Shown here: positions 1-64,000 of the stretch, one piece after another | Layout: the number at the start of each line of letters is the position of its first letter | Numbering within the stretch: the stretch's first letter is position 1 | Source of the DNA: Podarcis erhardii | Taxonomy: Eukaryota | Assembly (NCBI GenBank): GCA_964252035.1 | Contig: OZ176208.1 | Reading direction: 5' to 3' (one strand) | Length of the DNA stretch: 64,000 bases | Translations under genes and position numbers: made by a program | Notes under the pieces: generated by a model | Told to the model about the DNA's origin: nothing | Seen by the model: only the letters and a program-made list of their open reading frames with translations | Databases searched by the model: none

Positions 1-224
1 TGGGACTCTGCATTTTGTTGGACAAAGCGCTGATACACTTTTCCTTTTTTCTAAACACAGAGGCTTTGTCACATTTGACACCTGTGCTAGTATTTCTTCC
101 CATGGCCCAAAATTAATGATCTTAAATTTACATAAACTAATAAAATAGTTTTCTAAAAATATTAGTGTATTACAGAGTAGTAATAATGACACTGTACCTT
201 CTTTTTACTCTTTCCGTTCATCAG

Positions 225-342
225 GGTATATGTAGATGCATCTCTCATTTCCAGCGCAGGAGAAGGGTTATTTACTAAAGTATCTGCTGAGGCTGGCACA
301 GTTATGTCCTTTTACAATGGCGTACGAATTACACACCAGGAG
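225..342 (+). CDS. SETD7: SETD7 exon 6
   Basis: tcag|G acceptor, GAG|gtaaag donor; VYVDASLISSAGEGLFTKVSAEAGTVMSFYNGVRITHQE. Confidence 0.95.
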
Positions 343-803
343 GTAAAGTGAAGTGAGAACTTTTCATTGCTACTTCTGAAACACTTCCTTTTTGGAAACA
401 TTTTTGTTGCTTGTTCACCTTGTTATTTCAAAAATGCTTCAGTATTCATCAGGATTAGGTAAAAAAAGTGTCATATAATGCATGGTCAAGGATCCTGTAG
501 TCATTATGGGATCTCACAAGTATTTGAACATCCAAAGGTTCCCTACAGAGAATTGTCTTGTTAAAAGTGTATCTTGCTTCTCAGTTTCTTTAATATCAGT
601 CCAGCAAGCCTTAGAAAATTAAGGATGATTTTGTTTACTCGATTACAGATTTCAGTAGGTATGCCACAAGTCTGCTGTAAAACTGATTTTTATTGTGTAG
701 AGGTAATGAAGCAGAAAGGGCAAGAAGTTAAGGCAACTTACTATGGTCAGGACTATTGGAGTGGCATGTTTTCCTTCTCTTAAATTTGTTTCCTAATAGA
801 GTA

Positions 804-1049
804 CAGTGGTACCTCTGGTTGCGAACGGGATCCATTCCAGAGGCCCATTCACAACCTGAAAGGAACGCAACCTGCGTTTGCGCACGCACAGGTCGCAATT
901 CACAGCTTCTGCGCATGCACATGACGTCATTTTGCGCGTCTGTGCAAGCGGCGAAACCCAGAAGTAACGCTTTCTGGTACTTCCGGGTTGCCATGGGATG
1001 CAACCTGAAAAGACTTAACCCGAAGCGTCTTTAACCTGAGGTATGGCTG
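804..1049. mobile_element. Tc1/mariner-type MITE
   Basis: TA flanks (802-803, 1050-1051); imperfect TIR CAGTGGTACCTC / GAGGTATGGCTG; related copy at 48343-48575. Confidence 0.8.
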
Positions 1050-1175
1050 TACTTGCAAGCGTGATTGAATACCACTGGTCTCTCTCCTTTAAAGCATATA
1101 ACACAAGAAAAATCTGCATTGTATCTTCAGTCTGACAAAAACACAAAGTTGACACTGCAACAATGTCTGTTTTAG

Positions 1176-1333
1176 GTGGATGGCAGGGACTGGGCTCTGA
1201 ATGGAAACACAATATCCCTTGATGATGAAACAGTCATAGATGTACCGGAACCCTACAACCATGCAGCCAAATACTGTGCCTCATTGGGGCACAAGGCAAA
1301 TCATTCTTTCACACCAAATAGTGTCTATGACTC
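1176..1333 (+). CDS. SETD7: SETD7 exon 7
   Basis: ttag|GTG, TC|gtaagt; VDGRDWALNGNTISLDDETVIDVPEPYNHAAKYCASLGHKANHSFTPNSVYD. Confidence 0.95.
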
Positions 1334-2462
1334 GTAAGTATTAAACTTGTGCTTTATGAAGGTGCTGCTTTTCAGGTGTCAGAACTGTATCTGCCAATGC
1401 GATAGCAGATGATATCAAAGGATCACTGCAACCACAGCACTATATCAAGTGGGTGGGAAAAACTGATGAAAAACACAGTTGAAAGCAAGGGAAGCATTCC
1501 TGGAAAATGGCACTTATTCATCATGCTCTGAGTCAGGGGTGGCTAGCCCTGACCACCCACTCCTGAAGATTTTTGGGGGCCCTCCTCCTCAAAAAACCTA
1601 CCTTTTTTTTTAATTAAATGGTTTTTAACCGGATTTAATGAATGAAGATAAATTATTTTAAATGGTGTAGAATTGCTGTTGGGAGACCCTTTTGGAAGGC
1701 AGACTCATTAACTGCGCCCAGTTGTGTGCTTTGTTCGTGCCCACGTTAACCTGTGACTCCCGAGAGTTGATAATAGGTGAATACAACCCTCTGTCCAGAA
1801 AAGGTTAGGCACCCCTTATCTAAGTGGAAAATCCTGCATGAGCCACAAACATTTTGCTTGGAGGTAGGTGGCAGGATCTTTCGTTGAAGAAGATGCTGAG
1901 GTGTATCTTCATAGTTTTGCCTCTGTGTTCAGCGGTGGCCCTACTATGAGTCAAGAGAGCTGTTTCCGCTGCCCTCTGTTCTTAGTCCCATCCACTCTCC
2001 TGTGTTATCCACAGTGGACGGACTGCTTAACTGTAACTTTTTCCAAAATTTTTGTTGTTGCTATTTAACAATATTTTGCTGCTGGCTAAATATCTCTATT
2101 TGGTGTTTTGTCGTTGAAATACACTGCAGACGTCTGATCTCCCTGGAGACCAAGAGATGTGACGATAGACTGCTCTGCCTCCTTTCTTTTAGCAAATGTT
2201 TTGTGCCACTGGGGAAGTGGCAATTCTCTATTGATTTGTTTTGGATGTTGTATGTGATGCCAATGAAGGTTTTACGATATGAATATTTTGCTGCAGAAAA
2301 AAAAAGTGGTCAGCGACACTCCTATAGTGTTCTCTGGTAGTGCTGCGTCACCTATATCTAAAAAACACACCGGATATATGTAAAGCTTTCAAGAAAATGA
2401 ATACATTGTTTGGGCTTGCTGAGATTCCTTTTTCTGACTGTGTATGCTTCCTTCCTTTCTAG

Positions 2463-2643
2463 GTTTGTTCATCCTCGTTTTGGGTTGATTAAATGTATCC
2501 GCACTATTAGGGCTGTTGAGAAGGATGAAGAATTAACAGTGGCTTATGGATACGACCACAATCCCATTGGACAAAATGGGCCGGAAGCTCCAGGCTGGTA
2601 TCAGGTGGAACTGAAAGCCTTCCAGGCTACTCAGAAGAAGTGA
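2463..2643 (+). CDS. SETD7: SETD7 terminal exon 8
   Basis: ctag|G acceptor; FVHPRFGLIKCIRTIRAVEKDEELTVAYGYDHNPIGQNGPEAPGWYQVELKAFQATQKK, TGA at 2641-2643. Confidence 0.96.
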
Positions 2644-5085
2644 CAAACGTACAGTTTCCCTCCTCACAATGGATCTATGCACTACCCTTGATACTGATAC
2701 TGAAAACCAGGACGGCCAGGGTTTGTCTATAGCTGTCCTGCAACCCTTCACTCCGTGCCAGAGAGGGTTTATTTTCCCTAATAACAAGTTTTAACCTTTA
2801 AGTTCAAGCAATTTTTAAAAACTTAGCTAGTGTTGTAAAAAACTATTCAATATGCCATACAAAGCAGTGTGATTATTTGGCAACCATTCTGTATCATATG
2901 CAAAGTTGCCAAATTCTAGGAAGGTGGGGGGGAATAGGGTGTTTGGAGTCCTCCCTCCCCCCCCAAAAAAAAATACCTAGTAGTTATTGTGCAGCAGCAT
3001 TTTGTACACATGCCATTTTGTGATGGTAATAGAACTGTGCTGTTTTTAATATTCTAGAAAAGGAGCATAATTTTTGCTCTCAAAAAACCTTTGAGAATAT
3101 TGCTTTAGAACAATTTCTATCTTTGGTGCACAGAAGGCTGTCCTTTGTAGATTCCCTCTCTCTTAACACTGTCATTTCGCTAAAAGACAAACACTTTTAG
3201 GAGACTGCACAGAGGTTTAAACAGCAATGTGGGTTTTTATGGCTCTGCGGACAAACTGTTTTAAGAAATGTGCCTATGAAAACCAGAGCTAGTATGATTT
3301 TAATTATGATGTTTGCACCTGGGTAATTTCTAGATGACTTTTTTAAATATAAAGTTGAAATGTGAAAGAGTAATTTATAAAGATATGCTGATGATTATAA
3401 TCAGCATAAAAATAAGTGAATCAAGGTTGTACCATGAGGTTTGTTTGCTTGCTAAACTTTTTTCCTTTTCTTTTTCACCCCCTTTCTTGTCTCTAAATGG
3501 TTGGGTGGGAATCCATCAGGGTAGATTTATTTTGATACATAGGTAAACAAAGAACTGGAAGAAAATGAGTAATTTAAAGGTTAATAGCAAAAACCCCAAT
3601 TTCTGCTGTAGAACATGTCATGTCAAATAGCTTTTTGGAAATTAGAAAATAAATACATTTTATAATTCTTAACGAGCATTTAACTGTGATCGGTGACACA
3701 ATATTATAATGAAAGAAAAGAGCTTTCAAGGCTCTGCAGGTCAGCTGCAATACTGACACTTACCTTTTAAAGCAGATTTATCAGTATCTGCAGTGTTAGT
3801 GGGTCACTTGCTTAAAAATGCTTGTAACTAGAAAAATGTGCACATACTCCTATGGGGGGAAATGGCTCTCAGGCTGCAGTCTTGTGGCTATTTATCTGGG
3901 AGTAAGCTTTGTTGTACTCAGTGCAGCTTACTTTTGAGTAGACATATATTGGATTACACTTTTAGTTTCTCCTATGGGAAAATTTCCTTGTGTATGTTTG
4001 TTACCTGCACACTGAACATCCGCTTATAGAGAGAGGGAAAAAGAACGGGAAGCACCAAATACAAGAGAAGAAAAGGCAAGCCTCAAAATTGCAATGAAAT
4101 GTATAAAATAAAATAGTAAATTGCACATTGGTAGAAAACTTTCTCAGAGGGTCTAGTAAGTTTTTCCTTACCAAACTATACAAGGATGGTTTCCTCCAAA
4201 ATGTTTTGGGCAATTTACTAAGTTTGACTGTTTTTTAGATTTGTTTTCTAAATGAGTAAATCAAAAGCAGTTTATGTGATTTCATAGCAAAAGAGCAGTG
4301 AATGGAAGCTTTGGTGGCACTCCCAGCTTTTTACTCTATAGAATGTATTTTTTAGCTCCCTCAATTATAGCAAATAGCTAACACAGATGAGGTTTGATTG
4401 GCTCAGCTGGGCTTTTTGAGGCTGAACTGATCCTCACTTATAGAAGTGAGCTGAAAAAAGGCTGAAATGTTATAATGCTGCTTCTACAAATTGGTGCAAA
4501 CAGAAGAGGAAAAGTCTGTTTTGCAAATGCACAAGCACTTAAGCACAACACTAATTGCTGTTAGTAGATAAATACTATTCAAGTTGATAGACCACTATTC
4601 GGGTATTGTTTCAGTGAAATTACTCCATCTGATAGGAGGCGTGGTCTACTTGTAATATCCTTCCTGAGTTTGCCTGCATGGAGTTTCTTTTGAAACACTA
4701 CTTTGAGAGAGCCCCATTGAGCTCACTTGCTTCTGAATAAACATGCTTAGGAGCACAGTGCATATGCTGTCTGTTAAGATGCAGAAATGCTAGAAAGATT
4801 CCTACTGGATATTCTTACTGATTTACTATTCTAGTAGTGAAGAAATGTTTTCTGTTATGTGCTCCTGAACTCTGCATGACTACAATGCACTCTGTGGTCT
4901 ATTTAGATAGGGATGTGTTCCGGCTAATTTTTGCTTCATGATTTTTGGTATTGCTTGTGATTTTTATTTTAATTCTTCTTCAGAAGCAGTTTGCTGTTCA
5001 TGCGAAGTGCTAACACTTAAGCTGAGTACTTTCTTACTGGTAAAGAGAGAGTTCCTTTCTAGGAGATGTGAATATTGAGCTAGAA

Positions 5086-5222
5086 CAGCCTTTCCCAGCC
5101 CTGTGCTCTTCAGATGGTTTTGAATGTAACTCGCATCATTTCTGACCATTAGCCAAACTGGCTGGGGCTGAACGGAGTTGTGGTCCAACAACATCTGAGG
5201 TTACCAGTTTGTTGATAGCTCT
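5086..5222. mobile_element. degenerate hAT-type MITE
   Basis: Same ~135-bp layout (cagatg..aactc.catca..ggagttgt.gtccaacaacatctg) as the TSD-flanked copy at 19727-19862. Confidence 0.5.
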
Positions 5223-6645
5223 GCTAAAGAATCTGCATGGTCTCTTAAGGTGAGGGATGGGGATAATTCTGGAAAGCTCCATTTGGTTCAAGTTTCATTT
5301 TAAAAAGCAGCAACAAAGTTGTGAAAAGAGTTACAGTACCTTGGAAAACTCTGCTGATACTTGTTGAAGCAATGTGACTCTGTAGACATAAACCACATTT
5401 GACTAATACTCATAATTGCATTAAAAAACCCGTATAGGGAAGTAAATTCTGCAGCTGTCTTGCCAGCTCCATTGCCTGTTTTGAGAAATAGGAAATATTG
5501 GCTGATAAGTCAAGCTAAAACTGCTCTGCGGCAAGTTGAACCCCACATGTTTTTGTGTGAAATTGTTATTTTTCTGCTTTATGGCAGCCTTTCGGATACT
5601 TGACAACTGTTGTTGAGCTTCCTTCTCCGCTAGCTTTAACCTTTTGTCTTAATGCAAGGCTTAGTCATACATTGATGCATACATATGAGGATCCTATTCG
5701 GAGAGGTCTTGCCCTTTCTGTGGTTTGTGCGCAGTCTGACTTTGCATTCAGAAAAATGACGAATTTATTAATGTTACTTCTAGAGAAAACCCACCCCACA
5801 AAACACATGGTTTGACAATATTGGCAATAATAGCACTTAGAGAAAGGACAAAAGAAAGGACAAAAATAATTATTTGAATTAATGCTTGCCTTTTTAAATC
5901 GGAAGAGCAAGACAAGTGTTTACTCTCTGGCGCTTCATGTGGCTTGGATTCTCACTCTGTTGTATTGGAATTGGCACAATACTTTTGCAAAACAGGACAC
6001 ACTGAAGTTGTTTGTTTTGCTGATCTTCCTGTAGTTGTGGTGACTTTCTAATAAGAATTGCTTTGCTGTCTCATCCAGCATTGTGTTCTCTTAACAGTGG
6101 CCAAACTAGACTATAGTTGTGTTTGTTGGAGGTGTAAAGTTTGATGGTATTTGTCAATATCCAATCACAAAAAAATAGATTCTTGCACATATACTGACTT
6201 GTACGTACAATAACTGTTGAAGAAAATGGTAGCAGCCATTTTTATCTTCATTGTTTGTGTTTTGCAGTAAACGGAGCAAGGAGCCGGGGGGAGATGGCTA
6301 GTTTATCATTTTTCAGACCTCCTGCCCTCAAAGAATCCTGCCTTGTGCCTTTGCCAATCACAATGGTGAGGCTGCTGCTGCTGCTCAGGAGAAAAATGTA
6401 GCCAGCAAAGTGCATGTGTGTGTGCTTGTTTCTGGGTGGACTGTTTTTATGAATGCACCAAATTGCAAAAAGGTAGCACAGAACGTCCAAGGTTGTGGAT
6501 TGGGAGGGGCATCTGTTAGACCCCTGCAATGAATCATGTTCTTCACTTTTTAAAAACAGAGGGAGAGAAATATCAACTACTGTCTTGTAAGTGCATCGTA
6601 TTCTATCAACCTTATGAATTAGGGGGGTGGGAAGTTAGCCTACGA

Positions 6646-7008
6646 GGGACGCGGGTGGCGCTGTGGGTAAAACCTCAGCGCCTAGGACTTGCCGATCGTC
6701 AGGTCGGCGGTTCGAATCCCTACGGCGGGGTGCGCTCCCGTCGTTCGGTCCCAGCGCTTGCCAACCTAGCAGTTCGAAAGCACCCCTGGGTGCAAGTAGA
6801 TAAATAGGGACCGCTTACTAGCGGGAAGGTAAACGGCGTTTCTGTGTGCTGCACTGGCTCGCCAGATGCAGCTTGTCACGCTGGCCACGTGACCCGGAAG
6901 TGTCTGCGGACAGTGCTGGCCCCCGGCCTCTTAAGTGAGATGGGCGCACAACCCTAGAGTCTGTCAAGACTGGCCTGTACAGGCAGGGGTACCTTTACCT
7001 TTACCTTT
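6646..7008 (+). mobile_element. Sauria-type SINE (tRNA-derived head, (ACCTTT)n tail)
   Basis: Head GGGACGCGGGTGGCGCTGTGG with B-box GGTTCGAATCC; ACCTTT tail; TSD AAGTTAGCCTAC at 6632-6643 and 7246-7257; tail interrupted by the element at 7009-7235. Confidence 0.88.
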
Positions 7009-7235
7009 AAAACAAAATAAAAAAATTCCTTCCAGTAGCACCTTAAAGACCAACTGAGTTAGTTCTAGGTATGAGCTTTCGTGTGCATGCACACTTCTTC
7101 AGATATCTGAAGAAGTGTGCATGCACACGAAAGCTCATACCTAGAACTAACTCAGTTGGTCTTTAAGGTGCTACTGGAAGGAATTTTTTTATTTTGTTTT
7201 GACCATGGCAGACCAACACGGCTACCTATCTGTAA
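7009..7235 (+). mobile_element. Penelope-like element terminal fragment, fold-back, with minimal hammerhead ribozyme motif
   Basis: Perfect 192-bp palindrome 7009-7200 followed by the 3' end gaccatggcagaccaacacggctacctatctgtaa; CTGAAGA-stem-GAAA core; two further copies in the window. Confidence 0.8.
7104..7139 (+). ncRNA. minimal type I hammerhead ribozyme motif (mirrored on the - strand)
   Basis: UAU-CUGAAGA(7107-7113)-A-GUGUGCAUGCACAC(7115-7128)-GAAA(7129-7132)-GCU-C(7136)-AUA; activity untested. Confidence 0.6.
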
Positions 7236-8134
7236 CTTTACCTTTAAGTTAGCCTACAGAAGTAAAACTGAGAAAATATGCTAGAACTAGGTTTGGAAAA
7301 CCAAGTCCAAGGCAACTTACTGGGTTTCAATATAGAACACAATCATCATCTTCTTGCCTGCAGACTTTTCTCCTGCAAGTGATCAGAAATTGTGTATGTA
7401 ATATGTACAGGGAGCTACCTGCATGTTGAGGAAAGTCAGTTCAAAGTGAGTGGGCATAGAATTACCGGTAATCTAAATGTTGTGATGCTTCACATGAACG
7501 AAGTTAAACATGGTCATTTTTCTCACAGTCACTTGATAACTTATGTCCTTATGTGTGCTTGAGGGTAGCAGCTGCTATAGGGTTTTAAATTATTTTTCAC
7601 ATATTGATTGGGGGAAGAGAGCACTTGAGTGAACTCTACCCTTTGCTTTACAGACTGTGACTTGGTATCTCCTGTGATTCTACCAAGAAATTTCTATGCA
7701 CACCATCTACTGCATTCAGAAGATAGTTCCTACTGCTCCTAATGGAATAGTGTGTGTGTGTATTTTAGGATCTTAGAGTACAGAATATTTTGTTATACCC
7801 ATAAAAAGTCCTGTAGCAAGCACCAATAATCATTTTTTTAACGGCTGCTGTTGTCTGTTTCAAACATATTATTAATGTACAAGATGGAAACATCATCTTT
7901 GCTTCCCAATAACCATGGTTATCTTCTGCTTTTGTCTCCTGACACAGAGGTTTCTGAACTTAATCTAGTTTAGAAGCATTCTGAACTGGCGTGAACTAAC
8001 CAGGAACAAGAATTTGGGGTCAAAGCAGATAGCTCAGTAACAGTAGTGATCACCAAGCCACCTACATCCCCATCAAGCGCCCTCACCAGGGGTTTAAAAC
8101 TTGAATAAAATATTGGAAGGCCCACGTAAGCCCT

Positions 8135-8381
8135 GCCAGTGTGGTGTAGTGGTTAAGAGCGGTAGACTCGTAATCTGGGGAACCGGGTTCACATTTCCGC
8201 TCCTCCACATGCAGCTGCTGGGTGACCTTGGGCCAGTCACACTTCTCTGAAGTCTCTCAGCCTCACTCACCTCACAGTGTTTGTTGTGGGGGAGGAAGGG
8301 ACAGGAGAATGTTAGCCACTTTGAGACTCCTTCGGATAGTGATAAAGTGGGATATCAAATCCAAACTCCTCTTCTTCTTCT
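8135..8381 (+). mobile_element. tRNA/CORE (Ther1/MIR-related) SINE with (CTT)n tail
   Basis: tRNA-like head GCCAGTGTGGTGTAGTGGTTAAGAGC, core gtgaccttgggccagtcac, tail ctcctcttcttcttct; second copy at 18368-18563. Confidence 0.8.
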
Positions 8382-11300
8382 GCCCCACATAATCAATCAC
8401 ATGACATGGTGCACGCACACAATTTGAATGGCAGTGTCCAGTAAATAATTGAGTTGGCTCCTATGCTTCTCACCAAAGCCACCCACTGCTTCCCCCTAGA
8501 CCTTCCCCAAATCAGAACTTGCCAAAACACCCCAACTCACCTGGACCACTCACTCACTTCCCTCAACAACCTCCCTCCACTGGCTGGCAGCGGGGAGGAA
8601 AGAAAGGCACTTCTTTGTCCCCTTCACTGCTTCCAGTCTGCTGTGGGAAGCATGAGAAAGAAGCCTGTTTGCCCCCCCCCCCCAGCCTTGCCACTTGCTA
8701 GGCCATCTGCTGGTTGGCCTGATTCCACCTATGGTTCCCTCCCTCTCACCCTCTGATGCAGCTGCAATGGCTATCGCGCTGTAGTTTGCAGTGGCCCCTG
8801 GCTGTAACCAATCAAACTGCAGTGCGACGACATTCTTCTATTTTTATTGTACATATAGCTAGGTACAAAGTCCATGTTTTGCCAACTTCCTCACTGGTCA
8901 CCCGGTCCCAAGCTAGTACCATATGGCAATTGTACAAAGTGTTGATTATTCTGAATAAGATGGGAAATTAGTCTTTAATGGAAATACCCAGGCAAGCTAA
9001 ACTTAGTCTGTGCATTCTTCATTGCCTGTCACTGATCTGGTGAAATCAGTCTTTGGTAATGGGTTAATAACTAGGTTTTCCCTGATTTTTCCCTAGGTTT
9101 TTCCTTTTACTGATTATGCTTCTTTGCAAACTTTCTCCCCCTCCTCTCAAAAACTAAAATGTGCTCAAGCCACTTGCAGTCGAGCATTGAAAACTGTGTG
9201 TCATTGTCTCCAGGAAGGTAGAATTGTGCAATAATATTTTAATCTTTATGTCCATGGTAAATTGGCTCTAGCTATGTTAAAAGCAATAGTACTGTTGTTT
9301 GGAAAAGATAACTTACTATCTGAAGAACATGCTTGCATAAATTAAAGATTTTGAACATTAGAATTTCTGCAGCATTATAATTTTTAATCAAAAACCAAAA
9401 TGAGCATACAGTAATTTTAAAAACTGCTATGTGGAGGTGTGGGTGGACTGTGATATTATCAGTTTAAAAGCAATGAAATATCCAAGCCATAAAATCATGT
9501 GCAGGAAGTTGGGTTTGTTTTTTGTGTTTTTGTGTTGTTTTTTAACTGTACAAGTATATATATCATAGCTGTATGCACATTATTTTTATGGCAGTGAAGA
9601 CTTACACTAGTAACTTTATTTTTTAAAAAGCACAGTGTAGAAGTTTAAACAAGCAGATGGAACATTTTAAAATACATTTAAATTTAAGCGGAATTTATCT
9701 TACAATAAAGGAGGCATCAGGGTGATAAGGAACATATATAAAGCTTTTGCATTTTTATCATCAAATGTTAATAAAGTATATGGACACCCCTGACTCTTAT
9801 AAACTCTGCTTCCTATTATTTAACATCCAATGTCAACAATAAGTGAAACAATATATGTTGGGGTGCCAGAAGGCAAAGAGAAGGCAAATAAAAAGGTCAA
9901 CTTCTGCAGGATTGTAGACAGTGTTACAGCCGGCTTCAGGTATGCAGCCATTTTGGAAAATGCATGGATTCTAAGATGGCAGACTTGCAAACCTCCTAGT
10001 CTTTTCTTCTGTTTTGATCCAAAAGTTTTAGTATTGCATATGAGAAGGTATATTGGCTTTTGATGTTGAGGTTCATGAGGTTCATTTGTGAGCAGTTTTA
10101 ACATATTTTATTACTGGTGTTTAATATACTTGTTGATTACATAATCCTCCAAGGAACATAATGCAAAAGACACCAAATTAGTTTATTCTGGAAATTGTCG
10201 TAAGAAACAACTTATACAGACCAGAGATCTTCAATGGTCAGTCCTTGGATGCTATTGGGCAACAGCTCCCATCATACCCAGGCAGCTTAGCCAATGGTCA
10301 GTGATATGGAAGCTGTAGACCAAAAATCTGGGGACTCAAGTGTGACGAAGACTTAGATAGACCACATTAGGAGTAAGAAGGTGAGGATTTACCATGCCTC
10401 AGAAACAGGAACCAATAAAAAGTCATTACTGAATAATTATGAGAACCCTAAAATGATTCCCATTTCTTTTGCAAACTATTTGGAAAACTGGGATCAAGTA
10501 TAGAATATGTGGGTAGTGATAATCACTAATATACACAGTAACTTAGATAAAATCTTTAACTTTTCCAGTGTTTGTAATTTGTATGATTATGACTATTAAA
10601 AAGGTAATCGCTCATTTTAATAAGCCAGCCTTCTCAGCTTGGTGCCTTTTAGTTGTTTTGGAATAAAACTTCCATTAATTTCAATTTGTTTCTAATGTTT
10701 CTTTCTAATAGTTACTTTTTAATTGCTCTTCATAAATCACTTAGAAATTTTATTTGGGTAAGTGGTGTATAAATTTTGTTAAAAAAATAAATCTGCCTCA
10801 GCCAGCACAGCCATTATAGTGGAAAACATTTGGGGAAGCTTGTAATAAGCCATTGTATATTTCCTTGGTGGTATTACATGATTTTAGTTTGTTCTCTTGA
10901 GATATGTCTTGCTGGAAGTCAGTCATACGGCTTGGAATTTGAATTTTTTCTGTACAAATTCAATGCAATCTTTCTGCAGGAAACAGAAGTATGTAAGTTT
11001 CAGAACTTAGTTTTAAAGGAATTTTCGACTTTGTACTCCCTGTATATTAGCAGGAGATTTCTCTGGAATATTAGCAATGTTAGCTGCCATGGGGTTAAAT
11101 GTTGAATGACAGTTTTGTTACAGTTTCCCAGTGTTCTGTGGGTATTCAAATGCTGTGCAGACACCAGACTATAGATTCTTGTTGTTGTTAAAATGTATGT
11201 TCATTCTTCCCATAAAAGTGAGTTTTTAATGTCAAAGTTATGGGGTGATTTAGATATTTTTGCTAACACTTCAGTAGTAGATTCCCATATATTATGATTG

Positions 11301-12839
11301 TATATCCTATGTCAGGATCCAAATGATGGCAGTTTGTGCTTCCTTACAAATAATGCTAATAATACATCTTATAATTTGGGTTATATTATAGCTCAGAATT
11401 TGAAAATGCTGATGTGCCATCTTGAGACATTTATTGGCAAAACTTGCAAAAATCATGGTGGAGTGGGGAAAATTCTTCAAAGAAGTCTGGAGCACAAATA
11501 TGCATTGAAGTAAAATGGTAAGCTGGAAGGAACAAATTGAAGGAACTTGGACACAAAAGAAAGTTAATGAGCAGCAGTCCATTTTGGCAAACTCTCATGA
11601 GAGTCAACACCACACTCGCCTAAAAAAATCCACAATAGTTCAGCTTAACAATTTTTTATCTAGACAAAAGGGTTTGCTTAGCTGCAAAGGAGCAAATTGG
11701 TGCTGAACTTAGCATGTTGGTCCTTCCAGTTTGTTGTGCCAAAGAACTTGCAGAATTTGAGGACTTCCACAAAGAGGAGTTATTTCAGCTACTTGGAATG
11801 TAGATTGCGTTGTACATGTTCAGGTAATAACTACTGTGGACAATGGTGTTCAGGTAGCAAGAATGCACAGCCTTCGCTTGTGGAGCAACTTGCATAGGTG
11901 ATGAAGGAGCAGGCAAATTCAGCAGCAAGAGTTCTTTAGCTGAGGGACATTAGTAGCAAATGGTTTAAACATTTTGCTATATGTACAGTGAATGCCAATG
12001 TAGCTGTCCTATAGCTGTAACACACTATTATTGAAGTCATCAGAAGGGATACGTGTGATGCTCTAAGAAGATCCCATGCACTTGTAAGATGTGATTGGTG
12101 TTACAGTTGTCAGTAGAAAGAAAATTCTTATGGAAAAAGTATGGACATTGATAAGGCATTCACATAACTTTAGTACCAACAAGGTTTCAGTTTGCAGTAC
12201 AGTTTGTTTTATAATCTGCAAGTCATTTTGTGGATGAGGCAGCACTATTTATCCAGACATTTACTCCCAAATTCTTCCATTTGGGAGGATGTTTTAATCG
12301 CTGCATGCTGACCTGCTAATGAGATGGTCTTATTTGGAGGCAAGGACATAGCTGCAGTCTGCGTCTTCTTTCTGCTAGTGAATAGGGGTAATATTTGACA
12401 CCTATTATCAGGGCTGAAGTCATAATTTTTAGAAATGAGACCCATGTCTCAAACTGTTGAACTGTGCTTGCCAGGGGGAAAAAAACGCACAATGAAAACC
12501 TATTGCAAGCAATCCAGACTGAAATATGAAAACCGCAAAGGAAATGACTGAATTTGATACTGTTTTCTCTCTTGGTAAACACAAGCCCAACACCTGGTGA
12601 GCATTTCAGAATGTAGAATTCTTGAACTCTTCAATGTATATATTAAAAGAGCACCTGCCGTATTTCTGTACAGTATGTCGTAACTAGAATTGAACTTTTA
12701 AGTGCTTCAGTGCCTTTGCTTGCCTAGTTCTGTTACAGCAGGGGTAGGAAAGTTCATGCCAACAGGCCAGGTTTGTCCTGTAAGGCCATTTTCAAAAACC
12801 ACACCCACCTGCCAACCAGTTATAGCTTTAAATGATTTA

Positions 12840-13273
12840 GGGTGCAATCCTGCCCCGCTAGTCAGCAATGACAGGGCTTGATGCAGCAGTGCAACCAATG
12901 CCGCCTTTAACAGCACTTGAACTGACTGAGACAAAAGTTATGGTGGGGAGGGAGGAAAGAGAAAAATGCCCTTTTGCTCCCATGTTGTTGCGCTGAAGAT
13001 ACCTGGACTGGGCCTGTCACCATCATATGAAGGCAGCAGGGTCCACACCAGAGCCAGCAGATGCTATGCTGGCCCAGCCTTTCCAGAGACATCCCATTTG
13101 GGGGAGTTCTGTCTATTGTCAGCAGCAATAACACTTCAGGTAGTTACTGCCTGCCAACCACTTGGGCAGGCACACCAGAGCACTCCTTACTGTCTATGGC
13201 AAATGTCCCCCACTGGTAGAGGCTGGTGGGGCAGGGCTAGGTGCAAGGACAGATTGGGGGTTTGGATTACTCT
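12840..13273. mobile_element. possible decayed PIF/Harbinger-type MITE
   Basis: tta|GGGTGCAATCC start and a degenerate GGATTACTCT end; no clean second TSD. Confidence 0.3.
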
Positions 13274-15206
13274 GTCCTCTGTCAATCTTTAAATTTCCAT
13301 TTTAGTAAACTGAAGCCAACAGTAACTTAGGTTGTTCTTGCACATAATGTTAAGCCATTGTCTATTTTAACCATGGTTGGTTCAACAGATTCGGCTGTGT
13401 CTTGCTGATGAGAAGTTGGCTGCTGGTGCTGACCTTGCCTTGTGCTTTTGTGGCAAGGCAAGTGTGTGGGGTGATGTGCCAAAACAAACCATAATTAAAC
13501 CAGGATAGTGGGTTTTGATGTCATGTAAAATCAGTCAGCACAAGATGAGATTTGCTAAACCATGATTTCATATTCAGGTTTATTGACTGGGGTGTGTTTA
13601 GAGGTACAAAGTACAATTAAGCTAAACAAATTACAGCTTAGTGGTGCATATAAACTCTGCTAGTGTGTAGCTTGTTTATATTGAAATAGTACACATTACA
13701 GTATAATATGTAGATCCACTTCTGTTTATTGTTGTGCATTTAACGTTTCCATACTAATATATTGACCTCAGCTACAGAAATTCCCATATATGATATATAG
13801 TTATTTATATACAGAAATGAGAGAGCTGCCATTTTGGCATAGCTGTCATATTGAAATATGCATTTTCCAAGATGGATCCACACCTGCAATAGAACATTAA
13901 TTTCTACAGTCCTGCAAAAGAGGACTGCCTTCTCACAGTTTTCAATTAGGATCTGTTTTGCTTTATGAAATGTGTTTCAAAAATTATTCTCTCTATATTC
14001 CTGTATGATGTGTGAAATTTTTGTATTGTATTATAACTAAATGTTGTTTTCAAAATAGCTGCTACTCACTTTAAGCTTCTTGCAAAAAGAAACGCTCCTG
14101 GTTTATTTGAAACTATGGATCCAGATGTTTCTGTGTGGCCTGGTGTGGTAGCTCTTTACTCCTCAGATGAGACCACATTTTGTGGTGTGGTAAGAGACCT
14201 GCATACAATTGACAGGCAATTCCGTACTATTTTAACATGTATGCCGTACTGAGTACTTGATGACATAAAATAAGTTACTAGAACGATGAGCCTTATTGAC
14301 ATCCATAGATTTTACAAATAACTTCTAAAACTATGGATAACTGTAAAGAAAAGTTTACATGAATGAAAGTTGCACTTTCTGTGTTATGAATGAGGTTTTT
14401 TATGAATATGATGAATGCATGTACAAGGAAGTAGGGATAATGTTTCTGGTGCAAAAAATGTACTTGCTTTAAACTGCGTTATGAAAATAAAGCATTACAT
14501 GAATGAAGCTATTTGCCTCTGAACCATTTTTTCTCCTTTAAAAGTAGTCTTTAATATTTAAATACTGAACTAGCATCCTTATTCAATGCACCAGAACAAA
14601 CATTGCCATTGATGTGAAATCACTTAGTTGCAAATAAGGCAGATTTGGTATGGTTCAAGCAGCTGCTCCTTTTTGACTCATGGATTTTGGAGATCTTCTT
14701 AATGGGCCAGCATGGTTGCTTTTTGCCCTTTTGGGGGGTTTTCGCAGGGTTTTTTTCCTGTGTTTGGCCATAAAGGCAGAAGTACACAATTGTGTTGTTT
14801 TGCCTCTCTAGCAGGGCCTCTAATTGGCCCATTTTATCTTGACTTTCTGGTGGCCAGAGCATTCCTTAATAGCCAGCCACAAGTGGGCTTCTGCTGCTGG
14901 GGATGGTGGGTGGGGCAAAGGTCTGCAACCGCCACCCACCTGAGAAGGGTGAGTGGCCATTATAATCTCTCTCCTTCCCTCCCCCCAGCCCACCCTTTCA
15001 TTTAAATCCATGCAAAATAGCACTTGGTTATTTCTGGTTGATTTTGAACAGACAAATTGACTGAGACAGAAACAGTTAAGCAAACCTCTCTCCTGGTTTA
15101 TCTTGACCCATAAGGCATGCGCATGAGTAACGTAACTGTTTACTGAAGAAATCTCTCAGGTAACAGAGATAAACAGTCTCTTCTCTCTTTACCAGTTATA
15201 CTTATA

Positions 15207-15582
15207 TGGACCATCCAGTATATCTGAAGGAGCATCTCCACCCCCATCATTCTCCCCGGACACTGAGGTCCAGTGCAGAGGGCCTTCTGGTGGTTCCCTC
15301 ACTGCGAGAAGTCAAATTACTGGGAACCAGGCAGAGGGCCTTCACGGTAGTGGCGCCCACCCTGTGGAACACCCTCCCACTAGATGTCAAAGAGAACAAC
15401 AACTACTAGACTTTTAGAAGACATATGAAGGCAGCCCTGTTTAGGGAAGCTTTTAATGTTTGATGCATTACAGTATTTTAATATTTTGTTGGAAGCTGCC
15501 CAGAGTGGCTGGGGAAACCCAGCCAGATGGGTGGGGTATTAATAAATTGTTGTTGTTGTTGTTGTTATTGTTATTATTATTT
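15207..15582 (+). mobile_element. L2 LINE 3' end
   Basis: ORF2 C-terminal peptide RAFTVVAPTLWNTLPLDVK..*TFRRHMKAALFREAF, then 3' UTR and (TTG/TTA)n tail; same family as 38822-39233. Confidence 0.85.
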
Positions 15583-15742
15583 ATCCATCCCATTTCACTT
15601 TCATTTATCTTCAGTAGTTAGAGATGAGGCTGAAATATGAAGCAAAAGGGTGTGGCTATGGTAACCTAGGTCTATATAAACTGACACAAAATTGTAAGAA
15701 TATAAGAATTTACTATCCAGCAGGGTAAGCCCTGCTTAACAC

Positions 15743-15743
<1 letters not shown>

Positions 15744-15804
<61 letters not shown>

Positions 15805-15812
15805 CACACACA
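15744..15812. repeat. (CA)n microsatellite, about 34 units, one interruption
   Basis: Directly visible. Confidence 0.97.
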
Positions 15813-16689
15813 GCGGTTAAAAGCCATCTTTGGGGAACTTCCCAAGTGCCCTCCATCAACCTAGGTTGTTTGAGGAGCCAGTACTTCCACAGGGCGGCAC
15901 ATGAGGAGTTAAAGCATGCAGCGGGGAGGCAACAAGGAAGGTTGTCACCTGCAGAGGGTTGGGCTGGTTGAGACAACAGAGGGGTGGGGCAGGCTGCCGT
16001 GAGAGCTGCATGGGGCTTTCAAGGCAGAGCCAGCCCCTGGGTGACTCATCCCCACCCCAGCGCACCTGTCTAGGGGTCTCTCATAAAGAGGAAGAGGTAA
16101 AGCTGGCTGAGGTAAGTAAGTGCCTTTCTCTTCTACTCTGGGATTGCGTATGTTTTGCTTTCCTTCCTCTGTGGTTGCCCTGAGGTGCAAACTGCTCAAG
16201 TCTCCTCTTTCTCCAACTTCCTCTTCATTGCCCGAGGGAGGGAGCGAGCGAGCGAGCTGAGGTTAGGCAGCCAGGTACTTTCCAAAGAGAGCAAACGAGT
16301 TGAATTCCGCTTTGATAAATTGCCCTTCCTGTGCACCTGAAATTGAAGTGCTTCTTCCCTGTTCTCATCTACTTCTCCTGCATGAAGTGTTTAAAGTCCA
16401 CTGACTTTCCCCCTCCTTTTGCAATCACACACAGAACTTTCTTAGATTATTCCACTTCCCACGTTCCATAACAAATAACTCTGCAGCTGTAGACTCTAAA
16501 ATATCTAAACACTTAAAAAAAAAAACCAAAAAAAACCCCAGAAGGATTGTTCACAAACTTAGCTTTTGGTGGTGGTGGTGGGGACTTTCTGTAAGAGAGA
16601 TCAGCAATAACAGTGTCTCCTATTATGCAACACACAATTCATCCTTTGAGTGTGGAGCTGCCCTTTCTCGTGGCAAGTTTCACATCCCA

Positions 16690-16780
16690 GTGCCAAAACA
16701 AGTCTTGTGGCAACTTGGAGACTAATGGATATATTATGATCTAAGCTTTTGCAGACCTGAGTCCACGTCATCAGATGCAT
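16690..16780 (-). mobile_element. older Penelope-like terminal fragment with decayed hammerhead motif
   Basis: Minus strand reads GCAT-CTGATGA-C-GTGGAC-TCAG-GTCTGC-AAAA-GCTT..ttagtctccaagttgccacaagac. Confidence 0.55.
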
Positions 16781-16963
16781 GAAGTGTTCTCCTAAATTGG
16801 CAGGAATAGGTATAATTTTTATATACGCGTATGGTGGAGGAGGGAAAACTGTAAGACAGGTTAAAATGGGAAATGAAATGGCAAAAAATACACACTATGA
16901 CAAGATTAATGCTGGAAACATATATAAAATGGCTAGATACAAAGCACTCCTTATGATGAGTTA

Positions 16964-17153
16964 CAGATAGGTAGCCGTGTTGGTCTGCCATAGTCAAAAC
17001 AAAATAAAAAAATTCCTTCCAGTAGCACCTTAAAGACCAACTAAGTTAGTTCTTGGTATGAGCTTTCGTGTGCATGCACACGAAAGCTCATACCAAGAAC
17101 TAACTTAGTTGGTCTTTAAGGTGCTACTGGAAGGAATTTTTTTATTTTGTTTT
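16964..17153 (-). mobile_element. Penelope-like fold-back insertion, copy 2
   Basis: Perfect 158-bp palindrome 16996-17153; 16-bp TSD TCCTTATGATGAGTTA at 16948-16963 and 17154-17169. Confidence 0.85.
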
Positions 17154-18367
17154 TCCTTATGATGAGTTAGTTGTGCTATAATGTTTGCTTTAATTGACAC
17201 TAGAAGGAGAATAAAAGCCCATTATTTCAATTCAAGCCACATGTGGGGAAATTGGACTTCTTGGTCAATTAGGTAATACTCAAGGTGCCAGAAGGCTCTT
17301 GTGTTTCCTGCAACAGACTAACAGATATTTCCATTGCCAGTAGCTCACTTGTATGGGGCGGGAGCAGGAAGAGAAGTACAGCTGCTTTGCTTTCCTTAGA
17401 TCAAAGACTATTCCTCAAAATTGATAATGGCACTGCACTTCCCAGAGTGGCAGTGGTGCCCTTGGGACAAGACTTTATCTCACTGCACCACTGCTGCGTG
17501 GTGAGAAGTGTTGGTGCAAGGAAAAAATACATATATGTGAATGGAGAATTGCTGGATGCCAAGATAAAGTTTAGGGCAAATACTCTTTGGTGAGAGAACC
17601 TCAGCAGATTTAAAATAACAAAATATGCCACTAAGTAAAACATGGAAATATAGGCTGTTAAACCTTTAACATAGGTGATTGGGAGTTCTAAAACGCCCCT
17701 CTTCTCCTAGCATAGAAAACTACCACATGTTTGGTAAGTTAAAATGGTTTACTTACAAACTCTCCAAAGGTCAGATTCATGTGCTTTTCTATACAGCATT
17801 CAGAAAAGTTTGCACAGGCAGTAAAACCTGGCTTAGTTGCAGTGGTGAAAGTTCCTAAACTGTTAATATGTGAATATGAGTGTCCTGTAAGAGCCATGCG
17901 GTTGAGCAGGACCAGCGCAATCTCTTCACATGGTGAGCTTCTCAAGTAGTCTGCAGGGAAACCAAAGTTTGATTACCTAGTCACTTCCAAGGTGAGCTAA
18001 GCCCTCCATGCATTAATTAGACTTATGCATGTCGGTTATATGAGATTGGTTATCCCACAAAAAAGTATCAAGGATACGGTTACAGTGCCTGGGTTTGTTG
18101 GAACAGGAGAGCTCTGGAGGGTGCCCTCATAATATTTAGCTTATTTACAAAGCTAAAAGCAAAGCAGAAATGAAGGCAAACAGGTGCTCTCTCATAGCAT
18201 TATCCATTATCTTACATCAAATCTCCCGTGAGAGTCTGTACTTCAAGATTCTTCAGCCAACTCACAGTGTTCTCTGACCTGTCAGCTGCAAATCTGTTTC
18301 CAGCCATTCTCTAGAGCAAAACTGTGGTGGAAGGCTCAAACACACAGCAAGCACAGAACTATTTCTT

Positions 18368-18563
18368 GAAGAAGAAGAAGAAGAAGAAGAAGAAGAAGAA
18401 GAAGAAGAAGAAGAAGAAGAAGAAGAGTAGTTTGGATTTGAGAGACTTCAAAGAAGTGTGACTAGCCCAAGGCCACCCAGCAGCTGCATGTGGAGGAGCG
18501 GAGACGCAAACCCGGTTCACCAGATCACGAGACTACCGCTCTTTACCACTACACCACACTGGC
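18368..18563 (-). mobile_element. internally deleted CORE-type SINE with expanded (GAA)19 tail
   Basis: Reverse complement matches 8135-8381 apart from a 98-nt deletion; (GAA)19 at 18368-18424. Confidence 0.85.
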
Positions 18564-19155
18564 TCTCAGTCACAAGACACAGTCTTGTGTCTGCAGATTC
18601 TCTCATTTTTGAAAGCTCTAATGTATTTTCCTGCTGATATCTATTGCATATAATGGAAGTGTGAAGATAAGGAAGAAATCTGTATTATTTGGAATTTTGT
18701 TTGCTTGTGTCTTTTGTTATTTGGAAACAGGGTACAAATGAACTATTTGAGTTTTGCATCAGTATATTTTAAACCTGAAAGTTCCATGTTTTCTATATTG
18801 ATATCAAATATAGGGATCTCCTAAAAATATAAAGATGTCTTTGTTTTTTAAAAAATGCCATTCCGGCCCATTTAAGTTTTTGTTTATGTTTTCTAATTAC
18901 ATATTTACTGGATAAAGATGTCCAGCTCTCTCCATATGCAGAGAATCCAAAGCTTAATGTGTCTGGATATTGGAAGATTGTCCATACTATTAATGGAATG
19001 GCATGTGAACAATTTGTCAGATGATGCTTGTTGAAGTGCTTATGAGTTTTCTTGCATCTTCTGTTCAGGAAAACCCACAAGGACAGCCTTCTCTTGAACA
19101 ACCTCGGTGCTTCTTCCCAATTTGAACAGACGTGGCAATTGGTGGATTAGCTGAA

Positions 19156-19320
19156 ATGGATCGCTACAGATATTTCATCTTCAATCAGAAAAGTATGGTT
19201 CTGTTGGGGCTCCTCCAGATAGCTTGTGCTACAGTTTGTATCATCGGTGGATTAATTGATGGTGCTTTCAGAAGGGACTCAGCACTGAGCAAATCTAGGA
19301 TACCCATCTGGGCTGGAGTG
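19156..19320 (+). CDS. CD20/MS4A-like gene, coding exon 1
   Basis: Acceptor at 19068|19069; ATG at 19156; MDRYRYFIFNQKSMVLLGLLQIACATVCIIGGLIDGAFRRDSALSKSRIPIWAGV; GTG|gtaagc. Confidence 0.85.
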
Positions 19321-19726
19321 GTAAGCTATATAAACTCTACCCCCCTACACACCCTTTTTATTAACAATGTATAAAGTTATAAAATCAAATTTCAATTGAA
19401 ATGCTTGCTGCAATAAAAAAAGTATTCAGTAGATTTCGGAAGTACAGCAGGGAGGGTTGTACAATTTAGTATGATAAAGGGAATTTGTTCACTGTTCTAG
19501 GGAATTTGTGGTTCTATATTCCACAAGCCAGAATCTCTCTCCCCCCCCCCACTGGACAGTGTGGTGGGGCTTTGCCCAGCCGCTGGGAGACCCCTGTTGC
19601 TGAGAATATGCCCTTAAAGAGTCCCTCCCCCATTGCAGGGGTGACAGCAGAGCATTTGGTCTCAGGTGCTGAAACACCTTGGGCTGTCCCTGAGTGCTGG
19701 CCTAGTTTTGTGGTAAGAGCCTAGAG

Positions 19727-19862
19727 CAGGCTTCCTCAACCTCGGCCCTCCAGATGTTTTGAGACTACAATTCCCATCATCCCCGACCACTGGTCCTGCT
19801 AGCTAAGGATCATGGGAGTTGTAGGCCAAAAACATCTGGAGGGCTGAGGTTGAGGAAGCCTG
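19727..19862. mobile_element. hAT-type MITE
   Basis: TIR CAGGCTTCCTCAACCTC / GAGGTTGAGGAAGCCTG; perfect 8-bp TSD GCCTAGAG at 19719-19726 and 19863-19870. Confidence 0.92.
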
Positions 19863-20204
19863 GCCTAGAGGGCAAGTGTGATTGCAGCTGCCTTTGATAT
19901 CTGACTTGCATCTCCTCAATTTGGAAGTGGGGGAGCTGAGGATCAGGCTCACAGAAGGAATGCTCTGGACTGGTCTGGGTGAGAGAAGAATGAGGACTCT
20001 TCTTTCTCCTGGGAAACATCGGAGAATTTAATGTTTTTTGGAGATAAAATAACTGGAAGGGGGAATTGATTTATGGTGTTTGCACTTCATATGGCTTGTG
20101 GTCTTAGGCTGGTTGCTTATCTCCGTCTTCTCCAGTGCTCCATTTCCAGCTGTGGCCAGTCAAATGCCAATGGGAAGTTTTTTCTGTTTATATATTTAAA
20201 CTAT

Positions 20205-20400
20205 TTCCCACCTGTTCTTCAATGCCAAGGCAAACCCTAAGCAGGTTACATTAAAACCAATAGAAATCCAAATCAACAATGTAGTAGATGCCTCCAAAAG
20301 CCTGGGCAAATAAGTGATTCTTCACCTGGGGCTGAAAACTCAAATTGTGAGTTAGAAGAAATTCCATAATTGTGGGGCTGATAACAAGAAGGCCCTGTCT
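20205..20400 (-). mobile_element. decayed L2 3' fragment
   Basis: Resembles the reverse L2 tail pattern (aaagcctggg.aaa.aag, ttcca.a.ttgtggggc..aagaaggccct). Confidence 0.45.
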
Positions 20401-21484
20401 TACATTTTTGCCTGCAGGAACTTATGAGGGGGACATGTTTGTTTTCCACATTTGATATTCAGAAATATTTTGCTTTCAACATGGAGATTTCATTTAGCTA
20501 GTGAAGTTGAAAGGAGGGGGCACCCATAGGTGAAGCTGGTGTTTTGAGTGGGTGGGGCTAATTGGGAGAGTGGATGATACTTGTAGGACCTCTACTTTAC
20601 CTAAGGAGGGGAGAACAGGACTGAGAAAAGTGAATGATTTCCGGGAGAAAATTGCATTGCAGAAGCTGAACTGTTCAGATTCTACTAGCTGATTGTAGTA
20701 ATTACAAACACTATTTTAGGGTGGTACATGGGAGCTGTGGTGGTGATGCTACAAGCAAGAAGAAGCTGGGATTGTTAGTAGTGACTTCAAATAATTTAGT
20801 GGCAGCATTTTACTATGGTACAATCACTTTGCTGTAATAATTTTTTTACTTTTTCTTTTCTTGGGTCCCAAGCTAATGTTAGAAATGCAATGGGTGAAAG
20901 TATGATTTACACTTTGAAAGGTGCACATCTAATATGCCTCCTTGGTGTGTTTCACATACCCAACTCCTTGCCCTTGTAGCATGGCGGGCTAGTGATCTGA
21001 TAGCTGTCGATTACTTTACTATCCTCATGTGTCAATCACATTTTCACCTATATAAGAAAAAGCATCTGGTGAAATTGACCAAGAATCTTCAGCCCACGTT
21101 TAACAGCCAGTTGAACAATTACGTTCCCTCTCTAGTGTCAAAATGACCTTCTCTGAAATCGTGCCTAAAGGAAAGATGTTTACTTACTATGGAATAAACC
21201 ACGTTCAGCCTTTGTGCTTCATAGATCTGCTGGTTGTTGATCGGGAGCTGGTGTCTTAGAAACCACTTGCCAACCAGTGTATTTATATTTATACACTGCT
21301 TAACTACAATCATATTTAAGTGGTTTACGAGGATGTAACAAAAAAGTAAAAATCAGTTAAAACTATAAAATAAAACCTGTAGTTTGTTTTCATCTTCCTG
21401 AAGTTAATGTTTTTTCACTTCTTTTTATATGCTAAAGTTGGGCATTGCCCCCCAACTTAATCCCCTTTACCTTTTGTTTTGTAG

Positions 21485-21544
21485 TTTATGGCTATTCCTG
21501 GAATTATGGCTTTGTTTTCTTCAATGAGAAAGAATCCTGTTTTG
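21485..21544 (+). CDS. CD20/MS4A-like gene, coding exon 2
   Basis: ttttgtag|TTT, TTG|gtatgt; FMAIPGIMALFSSMRKNPVL completes TM2. Confidence 0.8.
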
Positions 21545-21639
21545 GTATGTTTCTATTGTATTTTGTTTAAAGTGGATGGGGACAAATCATACAGCCGACT
21601 TTCTATAAGTAATAAATACACACACCTTTTATTTACATA

Positions 21640-22080
21640 ACTTTTACTTCATGTCTGAGGGGCAGATGGGGCTCATCAATATGGGAAGGTAGCCCATCTA
21701 GGAGAAGGAAAACTCTGATCCTAAATGTCTGCTGCTTTGCAGGGTATATTTGGGAAAAGAAAAGGCTAAAGAGTAAACCCTACAAAAATCTGGAGTGGAG
21801 TCCCTAAGATGGTTGGATGGCACCTTGTATGCCTCCTTCTAGCAACTCCTGCAGCCAAGTTGGTGCCAAACATATTGCTCTACTTTCATTTGGGACCACA
21901 TCAACAAGGCTGAGATGGAGGTTCTTATCATATGGGTAGCCCAGGACCCCCATACACACTGCCCAGGCTTGCACCCCTGGGAGGTCACTTTGGTGCTGCA
22001 CAGTGGTTTGACTTCACCCCCGAAGGCACACTCCATTGTCCCTCGAGACAGATGGAGGCCAACAAAAAGCAACAACAAAC
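21640..22080 (+). mobile_element. probable RTE-related non-autonomous retroelement
   Basis: ggagaaggaaaactctgatcctaaa motif near the start; ends gagacagatggaggccaac plus (CAA)-like tail; family recalled, not verified. Confidence 0.4.
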
Positions 22081-23332
22081 TTTAATCTCTGCCCTGAAGT
22101 GTTTGGAGATATACATCATAGGCTACAATTAAAGTGATCATACATGTATGATTTTGGGGTTTAGAGTTTAAAAATCACAACAGATTAAAGGTCTCAAGGA
22201 GGACCACTTCAACAGCAGTTCAAAATTTCTTCAGTCTGTCTCTAAATTCATCAATCATTCTCTCTGTGTTGCTCCAAATGGCTGGATTGTAGTAACACAT
22301 TACAGTTGAAAGGTAAGAATATACATGTTTTAGAAAACACAGCACAAATTTTATCTATACATATGTAAAATTATTATTTATGTTAAAGGGGAGGGAATAA
22401 AATTCCTAACCACCTTTTCCACCTTTGGCCTTCAACCCCCTTTACATAGCAAGCACAATGGTAGTTTTTGGGCATGTTTTTAAACACCCATAATTGGAGT
22501 TCCCAGACATGGATGTTTAAAAGATCCATGCACATCATCCATACTTTGAGCATTAACTGACCTTGGGTGATGGTTGTAATGGATGAAGTAGAAATGGGTC
22601 TTAGTTAAGCCTAAAACCTGCTGGGAAAACACAGCAGCTGACCTGCTGTAACTGGTCACCATCACCTTCTCAAATCTAGACTGGATGGTAATGTCAAATT
22701 GTGTGATTTTGTGTGATTCCTGGAGGGGTCCTTTGCTCACTCAGAAGTGGAACAGACCAGACCAGCAGCTGGGTCAGCCAATCTCTTTCTAATGAATGCA
22801 GCACAACATTCCCCACTTAACTTATTTTGATCCACTATGCTGCTTTCCTAGAAAATCTGAATGGTTTCTACCTATTTGGTTTCTTGGCTGCCTTGGTAAC
22901 ATCCCTTCTGTTGATTGCCCAAATCCACAGATATCTTTGCTCAGTACTTTTTGTTCTTTCTGGCAGCTTTATTGCTTCTAAGAAAGTCCCATACATTTAA
23001 ACTGATCTTGCTTCCAAGAAAGGCATGTGTGAGAATAGGCTTAAAACATCAAACACCTGCACACACTCCCTAAAAACACAAGATGAAATATAAATATAAG
23101 TATGTTGATTTCCATTTACAGTAATTAGGAAAGGAAAGGTTTGATTTTCACTGATTCATACCCACATTTCGGAAATTGTATTGTGAATGCATGTTCCCTC
23201 AAAGACACTGGAAAATAAATTACTGTAGTGTACAAAGATTGCATAAGAGGCATATGTGGAATTATTTTTCATCCTTTGACTTGAAGCCCAAATTTAACTC
23301 TGGTCTTCTCTATCCCCATACCTTTTGTACAG

Positions 23333-23470
23333 GTGAATGCAATGATAATTGCTTCTGTATTTTCCTGCTTTGTCACTCTACTTGTAATCATCTATACATC
23401 TATAACATTAGAGTATGGTGAAAAATATGAAGAGTTTGACAATGTGTCCTCTTATCATCACCCAGCCGTT
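23333..23470 (+). CDS. CD20/MS4A-like gene, coding exon 3
   Basis: acag|GTG, GTT|gtaagt; VNAMIIASVFSCFVTLLVIIYTSITLEYGEKYEEFDNVSSYHHPAV. Confidence 0.85.
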
Positions 23471-24044
23471 GTAAGTATCAAACTATCCAGTTTCTGCCCT
23501 TTTGAATACATTGCACACAGTTTAGGAGCGACAGAGTAACTAGCACACCCAAAGGTCTGTCACTCACATCAGTTAGGGCAGAAGATGGTGCAGGAAAATC
23601 TATGTGTGTTTCTTTACTGAACAAGGTCCAGGCTGGCACAGCAGAGGCAAAATCATTGGATGGCTCAACTCTGCTCCCTTCTTGGTCCTGAAATGCCTTT
23701 TATGGCAGGTATTGTTGGGAGTTCCATAGTAAAGGATGCCTCCTACTGGCACAGGCACCGGGGGCAGATCAGGGTTTGGTGTGCCTTATATATATTACTT
23801 TCATTTTATCCACCCAATTTGAGGATATTAATTGACACCATCAGTTTGTATATATGTATAAATCATAGATGTGGTTCCTCAACTATTTATCAATTACTAT
23901 TTATTTTTGTTTTTCACTTGTCATTCCTTTTCATGTAAAATAATTAAAATATAAAAAAGAGAGTTTCCAGGTGTTTTAAAAACAATACCCACACCACTTC
24001 CAAGGTTGGATAAAGGGTGTGTGTGCTCATTTTCTGTGTTGCAG

Positions 24045-24191
24045 GCATTTGTGCTTGGTAAACTTGTAGAAGGAGCCAACATCACACTACTGATTGCATC
24101 GCTTTTCAGTGCTTTTATTGTGCTGATTATTGCTTATCTGAGTTGCCGAAGTCTTCCATGTTGTTCATGCTATGACAGTGTCACTGGACTT
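24045..24191 (+). CDS. CD20/MS4A-like gene, coding exon 4
   Basis: gcag|GCA, CTT|gtaagt; AFVLGKLVEGANITLLIASLFSAFIVLIIAYLSCRSLPCCSCYDSVTGL. Confidence 0.87.
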
Positions 24192-25124
24192 GTAAGTAGC
24201 AACATTGCCATTAAAAATGGTGGGTTTACTTGTCTTGTACTGGGAAGGAAAGCCTTTGGGGATTCTGTAAAAACATTTTTGGACAGTTTGATATGACGTT
24301 GCCGTATTTCCTTAACCCCCTTCAACTAGTTAAGCCCAAAATGCACACAAAACTAATTTTTTGAATTGTCATTTGGAAAAAAATGATTTGTGGACACCTC
24401 ATATTATAGCACTGTATACACTAAACAACTATGAACCTCATCAGTGCTTGATGGTAAATAACTGCCATCCTTATATAAGCTTCTGTGCACTTCCTAAGGA
24501 GTGGGGTATAAATTGTATATAACTGCCCCTTCTGCATGTTTTTCTTGACAGGTGTGTGCATGAAATGTTTTTTACTAGGTTCACAGTTCTATGGGTGGTA
24601 TTCAGCTAAGTTTAATTCAGAGTAGATCCTTTGAAATTAATGAACTTGACTAAATAAGTTCCATTAATTTCAGTCAGTGTACCCTGAGTGAATGCCACCC
24701 CTTGTGTTTAAGATTTGCCAATTATGTAGCATTTACCACTTCTAAGGATGACCTCTCATTGTTTGATAAGTGCCATATTTATGCATCTCTTAGATATGTT
24801 TGTTCAGCTTGTTATCAGGTTTATTAAATGTAAATGGTTTGAAATAAATATCTTAATTATGATGATGGTAGCTGCAAAAAAATTAAGAAATACTTTTGTA
24901 AAGGAAAATACGGTAAACTGTCTTGGGCATTATACGATGAATAGCTTCTTTTTCTTGAACTGCAGAACTTTTTATTTTTAGTCTTGTTCATTATTATACC
25001 ATTGCAATTACTTTTGGTAACCAAATTACAAAATGAAACCGTGTTTGTCTCGAAGACTGCACATTCTAAGATCAGTGCTATTCTCAGGTGAACCTATTTA
25101 GCAATCTCATGCTTTCATTCTTAG

Positions 25125-25185
25125 GAACAGCTAGAATCTAATGAAGACCAGCTACAAATTGCGGAATTAGTTTGCATTCCATCTG
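25125..25185 (+). CDS. CD20/MS4A-like gene, coding exon 5
   Basis: ttag|GAA, CTG|gtatgt (phase 1); EQLESNEDQLQIAELVCIPS. Confidence 0.7.
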
Positions 25186-25574
25186 GTATGTAGGTGTTCT
25201 CACTGTTTTACTTGAAAATTAATTTCGGATTTACTAAATATGTAAGTCAAATAATGAATATGTAAGGAAGACATTTGGGCTATATAAATATTATTTAAAA
25301 TCATCGTAATAATTAAAAGCCATTTCCATAAAAGCAATCTAACTACAATTACAAAAACTAGGCAGTAGTGGTTAAAAATAAAATCCAGCACATTACTTTA
25401 CTGCTGGTTTTAGTTTAATTTGTTCTTATTAATTTTTAACTGTAAAACCCAACATAGCTCTTTTAATCAATAGTGGGGTAGAACAGAAAAAATTAAAAGA
25501 TAATAAAGCCCTGGTAATAATCCTTGGGAGGAAGACAGAAAAATATGTCTCATTGGTGCCCACAATAATAGATA

Positions 25575-25900
25575 CTGATGGTGGACCAAGGCCAGGCCTC
25601 TCAAGCCAATGTTCCGTCCTGGGCAGATTTCTGAGAGTGTAGGCTGTCCTTCAAATAAAGCCCTACATTGTCTAGGGCTAGGTTAAGTGTCAAAACCAGT
25701 CCTTTAAATGGGGCCCAGAAACGAATTGGCAGATAATGCAATTGGTAAAATATGGGTATTAGGTGTTCCCAATGCCTGATCCCTGCAAGAATCTGGGCAG
25801 CTACCTTCTGCACCAGTGGAAGTTTCTAAACCATTTTCAAAGGCAGCCCCATGTACAACCAGTGTATTACAATAGTCTAGTCTGCATGTAACTAGCACAT
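25575..25900 (-). mobile_element. L2 ORF2 C-terminal remnant
   Basis: Frameshifted peptides LVTCRLDYCN and QKVAAQILAG..HLIPIFYQLHYLPIRF..FKGLVLT typical of L2 reverse transcriptase C-terminus. Confidence 0.75.
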
Positions 25901-25964
25901 GTAATTAAGGCAAAGTTTGCTTTCTGCAGCTACATATGCTCACTGTGTGTGTTTTCTATTCTAG

Positions 25965-26068
25965 GTCAAGTGGATACAATTTTTAATTCTCCTGTAAAAC
26001 TTTCAGATTTAGATATGGAAGCTGATGATGATATGCCCAAACCACCTCCGTATATCAGGATGACTTAA
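25965..26068 (+). CDS. CD20/MS4A-like gene, terminal coding exon 6
   Basis: ctag|GT completes the phase-1 Gly; QVDTIFNSPVKLSDLDMEADDDMPKPPPYIRMT, TAA at 26066-26068. Confidence 0.75.
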
Positions 26069-26223
26069 ATATAAATTCTAGGAGAATAAGTTTTTTTAAA
26101 AGCTCTTTATAACTTAAGAACGTTACTGAGACGTTTGTACAATTCTTAAAAGTTAAGAAATGACTGACCACTCTGAAGAGATCCTCAGAATTTCAAGACT
26201 GGTGACCTATTTTCTGTACAGTT

Positions 26224-26229
26224 AATAAA
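26224..26229 (+). terminator. candidate polyadenylation signal of the CD20/MS4A-like gene
   Basis: First AATAAA after the stop codon. Confidence 0.5.
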
Positions 26230-26865
26230 CTTAATTCTATTTTCATAAATTTTAATTTAGCCCCGTGGTGTTTATTTGACTCCTGCTGTGTAATAGAATC
26301 TTCAATAATAGCAAGCATCCTTTGAACCAGAAAAATTGTCATGGGCAAATGAGTCTTCCAAATGCAAATTTGCTTGTTCAAATGAGAATGGTGTGCAGAA
26401 ATCATAAGATTCCGTGTGATAACTGGTTTCACTGCTAGCACAGAAAGCAAAGAGTGGGCAGCTAAATACTGTGAATATTAGCCAATGCACTCTACTCCAA
26501 TGATTTCACCAATGCCCCCTGTTAGAATTTATGGATTGTGTTTTGTATGGAATTAGTATTTCATTAAAGAGGCATCAGCTTTCATATCATATGCTCCATC
26601 TGGCCTAAACTAAAGAAATCAATTTGAACATATCCCATCTTGCCCATTGGTTCTCTTCCACAGATTCATTTTTTAAAGACAAATACACATATAACTCCAG
26701 AAATAAAACACTTTTTAAATAGCCATAGGTGTGGCTGCCTGAGGCAAGCAAGAATCTTTCAGGACATGGAAGCTTCACAACACTCATAACAATGTGAATG
26801 TTTCTAAATGACAGGCAATTACAGTGGGGGAAAATGAGACAAAAGCAGAATTTTACTTGCTAGCA

Positions 26866-26871
26866 TTTATT
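26866..26871 (-). terminator. candidate RAB33B polyadenylation signal
   Basis: AATAAA on the - strand followed by U-rich sequence; several other AATAAA hexamers lie in 26271-29901. Confidence 0.35.
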
Positions 26872-28177
26872 AGTTTAAGACAGTGGCACATACTTGTGGT
26901 AATTTAAATAAATTTTTCCTTTTTGCTTTTAGAAAGAACAATTGACATTTTGTAGGTAAAGCATTATTAAATGGGGAAGCATTTTGGATTGACAACACTC
27001 TGTTTAAGATACTATCAACGTAACCGGCGCTGATAAGATGACAATGCTCAATGTTATTTTGCAATAATAAGATAGAACAATTCTATACTATACTATAGCA
27101 GTTTAAACAGTTTCAAAATAACCATTTTATCAGTATTTATGGGTGAAATCCAACATTAGTTACCAGACCTATCCTGGGAGCAATACAGGGATGTTGTCCT
27201 ATATGTTGTGTCCACATGATTTATTCTTCAACACCCTCTTCCTTCTGATTATAGAACCCTGGTTTTTATTTTTTACTTTCTTTAGGATATGATTTAATGC
27301 ACACATTATAATTACATTTGCATTAAAAGCTATCTTTTACTTAAATGGGTTAAGAAAATGAAGTAAACAGGTGAGTCCTCTAAAGAGGAGTGTAAACTAT
27401 ATTTGAGAAATATTTTAGAAATATACATTTATGAACATTTTTTCATTAAAAATCACCGAAGAGACTTCGTATTAAATAAATGGTTTCTAGAAAGTGCGTA
27501 AACCAAAAGTAAAGACACAAAACAGAGTAAAAAGAACTTCCCTTTTTCAAGTGTTGTAGAAAAACTAAACAAGAAAAACCCTGTCACTTCTGGTTATAAG
27601 CAAAATAATAATCCTATATAAACTTGGACACAATCCTCTCACATATTTGGCCCACAATGCAAGTGGATTGTGTTCCTTGCATTTTACTGATTAAGGTGCA
27701 ATCAATAGATTTTCCTAAACATAAAAGCTAGTGTTTTATACTTCACTATGCTAATGTACAACAGAATAGCACCTAGTATTTGGCAATTACAATTACAGTA
27801 ATTGTAATAATATGTCTGCCTTCAATAACATTACAGTAAAGGTTAAAACTTAGTAAGACATTTAATAAGCAGCACACAGTAGATATAAGCAAATTGGATT
27901 TGGAATATTAAGTAAATTGTTTAAGTGTTAGCCTATAATACTGATACTCCATTCTCTTAGAATAATATGTAACGGTATCTTGAATTTCATTGCTTTCCCT
28001 TTTTATGTAACCAAAAGTTATACGTAAGCTACCACAAAATGTGAAATGTAGGACACATGTGAAATAAATGAAGAATGAGGATCAAAAAGGTTACAATATG
28101 GTACTGAACAACAGAGTTAAGATTAACTCCTCCACAAGGTTCACTTATACTAAGGTTTGTAATGCTTACTTCCGAAA

Positions 28178-28305
28178 CAGCCATTGTGGTAGCCTCCAGA
28201 TGTTTTGGACTACGAGTACCACCATCCCTGTTCACTGGTCAAGCTGACTGGGAATGATGGCAGTTGTAATCCACAACATCTAGAGGGCACCATGTTGTCT
28301 CCTGC
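28178..28305. mobile_element. degenerate hAT-type MITE
   Basis: cctccagatgttttggactac..gttgtaatccacaacatctagaggg matches the 19727 family. Confidence 0.6.
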
Positions 28306-28718
28306 TGTCCTAGTTGATTAACATTGATTGATTTGTAAAATATTTGTTTTTAATACTTAAAAAACACCAGGTGGCAGCCACTGCTAACAGGATTCTAATA
28401 ACACGTTACTGTTAGCGACTTGAGCTTTCCAAGTGGAGGGAAGAGCAAGAGTACAAAGATTAAATGTAATTAAAATCAATCCCCATTATCTGTCATTCAC
28501 ACAAATAACGTATGCCATTTTCTACAGAACTGTTTTATCCCTTCCTCAATATTTGTAGCTTTAATATTTTATTAGTCAATAAAAGCTCAAATTCCTTTCT
28601 TTAGTGGGTGATGGTCCTAATTAGCAACAATAGATATACAAGGCTGGAGCTATATTTGTGCAAGGAGATGAAGACAGGCACCAGGATTTCTCCACTTGCC
28701 AATTACTCAGTACTGGAA

Positions 28719-28953
28719 AAATTCCTTCCAGTAGCACCTTAAAGACCAACTGAGTTAGTTCTAGGTATGAGCTTTCGTGTGCATGCACACTTCTTCAGAA
28801 GTGAAGAAGTGAAGAACTGTTACTAAAAACACTCGTGCATGCACACGAAAGCTCATACCTAGAACTAACTCAGTTGGTCTTTAAGGTGCTACTGGAAGGA
28901 ATTTTTTTATTTTGTTTTGACCATGGCAGACCAACACGGCTACCTATCTGTAA
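28719..28953 (+). mobile_element. Penelope-like fold-back insertion, copy 3
   Basis: 72-bp perfect arms (28717-28788 / 28835-28906), 46-nt loop, 12-bp TSD TCAGTACTGGAA at 28707-28718 and 28954-28965. Confidence 0.85.
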
Positions 28954-30560
28954 TCAGTACTGGAAGGCTGAATCGGGCGCTTGTGCCAGTAGTGCATGTT
29001 ACACAATGAACACAGGAAAGCCCACCTATCCCTTACACCTTTAGCTTGAGCTGCCCAGAAGTGGAGGGCAGTTATTATAGCAGAAATGTCTACGCAAAAT
29101 CATCAAGCAAGAAATCTTGTAAGTTCAGCTCTAAACACTTTATAGATAGACACTCTGTGCTGCAAATAGATTTGAAGATACCTCTTAACTGTTACTAAAA
29201 ACAAGCTGCTAATACTACTTATGGAAAACAGCCACTTTCATTCATATTTTATGTATTTATTTTTGATACTATGAGATGATATAGACCGCCCCTTCCATAT
29301 GTTCATAGCTAAGGCACACAAGTAGTGTTTTTTTTTACAAATTGTAGATTCTGAAGTTCAGTTGCTCCTACTTTATGCTATTTCAAAAGCAAAACATAGT
29401 GAGTCAACCACACAGAATAGCATATGATTTTCCCTATATTATTTGCAGTCTACATTTGAGTTCACTGTTTGTTTTTAGTAGGATAAACCATGCATTCCTA
29501 AGACTTTTACCTTGGCCATTTGCTTCATAGTATTCCATTGGGGTAGTAAAAATACCCCAATCAACTCTCACGTTTTGGCATTTTGTATGTTGTGTAGGTT
29601 ATAACCACTGCTAATAATGAAAGTCAAACAATACACCTTAAGTTACATCATAATGTTATGAATATGAATGATACATTTTTAGAATTTTGTTAGAGCTTTT
29701 TAAAAAGTTACAGTATTTAGGGAGAATCTGAACTACAAGATCTGGCGTTCCTACTGATGGCTTCGCCTCCAGAGCAATGCCACAATTGAGTGGATACTTT
29801 CTGATCTCTTGTGGTTACATCAGAAATAAACAATCCACTACAGCTTCAGTTTTCAATGCAATTTCCAATGTTCCATGAGATTCACATGATTTCATTTTAT
29901 TGTGCAAAAGATAACCCTGGATATTTTTCCAATGTCATTTCTGTCTCACATATAAAGAAGAATACAAAACTATGAGGGCCATCAAACATAACTTTACACA
30001 GAAAGTAAACTCCGGAGAGCTTCACTTGCTTTCATAATTAACTAACCTAGAGTTTAGGTAAAGTAATGAGATGAAGGCAAGAGGTAAAGTAATGAGATGA
30101 AGGCAAATCATTCCATTGCATGATTAAGACATATGATAGAAGTACAATTCACAAATCAATTTACAACATTATCTAAAAGTAATTCACTTAAAATTATCAA
30201 GTCATACTACTCTTTGGGTTTCTATAGAACCGTGATCTGCTCAAATTGAATGCTAAAGGCATCAGTGATTTGACCTAACCTACACATTTCTATTTTAGTG
30301 GAGAAAAGATCTCAGAACTAAGCTACTTCAATGGGACCAGAGTCAAGCTTCACAAATCTAACTTCCATAAATCTTCAGTAATTTAGATGACACAGTTAAC
30401 AAAGTGCAGAGATAAGAGTGGCACACATCCAGATGTGAGGACATACAATAAAGTGCCCAGCAGATTAAATGTAATTTCTACTAAACTGGAACATTACCAA
30501 CACCATACTCTCAAAGCACTGGCAAACAGACCAAAGTGATGACTACAAAAATACTGTGAG

Positions 30561-31001
30561 CTAACACCAACATGGCATGGCGGGTTTTACTGCAGGTTCT
30601 AAGTGAATTGTGTTATCGGGTAGCTGACTAAGCATGAGTGGCTTGTGACTCTTGAGCTTATGGGCCAGGGTCATAAATATGGCTTCCACATGATCATTGT
30701 CATTAGGGTTTTTAGCAGATGTTTCAAACAGTGGCATGCTATGAGTGTCAGCAAATTTCTGAGCCATGTCCGTAGGGACCTGAATTGCACTTCTCAGATC
30801 ACATTTATTTCCAACCAAAATCCGGGGTATATCATTGGTGAGCAAGTGTTGTTTGCATTCCTCGATCCACAGTGGCAAACTATGGAAACTGGCAATATTT
30901 GTCATATCATATACAAAAACGACTGCATGTACATTCCTGTAATAGTGCTGTACCATGCTCTTCCTGAATCGCTCCTGCCCTGCCGTATCCCAGAGCTGAA
31001 T
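30561..31001 (-). CDS. RAB33B: RAB33B exon 2
   Basis: ctag|ATT; [35 protein letters not shown]. Confidence 0.96.
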
Positions 31002-32003
31002 CTAGATGTACCGAGAAGGGGAGAGAAACAAGAAAAACAAAATGATTTCACTCATGCTGGTGGAAAGACATAATTTCAACTTTAACTCAACAGTATTTTT
31101 ATATTGCTATGATTTCTGTTCATGAGGGTCTTTAAGGTCAGTGGTTTTATATCTCAGCAACAGCAACAAAACATAAATGAAAACTTTTGCTGTGAAGTTT
31201 CCTGCAAACACCTTTTTATACACCAGCTTTTCAAAAACAGTTATACTAAATATTAGTAATTGTGTGTCTTTTACTGTAGATGAAGGTATTGCAGGAATTA
31301 AGAGCTTGCCAAGAAATTCACATTGTGAGATGAGAATTAAGTTTAATTAGGATCTATGTGATTTAAAAATCAGCATGCTTACATTTCAATTGAAAAGAAG
31401 AGGTGTCATTGCTTAACATACTGTACATGTATAAGGATGACACAACTTTCCATTTAAGCACTAGCTGGTAACCAGGAATTCCATGCAGCTGGTTGCATGG
31501 AAGCTCTACCTCTCTGCACCCAGCATAGAAACCACATGTTGCTAGAGGTGGGATGAAGAATTCTGCAAGGCCCTAGCAAACTAGCATTATGTGTTTGCAA
31601 ACTTTTGTGAGCTTATTTAAACACTGGGATAAAGAGATGCAATAGGCCACAGGTTTGACTAAATATGAGCACATCTTCAAAACTGTGTGATGTTAATACA
31701 TGTTCAGCACTCAGCACATGAACAACAGTTAGTTAGACCAAGGGGCTCAGAGGTGCAACTAACAGAATGTTTACAGGTGCAACTATAGGGCTCAGCGATG
31801 AAGCTCACGGGGGGGGGGGGGCCTTCCTCAAGTTACCGTACTCAGATTGTTGCAAACACAAATCTTGATTCAGGGGAAGCAGCTGAGATACAAGTATAAC
31901 AATATTTTTGGCCGTGTGTCAGCTCCACACAGCATGGATGAGCAACAGGACTAGAGTTGTCCACTCCTGTCCTGCCAGGTGGCATGGTGTAAAAGAGGTC
32001 CTA

Positions 32004-32060
32004 GATCATAGAGTCGGAAAGGACCACGAGGGTCATCTAGTCCAACCCGTGGCAATGCAG
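32004..32060 (-). mobile_element. CR1-type 3' tail fragment
   Basis: Reverse reads ctgcattgccacgggttggactagatgaccctcgtggtcctttccgactctatga; same tail as 52140-52203 and 56100-56160. Confidence 0.7.
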
Positions 32061-32180
32061 ACATCTTTCACCACCTGCACCTATAACAGTATTGCAGCAG
32101 AGGAAATCTCAGCAGACGTCGCTTGCCGAGGCAAAGCACCTGCCTTTTCTGCACACACCTGTTAAAGGAGCAGCAGCAGC

Positions 32181-32990
32181 CCCGGACTCCCTGCCCCTTT
32201 GCATCTACTACGCGCCAGCTGCAAGGCAGCCGGCAGAACAGCCCCGGAGCCTGGCAGGGGAAAAGCAGCCCGAGGAGGCGACCTCGGCTTTCCGCACCTT
32301 GATGCGCTCCCCGTCGATGTCGACGGCGCGTTCTCGGAAATCCACCCCGATGGTGGCCTCGGTGCGCTCCGGGAAGCGGCCCGCGCAAAAGCGGAAAGTG
32401 AGGCACGTTTTGCCCACGTTCGAGTCCCCGATGACGATGATCTTGAAGATGCGGGAGCGCGCGGGGGGCAACGTCCCCGGCCCCGCGTAGCTGCTCGACA
32501 GGCTCAGCTCCAGCGACGACTCCACCTCGCCCGCCGCCGCCGCCGCCATCGCCGCCGGGCCCAAGAAGGCGCCTTCCGCTGCGCCGAGTCACTCGCGGCT
32601 TAGTCGCTCAGGCCCAACCTGGCGGAGGGATTCGCGTCGCGGCGGGGAGGCGAAAAAGGCCCGCGCGCCCCCGTCGCTCGCTCGCGCGTGCCCATTTCCC
32701 CCCTCCCTGACAAGCCGCTTCGCTTCCGCACCTGAGGGCGGCGGCTGCCGCTTCACGCGTGTTAAGCCACGTAGGAGGAACAGCTCCGCCCCTTTCGCGG
32801 CATAGGCCGGGCCTGATAGGCGAAGAAAGGCGAGGCCGTGGAAAGGGGCGTTTCCGGTCGCCTCAGCAGGGGGGGAAACAGGGACGACGGGAACACGAAA
32901 GCTCGCGAGAAGTGGGATGTTATGGACGCGGCTTTAAATGGCGGGTTGGGGGCGGCAGCGGCCATCTGGCTGTCATTGTTGGCCAGCGCT
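32181..32990 (-). promoter_or_regulatory. CpG island / RAB33B promoter
   Basis: Abrupt GC- and CpG-rich island over exon 1 and upstream in an otherwise CpG-poor window; GC box ctccgccc near 32784. Confidence 0.85.
32298..32549 (-). CDS. RAB33B: RAB33B exon 1
   Basis: ATG at 32549-32547 (gcgATGG); [39 protein letters not shown]; AAG|gtgcgg. Confidence 0.95.
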
Positions 32991-35041
32991 AAGCTCGTGC
33001 CAGTCTCCTCAGTACAAGAGCGCTTCCCACCCCTGGCTGTCTCTTTCTCTCGTCCCCAGATATACAAGCGGGAGTCACCCGGCGAGACTGATGGGCAGAA
33101 AGTTCCCAGAAAAGCCAATCCCCCCCCCCGACCAAGCTGTAAAACTTGCAGCGCCTCTGGCACTAGCTGTGGGGAAAGCCATGAACATCAGCTTCCGGCT
33201 GGGCACTGGACCCACAGGGCTCTTCCTAGCCAAGATCTGTTGCTCCCACAACTGATGGAAAAGGGTGAAAAAGTAGACCACGCTCTTGCGCCTTTAAACA
33301 GCTGGGTAGATAGAAGAGTGAATTTCGGTACTGGTAGGAAGCTGCCAAAAAGGAAACTTCAGGTCAACCTGCTGAATCGCCCTTCTGCAGTTAGAAAAGA
33401 TGCAGGAACAGTGTCTTATTTTTTACCTGTAGTTCCAGCTCATGGCAAAGATCAGCTACCCTGGGCAATACATGAGCCTTTGAGCAGTAGCTTCTATTTA
33501 CATATTGTTCTCTCCTTTCCTGCTGGAGCCAGTGCTTTTCAGCAGAAACCCTCCTCCAAGCTCCTCATATTCCTTTTTCTAAAAACCCAGCAACTTTGTC
33601 CATCTTCACTTGTTTTGCATAATTAATTTTGTTTCTCAGGGGGTCAAAGTACAATGGAGCACCACCCCTTGCTCAGCTCCTCTGCCTGCTTAAGTGGACA
33701 ATATATTTTAAAAAACCTAACACAACCCTATACTTGCTTACAACAGAGCAAGTACCACCAAAATCAGTGAAATGTGTTTCCAAGTAGACCAGCATATGAT
33801 TATTATGCCTCTGGGCTGCCTTGGTTTTGCCTTCCTATAGGTTACACTGATCATTTTTTAATGACCCACTACAAAAGGTGTGCATGCGTGCTGCTTAAAT
33901 AGTAATGACCAGATTACTGTGACTTTTTATGTGTATATGATACCCACTATATACCTACCTCCAAAATTTATGTCACTGCAAGATCACACAGTTGTAACTA
34001 TAATGAAACATGCTATCCTTGCTAAAAACAAAAGCCACAAATGAGTGATCTATGTTGTAGGATCTCAGCACTTAAGAGAGTTTTAGTTGACCAACTATCA
34101 CTGGAAGAGGAAAAACAAAGGTGTAAATTATTAACCCAAGCCCATCTGCTCTTAGCAGAGCACTTTTGAAATAATGTGGCATCCTGAAAGACAATAGGGC
34201 TAATTCTAGAGTAGTTTCCATGGAATATCATGACTACAGCAAGTATTTCCTGAAGGGTTGGCTGGATAATAAAGTGGCTAAGTTAAGGGGAAGAAAAACA
34301 AGCACATAGGATACTAAGGTTTCCAGATAGGTAACACTGAATATTTGTAGACTAGGCATGATATTCAGCTCTTGGTTTGAATGTAATGTAGCAGAGTGTC
34401 TCAGTAGCAGACAGCAAAATTATTTTCTTGGAAATATTAGTCCATGAAAATATTGTAGTACAGTTAACACAAAGTTATGACAAACTTCTTTTGTTCAGAG
34501 ATGTATATATGCCAAAAGGGCAAGGCTCTAGATGAATGACAAGTCAATACTTTCCTTTAACATTTTTTCTTATCACAGAAAGAGTAATGATCTCTCTAAA
34601 GAGATGTACAGCAGTGAAAACCATGAAGTGTCAACTGTCAAGTTTCTCATACTACAAATTATTTTTACCATTTTCTACACTGTGCCTTAGATTTCTTATC
34701 CCAAACTTCATAGCTTATAAAAGTTCTCATTTAAATTTGTAGTCTTCATAAAGATGTTGTATTTTGCAGAGATATTTACTATTAACTCTAGGAATGGAAC
34801 CATTACTGCCAAGTTGCAAATTACTGTTCACAACAGCAGCCATTGTGGGTTAGCTTTATTGGAGAAGAGGGGCAGGAAGGGGAAATAGTGTCTCCAAGCA
34901 CTGCTGCATTATGCATTGTGGGATTTCACCAACACTAACAAAAAGCTATTATAAGTAATTCATGTTACACTGGTCTTGCACTACATCTCTTCCGACAGCA
35001 GTTTGCAAATTCTATAGCCACACAGCTCTTTTTCAAAACAT

Positions 35042-35047
35042 TTTATT
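35042..35047 (-). terminator. candidate NAA15 polyadenylation signal
   Basis: AATAAA on the - strand about 1.2 kb after the stop; another at 34855-34860. Confidence 0.4.
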
Positions 35048-35151
35048 GCATTATATTTGGTACCTTATGTTTGACAAAGGAAATTACATCTGTAACTGCA
35101 GGAATAAGAAGCTTGTCTGTTATTGAAAAAAAATCTCGGGCCCGTTAAAAG

Positions 35152-35291
35152 NNNNNNNNNNNNNNNNNNNNNNNNNNNNNNNNNNNNNNNNNNNNNNNNN
35201 NNNNNNNNNNNNNNNNNNNNNNNNNNNNNNNNNNNNNNNNNNNNNNNNNNNNNNNNNNNNNNNNNNNNNNNNNNNNNNNNNNNNNNNNNNN
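35152..35291. other. assembly gap (140 N)
   Basis: Run of n. Confidence 0.99.
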
Positions 35292-36243
35292 TGAACAAGG
35301 CCTGCTGAGGTTTTAAACAATTAGTCTCTCGATCAGTCACAAATTGGAAGTCAGGAGTTCCCCTCTTTGAATTTTCAAGCCATAGTTATGTTCATTTATA
35401 TTTTCACTGTACGTGAAAAATACATGCTGTCTTTTTAATGAGTTGGTGCCACATCACAGTGCATAATTTCATTTGGTTCTTGCATTACAGTTTTAACATG
35501 TACAGCCAAATGATGCTGTCATCATGCTCATCTCCTGAACAGCAGTGTTGATTTGTTTTCAAATTTTAATAAAAACAAAGTATGTTCTAACTGGTTCCTT
35601 CATTTAAAAACTGTGGTGCAAGAACACCAAACTGATCACGTGCAGTGAATTTCGGAGACACAACAAGCTAATTGAACACCTTATGTTTCGTTATTTTGCT
35701 TCATATTTTAAGTCCCAGTCTCTACAACAGCATTATATATGTATTGCAGGTTTGTCTGCAAATAGTGATTCACATTGCATACTTCCAAAGGGTAGAATCA
35801 TCTCTGTATCAAAATCAGTCAGATGTTAAAGCCCCAACAACTCTTTGTGCTCAGTGAAAAGGATCCAGTGCTAAAACAGCATTTTTGCTGTCTGAGATAG
35901 TCATCTCAACAAGACAAATTTAAAGTAATATTTCTGCCACACACCTGCTCCAATGGGTGTTAAGCCTTCAGATTCCATATAAATTAGTTTAAAATGGGGT
36001 ATGTAGATAAAGGATACTTTTCAATTTTAGCAGTGCTTAGTTTTTCTTTTAACTGAGCCACCTATATCCAGTAATACGTTACTTTATATTATATACTCGT
36101 CAGCAGGATAAAAAAAGTAAAACTTTGAAGGCAACCATTTTTACTCCTTCCATTCTGTGTAGGTTAGAACAATTCAGCAGGTGCGTGACAAAAATATTAT
36201 ACACCAGATACGGTCCAAAATCATTCCACTCCTTTAAAAAAGT

Positions 36244-36444
<201 letters not shown>

Positions 36445-36744
36445 CTAAAATGTGAGAACATAGTGTTAATCCTTTTAACAGATCCTGTATATCAATTCAC
36501 ATTACTGCTAGTTCTGTTTTCATTATTTTAAAAGATTATTTTCTTGCTTGAATGTTTAATATTTACATGTTTCTTACCTTACATTAGAATACTATGAAAA
36601 GGATGCTTTTTCCGCTCCCTAGAGATTTTATTAAATATTACAAGTTCCACTAACTGCAGAGCTCTTTTAACCAAGGGTTTGTTGTATCATTTAGAAAATC
36701 TGATGCTAAGATAATAAATCATTCTGTATATCAGACATATTTAC

Positions 36745-36842
36745 CTGAAGATTTCTGTTTGTGAGGGATTCATCAAGGCAAGTTGCCAGCTCCACAGCTC
36801 TTTTCTGGCTAGTAGAATCCAAATAATACACCATTTTGGCAG
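36745..36842 (-). CDS. NAA15: NAA15 exon 19
   Basis: [32 protein letters not shown]. Confidence 0.95.
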
Positions 36843-38436
36843 CTAGGAGAGAGGGGAAGTCATTCAGTTAATCATAAAACTGAAACAAAAAGGCTGTGAT
36901 CTCTTAAAGTTACTTTCAGATGCAGCCAATCTGTTTTTTGCAAGTGGGCATTTCCATTTTGTAAACTTGATGTGCCCTTTGGGTAGAATAAGGCCTGAGT
37001 ATGTGGGTAATTGCAGCAAAGCCAATGAGTTTAGGATCAAGATAGGAATCTTATACCCTGGTCTGGTGTATGGAATGGGAAATGAAGTGCTTACTAACTC
37101 TCCCTCCACTTTGCTCTATAAACCCTATGACTTGTCTCTGAAGTGTTCTATGAATGGAATGGCTTTCAACTGAGCAGGAGCTCCCACTGACTGAAGCGGC
37201 AGAAGTTCTGGAGGATTCCGAAGGTGAAGGGTTTTAACTCAATGGCAGAGCAACTGCTTAGATGGACCAATAGTATATGACAGCTTCCTACGTCCTAACT
37301 TTGCACAAAGTCTTCGTAGCACAAGGGACTCCATGGGCTGGGGTCCACTTCTGCCAACTGGATTTGTCTGTTTAGCGAAATTCAGGATCCAAGCCTCTAT
37401 TTGTAAATATGGAAATGTGCATGCAGCACTGAGAGATCACAACCTAGAAAGGTTACAATTTAACTGCAATTTCTTACTTGACAGTAAGAGATAACCTAAT
37501 CAAAGAAACAAAAGCAAAGTTGCTAATTTTGCCTTCTTGTTGTTTGGAAAATTTATAAATGGGACTAACTGCAATAACATCAAACACAGATTGCTACGCA
37601 GGGCTTAATGTCAAGTAATAGAAAAGATTCAGGCAGCCTTTTAAAAAAATGGTAAACTGTTACCATTACACAGTCTAAGAATCCACCATGTGTGATGCTT
37701 TCAAAGCCTCCTTTACATATGTTATGAAAGAATCATCAACCTGCTACTGGGTAAGACTATATAACTTATCTTAGTAAAACTAGTATCATAATACCAATAT
37801 CCCATGACTTTGATAACTGCCTACTACAAAACACTCCTCTCATTAACTAGTTATGCTTAACTGCTAAAGGTAGGATTTTAATTGCATTACTTTAAGGTCT
37901 AGCTCGTCTTTGTGCTACTTTTGCTGAGCCTGTGACAGCAACTGTGAAAGTCATTTGTTTATGCCACCTCCTTTGCTCAGCTACCTCATTATGAAGAATT
38001 AGTTCAAAAAATCTGAAACACTAGAATTATAATATTATGAGTCTGTATATCTGTTATGCAATGGAACAGTCAAGACATCCCAGCTCTAAGATGGAAATAA
38101 GCAGCAGTGTAATACTGGGTTTCAAGTGACTAAACTTGATTAAAAAGAAAAAAATTGCACAGGGATGTTTATTTTTAATATGAGAGAGCATTCAAACATT
38201 TGATCCCTCACATAAAACTGAACATGTACCTCGTCTCTAGTATCCTGACTCTTGACTTTTGAAAGAAATACATTCTAATGTTTCTGGATTGATGAAAGCC
38301 GTCTTGCCATAAACTGGCATGAATGCAATTGGTATGGTAGACAAGATCTCACGTGTAGGACCAAGAGTGGTACATTACTAGGCAGCAAAATTAAAAACTG
38401 CCAAGATAAACTTGGAATATGCAACAAATTACATAC

Positions 38437-38580
38437 CAGATAATCTGTGTGGTAGTGAATCATAGTTCTGTTTAAGGAAAGTTTCATTGAAGTTCTTTGG
38501 ATTAGTTGCACCAAAAAGCCGATTCATTTCTTGATTCAACACTGTTCTAACTGTTTCTGGTAGATCTTTGCTTTCAGAAA
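38437..38580 (-). CDS. NAA15: NAA15 exon 18
   Basis: [47 protein letters not shown] (144 nt). Confidence 0.94.
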
Positions 38581-38798
38581 CTGTAATGTTAGAAAACACA
38601 GTTAACTGCTGCAGAATACATTACGCTTTAATACACTTATTAAAGATTGTAGTTGCTTCTTCTATTAAAGCCCCAAGATGGCCTGTCAGAGTTAAATGAA
38701 TAGTAGTTTTGAATTTATAGCAGAATGGGAGACACTTAATTCAATATGCTTGCTTTATTTTATTTTTTAAAAAATCAATCATTTAAACTCATGAACTA

Positions 38799-38821
38799 CA
38801 GTGGTACCTTGGTTTATGAAC

Positions 38822-38862
<41 letters not shown>

Positions 38863-39461
38863 TATTTATACCCCACCCATCTGGCTGAGTTTCCCCAGCC
38901 ACTCTGGGCGGCTTCCAATCAAGTGTTAAAAACAATACAGCATTAAATATTAAAAATTTCCCTAAACAGGGCTGCCTTCAGATGTCTTTTAAAAAGAAGC
39001 TAACTGCTTATTTCCTTCACATCTGAAGGCGCCACATGGCAGGCGCCACTACCGAGAAGGCCCTCTGTTTGGTTCCCTGTAACCTCACTTCTCGCAATGA
39101 GGGAACTGCCAGAAGGCCCTCGGTGCTGGATCTCAGTGGGCTGAATGATAGGGGTGGAGATGCTCCTTCAGGTACACTGAGGCCTTTAGGGATTTAAAGG
39201 TCAGAACCAACACTTTGAATTGTGCTCGGAAACTTAATCTAATCCAGAAGTCCATTCTTAAAACAAAGGTTCTTAAACCAAGGAGTGCTTTCCCATAGCA
39301 GCGGGGGACTCAATTTACAAATGGAACACACTAAACAGGAAGCGAAACATGTTCTGCTTCCAAGGCAAAGTTCGCAAACCAAAACACCTACTTCTGGGTT
39401 TGCAGCGTTCTCAATCCAAGTTGTTCATAAACTAAGCTGTTCTTAAACCAAGGTACCACTG
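38799..39461. mobile_element. Tc1/mariner-type MITE split by an L2 insertion
   Basis: TA|CAGTGGTACCTTGGTTT ... AAACCAAGGTACCACTG|TA perfect TIRs; body interrupted at 38822-39233. Confidence 0.85.
38822..39233 (-). mobile_element. L2 LINE 3' end with (TAA)13 tail
   Basis: Reverse complement aligns by eye with 15207-15582. Confidence 0.85.
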
Positions 39462-40019
39462 TACTTTATACTGAGTGACAGAAATGGTCTGTCTAGTTCA
39501 GTGCTGTTTATTCTGACAAGTTTTGGTTCTCCAGGGTGAAATTTGATAATTACTTGGAAGTAGATAAGCCCTGCTTTACAATGAGAAACCAAACAGAGTT
39601 GTGGGCAGAGCTTTCCTGCATTTTGTCTATCTCCAAGAACACTGCCCCACCCCAATCCCAGCCATTCTTTTCTTTACTGCTCATGTATTTCGTCAACATA
39701 TTGATTCTAAAAAAACAACAACACCCTAGTATTGTGCAATTTCCTCCCTTCTCTGAAGAGGCCCATAATGATAAAAGGTAGCATACTGAACCAGGCATTT
39801 TAAACTTGCAAGTATTATGCAGTAACTGAAAGATAAACTGAGGGAGGAGAGAGAGAAACTGGACAGATCCATGCACTCCTTTTAAAGAAATATCAAAACA
39901 AATAAGAAAATGTAATGAATTTTGCTGTTTGTATTTGAGTAAACTGCTCATAGTCCTTATCAGGTATAAGGTATGACTGACTATAATAGCGTCTGGAATT
40001 ATGATTGCTAGGTTCATAC

Positions 40020-40118
40020 CACTGCTGAAGAGGTGAATCATACACTCATGGAGCCATGGATGACTAGGGTCAATAGCAAATGCTCTCTTCACAGACTGCA
40101 GCATAAGGAGGAATTTTT
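40020..40118 (-). CDS. NAA15: NAA15 exon 17
   Basis: [32 protein letters not shown]. Confidence 0.95.
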
Positions 40119-40659
40119 CTGCAGGAGACAAAATAAATTGGCACCACATTACAAGATGTTCTAATGTACTAGGGAATTATACTCAGAAAATAAATACAAC
40201 AGAAAGCCTCATTATACTTTAGATGTTATGATCAAGATAATTACATTTGAAATTATAATGATTAGAATAAATGAGATGAAGGTCATTATGTTTATAGGTT
40301 CTACATTTTCAGCAGAGGGGTATGCCATGGTCATGCAACCTATATACCAATATAACAAGTTTTATTCAACTTAAATGCAGTTAGTTCTGGGAACTACGAA
40401 ACGAAATAAGCTGGCTTGGACCTAAAGAGCCTCTCGTGCAAATGGAAAACATTTCTGCTAGTGAGCTGAAGATTTTCTAGCACAGCACTCCTGCCTTCTA
40501 AAGGCTTCTCCTAGAAGTTGGGGGACCATTATAAGCAGTGTCTGATAATGCAGATAGTGCTGTTGCACTTAGATCCTGCTTGGAGGCTTCCCAAAGGCAT
40601 TTGTTTAGCGACTGTGAGAAGCTGCTGGACTGGAAAGCTATGTAGGGGGGAAAATGTTC

Positions 40660-40705
<46 letters not shown>

Positions 40706-40745
40706 TATACCCTGCCCATCTGGCTGGGCATCCCCATGTGTACAG
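40660..40745 (-). mobile_element. (TTA)n microsatellite with very short L2 3' end
   Basis: (TTA)n followed by tttataccctgcccatctggctggg, as at 38861-38890. Confidence 0.7.
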
Positions 40746-41367
40746 GGCCTTTGGATCAAGACTTAGCTTCGCGAAATATTTTAACTATGCTACGGTATGT
40801 TTAGGATATTCTTTTTTTTATTTATATGGCTAATACTGGAAAGTTATTGGTTTTATAAAGATTACTATTTTTTTCTCATAAACCTGACATACTACAAGAG
40901 GCAGCAATGCCTTTTAGCTTGCATACCAAATGCCAAGCAGTGAGAGAGTTAGATTTTTTCAAAATGTAATCTAAATACCGGACGTCAACATTTCTTCCAG
41001 ACTGTCAGTTCTGACAATCAAAATTTGTTGATATAGACCACCTTAGGGCCAACGGAGTCCTCAAGCTCTTGGCAATCACAAACAATGCATAAAACAATTC
41101 TGCAAGAGAAAAAATCTGTAATCTTCTGAAACATGGTTTCCTTTTGTGCAGGGTTCTCAACTTACTTACAAGAGGATTCTTTGTTTATAAAAAGAACTCC
41201 TAAGAAAATAATGGCAACTCATTTCAACTGATACCCAAGTGGGGAAGGTGTCTGAACACTCCATCTGAAGGCCCAGTATGGTATGGAAGAAAACAGGAAG
41301 ACTGACTCCTGCTCCTTCTAACATCTGCATGAGTCTTGCTTTTGTACACTGGTGTATTTCTACTTCA

Positions 41368-41493
<126 letters not shown>

Positions 41494-42511
41494 CTAAACA
41501 TGCATTTTTTTTGGTGACAAAACAGGAAAAAGTTGCAAGAGGACTTTTCAGAAGAACACTTGTCAGACAGAAACACTGCTTTTCCTGACAAACACCAATG
41601 AAGAAACTAGAACTCTTTCATTCCTAGTGCCCAATGTCAGTAGAGGCAAGGAGCAGATTTACTCCTGGCCACAAATACAGTCCATATCCCTTGTAAGTGG
41701 CTGCTATTCATTTCTACAGGCAAAAGTAAAGCATTGCACACAAATCTTGTGGTTTTAAGCAAAATCTGGCCTCCTGGTACTAGATATCCCTGTCACTAAG
41801 GCCTGGGCTACACAGGTGGAGCAAATGTGCATTATCTCTATACTGGGTTCCTTACAATATATAAGGCCTTCATTCATACATCCCAGATAAAACAGGTGTA
41901 TGTGTTCTTATATGGACCCAATTCAAATGCTGATAAACCACAACATTTGGCCCTCAAACTCATCTTCACAGAGGCATGCCCACTTACATGATGCTATATA
42001 TGAGGCAGGTAAAGTTGAAGCTGAGCCAAAAAGGGGTTTACAGACAACACCAATCAGCTGACAGCTGCTGCCTGCAATACCCTTTGCAAGATGCTTTGAA
42101 TTCCTGCTGCTTGGAGCACACCATGCACAGCCAAAGTCCCAACATCAGTTCCCTTTGGGAACTCCCTAATGCAGTTGAAGGGCCTGAATAAAGTGATTTG
42201 GGTTTTGTCAAAGCACTTCCTCCAATACTTCAAATACAAACTGCTTTTTTTAAAAAAGAAAGAAAATAATGCTGTATTTAAAAAATAGAGAGTCTCATCT
42301 GCCCCAAGAAGCAGTTAATATTCAAAGCACTTGAAGAAGCACAAATGATTCAGCTGTTTCTGGTTTCATTCTTCAGTGCAACAAAACAACCGTGAAAATG
42401 CCCTGAGAGAAGCTGCTACTTGTGATTGAGTCAGCATGCAAGAGTCACTTTTAGAGTGATATACTTTTGTGTGGGAGTCTCTTCAAATAGTTCTGTGTAA
42501 ATGGTTGCTCA

Positions 42512-42760
<249 letters not shown>

Positions 42761-42948
42761 TTATGAATAGAACGATTCCTTAAAAATAACAAACCCTAGA
42801 TTCTTGCAGCTCAGGTTATTAATATCATTTTCTAAGTTTTCTCAAATTCCAAATCATGGCCCAAACCTGGATGACTTCCGTTAGAAAAGGCATAGTGGCT
42901 TATCTATAATGCAGCCTCACCCAGAACTACTTGGATTGCCACAATATA

Positions 42949-43361
42949 CCGTATTTTTCGCACCATAGGGCGCACCGGACCATAGGGCGCACCCAGTTTT
43001 TAGGGGGGGGGGGAAATCAAGGAGAAAAAAATTCCGCCCCCCCCCAGCCCCAAAGAGCAACGTACAGGCTGCACACAACCTCTCCCTGCCGGAGGGGTTG
43101 CGCGCAGCTATGGAAGAAGGCAAGGCAGCGAGTGGGATGGATCCCGCTCGCCGTTTTGGCTTCCCCTTTAGCCCCGTGCAGCCTCTCCTTGCCGGGAGAC
43201 ACTGCGCAGGGCTAAAGAAGCCATAGCCCTAGCAGCCTCTCCCTGCCGGAGGGGTTGCGCGCGGCTATGGCACAACCCTGCATTCGCTCCATAGGACGCA
43301 CACAAATTTCCCCTCAATTTTTGGAGGGGAAAAACTGCGTCCAATAGAGCGAAAAATACGG
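42949..43361. mobile_element. Tc2/pogo-like MITE, CpG-rich and apparently young
   Basis: TA|CCGTATTTTTCGC ... GCGAAAAATACGG|TA; subterminal ccatagggcgcac twice; internal duplicated cctctccctgccggaggggttgcgcgc.gctatgg. Confidence 0.88.
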
Positions 43362-43714
43362 TACGTTTTGTAACTTATCCCAGAAGATCAAGAGAATATG
43401 CAGAACCCTTAATTTGTACATTTTCAGAACATGAAGTCCACGTGAATGTATAGTTAGGATGCTTTTAAAAAGTTATTAGATGGCCAATATATAACACTGC
43501 AACTCCTTAAAATGTAAGCTATATATTTAAATTTTTGACCTGTTTTTTTAAATAAAAAAACACAAAAAAAAAACAAAACAAGCAAGCAAAGCACAGCATG
43601 CACCTTTTACAGCATCACAACTCCCCCCACCAATTTTGTGTCTCATGGCAATGGAAATGACACAAAAGGACAATATGGCTCACTATATACAAAAAGCATA
43701 GTTTAGAATAAACT

Positions 43715-44030
43715 ATGGTTCAACTTGCAAAAGCCCTTTACTCCTCATTTGCTCCTGGCTATGCTGCTCTGTGGAGGAAACAAGCTGGGAAACAAGACTG
43801 CTTTGTGATGTGCAAACTTGTTCTCATGGTTTGTTTCTCTCCAACAAACCATGAGCAAAGACCAATCTTTGTTCCTCCAAACAAACCACAAGCATTATGA
43901 CCAGCCAGATTCTGGCTTGTTTCCTTTCCCACATGGCACAGTGAGGAGCAGGGAAGGAGCAAGGAGCTTGAGTGTGTTAAACCATAGTTTATTTTAAAGT
44001 GTGGTTTAACATTGCGTGAGAAATGAGCCA
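43715..44030. mobile_element. possible decayed Harbinger-type MITE
   Basis: Recurrent aaacca.(g/a)gttt motifs also at about 13340-13570, 63250-63330 and 63885-64000. Confidence 0.35.
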
Positions 44031-44040
44031 TAAAATACTA

Positions 44041-44268
<228 letters not shown>

Positions 44269-45064
44269 CTAACAAAATATCATGTTATTTAGTAAGCATG
44301 GGGAAGTACAATGAGAAAAGTTCCAAAACTAAACTTCAGAACCATAAACAGAAGCACTGATGACACAATTGAGCAGAACCCAAAATTTAGCATAAAGAGG
44401 CCATAATTCAGTGATAAATCATGCACAACCCAGACAGAAAGTCATGATTCAGTCCCTGGTATCTCTAGTTCAAAAGGCTCTCTCATAGCAAACCAGGACT
44501 GAACCTTTGCGACTCTGAAGGCCAAATTAGATATGGCATTATGCAAGCACTGCATACAGCAGTCTTACATTGGAACGTATTTCAAAAACTAGTGTTAAAT
44601 CAGAGGCAATTCCAAAAAACAGTTTGGCAAATGAGGAGTATTTCCTATAGGCTCACGTGCTCTCCTCCTCTTTTCTGTAGTTTTTCATGCTATCTAAATG
44701 ATGTCTTTGATTCCAAAGAAGGTTTGAAGTGGGTCTGCAAACTGTGGTAACCGTACTTTGCTAATTCAAATGTCATGGTAAGCTAGGGTTAGCGAAACCA
44801 AAAACATGGGGAAGGAAACCTGAATGTGACAGGGGAATAGGGAAATGGAACCTACGGTCCCACAGATTCTTCTCCATCATCAAACTATGTTTTGGTGTTA
44901 TGTCTGAATTGAACGCATTATAAATTATGGCCTTAAGCAGTATAATTAGAGATAAAGCACAGCCCATGTTTAGATACTCTTGAGGTTCAGAACAATACAC
45001 TTAAGAGATTCGTCAGACTTGATTCCCGAGAACGGACCACTAAGAAATATTAAATTGGTCATCA

Positions 45065-45202
<138 letters not shown>

Positions 45203-45608
45203 CTAGAAAGGAAAAATTAGAAAAAATAAATAAATACAAGGCAAGCTGCTACAAATATTCAGCTTATAAATATACAGTTAACTAAAAAGGATATGCAATA
45301 TTTTGACTCTGAAAGGTATTTCTAAAAAACGTTTTCGTCTTTCTTACAGCAAGAAAAACATGTTTACATAGTATGGCCAACATTGCAGACAAGTGCAACA
45401 GACAAGAAACAACACATCAATACTGTGTCCAAATGTGAATTTCAAAAATTTGAAGGTCAAAAGGTCAAAAGGGGCATTCTAGTACACGCTGAAATGCTTT
45501 GTTGCTGTGACTGGGGGACAGGTAGGAAAGTCAACGTTAATAAAAGGGAAAACCTCATTTAGAAACTGAAATGCTTTACTTTAATGAGAATAACAACTTC
45601 CTTCAGGT

Positions 45609-45738
45609 CAGGAGTAGTCAACTGTGGTGACCTCTGGATGCTGTGAACTACAACTCCCATCAGCCTTGACTGTTGGCCATGATAACTTAGGCTGATGGGA
45701 GTTGCAGTCTGAACCACCTGGAGGGGCTAGTTACCCCC
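45609..45738. mobile_element. degenerate hAT-type MITE
   Basis: ggatgctgtgaactacaactcccatca..tgatgggagttgcagtc matches the 19727 family layout. Confidence 0.6.
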
Positions 45739-45812
45739 AATTCAGACACTGATTTACTTACATACTTCTATCCCATGCTTTGGCATCCAAGTAACCCCTA
45801 AAACTCTTTTTA

Positions 45813-46196
<384 letters not shown>

Positions 46197-46289
46197 CTAA
46201 CAATACAATTATGCTTACTCTGAAACAAAGGTCAAAATGCTCTAGGGAGTTTACTCCCAAGTAACTGTGCATAGGATTATAACTTAAAT

Positions 46290-46413
46290 CAGGGTTAGCC
46301 AACATGGTGTCCTCCAGATGCTCTGGACTTCAACCATTATCATGCACAACCATTATCATCCGACAGCAGTTGTATTCTAAAATATCTGGAGGGCACCACA
46401 CTGGCTACCCTTG
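46290..46413. mobile_element. hAT-type MITE (older)
   Basis: cagggttagccaacatggtgtcctccagatg ... atctggagggcaccacactggctacccttg. Confidence 0.65.
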
Positions 46414-46421
46414 GTTGAGAT

Positions 46422-46556
46422 CAGGGCTTCCCAAACTTTGGTCTCCAGCTATTTTTGGACTACAACTCCCACCATCCCTAGCTAGCAGGACCAGTGGTCA
46501 GGGATGATGGGAATTGTAGTCAACAACAACTGGAGACCCAAGTTTGGGGAACCCTG
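46422..46556. mobile_element. hAT-type MITE
   Basis: TIR CAGGGCTTCCCAAACTT / AAGTTTGGGGAACCCTG; imperfect 8-bp TSD GTTGAGAT / GTCTAGAT. Confidence 0.82.
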
Positions 46557-47171
46557 GTCTAGATCATCTAAGCCATCCTTTCTTATTTAGTAATCAGTTA
46601 TCCTTCTTTTTTTTCTTTTTTGGGAAATGCATCCAGATCCTCTAAAATTGGTATCTGAATGCATGGCTTAAGTACCAGGAGACCAGGTATCATTGGCCAA
46701 TAGAGCAAAAGAGTAATAGAAAGATAGCATGCTGTATGATACACTGAAGTCCCACTCTATAACAAAGAGCAGCCAAGTTCTCTTCTGACTTGCAATCCCT
46801 GTCAGGCACATTTCCAAGTTCTCCTCTACAACCATGATGAGTAGAACAACTGGTGCTAGCAGCAGCTGTACGGATGGTAGCAGAGATTGGATTTTTTTAA
46901 AAAGAAAAAAAACAACAACAACCCAGATACTGAAGTTCTGTGCCAGACACTGCTATGATGATTATATACTACCTCCAGGAGCAGAGGTAACATGCCCCTG
47001 ATTTTCAAGTGCTGAGAAACAGTATCAGGAGAGGAATTTTGCCCAAATGTCCAGCTTGTGGGCTTCCCAGAGGCATCAGGTTGGGAAACAAAAAGCTGGA
47101 CTAGAGAGGCTTTGGGGCTGATCCAGCAGGGTTCTTTATGCTCTTATGAGCCCTGACCGACAGCCAAATCA

Positions 47172-47447
<276 letters not shown>

Positions 47448-48162
47448 TCACAGGGTTTTTTTCCCCTTTCCATTTTATAGTAAGCTGCACAAGGAAAAAC
47501 CCAATGGCATGCTATTTGCTACTGACTGCTGAGAAGCTATTATATAGAAAGGGGGTGGACTGGTCTGTGAAGCTTATTAAGATACAGATGGTTTAAACTA
47601 TTCCATTTCATGCTCATACTCTCATTTCCCCCTTTATATATCAGGTTATATAACTTAACTAGAGGTGTTCTACAAAGTACCCAGGTATTCTACAAAGTAC
47701 ACTTCACATCTTAATGTGAGCTGGGCTGAGGACTCTTGTGTTGAAGCTGCAGCTCTAACATAGGAATGAAGGGCAGGCCCAAGTCACCAGGTGCAGCTCC
47801 ACAGCTCAGCTGCATCACGGCAGCATGGAGAAAGGGTGCTAAATGTGAGTATATGTGAGTGATACAACCCTTCATTTAAGCCACTGCCATCTAAGCATGG
47901 AGCAGAATGAGCTTGGCTGCCCAAACATGGCTCTACCCATATGATGCAAGGCTGTCGGCTATGGCACACCCTGAGTTCAAATGATCCTAAGACTAGATAA
48001 GCCTGTGATAGAGGAAACTATGGGCAGGAACAGGTATGGGAGGTGCAGGTGCAGGTGAAAACCAGGCTACATGGATTGTTTGATGCCTATTCTCCACCGC
48101 AACCGCTTTCTTGAGGAGCTTATTCCTAGCTACAGAATAATAATATAACATGTGGCACTCAC

Positions 48163-48235
48163 CATTTGGGTTAAATAATCTGCAGCTTTTCAAAGAGGTT
48201 TCATAACCTACCACTAGCTCTTCTATGATTGCCAC
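48163..48235 (-). CDS. NAA15: NAA15 exon 10
   Basis: [24 protein letters not shown]. Confidence 0.95.
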
Positions 48236-48342
48236 CTATAGACACAAGACAACAATTAAATAAAGTACCTATTAGTAGTTTAATTCAGCAGACTGCAAAT
48301 TCAGAGTCAAACCCATCTCCATAAAGTCCTACTTCATAAATA

Positions 48343-48575
48343 CAGTGGTACCTCTGGATGCGAACGGAATCCATTCCGGAGCCCTGTTCGCATCCAGAAG
48401 CGAACGCAACCCGCATCCGCATGGGTCGCCGCTTCTGCGCATGACGTCATTTTGACAGTCTGTGCATGTGCGAGCGGCGAAACCCAGAAGTAACACACTC
48501 TGTTACTTCCGGGTCACCGCAGCGCGCATCCCGAAAATACTTATCCCGAAGTTACTTCAACTTGAGGTATGACTG
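48343..48575. mobile_element. Tc1/mariner-type MITE
   Basis: TA|CAGTGGTACCTC ... GAGGTATGACTG|TA; same family as 804-1049. Confidence 0.82.
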
Positions 48576-49441
48576 TAGAAGTATAAATCAGAATTGGAAG
48601 AATGAAGTGTTCTGTCCACATAAGAGTCTGGTCAGTAACTACTTTTACAGGAGGGTTGCTTTACTTCCTACTCAAGAAGTGATGGGCTAGGCCGCAGCCA
48701 AACATCCCACAAAGTGGACTAAATCCTTCTAAATTGTTCTCTTGCCATTAGGCTAACAACTAGGGCCCCATATTTAACAAAGGAGCTTCCAGATCTTGAA
48801 CCTATTTCTAGAAAATACTTCACGGTTTAATTGCAGCCAATAGGTTAACAGCAGTTACTTTATATAACATTACACTGCACATTCAAGGTATGACATTAAT
48901 CAATAGTTTACCACAGACTCTCAACAGAAGCCTAACTTGTAATCCAAGAATAAATTACCTAGTCCTACAAAACACATATCATAGCTTTGCGAAACTAGCC
49001 CATCATGATCATCATTTAAGTTTCAGCATGTAAGGGGTCTGTTTTATAGCTCATATTCTAATTCCCTATACATAGGGGCTCAGTCAGTTCACAAGTACTC
49101 ATATTTCAGATGCACACATATACTGCTTGATTACATCCCAGACTGGGAATGCATTCAGGGCCATCTGGGGAAGCTGCAAACACACTGGCAGTAAAGAGAT
49201 TTTGGCCCATGAATATTGTAGGGATCCTGGAACGAAATTGTTGTATCTGTTCTTGCTTTACCCAGTCTTTCCATCCCCAACAAATTTACATCCTTAACCT
49301 GGTTCTATGAAAATTAACATTCATAAAGGACATTATTGTGAATCTCTACAGAAGTTTTTAGGTTCCAGATAGGCCTGTTCAGCATAAGAAAACATAATGA
49401 TACACGCTTAGTGTCTGATGGACTTTTCTAAGAGAACATTA

Positions 49442-49636
<195 letters not shown>

Positions 49637-50289
49637 TCAAATGAAGTGCTACATTAATCACTCTCTTTCTTAGGCTAAATTAAGGTGAAGTTTAATATCT
49701 CCTGCAGTGCATGGACTTCCCTCTTTGTCTCTACATTTCTATGGGGTGGAGAACCGGAACACAACTCTGCCAATCACTTCAACAATGCCCCGATTGAAGC
49801 ACCTGTGACTCTGGACTTCCGGACTTCCGGAGGCGGCGCGAAGGGTAATGGCTGCCCTTTCCTAACGGCTGCCCTTTCCTAACTGTGTATTAATGTAACA
49901 TTTTTATATGTAAACATTTTGTAACTGTGTATTTTTGTAATATTTTGTTTGGGTTATATGTTGTTGCTTCTTTTTTTTTACACCGCTTTAGAGATATTTT
50001 TAATATATTAAGTGGTATAGAAATTAAATGATCAAATCACCCTGACTTATGGCAGTGTTGGCTCAGGCTAATGGGAGTTGAGAATCCAACACAGCTAAAG
50101 GGCAACAGGTTGGGAAAAGCTGCAGTATAGAGACAGGATATGAAAAGTAATCAGGAATTAGGAACTATGCTTTCTAATGTTTAAAGCTGGCTAAAAGAAA
50201 GCAAAATTTTGATGCAATTTCTAGGTGGCTAATAACAAGGTGATGCAGCAAGAAAAGGAGGCACTCTAATATTGTAACTCATTCTCCTA

Positions 50290-50424
<135 letters not shown>

Positions 50425-50814
50425 TCATTTGGTATTTAAGATGGCCAATAATTTTCATGATTCCAAACGTAACTGAAATTACATTCACTTGGGTAACTTC
50501 CATGGACAAAATCCAGAGTGTCCCTTTTCATACTCCTGGTGCTTGAGCAGTAGCATCCCCCCCCCCCCATTTACACAGGTTTCACATGCCGGATTGTAAA
50601 CTGCTCTTGCAATTTCCCTATATTTAAAAAACAGGTTCCTACACTGCATGACTGTATTATTGGGGGGGGGGGGAAATTCTCACATGAATTTGTCTTAACC
50701 CCCCTTTTAAAGCAGTCCAAGTTGGCAGCCATTACTACATATTGTACAAGTGACAGATGGCATACTGAAAAGAAGAAACCAAAATAATTTTTGGCTTGCA
50801 TGCCATCATGCAAG

Positions 50815-51900
50815 GATTGCGGATTGTGCTGCCTTCAAGTTATTCCTCTGACACAAATGGTACATCAACAGTACATTAACAGTGCCACCTTATTCTCAGG
50901 AATAACGTCCCTTGACACAAACAGCGTCCATCCGCAGGCATGGACCCCCCCCCCATGGTATTGAAAGATGCTTAAGAGTTACAGAAGAACTGATAGGATC
51001 ACACACACTCCCTATATTTCCAATGGGAAAAGGCTGCTTCTGTTCCAGATCTTCCAACAGTGACTGGAGTTTTCCCGTCACCACTTGCTTTGCCGTCTTG
51101 CTGAAGAATACAATAATCTCTCAGGCCAAAAGATCTAAATTAGGCCTCTCAACAAGTCCCGCTTTAAGGGCAGTAGAGACAACTGCATCCCTCAAGAAGG
51201 TATTCACAACTTCCAAGGCCCACATGGACAGCTCCATTCTGACAGAGTTTAACAGCCAGGATGGGCAGGGATCCAGACAAAAGGTAGGCCTTACTCCACA
51301 GATCACCCTTTTCCAGTCCAATGAAGAAAACTTGTCCAGTGTGTGTCTTGCTACGTGTGCTGGTCCAAATACAACTGAAAGAGGCCCACAGTTGTCATGG
51401 AGGCCATCAAATCCTGAGCTACCTCCTAATAATGTATCTTCAGTGTGAATGCTAAAGTCTCTGAAAATAATCAGCCTTGGGGTCCTTTATACTACACTCA
51501 GAGCTGAAGCAGAAAGAGTGTTTGGAAGTGGCCATGTTTCAAGTTCCCAACACCAACTGCAGAAACTTTATCCTGGCTACCTGCTCAACAGGATACCTGA
51601 GCAGGGGAGCAAATCATTAAGGCTCAAACAACCTTGCTGTCCCTCAAGTGTACACTGGTGTCATGTCCTGAAACCTGGATAATATATTTGGGAAAAGTAA
51701 CTTACACCCCACTTCATCCAACCAGGTTTCAGTGGCACAAGCGTGATTGATCTATTCTTGCACAAGGGGGCCAGTAACAACTGACTCCTGGTCTTGACTG
51801 AGCTGGCATTCAGCAATGGCATGCTTGAGGGTAAAGCAGGTAAACCTTCCTGATTACCAAGATTGGAGGGTGGGCAAGACGGAGAGCAAGTGCAGAACTG
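50815..51900 (-). mobile_element. ancient L2 ORF2 internal fragment
   Basis: Minus-strand peptides VRPTFCLDPCPSWL, EVVNTFLRDAVVSTALKA, QVVTGKLQSLLED resemble the L2 endonuclease-RT linker, with stops and frameshifts. Confidence 0.65.
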
Positions 51901-52056
51901 TCTTGTTCACCATCCGCTCCAGTAACTCTGCCCTCCACTATCTCCACTACTGCAAATTTTAGAAAAAGATCTTAAATTCGAAACACACCAGCATATAAAT
52001 ACCCCCTTCCAAAGAATGACAAATCTATGAGCTTAAAAAGCAGCGTTGGAGTTTGA

Positions 52057-52203
52057 GTTTGGGATAGCTCAGTTGGTAAAACATGAGACTCTTAATCTCA
52101 TGGTCATGGGTTCTAGCCCCACGCTGGGCAAAAGATTCTTGCATTGCAGGGGGTTGGACTGAATGACCCTCATAGTCCCTTCCAACTCTACAATTCTATG
52201 AAT
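52057..52203 (+). mobile_element. tRNA-Lys(CTT)-derived SINE with CR1 tail
   Basis: Head tagctcagttggtaaaacatgagactCTTaatctcatggtcatgggttctagccccacgctgggca joined to gcattgcagggggttggact..tccaactctacaattctatga. Confidence 0.8.
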
Positions 52204-52689
52204 ACAATCAGCACATAGTGCATAGACTGAATTGTTCCAAGTGTTCCCCCTTATCATCGACGTAGACAAGAACCAACCTGATCACACCTGAAGAACTTAA
52301 ATATGCAATGTTGAAAAAGTTGTGTTGACCTCAGTTTTATACTACTATGAACTTCTTAGAAAAGTGAGACATAAATGGATAAAGAAAGAAATGTACATTA
52401 ACTCACTTTTACTGAAATTCAAAATACACTGCAATTCTTGAAGCATAGCCTACATAAAATGAATTCCTCTCCCATCACTAATTTGTGTGTACGCTTACAC
52501 ATAGAGCACTTCTCAGCCATCATACACATGTTTTCTTCCAAAAGGAAAGTAAATTCACCGCAATTCAGCTTGCTGTGAAAAGTAACTGAGGATTATGACA
52601 AAATATATGCTCCTATCACATATAAAAATCAAATAAGGGCTTTGTTATTTACAGGTTCGCACCTAACTTGGTGCAGGCTATATTGTTAC

Positions 52690-52809
52690 CTGGTTTGAGT
52701 GCCTTTTCTAAACCTTTGTAATAAGCCCAGTTTTCAGGATTTCTTTCTTGCAATCCTCTATATATCTCAGTGGCTTCTTCCAGCCTGCAGAGTTGTAACA
52801 GAAGTTCGC
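52690..52809 (-). CDS. NAA15: NAA15 exon 7
   Basis: [39 protein letters not shown]. Confidence 0.95.
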
Positions 52810-53399
52810 CTGTTAAAAATGCAGAGTTATAAATCAATCGTGAGAGGGTATTTAATATATACATATTTATATATATTGTGCCAATGAAACAATGTATTTC
52901 TAAGTATCATGGAACTAACCTTCAACATGATACATTTCCTACTTGTGTAGAGCCCTTTTCTATCAAGCAAAGCCTATATACTGCCACAGGCAAGGGATTT
53001 ACTTGTCTGAAGCTACTACAGATCATATGCATTGTTAAGATACAACAGTTGTCGCTAACAAAAAAAAGAGAGTCTTCACAAAGTTGCTGGGTAATATCTA
53101 ACAGACTTCTGAGTATCCAAACAGAACAGACCTTTCCCCCCTCACCCCCTGCATGCCCCCAAGATTTGCTATCATATTTTGCACGAATGTAACCTAATAT
53201 ACTTTTGTGTGAAGGGCACACAGACTACCAATATGTTCCAAATTTTTATTCAAAGCAAGAAAGGCCTGAAATACGCTTTAAAAAGAAATAAAAATACAAC
53301 CAAGGAATATGAAGATGCTGAATTCTGTACTTTTGAGGACTGGAGGAGATGAAAGTAACAGCAACAATATATAATATAGTCCTGCTAAGGTTTAAGCCA

Positions 53400-53775
53400 A
53401 TTATTATTAAATTTCATTTATGAATCATTTCCATTGGGGCATCTCAAAGCAATTACAATAAATTGACACAATATATAAAACCAGTTAAAAGCAAAACATT
53501 AAAAAATTATAAAGTTTAAATCACCACCACATATGGAAAATCAATTCACATTCAGGACAGGTACCAGCTGGGATAAAGATTTTAGAAAGCTTGTTGAAAG
53601 AGCACTGTCTTTAGCAGGCACCAAAAAATAAACAGATAAGACGCCTGTCTGATATGCAAATAGGAGAGTTCCAAAAAGCAGGCAATGCCACACTGAAAGT
53701 CCCAATGCCTATAGCATGTGGAATGGACCTCCTGATAAGATGGTTATCTGCAGGATGGCCTCTGCTGCAAAATAT
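53400..53775 (-). mobile_element. decayed L2 3' fragment
   Basis: Reverse L2 tail pattern (tttattattaaatttc..gtctttagcaggcacc..gagagttcca). Confidence 0.45.
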
Positions 53776-54263
53776 AGCTATTGCTTGTGTATGTTATCTG
53801 TGAGAAGTGCACTTGTATGAGAACATCTGCCCTTTGTTGTTGGGACTCAGCTCTTTCATCAAGAATTCTATGGAAGATATTCAACATAGAGCTAGCAAAT
53901 CATTCCAACAGTGCAAGCATTTCTGTTCTCTCTTCACCCCTGTCCCTCCCACTACTTAACCCAAGGTACCACTGTATAATATATTCAATTAAGTTCAAGA
54001 TTTAAGGCCAGCTTGCCTCCAATTTTTCTTGCTTCCTGGTTACAATACAAAGTCACACCCACTTACCAGATTGTTGACAGCCTTTAAAAGAATCAACTCT
54101 ATTATTAATTTAACAGGTAGAAAAATACATAGCACTCCCAAATTAATATATAGTACACTTTGAACTTGCCAATTATGTAGTAATTGTATGGTAACTTATT
54201 TCTTATTCATTTAATATTTCTCGTTGAGAACAGGCTTAGGAACAAGAGAATCCTATTGGCTCA

Positions 54264-54443
<180 letters not shown>

Positions 54444-54913
54444 TCAGTATTCATCCTTTTAATGTTAGCATTGCAACCAAAACCACACATGAACTGATCA
54501 GGGTGACCTGTATGAGGAAAAAGGGCTGACCATCTGGATTGTCAGATGTGACCCATATACGTACAGAAAAAAAGAGGGAGATTTTGAACTGGTAATGCCA
54601 CCTGTATGTGGCTCTTCAATCTCCCAAACATTGTCCTTTGCTGAATCAAAATAGCACATGTACCAGCCAAACACATGGTTGGCATTGGTAGTTCTGAAAG
54701 AAACGATCACTTATGGAAGGATGGGAATACTCAATCCATGCATGTTTTCTACTTTTGGATGATTGATTACATCAATCATCAGCTCCATAGGGAGAATCTG
54801 ATAGGTAAATGTTTTTACCTAGTCCTTAAGAGACACAAAATATTATATTTTATTTTTCCATTTTGATTCTGATTATTTTAGTTATATACAAACTTGGTTG
54901 GTTTTTTTTTTCA

Positions 54914-55114
<201 letters not shown>

Positions 55115-55619
55115 TCAACAATATTAATCAAGAAATCAATGACAAGAGTTCAAAATTTAAGGTTTCAACATATAAAAACCTTCATATACATTTCGTACAG
55201 AATCTCTGAAAAACAGTTTGATCAATGTGACTATTCCAGACTGTGTTTTTAAAGAAACCTGAATGGTGCTGATGACAGAACTAGTATAATTTTTGTAGTA
55301 AATCCTGAGCACTATCAACTATGGCATCAACACAGCTAAGGATAATAATGACTAAATCTGTGTGGAACTAAGCAATGAGATGAGTTAATAACAACTTGAA
55401 CAAAATACTAATACCTGACAACTTTACTAACATCTCAGGCTTCTAAGAAGAAAGGCACTAGGAAGAACAGCTGTTGAATTACGACACAGAAATGTAACTC
55501 AGAAACCATTTTAGAAATCAAACAATCCAGACAAAAAAAGGCCATCACTATTTTAGGATTGCATTATAAAGGGAAAAGGTGGACAATTCTTTCTGCAGAA
55601 CCAGTGTAACTATCTTGAT

Positions 55620-56160
55620 CTTCCAGATCAAGAGACGTAATAGTATTATTACTCTATTCTGCCTTGGCCAGACCACAGCTGGAGTACTGTGTCCAGTTCT
55701 GGCTGACACAATTTCAGAAGGATATTGAGAAACTGGAACGTGTGCAGAGGAGGGCAACAAAGATGATCAAGGGTCTAGAAACCAAGCCTTATGAGGAATG
55801 GTTGAGAAAGTTGGATATGTTTAGCCTGGGTAAGAGAAGACTGAGGGGAAATGTGATAGCCATCTTCAAATATCTAAAGGGCTGCCACATGGAAGATGGA
55901 GCAAGCTTGTTTTCTCCTGCTCAGGAGGGCAGGACATGAAGCAATGGCTTCAAGTTACAAGAAAGGAGATTCCGACTAAACATCTGGAAGAACTTTCTGA
56001 CAGTGGAACAGACTCCCACAAGAGGTGGTAGACTCTCCTACTTTGGATGTTTTTTTAAGCAGAAGTTAGATGGCCATCTGTCATGGATGCTGTAGCTGAC
56101 ATTCCTGCATTGCATGGAATGACCCTCAGTATCCCTTCCAACTCTAAATTTTATGACTCT
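55620..56160 (+). mobile_element. CR1 LINE 3' end
   Basis: [48 protein letters not shown] plus CR1 3' UTR and tail. Confidence 0.92.
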
Positions 56161-56279
56161 GTCTTTGATAATCTGAACCTAGTTCTTCGACAAGTCAGCT
56201 AGCAGAAATGAGCATTATTCTAATCACTTAAGAAAGCACTATATGTGAAATCATTTTGTACTCAACTAAATCCCTACCA

Positions 56280-56339
56280 CATGCTCTGGTCCATGGGGTC
56301 ACAAAGAGTCAGACACGACTAAACGATTAAACAAGAACA
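56280..56339 (+). mobile_element. BovB (RTE) 3' terminal stub
   Basis: gtccatggggtcacaaagagtcagacacgactaaacgattaaacaagaaca; TSD AAATCCCTACCA (56268-56279) / AAATTCCTACCA (56340-56351). Confidence 0.75.
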
Positions 56340-56418
56340 AAATTCCTACCAAATTATTATGGTAGAAAGCAAGGCAAAAAGGTTTTGCTCGCTCATACTT
56401 TTCATAGTTTAAGAACTA

Positions 56419-57240
<822 letters not shown>

Positions 57241-57649
57241 TCATTACCAGCTGTGCCAAGCCAATAGTAATACATATTTTGAAGTTTTATGAACAGAGAA
57301 ACTGGTAGCAGAGACTTCTATCAGTAGATTTTGTTTTAAATTCCAAGCAGCATTTCTATAAATCTGAAAGCAGGGATATGCCTATTACACAGAAGTGCTT
57401 CTGCATCTTTAAGAGCAAATCCCTTTTCTGTTGGAAGATGCCCTTAATTTTTGTTCAAACAAATAATTCCTTACTGATTGAACATTTATTTGTAGTAGAT
57501 TCCCAGAAGGGTAACTGTATGTGCTATGACTGGCAGGTTTCAGTGGATCTTAATTGTTTCAAATGTGCATGATCTCAGGAGGAATTTATCTCTCCGCAAG
57601 AGATCTGTGACTGGATGTCGTGCCATACCTTTCTTCTATTAAAAGCAGT

Positions 57650-57691
57650 ATTTGTTGGGTCTCTGGACCGTAATAAAGATTGATTGATTGA
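57650..57691 (+). mobile_element. 42-bp 5'-truncated non-LTR retroelement end
   Basis: AATAAA plus (GATT)3 tail; perfect 13-bp TSD TATTAAAAGCAGT at 57637-57649 and 57692-57704. Confidence 0.7.
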
Positions 57692-58465
57692 TATTAAAAG
57701 CAGTGGTATATGGGATGGGGCATGTTTTGTGTTGAAGAGAAGAATGGGATAAGATTATTTACGGTCCAATCTTTTTAGGATGAAAACAACAAAGTGCCCA
57801 TCCGCAGGCAGAACCACACACCCCAAAGTCACTTTGAAAGGTTGGGAGACTATCTAGAGCAGATGTTGGGAAAACAGTGGATAATAGAAAAAGGAGAAAT
57901 CCTATACCTGATCAGAGTCTATTTGTGCGACTCTGGATATCACCCACAGGTTTTTTAATCTGTATTTTAATTGTGCTTTTAATTTTTAATTGCTTTTATT
58001 GTTCTATACTGCATTTTAATTGTTGTATCTGTTTTGTGAGCCACCAAGAGAACTTATTTCATGAGATGGTAAATTCAGTTAATAAATTAAGTTAGTGCTC
58101 CTCGGCATAGATTCCCAATACAATTCCCTCCATCCCTAAACCTGCTGTGCTTAATTAGTTAGTGCCCATTTTCTTCTCTGCAGCTAATAACAACTTGGGG
58201 CAAAGGGTCAATTTGTATCATGGAATTGACATTAGGTGTGGGGAGTGGGGGAGAGATCTCATCCTTCAGGTAGTGCCAGATAGGCAACAGCATCTGTATA
58301 AGCTGATTCAATAAGTTTAAGATAACTCCTGAAGAAGGAACTTATTCCAAACCTCGTTGCGCTACAATAAACATTCCAAGCTGGCACTGAGAATTTCTGC
58401 ATTCTTTTTGTTTCTTCTGCCTCCCTCCTGGCTTTGTGTGTGTTCAAACACATACAAAGATTGCG

Positions 58466-58671
58466 TGGGGCAATCTTAAGCCAGAAGGGCTTTAAGCACC
58501 ATGACCTGTTGCATGCAGAAGGCCTCAGGTTCAATCTCTGAAATCTTCAGTTAGGGCCAGAAGAAACCCCTGCCCAAACTACTGGACAGCCACTACCAGT
58601 CAGTGTTGACAATACTGAGCATAATGGATTAATGGTCTCTGACTCAGTATAAGGCAGCTTCCTATGTTCCT
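58466..58671 (+). mobile_element. degenerate tRNA-derived SINE
   Basis: gcatgcagaaggcctcaggttcaatctc B-box region; tail cagtataaggcagcttcctatgttcct. Confidence 0.6.
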
Positions 58672-59275
58672 CTAAGCTAAGAAAGTGGGATGTTCTACCT
58701 TAGCATACTGCCTCTTCCCAAAGTCACCCTCCCCAACCCCACAAGCCTTGAAAACAGAAATGAGTTTGGTTAGAATAGCAGCCAGGGAGAAGGGATTGTG
58801 GGGATGTAGGCAAGACTGAAGAAGGGTTCAGGGCCTGTCTCTTCTCCATATGCAATCACCCACTCCACTTTCTGTATTTCAGTGCCAAATGCTGTTTCAA
58901 GGCAGTTCTGTCACCATCACATCTACTACCACTTTCAGTTTTTCTTAGCAGTTTACAAGTCTAAGAAATGTTCCAACATATCATGAATGTGGATACACAG
59001 GAGAATAATTGCCCTTCAGTTACAGACCTTTGTATACTTGCCAAAATCATTTTGGCCATTTTTTCAAAAGGTCTTTCTATTTAGGCTTTGTTTTCATGAC
59101 TGGAATGAGGCTGAAGTTTTTTAAAAATTCAATTTCATAATTCAAATTGAATTGTAGACATATATTGCTACCCAATCCAAACCATAAGGATGAGGCAAAC
59201 TATAAATATAAGCCAATTTTAAAACTTAATATGTTCAGAACCAGGACTTGTTTATGTAGAAGTCTGAAGACTCAC

Positions 59276-59360
59276 CTCCATGTTCTGCAAACTTTGGATT
59301 GGAAAGAATTTGTTTGCAAAATTTCAAACCATTTCTGTACTGTTTATGTTCATAACACCT
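59276..59360 (-). CDS. NAA15: NAA15 exon 2
   Basis: [28 protein letters not shown]; ag / gtgagt. Confidence 0.95.
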
Positions 59361-62300
59361 CTGTAAAGACAAAAAAAAAATCCACAACAACTGTAACAAA
59401 TGTGATAGAAATAAGCTACACTCATAAACCCTTAACCATATCAAGCAAGAATGAATCCAACCAAGTCATTGCATGAGCAGAGCAATTTTTGCTCACGCGG
59501 CAGAACTTCCCCTCCATCCCCTGTGCACCTCTACATCCAGCCAATTTGCTCTTGGGGAGTGGGTTGAGAAAACCAGATTTGGGGATGTTCACAGGGACAG
59601 GAGAGGGAGGGAAGTGGCTTTGTGTGAGCTAAAATTGTTCACTCATGCAAACATTTTGTTGGATATAACTTAGTTTTGAAGGGATACGTGGGTGGCAAGT
59701 TTAAACATGAGGGATCCCTTTAGTCGCATGTGTTAACAGTTTCTAGCACAAGTATTTCTGCTCTTATTGTGTTCTGTATACAATTAAAGGTTGGGAGAAA
59801 CAAATTTCAGGAGTAAAGAACATGATTCTTCCAAACACTTCAGCAAAATGATAAATAGATATTAGTAAGAAGAAAGTTATTCCTAGTCTATTCCTGAAAC
59901 TGACTTGCCCCATTGCAATTCACTGTTAAAAGCCCAATGATTTATTACACAGGTAGTATATCATAAAGTTCTTGACAGTTACATCACAAGTTTTGCTTTC
60001 ATCGCAGAATGTGATTGAAGATTTCATTTTTCTAAAAACTAAGGAGAATCAAAATAAGCAAAGTATCTTCTAGAGCATTAGTGATCACCATCAAAGTCCA
60101 AATCAGAAACCTGGGAATGTGGGGGGCGGGAATGAGTCACCGCCAGAATCCTAACTTCATGTTGTTAATTGCCCTCCTGGCCCCCAACTTTTTGCAAGTT
60201 TTAACCCCTTCCGTACAAATTTTTGTTCATTGTTCACAATATAGTTAAGTGAAAAATCATTTCTTGTTGAAATAAATTCCCTATTGCTATTGAAATGCAA
60301 ATTATGCAAAGAAATCATGTATTTTCGCATTTATAATTTCTATCTGTTGATTTACAGATAAGAAGCCATCTCACTTTAAGTGAGACCACTGGTCAGTGCA
60401 TCCAGCACAGCAACATCTAATTGAAGAGCCCATGTCAGTCCAAAGTGTCAGGTACTCAAGATTCTTTGGCCACATTTGTACATCACAGAAAATCAGAGTT
60501 TGAAGTTAGTGTGTTTCAGACAAAGCATTGTTACTATTAACAACAGTTTGTCAGTTCAGGTGGAATGACAAACAGCATTTCCGCAGACATGAAGCTTCTG
60601 AGCTTATCCTCCCAGCTATATAACAGGAGGGTAGGGTAGAAGCAAGTGAGCCTGAAATTCACATCACATCAAATTATGGTTTAAAGTGTGAACTCAGCCA
60701 GTCTCTGGAAATGGCATGGAGAAAACTGGGACTTATATATAGCAAAGCACAAGCCCTGAGTTATGGCTCATCCCAATTGTGTAAGTTTCACAGTAAAAAT
60801 AAAACTGTCCACATAAGAGTGATAAAACAGCCATAAAGGCTGCATGCTAAATAGTATGCAGCCATATTGAATGTTAACTAACTTATCTTAAGAACCAACT
60901 TTCTTTTTTTAAAACAACAACCCTCAAAACTAATTTACTCTTGGGGAGGATGCTACTAAAGAACTTAGGTTATTCTACATACACATGCTTGGGAAAGTAT
61001 GTTCGTTAACATTCATTAATGACTAGATTAAGAGACCCATAAGTAATTTCAAAATCATTCTGAAGCTCCACATTTTCTGAATCAATCGAAGTCCATCTGT
61101 GGCACTATCAATAGTTCTTCAGCCCAAAAGAAACATTATTGTCTATGTATTATAAAACTTAATTAGAATTAATGTATAAAAGATCTACAGTGCTCAATGC
61201 TCAACAGTTTGGCACAGTAGGTTTCTTCCATCACAAGCTGCCTTTGAAATTTGGGAAATGGTGTGTTGTGATTTTACTCCCATACTCAATTTTGTCTTTT
61301 TAGATATAAGGGCAGAAAAAGAAAAAGAAATAACACCCCATGGAGTATCATCTCTCTAATAAGCTGTCGTTAATAAGGAATTTATTGCTGGGGGAAGTCA
61401 TTTATTCTTCACATTGCTAAATTAAGAACAGCCCATTAGCTGCTCCTGTAGCTTAGCTATAAACTTGTTTACACAATCAGAATTCAGAAGGTCACTTTCC
61501 CAAGAGAGTACCCTTTGAACCACCTCTCTGCATCCTTATTAAGAACTTCTGGCTGTAGCAGCTCAAGTCATCTGGGCTATTATCAATGCAATAGTGAACT
61601 GATGCTGCAGCTGAAGCCAAACCTGCTGTTTAGGTTGCATATACAGATACTCTGTGGCTGAATTCCATGTACTTTCACTCCTATTGAAGTTTGACCTATA
61701 TAATAATTACATCCATAAACATTTAATGTCTTGCCTATGACTGATCTTGCTTTGCCAAAACAGCAATAACTTGAATCTAGTTAAGATGCTTCATTACTCT
61801 GTTGAGTAGGGAGCTATCCTACAGATTCTATCAGTGACTCTCCAGGGTGTGTCCTAAAGTGTCATGCTGAGCTGGAAAAACAGCCCCATGTTTCCAAATG
61901 TCTACACAAGATAACAACCACATTGAGACTACTGTCTTCTTAACTCACTTCAGATTTACCAAGGAGCAATATGAACACTGAGAAGGGAACAGTCACCTTT
62001 ATTTGGGCTAGTGATAACTGTGGTCATCAACTTAATTTGCTCTCCATATTTATAAATAGCCCTTCAATTCAATAATTAACTCCAAAAGTCATTCAGACCA
62101 AAACCATTCTGCAAATAAACAAACTACTAAATATACAAATAGTGCCGATTCTCCCTATGGTTATTGTTACCTCTGAATGCGAGTAAACATTTTAATTTAT
62201 TTAATTATTGCATTTTTACCGCAGTGTCATAGTTTTACACTCTAACCACTACATCACACACCACTGTGCCACACTCCCTTTTACATATATGCACTGGGAA

Positions 62301-64000
62301 GCATGTTTTAAATTCTACATTTTTTCATGCAGTGACCAAGTGACTGTAGCTTATTTCTGCTAAATTGTTTAAGTTATCAGCGCTATTATGAAAGGAAGGA
62401 TGCTACAGGCAATATTTGAAAACAAGACATTCAAAGTTTACTTAGTAATTAGTGCAAATTTCCACAGTGCATAAGCTCACTATACTGGTTGCTTACCAGT
62501 TTGAGTCTAGCTAATCTAAACTTATTTAAAGCATTAATCTACCAACTGGTGGCTTGAGGATTTGGTTACATCCAAGTTGAAGTGGGTTGTACCAGTTGCA
62601 GCACTACTACCTTTTTTGTTTGGAATGCTATTATCTCGGAAGGAGAAAGAAGAGAACAGGGAGCATGGAGAAGTGGGGAGAACAAGAAAAGAATAGAGAA
62701 GGAGAAAATCCAAGAGAAAGATGGACATCTATCAGAAAAATGAGAAGCAGAACATATGTTGCATGTTGGGTCTGAAAAACCGAAGACTACTGGCATAAGG
62801 GGTACGGGATAAACAAGTAATAGAGTACAGATATAATTCCTTGCAATAAAAATGAAATGTTAATGCAGATGATCAGTTATAGAGAATGCTAACCATGAAC
62901 CTATTGGCAAATTCATGATCTATAGTGACACACAATATGTTTCTTGCAGTAGGCATATAATCATGCATCCACAGTGACACCGATAAAGGATTTATGCAAA
63001 ATCAGTGGAAAGCTATGCAGGAGTTTATTTGTGTAGTTTTGTATCTTGATGACAAAGTTTTTAGAGAAAAACTGAAAAGAGAAATACTGTATCCTGAAGG
63101 CCAAATGTCTCAATCATTCTTTCCAAAGTTTTCCAATCACAATAAGTTTTCATTGGCCAGGTTCACATGTAATGCTAAATCACAGTTCAGTTAAACAATG
63201 AAGCCTTAAAATCATATCCACCACCCTTTCTTCAGAACAGCTTCAAGGATATTAGAAGCTTCTGCTTTAGACTAACCACAGTTTAGTTTATCTCTTAACC
63301 AAAGCTAATCTCAACTATGGTTTGTGGAAACAGAGCAGAAAGAAAGCAGGAGTCTTCCATCTCCTCTAGAGAGGCAGACGGAAGTTGCTAAAGATTATTA
63401 ATCAGTTTGTAAGCTGCAGAACAGCCTCTTCAGCTTCTGAATGTGTAAGGCAACCCTACCAATGCCCACACAGTCTCTTCTTACACTGGAAATTCTCCAG
63501 AGGATGCTAACTGGTGATATGCTACTTTAGAAGTGATATCTGATGGCAAGGAATTATAACTGAGATTTGAGGCTTGGTTTAATTAATGATACATAAATGG
63601 TATGATACAGAGCTCTAAAAGCAATAAGGCTTCTTAAACTACAGATGACCCAAAGGTGAAATTCCTATACAATCCTTACTTATCTATGGGAAATGAATAG
63701 TTAGTATCTAGTTAACTTATCACCATTCAAGCAGGTAAGTTTAGAGAGACCCCAAATACCAGAGTTTTCATTTAAGATTTAAAAAATTGAAAATATGCCT
63801 ACCAAAATAAAATTATGAGGACACTAGGGGGATATTTGCCTTTCCTATTAAAGGTCACCCACCTGCCTTATGTTTCTACCATTGGCCTGGTTCACACATC
63901 ATGGTAAGCCACAGTCTGAAACAAACTTTGGTTTACTGTGAATGAGCCATTGGCATATGCCTCACTCCTCCCTTTGCTGAGCTGAAAGGCAATAAACCAC

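What the first reader, a model, noticed from the sequence alone, without database searches (positions are those of the whole stretch)
19156..26068. Unnamed four-TM CD20/MS4A/sarcospan-like gene between SETD7 and RAB33B
Seen: six short exons, only fragmentarily caught by the ORF track, splice at GT-AG sites into a stop-free 224-aa protein. It has four hydrophobic helices (MVLLGLLQIACATVCIIGGLI; IPIWAGVFMAIPGIMALFSS; VLVNAMIIASVFSCFVTLLVIIYTSITL; ANITLLIASLFSAFIVLIIAYLSC), an N-glycosylation sequon (NVS) in the TM3-TM4 loop, a juxtamembrane CRSLPCCSC cluster and an acidic tail. Known: LGxxQI in TM1 and PxWxG in TM2 are hallmarks of the CD20/MS4A clan (MS4A, sarcospan, TMEM212, FAM189/ENTREP). 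Inference: I recall no protein-coding gene between RAB33B and SETD7 in human, so this may be an uncharacterised family member lost in mammals.
Basis: partly seen in the sequence, partly recalled or inferred. Interest (0 to 1): 0.82.

Follow-up and report, generated by a model that had tools for sequence, protein, structure and literature searches.

The report
Conserved uncharacterised CD20-like membrane gene
This is a real, spliced and expressed lizard gene for a small four-helix membrane protein of the CD20 family. It is the counterpart of the unstudied zebrafish gene zgc:113425, is conserved from sharks to birds beside SETD7 and RAB33B, was found in no mammal, and ends in a motif that probably recruits ubiquitin ligases or the endocytic machinery.

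Summary
Six GT..AG exons (19156-26068, + strand) join into a stop-free 224-aa protein. Spliced RNA contigs from four public runs of close relatives show introns 1-4 exactly, and they leave the genome at the donor of intron 5. The protein is 98.7% identical end to end to a 224-aa RefSeq protein of Podarcis raffonei.

It passes Pfam CD20 (79 bits against a cut-off of 27.9). Its predicted four-helix core matches the solved FcεRI-β, CD20 and sarcospan structures at 12-22% identity.

The gene is not unannotated. It is the orthologue of zebrafish zgc:113425, listed as "uncharacterized protein" in more than 200 jawed vertebrates. Its six-exon structure is conserved, and the SETD7 > gene > < RAB33B order holds from a teleost to lizards. 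Squamate dN/dS is 0.08-0.38.

No mammal appears among the hits shown, and a published mouse gene table lists Rab33b and Setd7 as neighbours. No searchable paper mentions the gene.

New here: the C-terminus is an extended PY motif, (L/P)PxYxxΦ. The YxxΦ part is present in 124 of 125 sequences. This suggests a NEDD4-ligase or AP-2 trafficking adaptor like ENTREP or NDFIP, which is inferred and not tested.

Verdict: an uncharacterised member of a known family, of moderate interest.

The parts
18934..19155 (+). Probable 5' UTR; the start is approximate and assumes the RNA contig is colinear with the genome upstream of 19200
   Evidence: In contig X10 record 9 (1055 nt), record positions 267-386 lie on 19200-19319. 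In X5 record 18, about 209 nt precede the ATG. An in-frame TAG lies just upstream of the ATG.
18985..19045 (+). Sequence block upstream of the ATG conserved among lizards (5' UTR or promoter element)
   Evidence: MAFFT alignment of the upstream 450 nt from the window and loci L001-L005.
19156..19320 (+). Exon 1 coding part: invariant N-terminus MDRYRYFIFNQ, TM1, first loop and start of TM2 (PIWAG)
   Evidence: Pfam CD20 26.7 bits for this exon alone; RNA joint 19320>21485.
21485..21544 (+). Exon 2 (20 codons): the rest of TM2 and the short cytosolic loop
   Evidence: RNA joints on both sides in four runs.
23333..23470 (+). Exon 3: TM3 and the first half of the second outer loop (TLxYGE)
   Evidence: Pfam CD20 15.6 bits, colinear with exon 1; RNA joints.
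24045..24191 (+). Exon 4: TM4 and the juxtamembrane CRSLPxCxCYD cysteine cluster
   Evidence: RNA joints; S157, P159, C161 and C163 invariant in 44 sequences.
25125..25185 (+). Exon 5 (61 nt): acidic tail with the E-[LM]-V-C motif
   Evidence: RNA joint 24191>25125, and the contigs leave the genome at the donor.
25965..26068 (+). Exon 6 coding part: the FNSP motif, an acidic run, the C-terminal KPPPYIRMT and the TAA stop
   Evidence: colinear with P0175; motif statistics.
26069..26245 (+). 3' UTR with AATAAA at 26224-26229; the end is approximate
   Evidence: The length of contig X10 record 9 implies about 158 nt after the stop codon.
1180..2643 (+). Last two coding exons of SETD7, the upstream neighbour; coordinates approximate
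   Evidence: The frame translations contain the SET-domain C-terminal peptides, and the ORF ends in QATQKK followed by a stop.
30561..32564 (-). RAB33B, the downstream neighbour, convergent with the gene; two coding exons
   Evidence: ORFs 30561-30956 and 32208-32564. A Ras-family gene sits in the same position in loci L001-L005 and L007.

Best explanation
This is the lizard orthologue of the uncharacterised vertebrate gene zgc:113425. It is a single-copy, six-exon gene lying between SETD7 and RAB33B, and it encodes a 224-aa four-pass membrane protein with the CD20/MS4A fold.

Shown here: the gene is spliced and transcribed in close relatives, it is under purifying selection, and it is conserved with its exon structure from chimaera to lizards.

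Inferred from the topology of solved relatives: both ends of the protein face the cytosol. The 69-residue tail is acidic and disordered. It begins with a three-cysteine cluster (CRSLPxCxCYD), probably a palmitoylation site. It ends in an extended PY motif, (L/P)PxYxxΦ, one residue from the C-terminus.

The mechanism I consider most likely is that the protein acts as a small membrane adaptor. Its PY motif would dock the WW domains of NEDD4-family HECT ubiquitin ligases, and the overlapping YxxΦ would engage AP-2-type clathrin adaptors. The protein, and whatever partner its helices hold, would then be ubiquitinated and sorted into endosomes. This resembles the CD20-homology protein ENTREP/FAM189A2 acting with ITCH, and NDFIP1/2.

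The gene seems to have been lost in the mammalian lineage.
For: Gene model and splicing.

Orthology: 98.7% identity to P. raffonei LOC128421083, and 52% identity between a lizard orthologue (Hemicordylus, P0119) and the white-shark zgc:113425 protein. More than 200 clusters are annotated zgc:113425 or LOC, and all carry PF04103.

Family and fold: Pfam CD20 scores 79.2 bits against a cut-off of 27.9, covering profile positions 2-156 of 156. The AF2 helices have pLDDT 80-94. Foldseek finds MS4A proteins at E 4e-6, FcεRI-β 8y81_B at 7e-5, CD20 6y90_A, sarcospan 9c3c_n and ENTREP3.

Conservation: the six exons are conserved in nine species. The SETD7 > gene > < Ras order is seen in Danionella, SETD7 lies upstream in the eagle, and a Ras gene lies downstream in five squamates. 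Squamate dN/dS is 0.08-0.38.

Motifs: YxxΦ at the C-terminus in 124 of 125 sequences and (L/P)PxYxxΦ in 94 of 125. KPPPYIR[LMF] occurs in at least two cartilaginous-fish sequences, coelacanth, basal ray-fins, turtles, crocodile, birds and squamates; most amphibians have the same core after R or Q (RPPPY[IV]R[LF]). LPPYSRL is the usual teleost form. Y220, C161, C163 and the N-terminal R3, Y4 and Y6 are invariant.

Precedent: the PPxY motifs of ENTREP bind the WW domains of ITCH and drive endocytosis (PMC8811627).

Mammals: none among the hits shown. Rab33b and Setd7 are adjacent in a mouse gene table.
Against: No binding, localisation or acylation data exist for any member, so the mechanism rests on short linear motifs. 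Such motifs also occur by chance, although conservation at a fixed position argues against chance here.

Many sharks and rays have PAPY, PVPY, SAPY or TAAY in place of a canonical PPxY or LPxY. The most deeply conserved feature is therefore YxxΦ, and WW binding may not be universal or ancestral.

There is a single PY motif and a 69-aa tail. ENTREP has two or more motifs and a tail of about 340 aa.

Cytosolic topology is inferred from relatives, not tested.

Only the best 120 of 202 and of 224 hits could be seen, and no mammalian genome could be searched, so mammalian loss is not proven.

The RNA evidence comes from close relatives, not from the window's own species.
Confidence: 0.55

Rival explanations
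1. The protein is a non-catalytic auxiliary subunit of a membrane receptor or complex, in the way FcεRI-β (MS4A2) serves the IgE receptor, CD20 associates with the B-cell receptor, or sarcospan sits in the dystrophin-glycoprotein complex. Its helices would hold and stabilise a partner. The C-terminal YxxΦ would be only its own sorting signal, with no ligase recruitment.
For: The best sequence and fold matches are FcεRI-β, followed by CD20 and sarcospan. The strongest conservation lies in the helices, the first outer loop (D35, F38, R39, R48, P50, W52) and the N-terminal stub, which suits a packing interface. YxxΦ is more deeply conserved than PPxY.
Against: Identity to those proteins is only 12-22%. 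No partner is known. There is no ITAM as in FcεRI-β, and no large disulphide-bonded outer loop as in CD20. A canonical PPPY or LPPY persists in nearly all bony vertebrates, which YxxΦ alone does not explain. The two readings do not exclude each other.
Confidence: 0.3
2. The protein forms or regulates an ion-conducting or ligand-sensing oligomer, as has been proposed for some MS4A proteins (my own recollection, not a tool result).
For: It has the CD20/MS4A fold. Polar residues inside the helices are conserved (Q21, S86, Y96, T100, N133).
Against: Nothing specific in the data points to this. Solved CD20 structures show no pore (my own recollection, not a tool result). The outer loops are short and variable.
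Confidence: 0.07
3. This is not a working gene: either a chance chain of ORFs, an annotation artefact, or a decaying pseudogene in this lizard.
For: None beyond the short exons. The RNA runs are from relatives, not from the same animal.
Against: The exact GT..AG junctions are seen in RNA. The frame is intact in six squamates with dN/dS of 0.08-0.38. The six-exon structure and synteny are conserved across jawed vertebrates. Pfam scores 79 bits.
Confidence: 0.01

Closest known systems
zgc:113425 orthologous group (zebrafish placeholder symbol; 'uncharacterized protein LOC...' in RefSeq for sharks, ray-finned fishes, coelacanth, amphibians, turtles, crocodiles, birds, tuatara and squamates)
   Same: Same length (about 222-227 aa), the same six exons, the same neighbours, the same invariant motifs, and 52-99% identity.
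   Different: Nothing material; the window's gene is a member. The group has no described function and no paper in the searchable library.
MS4A family, including FcεRI-β (MS4A2) and CD20 (MS4A1)
   Same: The four-helix CD20 fold, a match to Pfam PF04103, the LGxxQ motif in TM1 and PxWxG at the start of TM2. These are the best matches by fold and by PDB sequence.
   Different: Identity is 14-22% (Swiss-Prot models). The chromosomal neighbourhood differs: SETD7-RAB33B here, where the MS4A genes lie in a cluster on human 11q12 (the latter from my own knowledge). The second outer loop is short and has no cysteines. The N-terminus is a 13-residue invariant stub. There is no ITAM, and the tail carries a C-terminal PY motif.
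ENTREP/FAM189 family (ENTREP1-3)
   Same: A CD20-homology membrane domain joined to a cytosolic tail carrying PPxY. The PPxY motifs of ENTREP1 bind the WW domains of ITCH and drive endocytosis (PMC8811627). Foldseek matches ENTREP3 at E 5.6e-4.
   Different: ENTREP proteins are 450-670 aa, with tails of about 340 aa and two or three PPxY motifs. This protein has a 69-aa tail and one motif at its very end. Identity is about 15%. Which family is the nearest paralogue could not be settled here.
Sarcospan
   Same: A small four-pass CD20-fold protein of about 240 aa. It is matched in the solved dystrophin-glycoprotein complex (9c3c_n, 8yt8_S).
   Different: Identity is 12-14%. Sarcospan's large cysteine-rich second loop is absent here, and sarcospan has no C-terminal PY motif (the last point from my own knowledge, not a tool result).
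NDFIP1/NDFIP2
   Same: Small multi-pass membrane proteins whose PPxY motifs recruit and activate NEDD4-family ligases (as summarised in PMC8811627). This is the proposed way of working.
   Different: They have an unrelated three-helix fold, sit in the Golgi and endosomes, and carry their motifs in the N-terminal part. They are a functional analogy only.

Membership tests
CD20-like family (Pfam PF04103) | Match to the family HMM above the curated cut-off, over the full length of the domain | tested here: met
   P0175, which is 98.7% identical to the window's protein, scores 79.2 bits against a cut-off of 27.9 and covers profile positions 2-156 of 156. Taken alone, the window's exons 1 and 3 score 26.7 and 15.6 bits and are colinear.
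CD20-like family (Pfam PF04103) | Four transmembrane helices packed as in solved CD20, FcεRI-β and sarcospan | tested here: met
   There are four hydropathy peaks. AF2 predicts helices 11-38, 49-69, 73-111 and 119-157 with pLDDT 80-94. Foldseek target-normalised TM-scores are 0.58-0.71 to 8y81_B, 8k7t_B, 6y90_A and 9c3c_n.
CD20-like family (Pfam PF04103) | Both the N- and C-terminus in the cytosol | not testable with these tools
   Inferred from the homologous solved structures only.
zgc:113425 orthologous group | High end-to-end similarity to annotated members, with no closer family | tested here: met
   98.7% identity to P. raffonei and 56-83% to other tetrapods. The lizard orthologue P0119 is 52% identical to the shark protein. 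All listed hits belong to this one group.
zgc:113425 orthologous group | Conserved exon structure and conserved neighbours (SETD7 upstream on the same strand, RAB33B downstream and convergent) | tested here: met
   Six exons break at the same residues in nine species. The neighbours are shown. In Callorhinchus neither neighbour lies within 10 kb.
MS4A subfamily proper | Close sequence relationship to the MS4A genes and a place in the MS4A gene cluster | tested here: not met
   Identity is at most 22%. The only PDB sequence hit is FcεRI-β at E 7e-4. The gene lies between SETD7 and RAB33B.
ENTREP/FAM189 | A CD20-homology domain followed by a cytosolic tail of more than 300 aa with two or more PPxY motifs | tested here: not met
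   The tail is 69 aa with a single PPPY. The ENTREP layout is taken from PMC8811627. A deeper relationship was not resolved because no ENTREP sequences could be fetched for a profile comparison.
PY-motif adaptors of NEDD4-family ligases (a functional class) | A (L/P)PxY motif in a cytosolic, accessible segment | tested here: met
   PPPY lies at residues 217-220 in a disordered tail with pLDDT below 50. (L/P)PxYxxΦ is present in 94 of 125 orthologues.
PY-motif adaptors of NEDD4-family ligases (a functional class) | Physical binding to WW domains, and ligase activation or substrate delivery | not testable with these tools
   This needs pull-down, two-hybrid and ubiquitination assays.

The most novel reading that the evidence does not exclude
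zgc:113425 proteins are an ancient, previously unrecognised class of minimal four-pass adaptors. Through a C-terminal PPPYxxΦ they would bring NEDD4-family ubiquitin ligases and clathrin adaptors to a specific membrane client. Mammals would have discarded this regulator while keeping its neighbours SETD7 and RAB33B.
Probability: 0.3. Interest if true: 0.55.

Novelty: new member of a known kind. Interest (0 to 1): 0.38.

Why it matters
This gene has been kept for about 450 million years in almost every jawed-vertebrate lineage, with invariant motifs at both ends, yet it has no name, no paper and apparently no mammalian copy. It is therefore a gap in vertebrate cell biology that model-organism work centred on mammals would never fill.

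The C-terminal PY/YxxΦ motif gives a concrete hypothesis that is cheap to test, and zebrafish, Xenopus and chicken all carry the gene. If the hypothesis holds, the protein joins the short list of membrane adaptors for NEDD4-family ligases. It would also be a clean example of a trafficking regulator lost in mammals.

For genome annotation it supports giving the family a proper name in place of LOC numbers. Carried-over names also need correcting: one frog entry is labelled SETD7 and one monitor-lizard entry is labelled as a chloroplast ribosomal protein.

Tried and rejected
- **First exon 2 end:** my first model ended exon 2 at 21545, which broke the frame. The correct end is 21544.
- **Literature:** searches for the symbol found nothing. 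The single hit for '113425' was a PubMed number in a reference list. A search for papers treating the CD20-like clan as a whole found only gene lists.
- **Profile against PDB sequences:** only FcεRI-β passed, at E 7e-4. CD20 and sarcospan were not found by sequence, only by fold.
- **Nearest paralogue:** I could not settle whether ENTREP, MS4A, TMEM196, sarcospan or TMEM212 is closest. No tool let me fetch those sequences for a profile-profile comparison, and the protein searches list only the best 120 hits, all of them orthologues. Foldseek ranks MS4A first, but at 12-22% identity the order means little.
- **Protein atlas:** it returned the protein's own cluster and other CD20-domain clusters. 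Its structure matches used another protein's model and were uninformative.
- **Unnamed hits from the exon-1 search:** they are Logan or JGI fragments without names, so they say nothing about mammals.
- **Xenopus locus:** the look-up found no record.
- **N-glycosylation:** NVS as a family feature is rejected. The N133 sequon (N-I-T) is present in 68 of 125 sequences, but it sits at the membrane edge, so I make no claim about it.
- **Pseudogene or chance ORF chain:** rejected.

Full report
**1. The observation**

The exons are 19156-19320, 21485-21544, 23333-23470, 24045-24191, 25125-25185 and 25965-26068 on the + strand. Each is preceded by a pyrimidine-rich tract ending in AG and followed by GTAAG or GTATG. 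Together they give 675 nt, which is 224 codons plus TAA. My first attempt ended exon 2 one base too late and broke the frame.

Exons 1 to 4 all begin and end between codons. Exon 5 ends one base into a codon.

A 19-residue hydropathy scan shows four hydrophobic segments, at about residues 14-34, 49-69, 74-101 and 131-155. The window also holds the last two coding exons of SETD7 on the + strand, with the stop near 2643. It holds both coding exons of RAB33B on the - strand at 30561-30956 and 32208-32564, and a piece of NAA15 further on.

**2. Transcription and splicing**

One search found RNA runs that hold 5-23% of the sampled words of the gene region. I laid four of them, from four studies under three organism labels, on 19200-25199. 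This respects the 6,000-letter limit.

All four runs contain a spliced contig with GT..AG joints at 19320>21485, 21544>23333, 23470>24045 and 24191>25125. The tool reports the first two joints one place to the left and notes that the cut one place further right, which is the GT..AG reading, fits as well. Word depths were 21 to 157.

After the fourth joint the contigs fit the genome for 63 letters and then stop, although the stretch continued to 25199. Exon 5 is 61 nt long, and both intron 5 and exon 6 begin with GT. This is what a contig running on into exon 6 would show.

The contig lengths (1055, 974 and 749 nt) fit an mRNA of about 1.05 kb. It would have a 5' UTR of roughly 210-220 nt and a 3' UTR ending near the AATAAA at 26224.

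The runs differ from the window at two synonymous third-codon positions, 19257 and 19281. Podarcis raffonei differs at the same two positions. The RNA therefore comes from close relatives, and the window's own animal has not been sampled.

**3. What the gene is**

Exon 1 alone, searched against 1.84 billion representative proteins, found 41 relatives. Their source names are "uncharacterized protein zgc:113425" in sharks and teleosts and "uncharacterized protein LOC..." in birds.

Two word-indexed searches followed, one with a full-length shark member and one with a full-length lizard member. They found 202 and 224 clusters, and every listed cluster carries PF04103. The taxa were chimaera, sharks, rays, coelacanth, bichir, sturgeon, gar, bowfin, many teleosts, caecilians, salamanders, frogs, turtles, crocodile, tuatara, birds, lizards and snakes.

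The best match to my model is P0175, LOC128421083 of Podarcis raffonei. It is 224 aa and 98.7% identical with no gap, so the window comes from a lacertid. This also supports the acceptor of intron 5.

Mapping eight of these proteins back onto their genomic loci shows the same six exons broken at the same residues. This holds in Callorhinchus, Danionella, Aquila and five squamates.

The neighbourhood is also conserved. A Ras-family gene of 226-228 aa lies convergent downstream in all five squamate loci. A SET7_N/SET-domain gene lies upstream on the same strand in the eagle. In the small genome of Danionella all three genes sit within 12 kb in the lizard order. In Callorhinchus neither neighbour lies within 10 kb.

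Among six squamates the frame is intact. Pairwise NG86 dN/dS is 0.08-0.38, lower in the membrane core (0.17-0.32) than in the tail (0.26-0.55).

**4. Family and fold**

Full-length members pass Pfam CD20 well above the cut-off. The scores are 79.2 bits for P0175 and 66-100 bits for shark, frog and eagle members, against a cut-off of 27.9. The match covers the whole profile.

A 44-sequence alignment (A1) gave an AlphaFold2 model with four long helices at pLDDT 80-94 and a disordered tail from residue 161. Foldseek places the model with several groups:
- MS4A proteins and FcεRI-β (E 4e-6 to 1e-4);
- the solved FcεRI-β chains 8y81_B and 8k7t_B;
- CD20 (6y90_A);
- sarcospan in the dystrophin-glycoprotein complex (9c3c_n, 8yt8_S);
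- TMEM196 and ENTREP3.

All of these matches are at 12-22% identity. By sequence profile, only FcεRI-β is found in the PDB, at E 7e-4.

The protein is therefore a clear member of the CD20-like superfamily. It belongs to none of the named subfamilies, and I could not determine its nearest paralogue.

**5. Conserved features and likely mechanism**

The alignment shows unusually strong conservation at both cytosolic ends.
- **N-terminus:** the 12-residue M-[DA]-RYRYFIFNQ, with R3, Y4 and Y6 invariant.
- **Just after TM4:** C-R-S-L-P-x-C-x-C-Y-D-x-x-T-G, with S157, P159, C161, C163 and G169 invariant. There are three cysteines in 95 of 125 sequences.
- **Tail:** acidic, with a median net charge of -7. 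It carries the E-[LM]-V-C and [IL]-[FL]-N-[SD]-P motifs.
- **C-terminus:** K-P-P-P-Y-I-R-[LMF]-x followed by the end of the protein.

YxxΦ at the end of the protein occurs in 124 of 125 full-length sequences, and (L/P)PxYxxΦ in 94 of 125. By clade:
- KPPPYIR[LMF] is found in at least two cartilaginous-fish sequences, coelacanth, basal ray-fins, turtles, crocodile, birds and squamates. Most amphibians carry the same PPPY core after R or Q (RPPPY[IV]R[LF]).
- Teleosts mostly carry LPPYSRL.
- Many sharks and rays have PAPY, PVPY, SAPY or TAAY.

(L/P)PxY is the ligand of the WW domains of NEDD4-family ligases. In the CD20-homology protein ENTREP/FAM189A2, PPxY motifs mediate binding to ITCH and endocytosis (PMC8811627). 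YxxΦ is the classical tyrosine-based sorting signal read by the μ subunits of clathrin adaptors, and a PPxYxxL form is the extended PY motif of the epithelial sodium channel. Both of these last statements come from established knowledge, not from a tool.

My best reading is a palmitoylated four-pass adaptor that couples a membrane client to NEDD4-type ubiquitination and clathrin-dependent sorting. This is an inference from motifs. I put it at roughly 0.4-0.5 for the WW-binding part and higher for a trafficking role of the tyrosine.

The main rival is an auxiliary-subunit role, as for FcεRI-β, CD20 or sarcospan, with the tyrosine motif serving only the protein's own sorting.

**6. Mammals**

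No mammal is among the 120 best hits shown for either search, although these lists extend to teleosts and sharks at E about 1e-65. An orthologue of ordinary divergence would have been listed.

A published table of the mouse chromosome 3 interval lists Naa15, Rab33b (51,483,966-51,496,228) and Setd7 (from 51,515,318) consecutively, with nothing between the last two (PMC5063463).

This fits loss of the gene in the mammalian lineage with the neighbours retained. However, 82 and 104 weaker hits could not be seen, monotremes and marsupials were not checked individually, and no mammalian genome could be searched. I did not send anything to human sequence.

**7. Novelty and verdict**

The gene is not a discovery in the sense of being unannotated: automatic pipelines predict it in more than 200 species, and zebrafish has a placeholder symbol for it. 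It is uncharacterised, since no paper in the searchable library mentions it.

I class it as a new (unstudied) member of a known kind and rate its interest as moderate.
- proof of splicing;
- the phylogenetic range and the conserved microsynteny;
- evidence for purifying selection;
- recognition of the conserved C-terminal PY/YxxΦ motif, the cysteine cluster and the invariant N-terminal stub as handles for experiments.

It is D in P. raffonei, and a sequon occurs in that loop in only 3 of 125 sequences.

Noticed in passing
window 19720-19870 (intron 1): A palindromic repeat of about 150 nt with inverted ends, resembling a miniature transposon. RNA contigs pile up here to summed word depths of about 7,600-140,000 in the bin 19600-19799 across the four runs, with many loose ends and back-joints. 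It is therefore a very abundant, transcribed repeat family in these lizards. A second repeat at about 21600-22100 reaches depths in the hundreds to low thousands.
   Followed up: no
window 18985-19045: A block about 110-170 nt upstream of the ATG, containing TTAATGGAATGGCATGTGAACA, is nearly identical in the lacertids, Rhineura, Hemicordylus and Anolis. The surrounding sequence has diverged, and the python has lost the block. It probably lies in the 5' UTR or the core promoter. ORF callers on short assemblies read through it, producing false N-terminal extensions (P0002-P0004).
   Followed up: partly
related proteins P0172, P0193, P0201, P0168 (203 aa); P0204, P0207, P0221, P0011 (178 aa); P0007, P0032: RefSeq lists recurrent in-frame isoforms in lizards, snakes, turtles, birds, fishes and a shark. 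They are about 20 aa or about 45 aa shorter than the full protein. The size fits skipping of exon 2 (most of TM2) or exon 3 (TM3), and exons 1-4 all start and end between codons. P0007 and P0032 visibly lack the exon 2 segment. No such joint was among those listed for the lacertid RNA contigs.
   Followed up: partly
Rfam found nothing in the window at gathering threshold. At E<=1 over 6800-7450 it found only sub-threshold microRNA-hairpin models, as any long hairpin would give, and no hammerhead family. A minimal hammerhead might escape these models.
   Followed up: partly
related proteins P0071, P0179, P0174: Some members carry misleading names from their sources. A Leptobrachium entry is named 'SET domain containing 7', taken from its neighbour. 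A Varanus komodoensis entry is named '50S ribosomal protein L23, chloroplastic'. A Phrynosoma entry is named 'Membrane-spanning 4-domains s...'.
   Followed up: no
window 35152-35291: A run of 140 N (an assembly gap or masked stretch) lies beyond RAB33B.
   Followed up: no
locus L007 (Danionella cerebrum), 4165-16365: In this miniature fish the whole SETD7 / zgc:113425 / RAB33B-like trio fits in about 12 kb, and the CD20-like gene spans only 2.4 kb. This would be a convenient compact locus for reporter or knock-out work.
   Followed up: no
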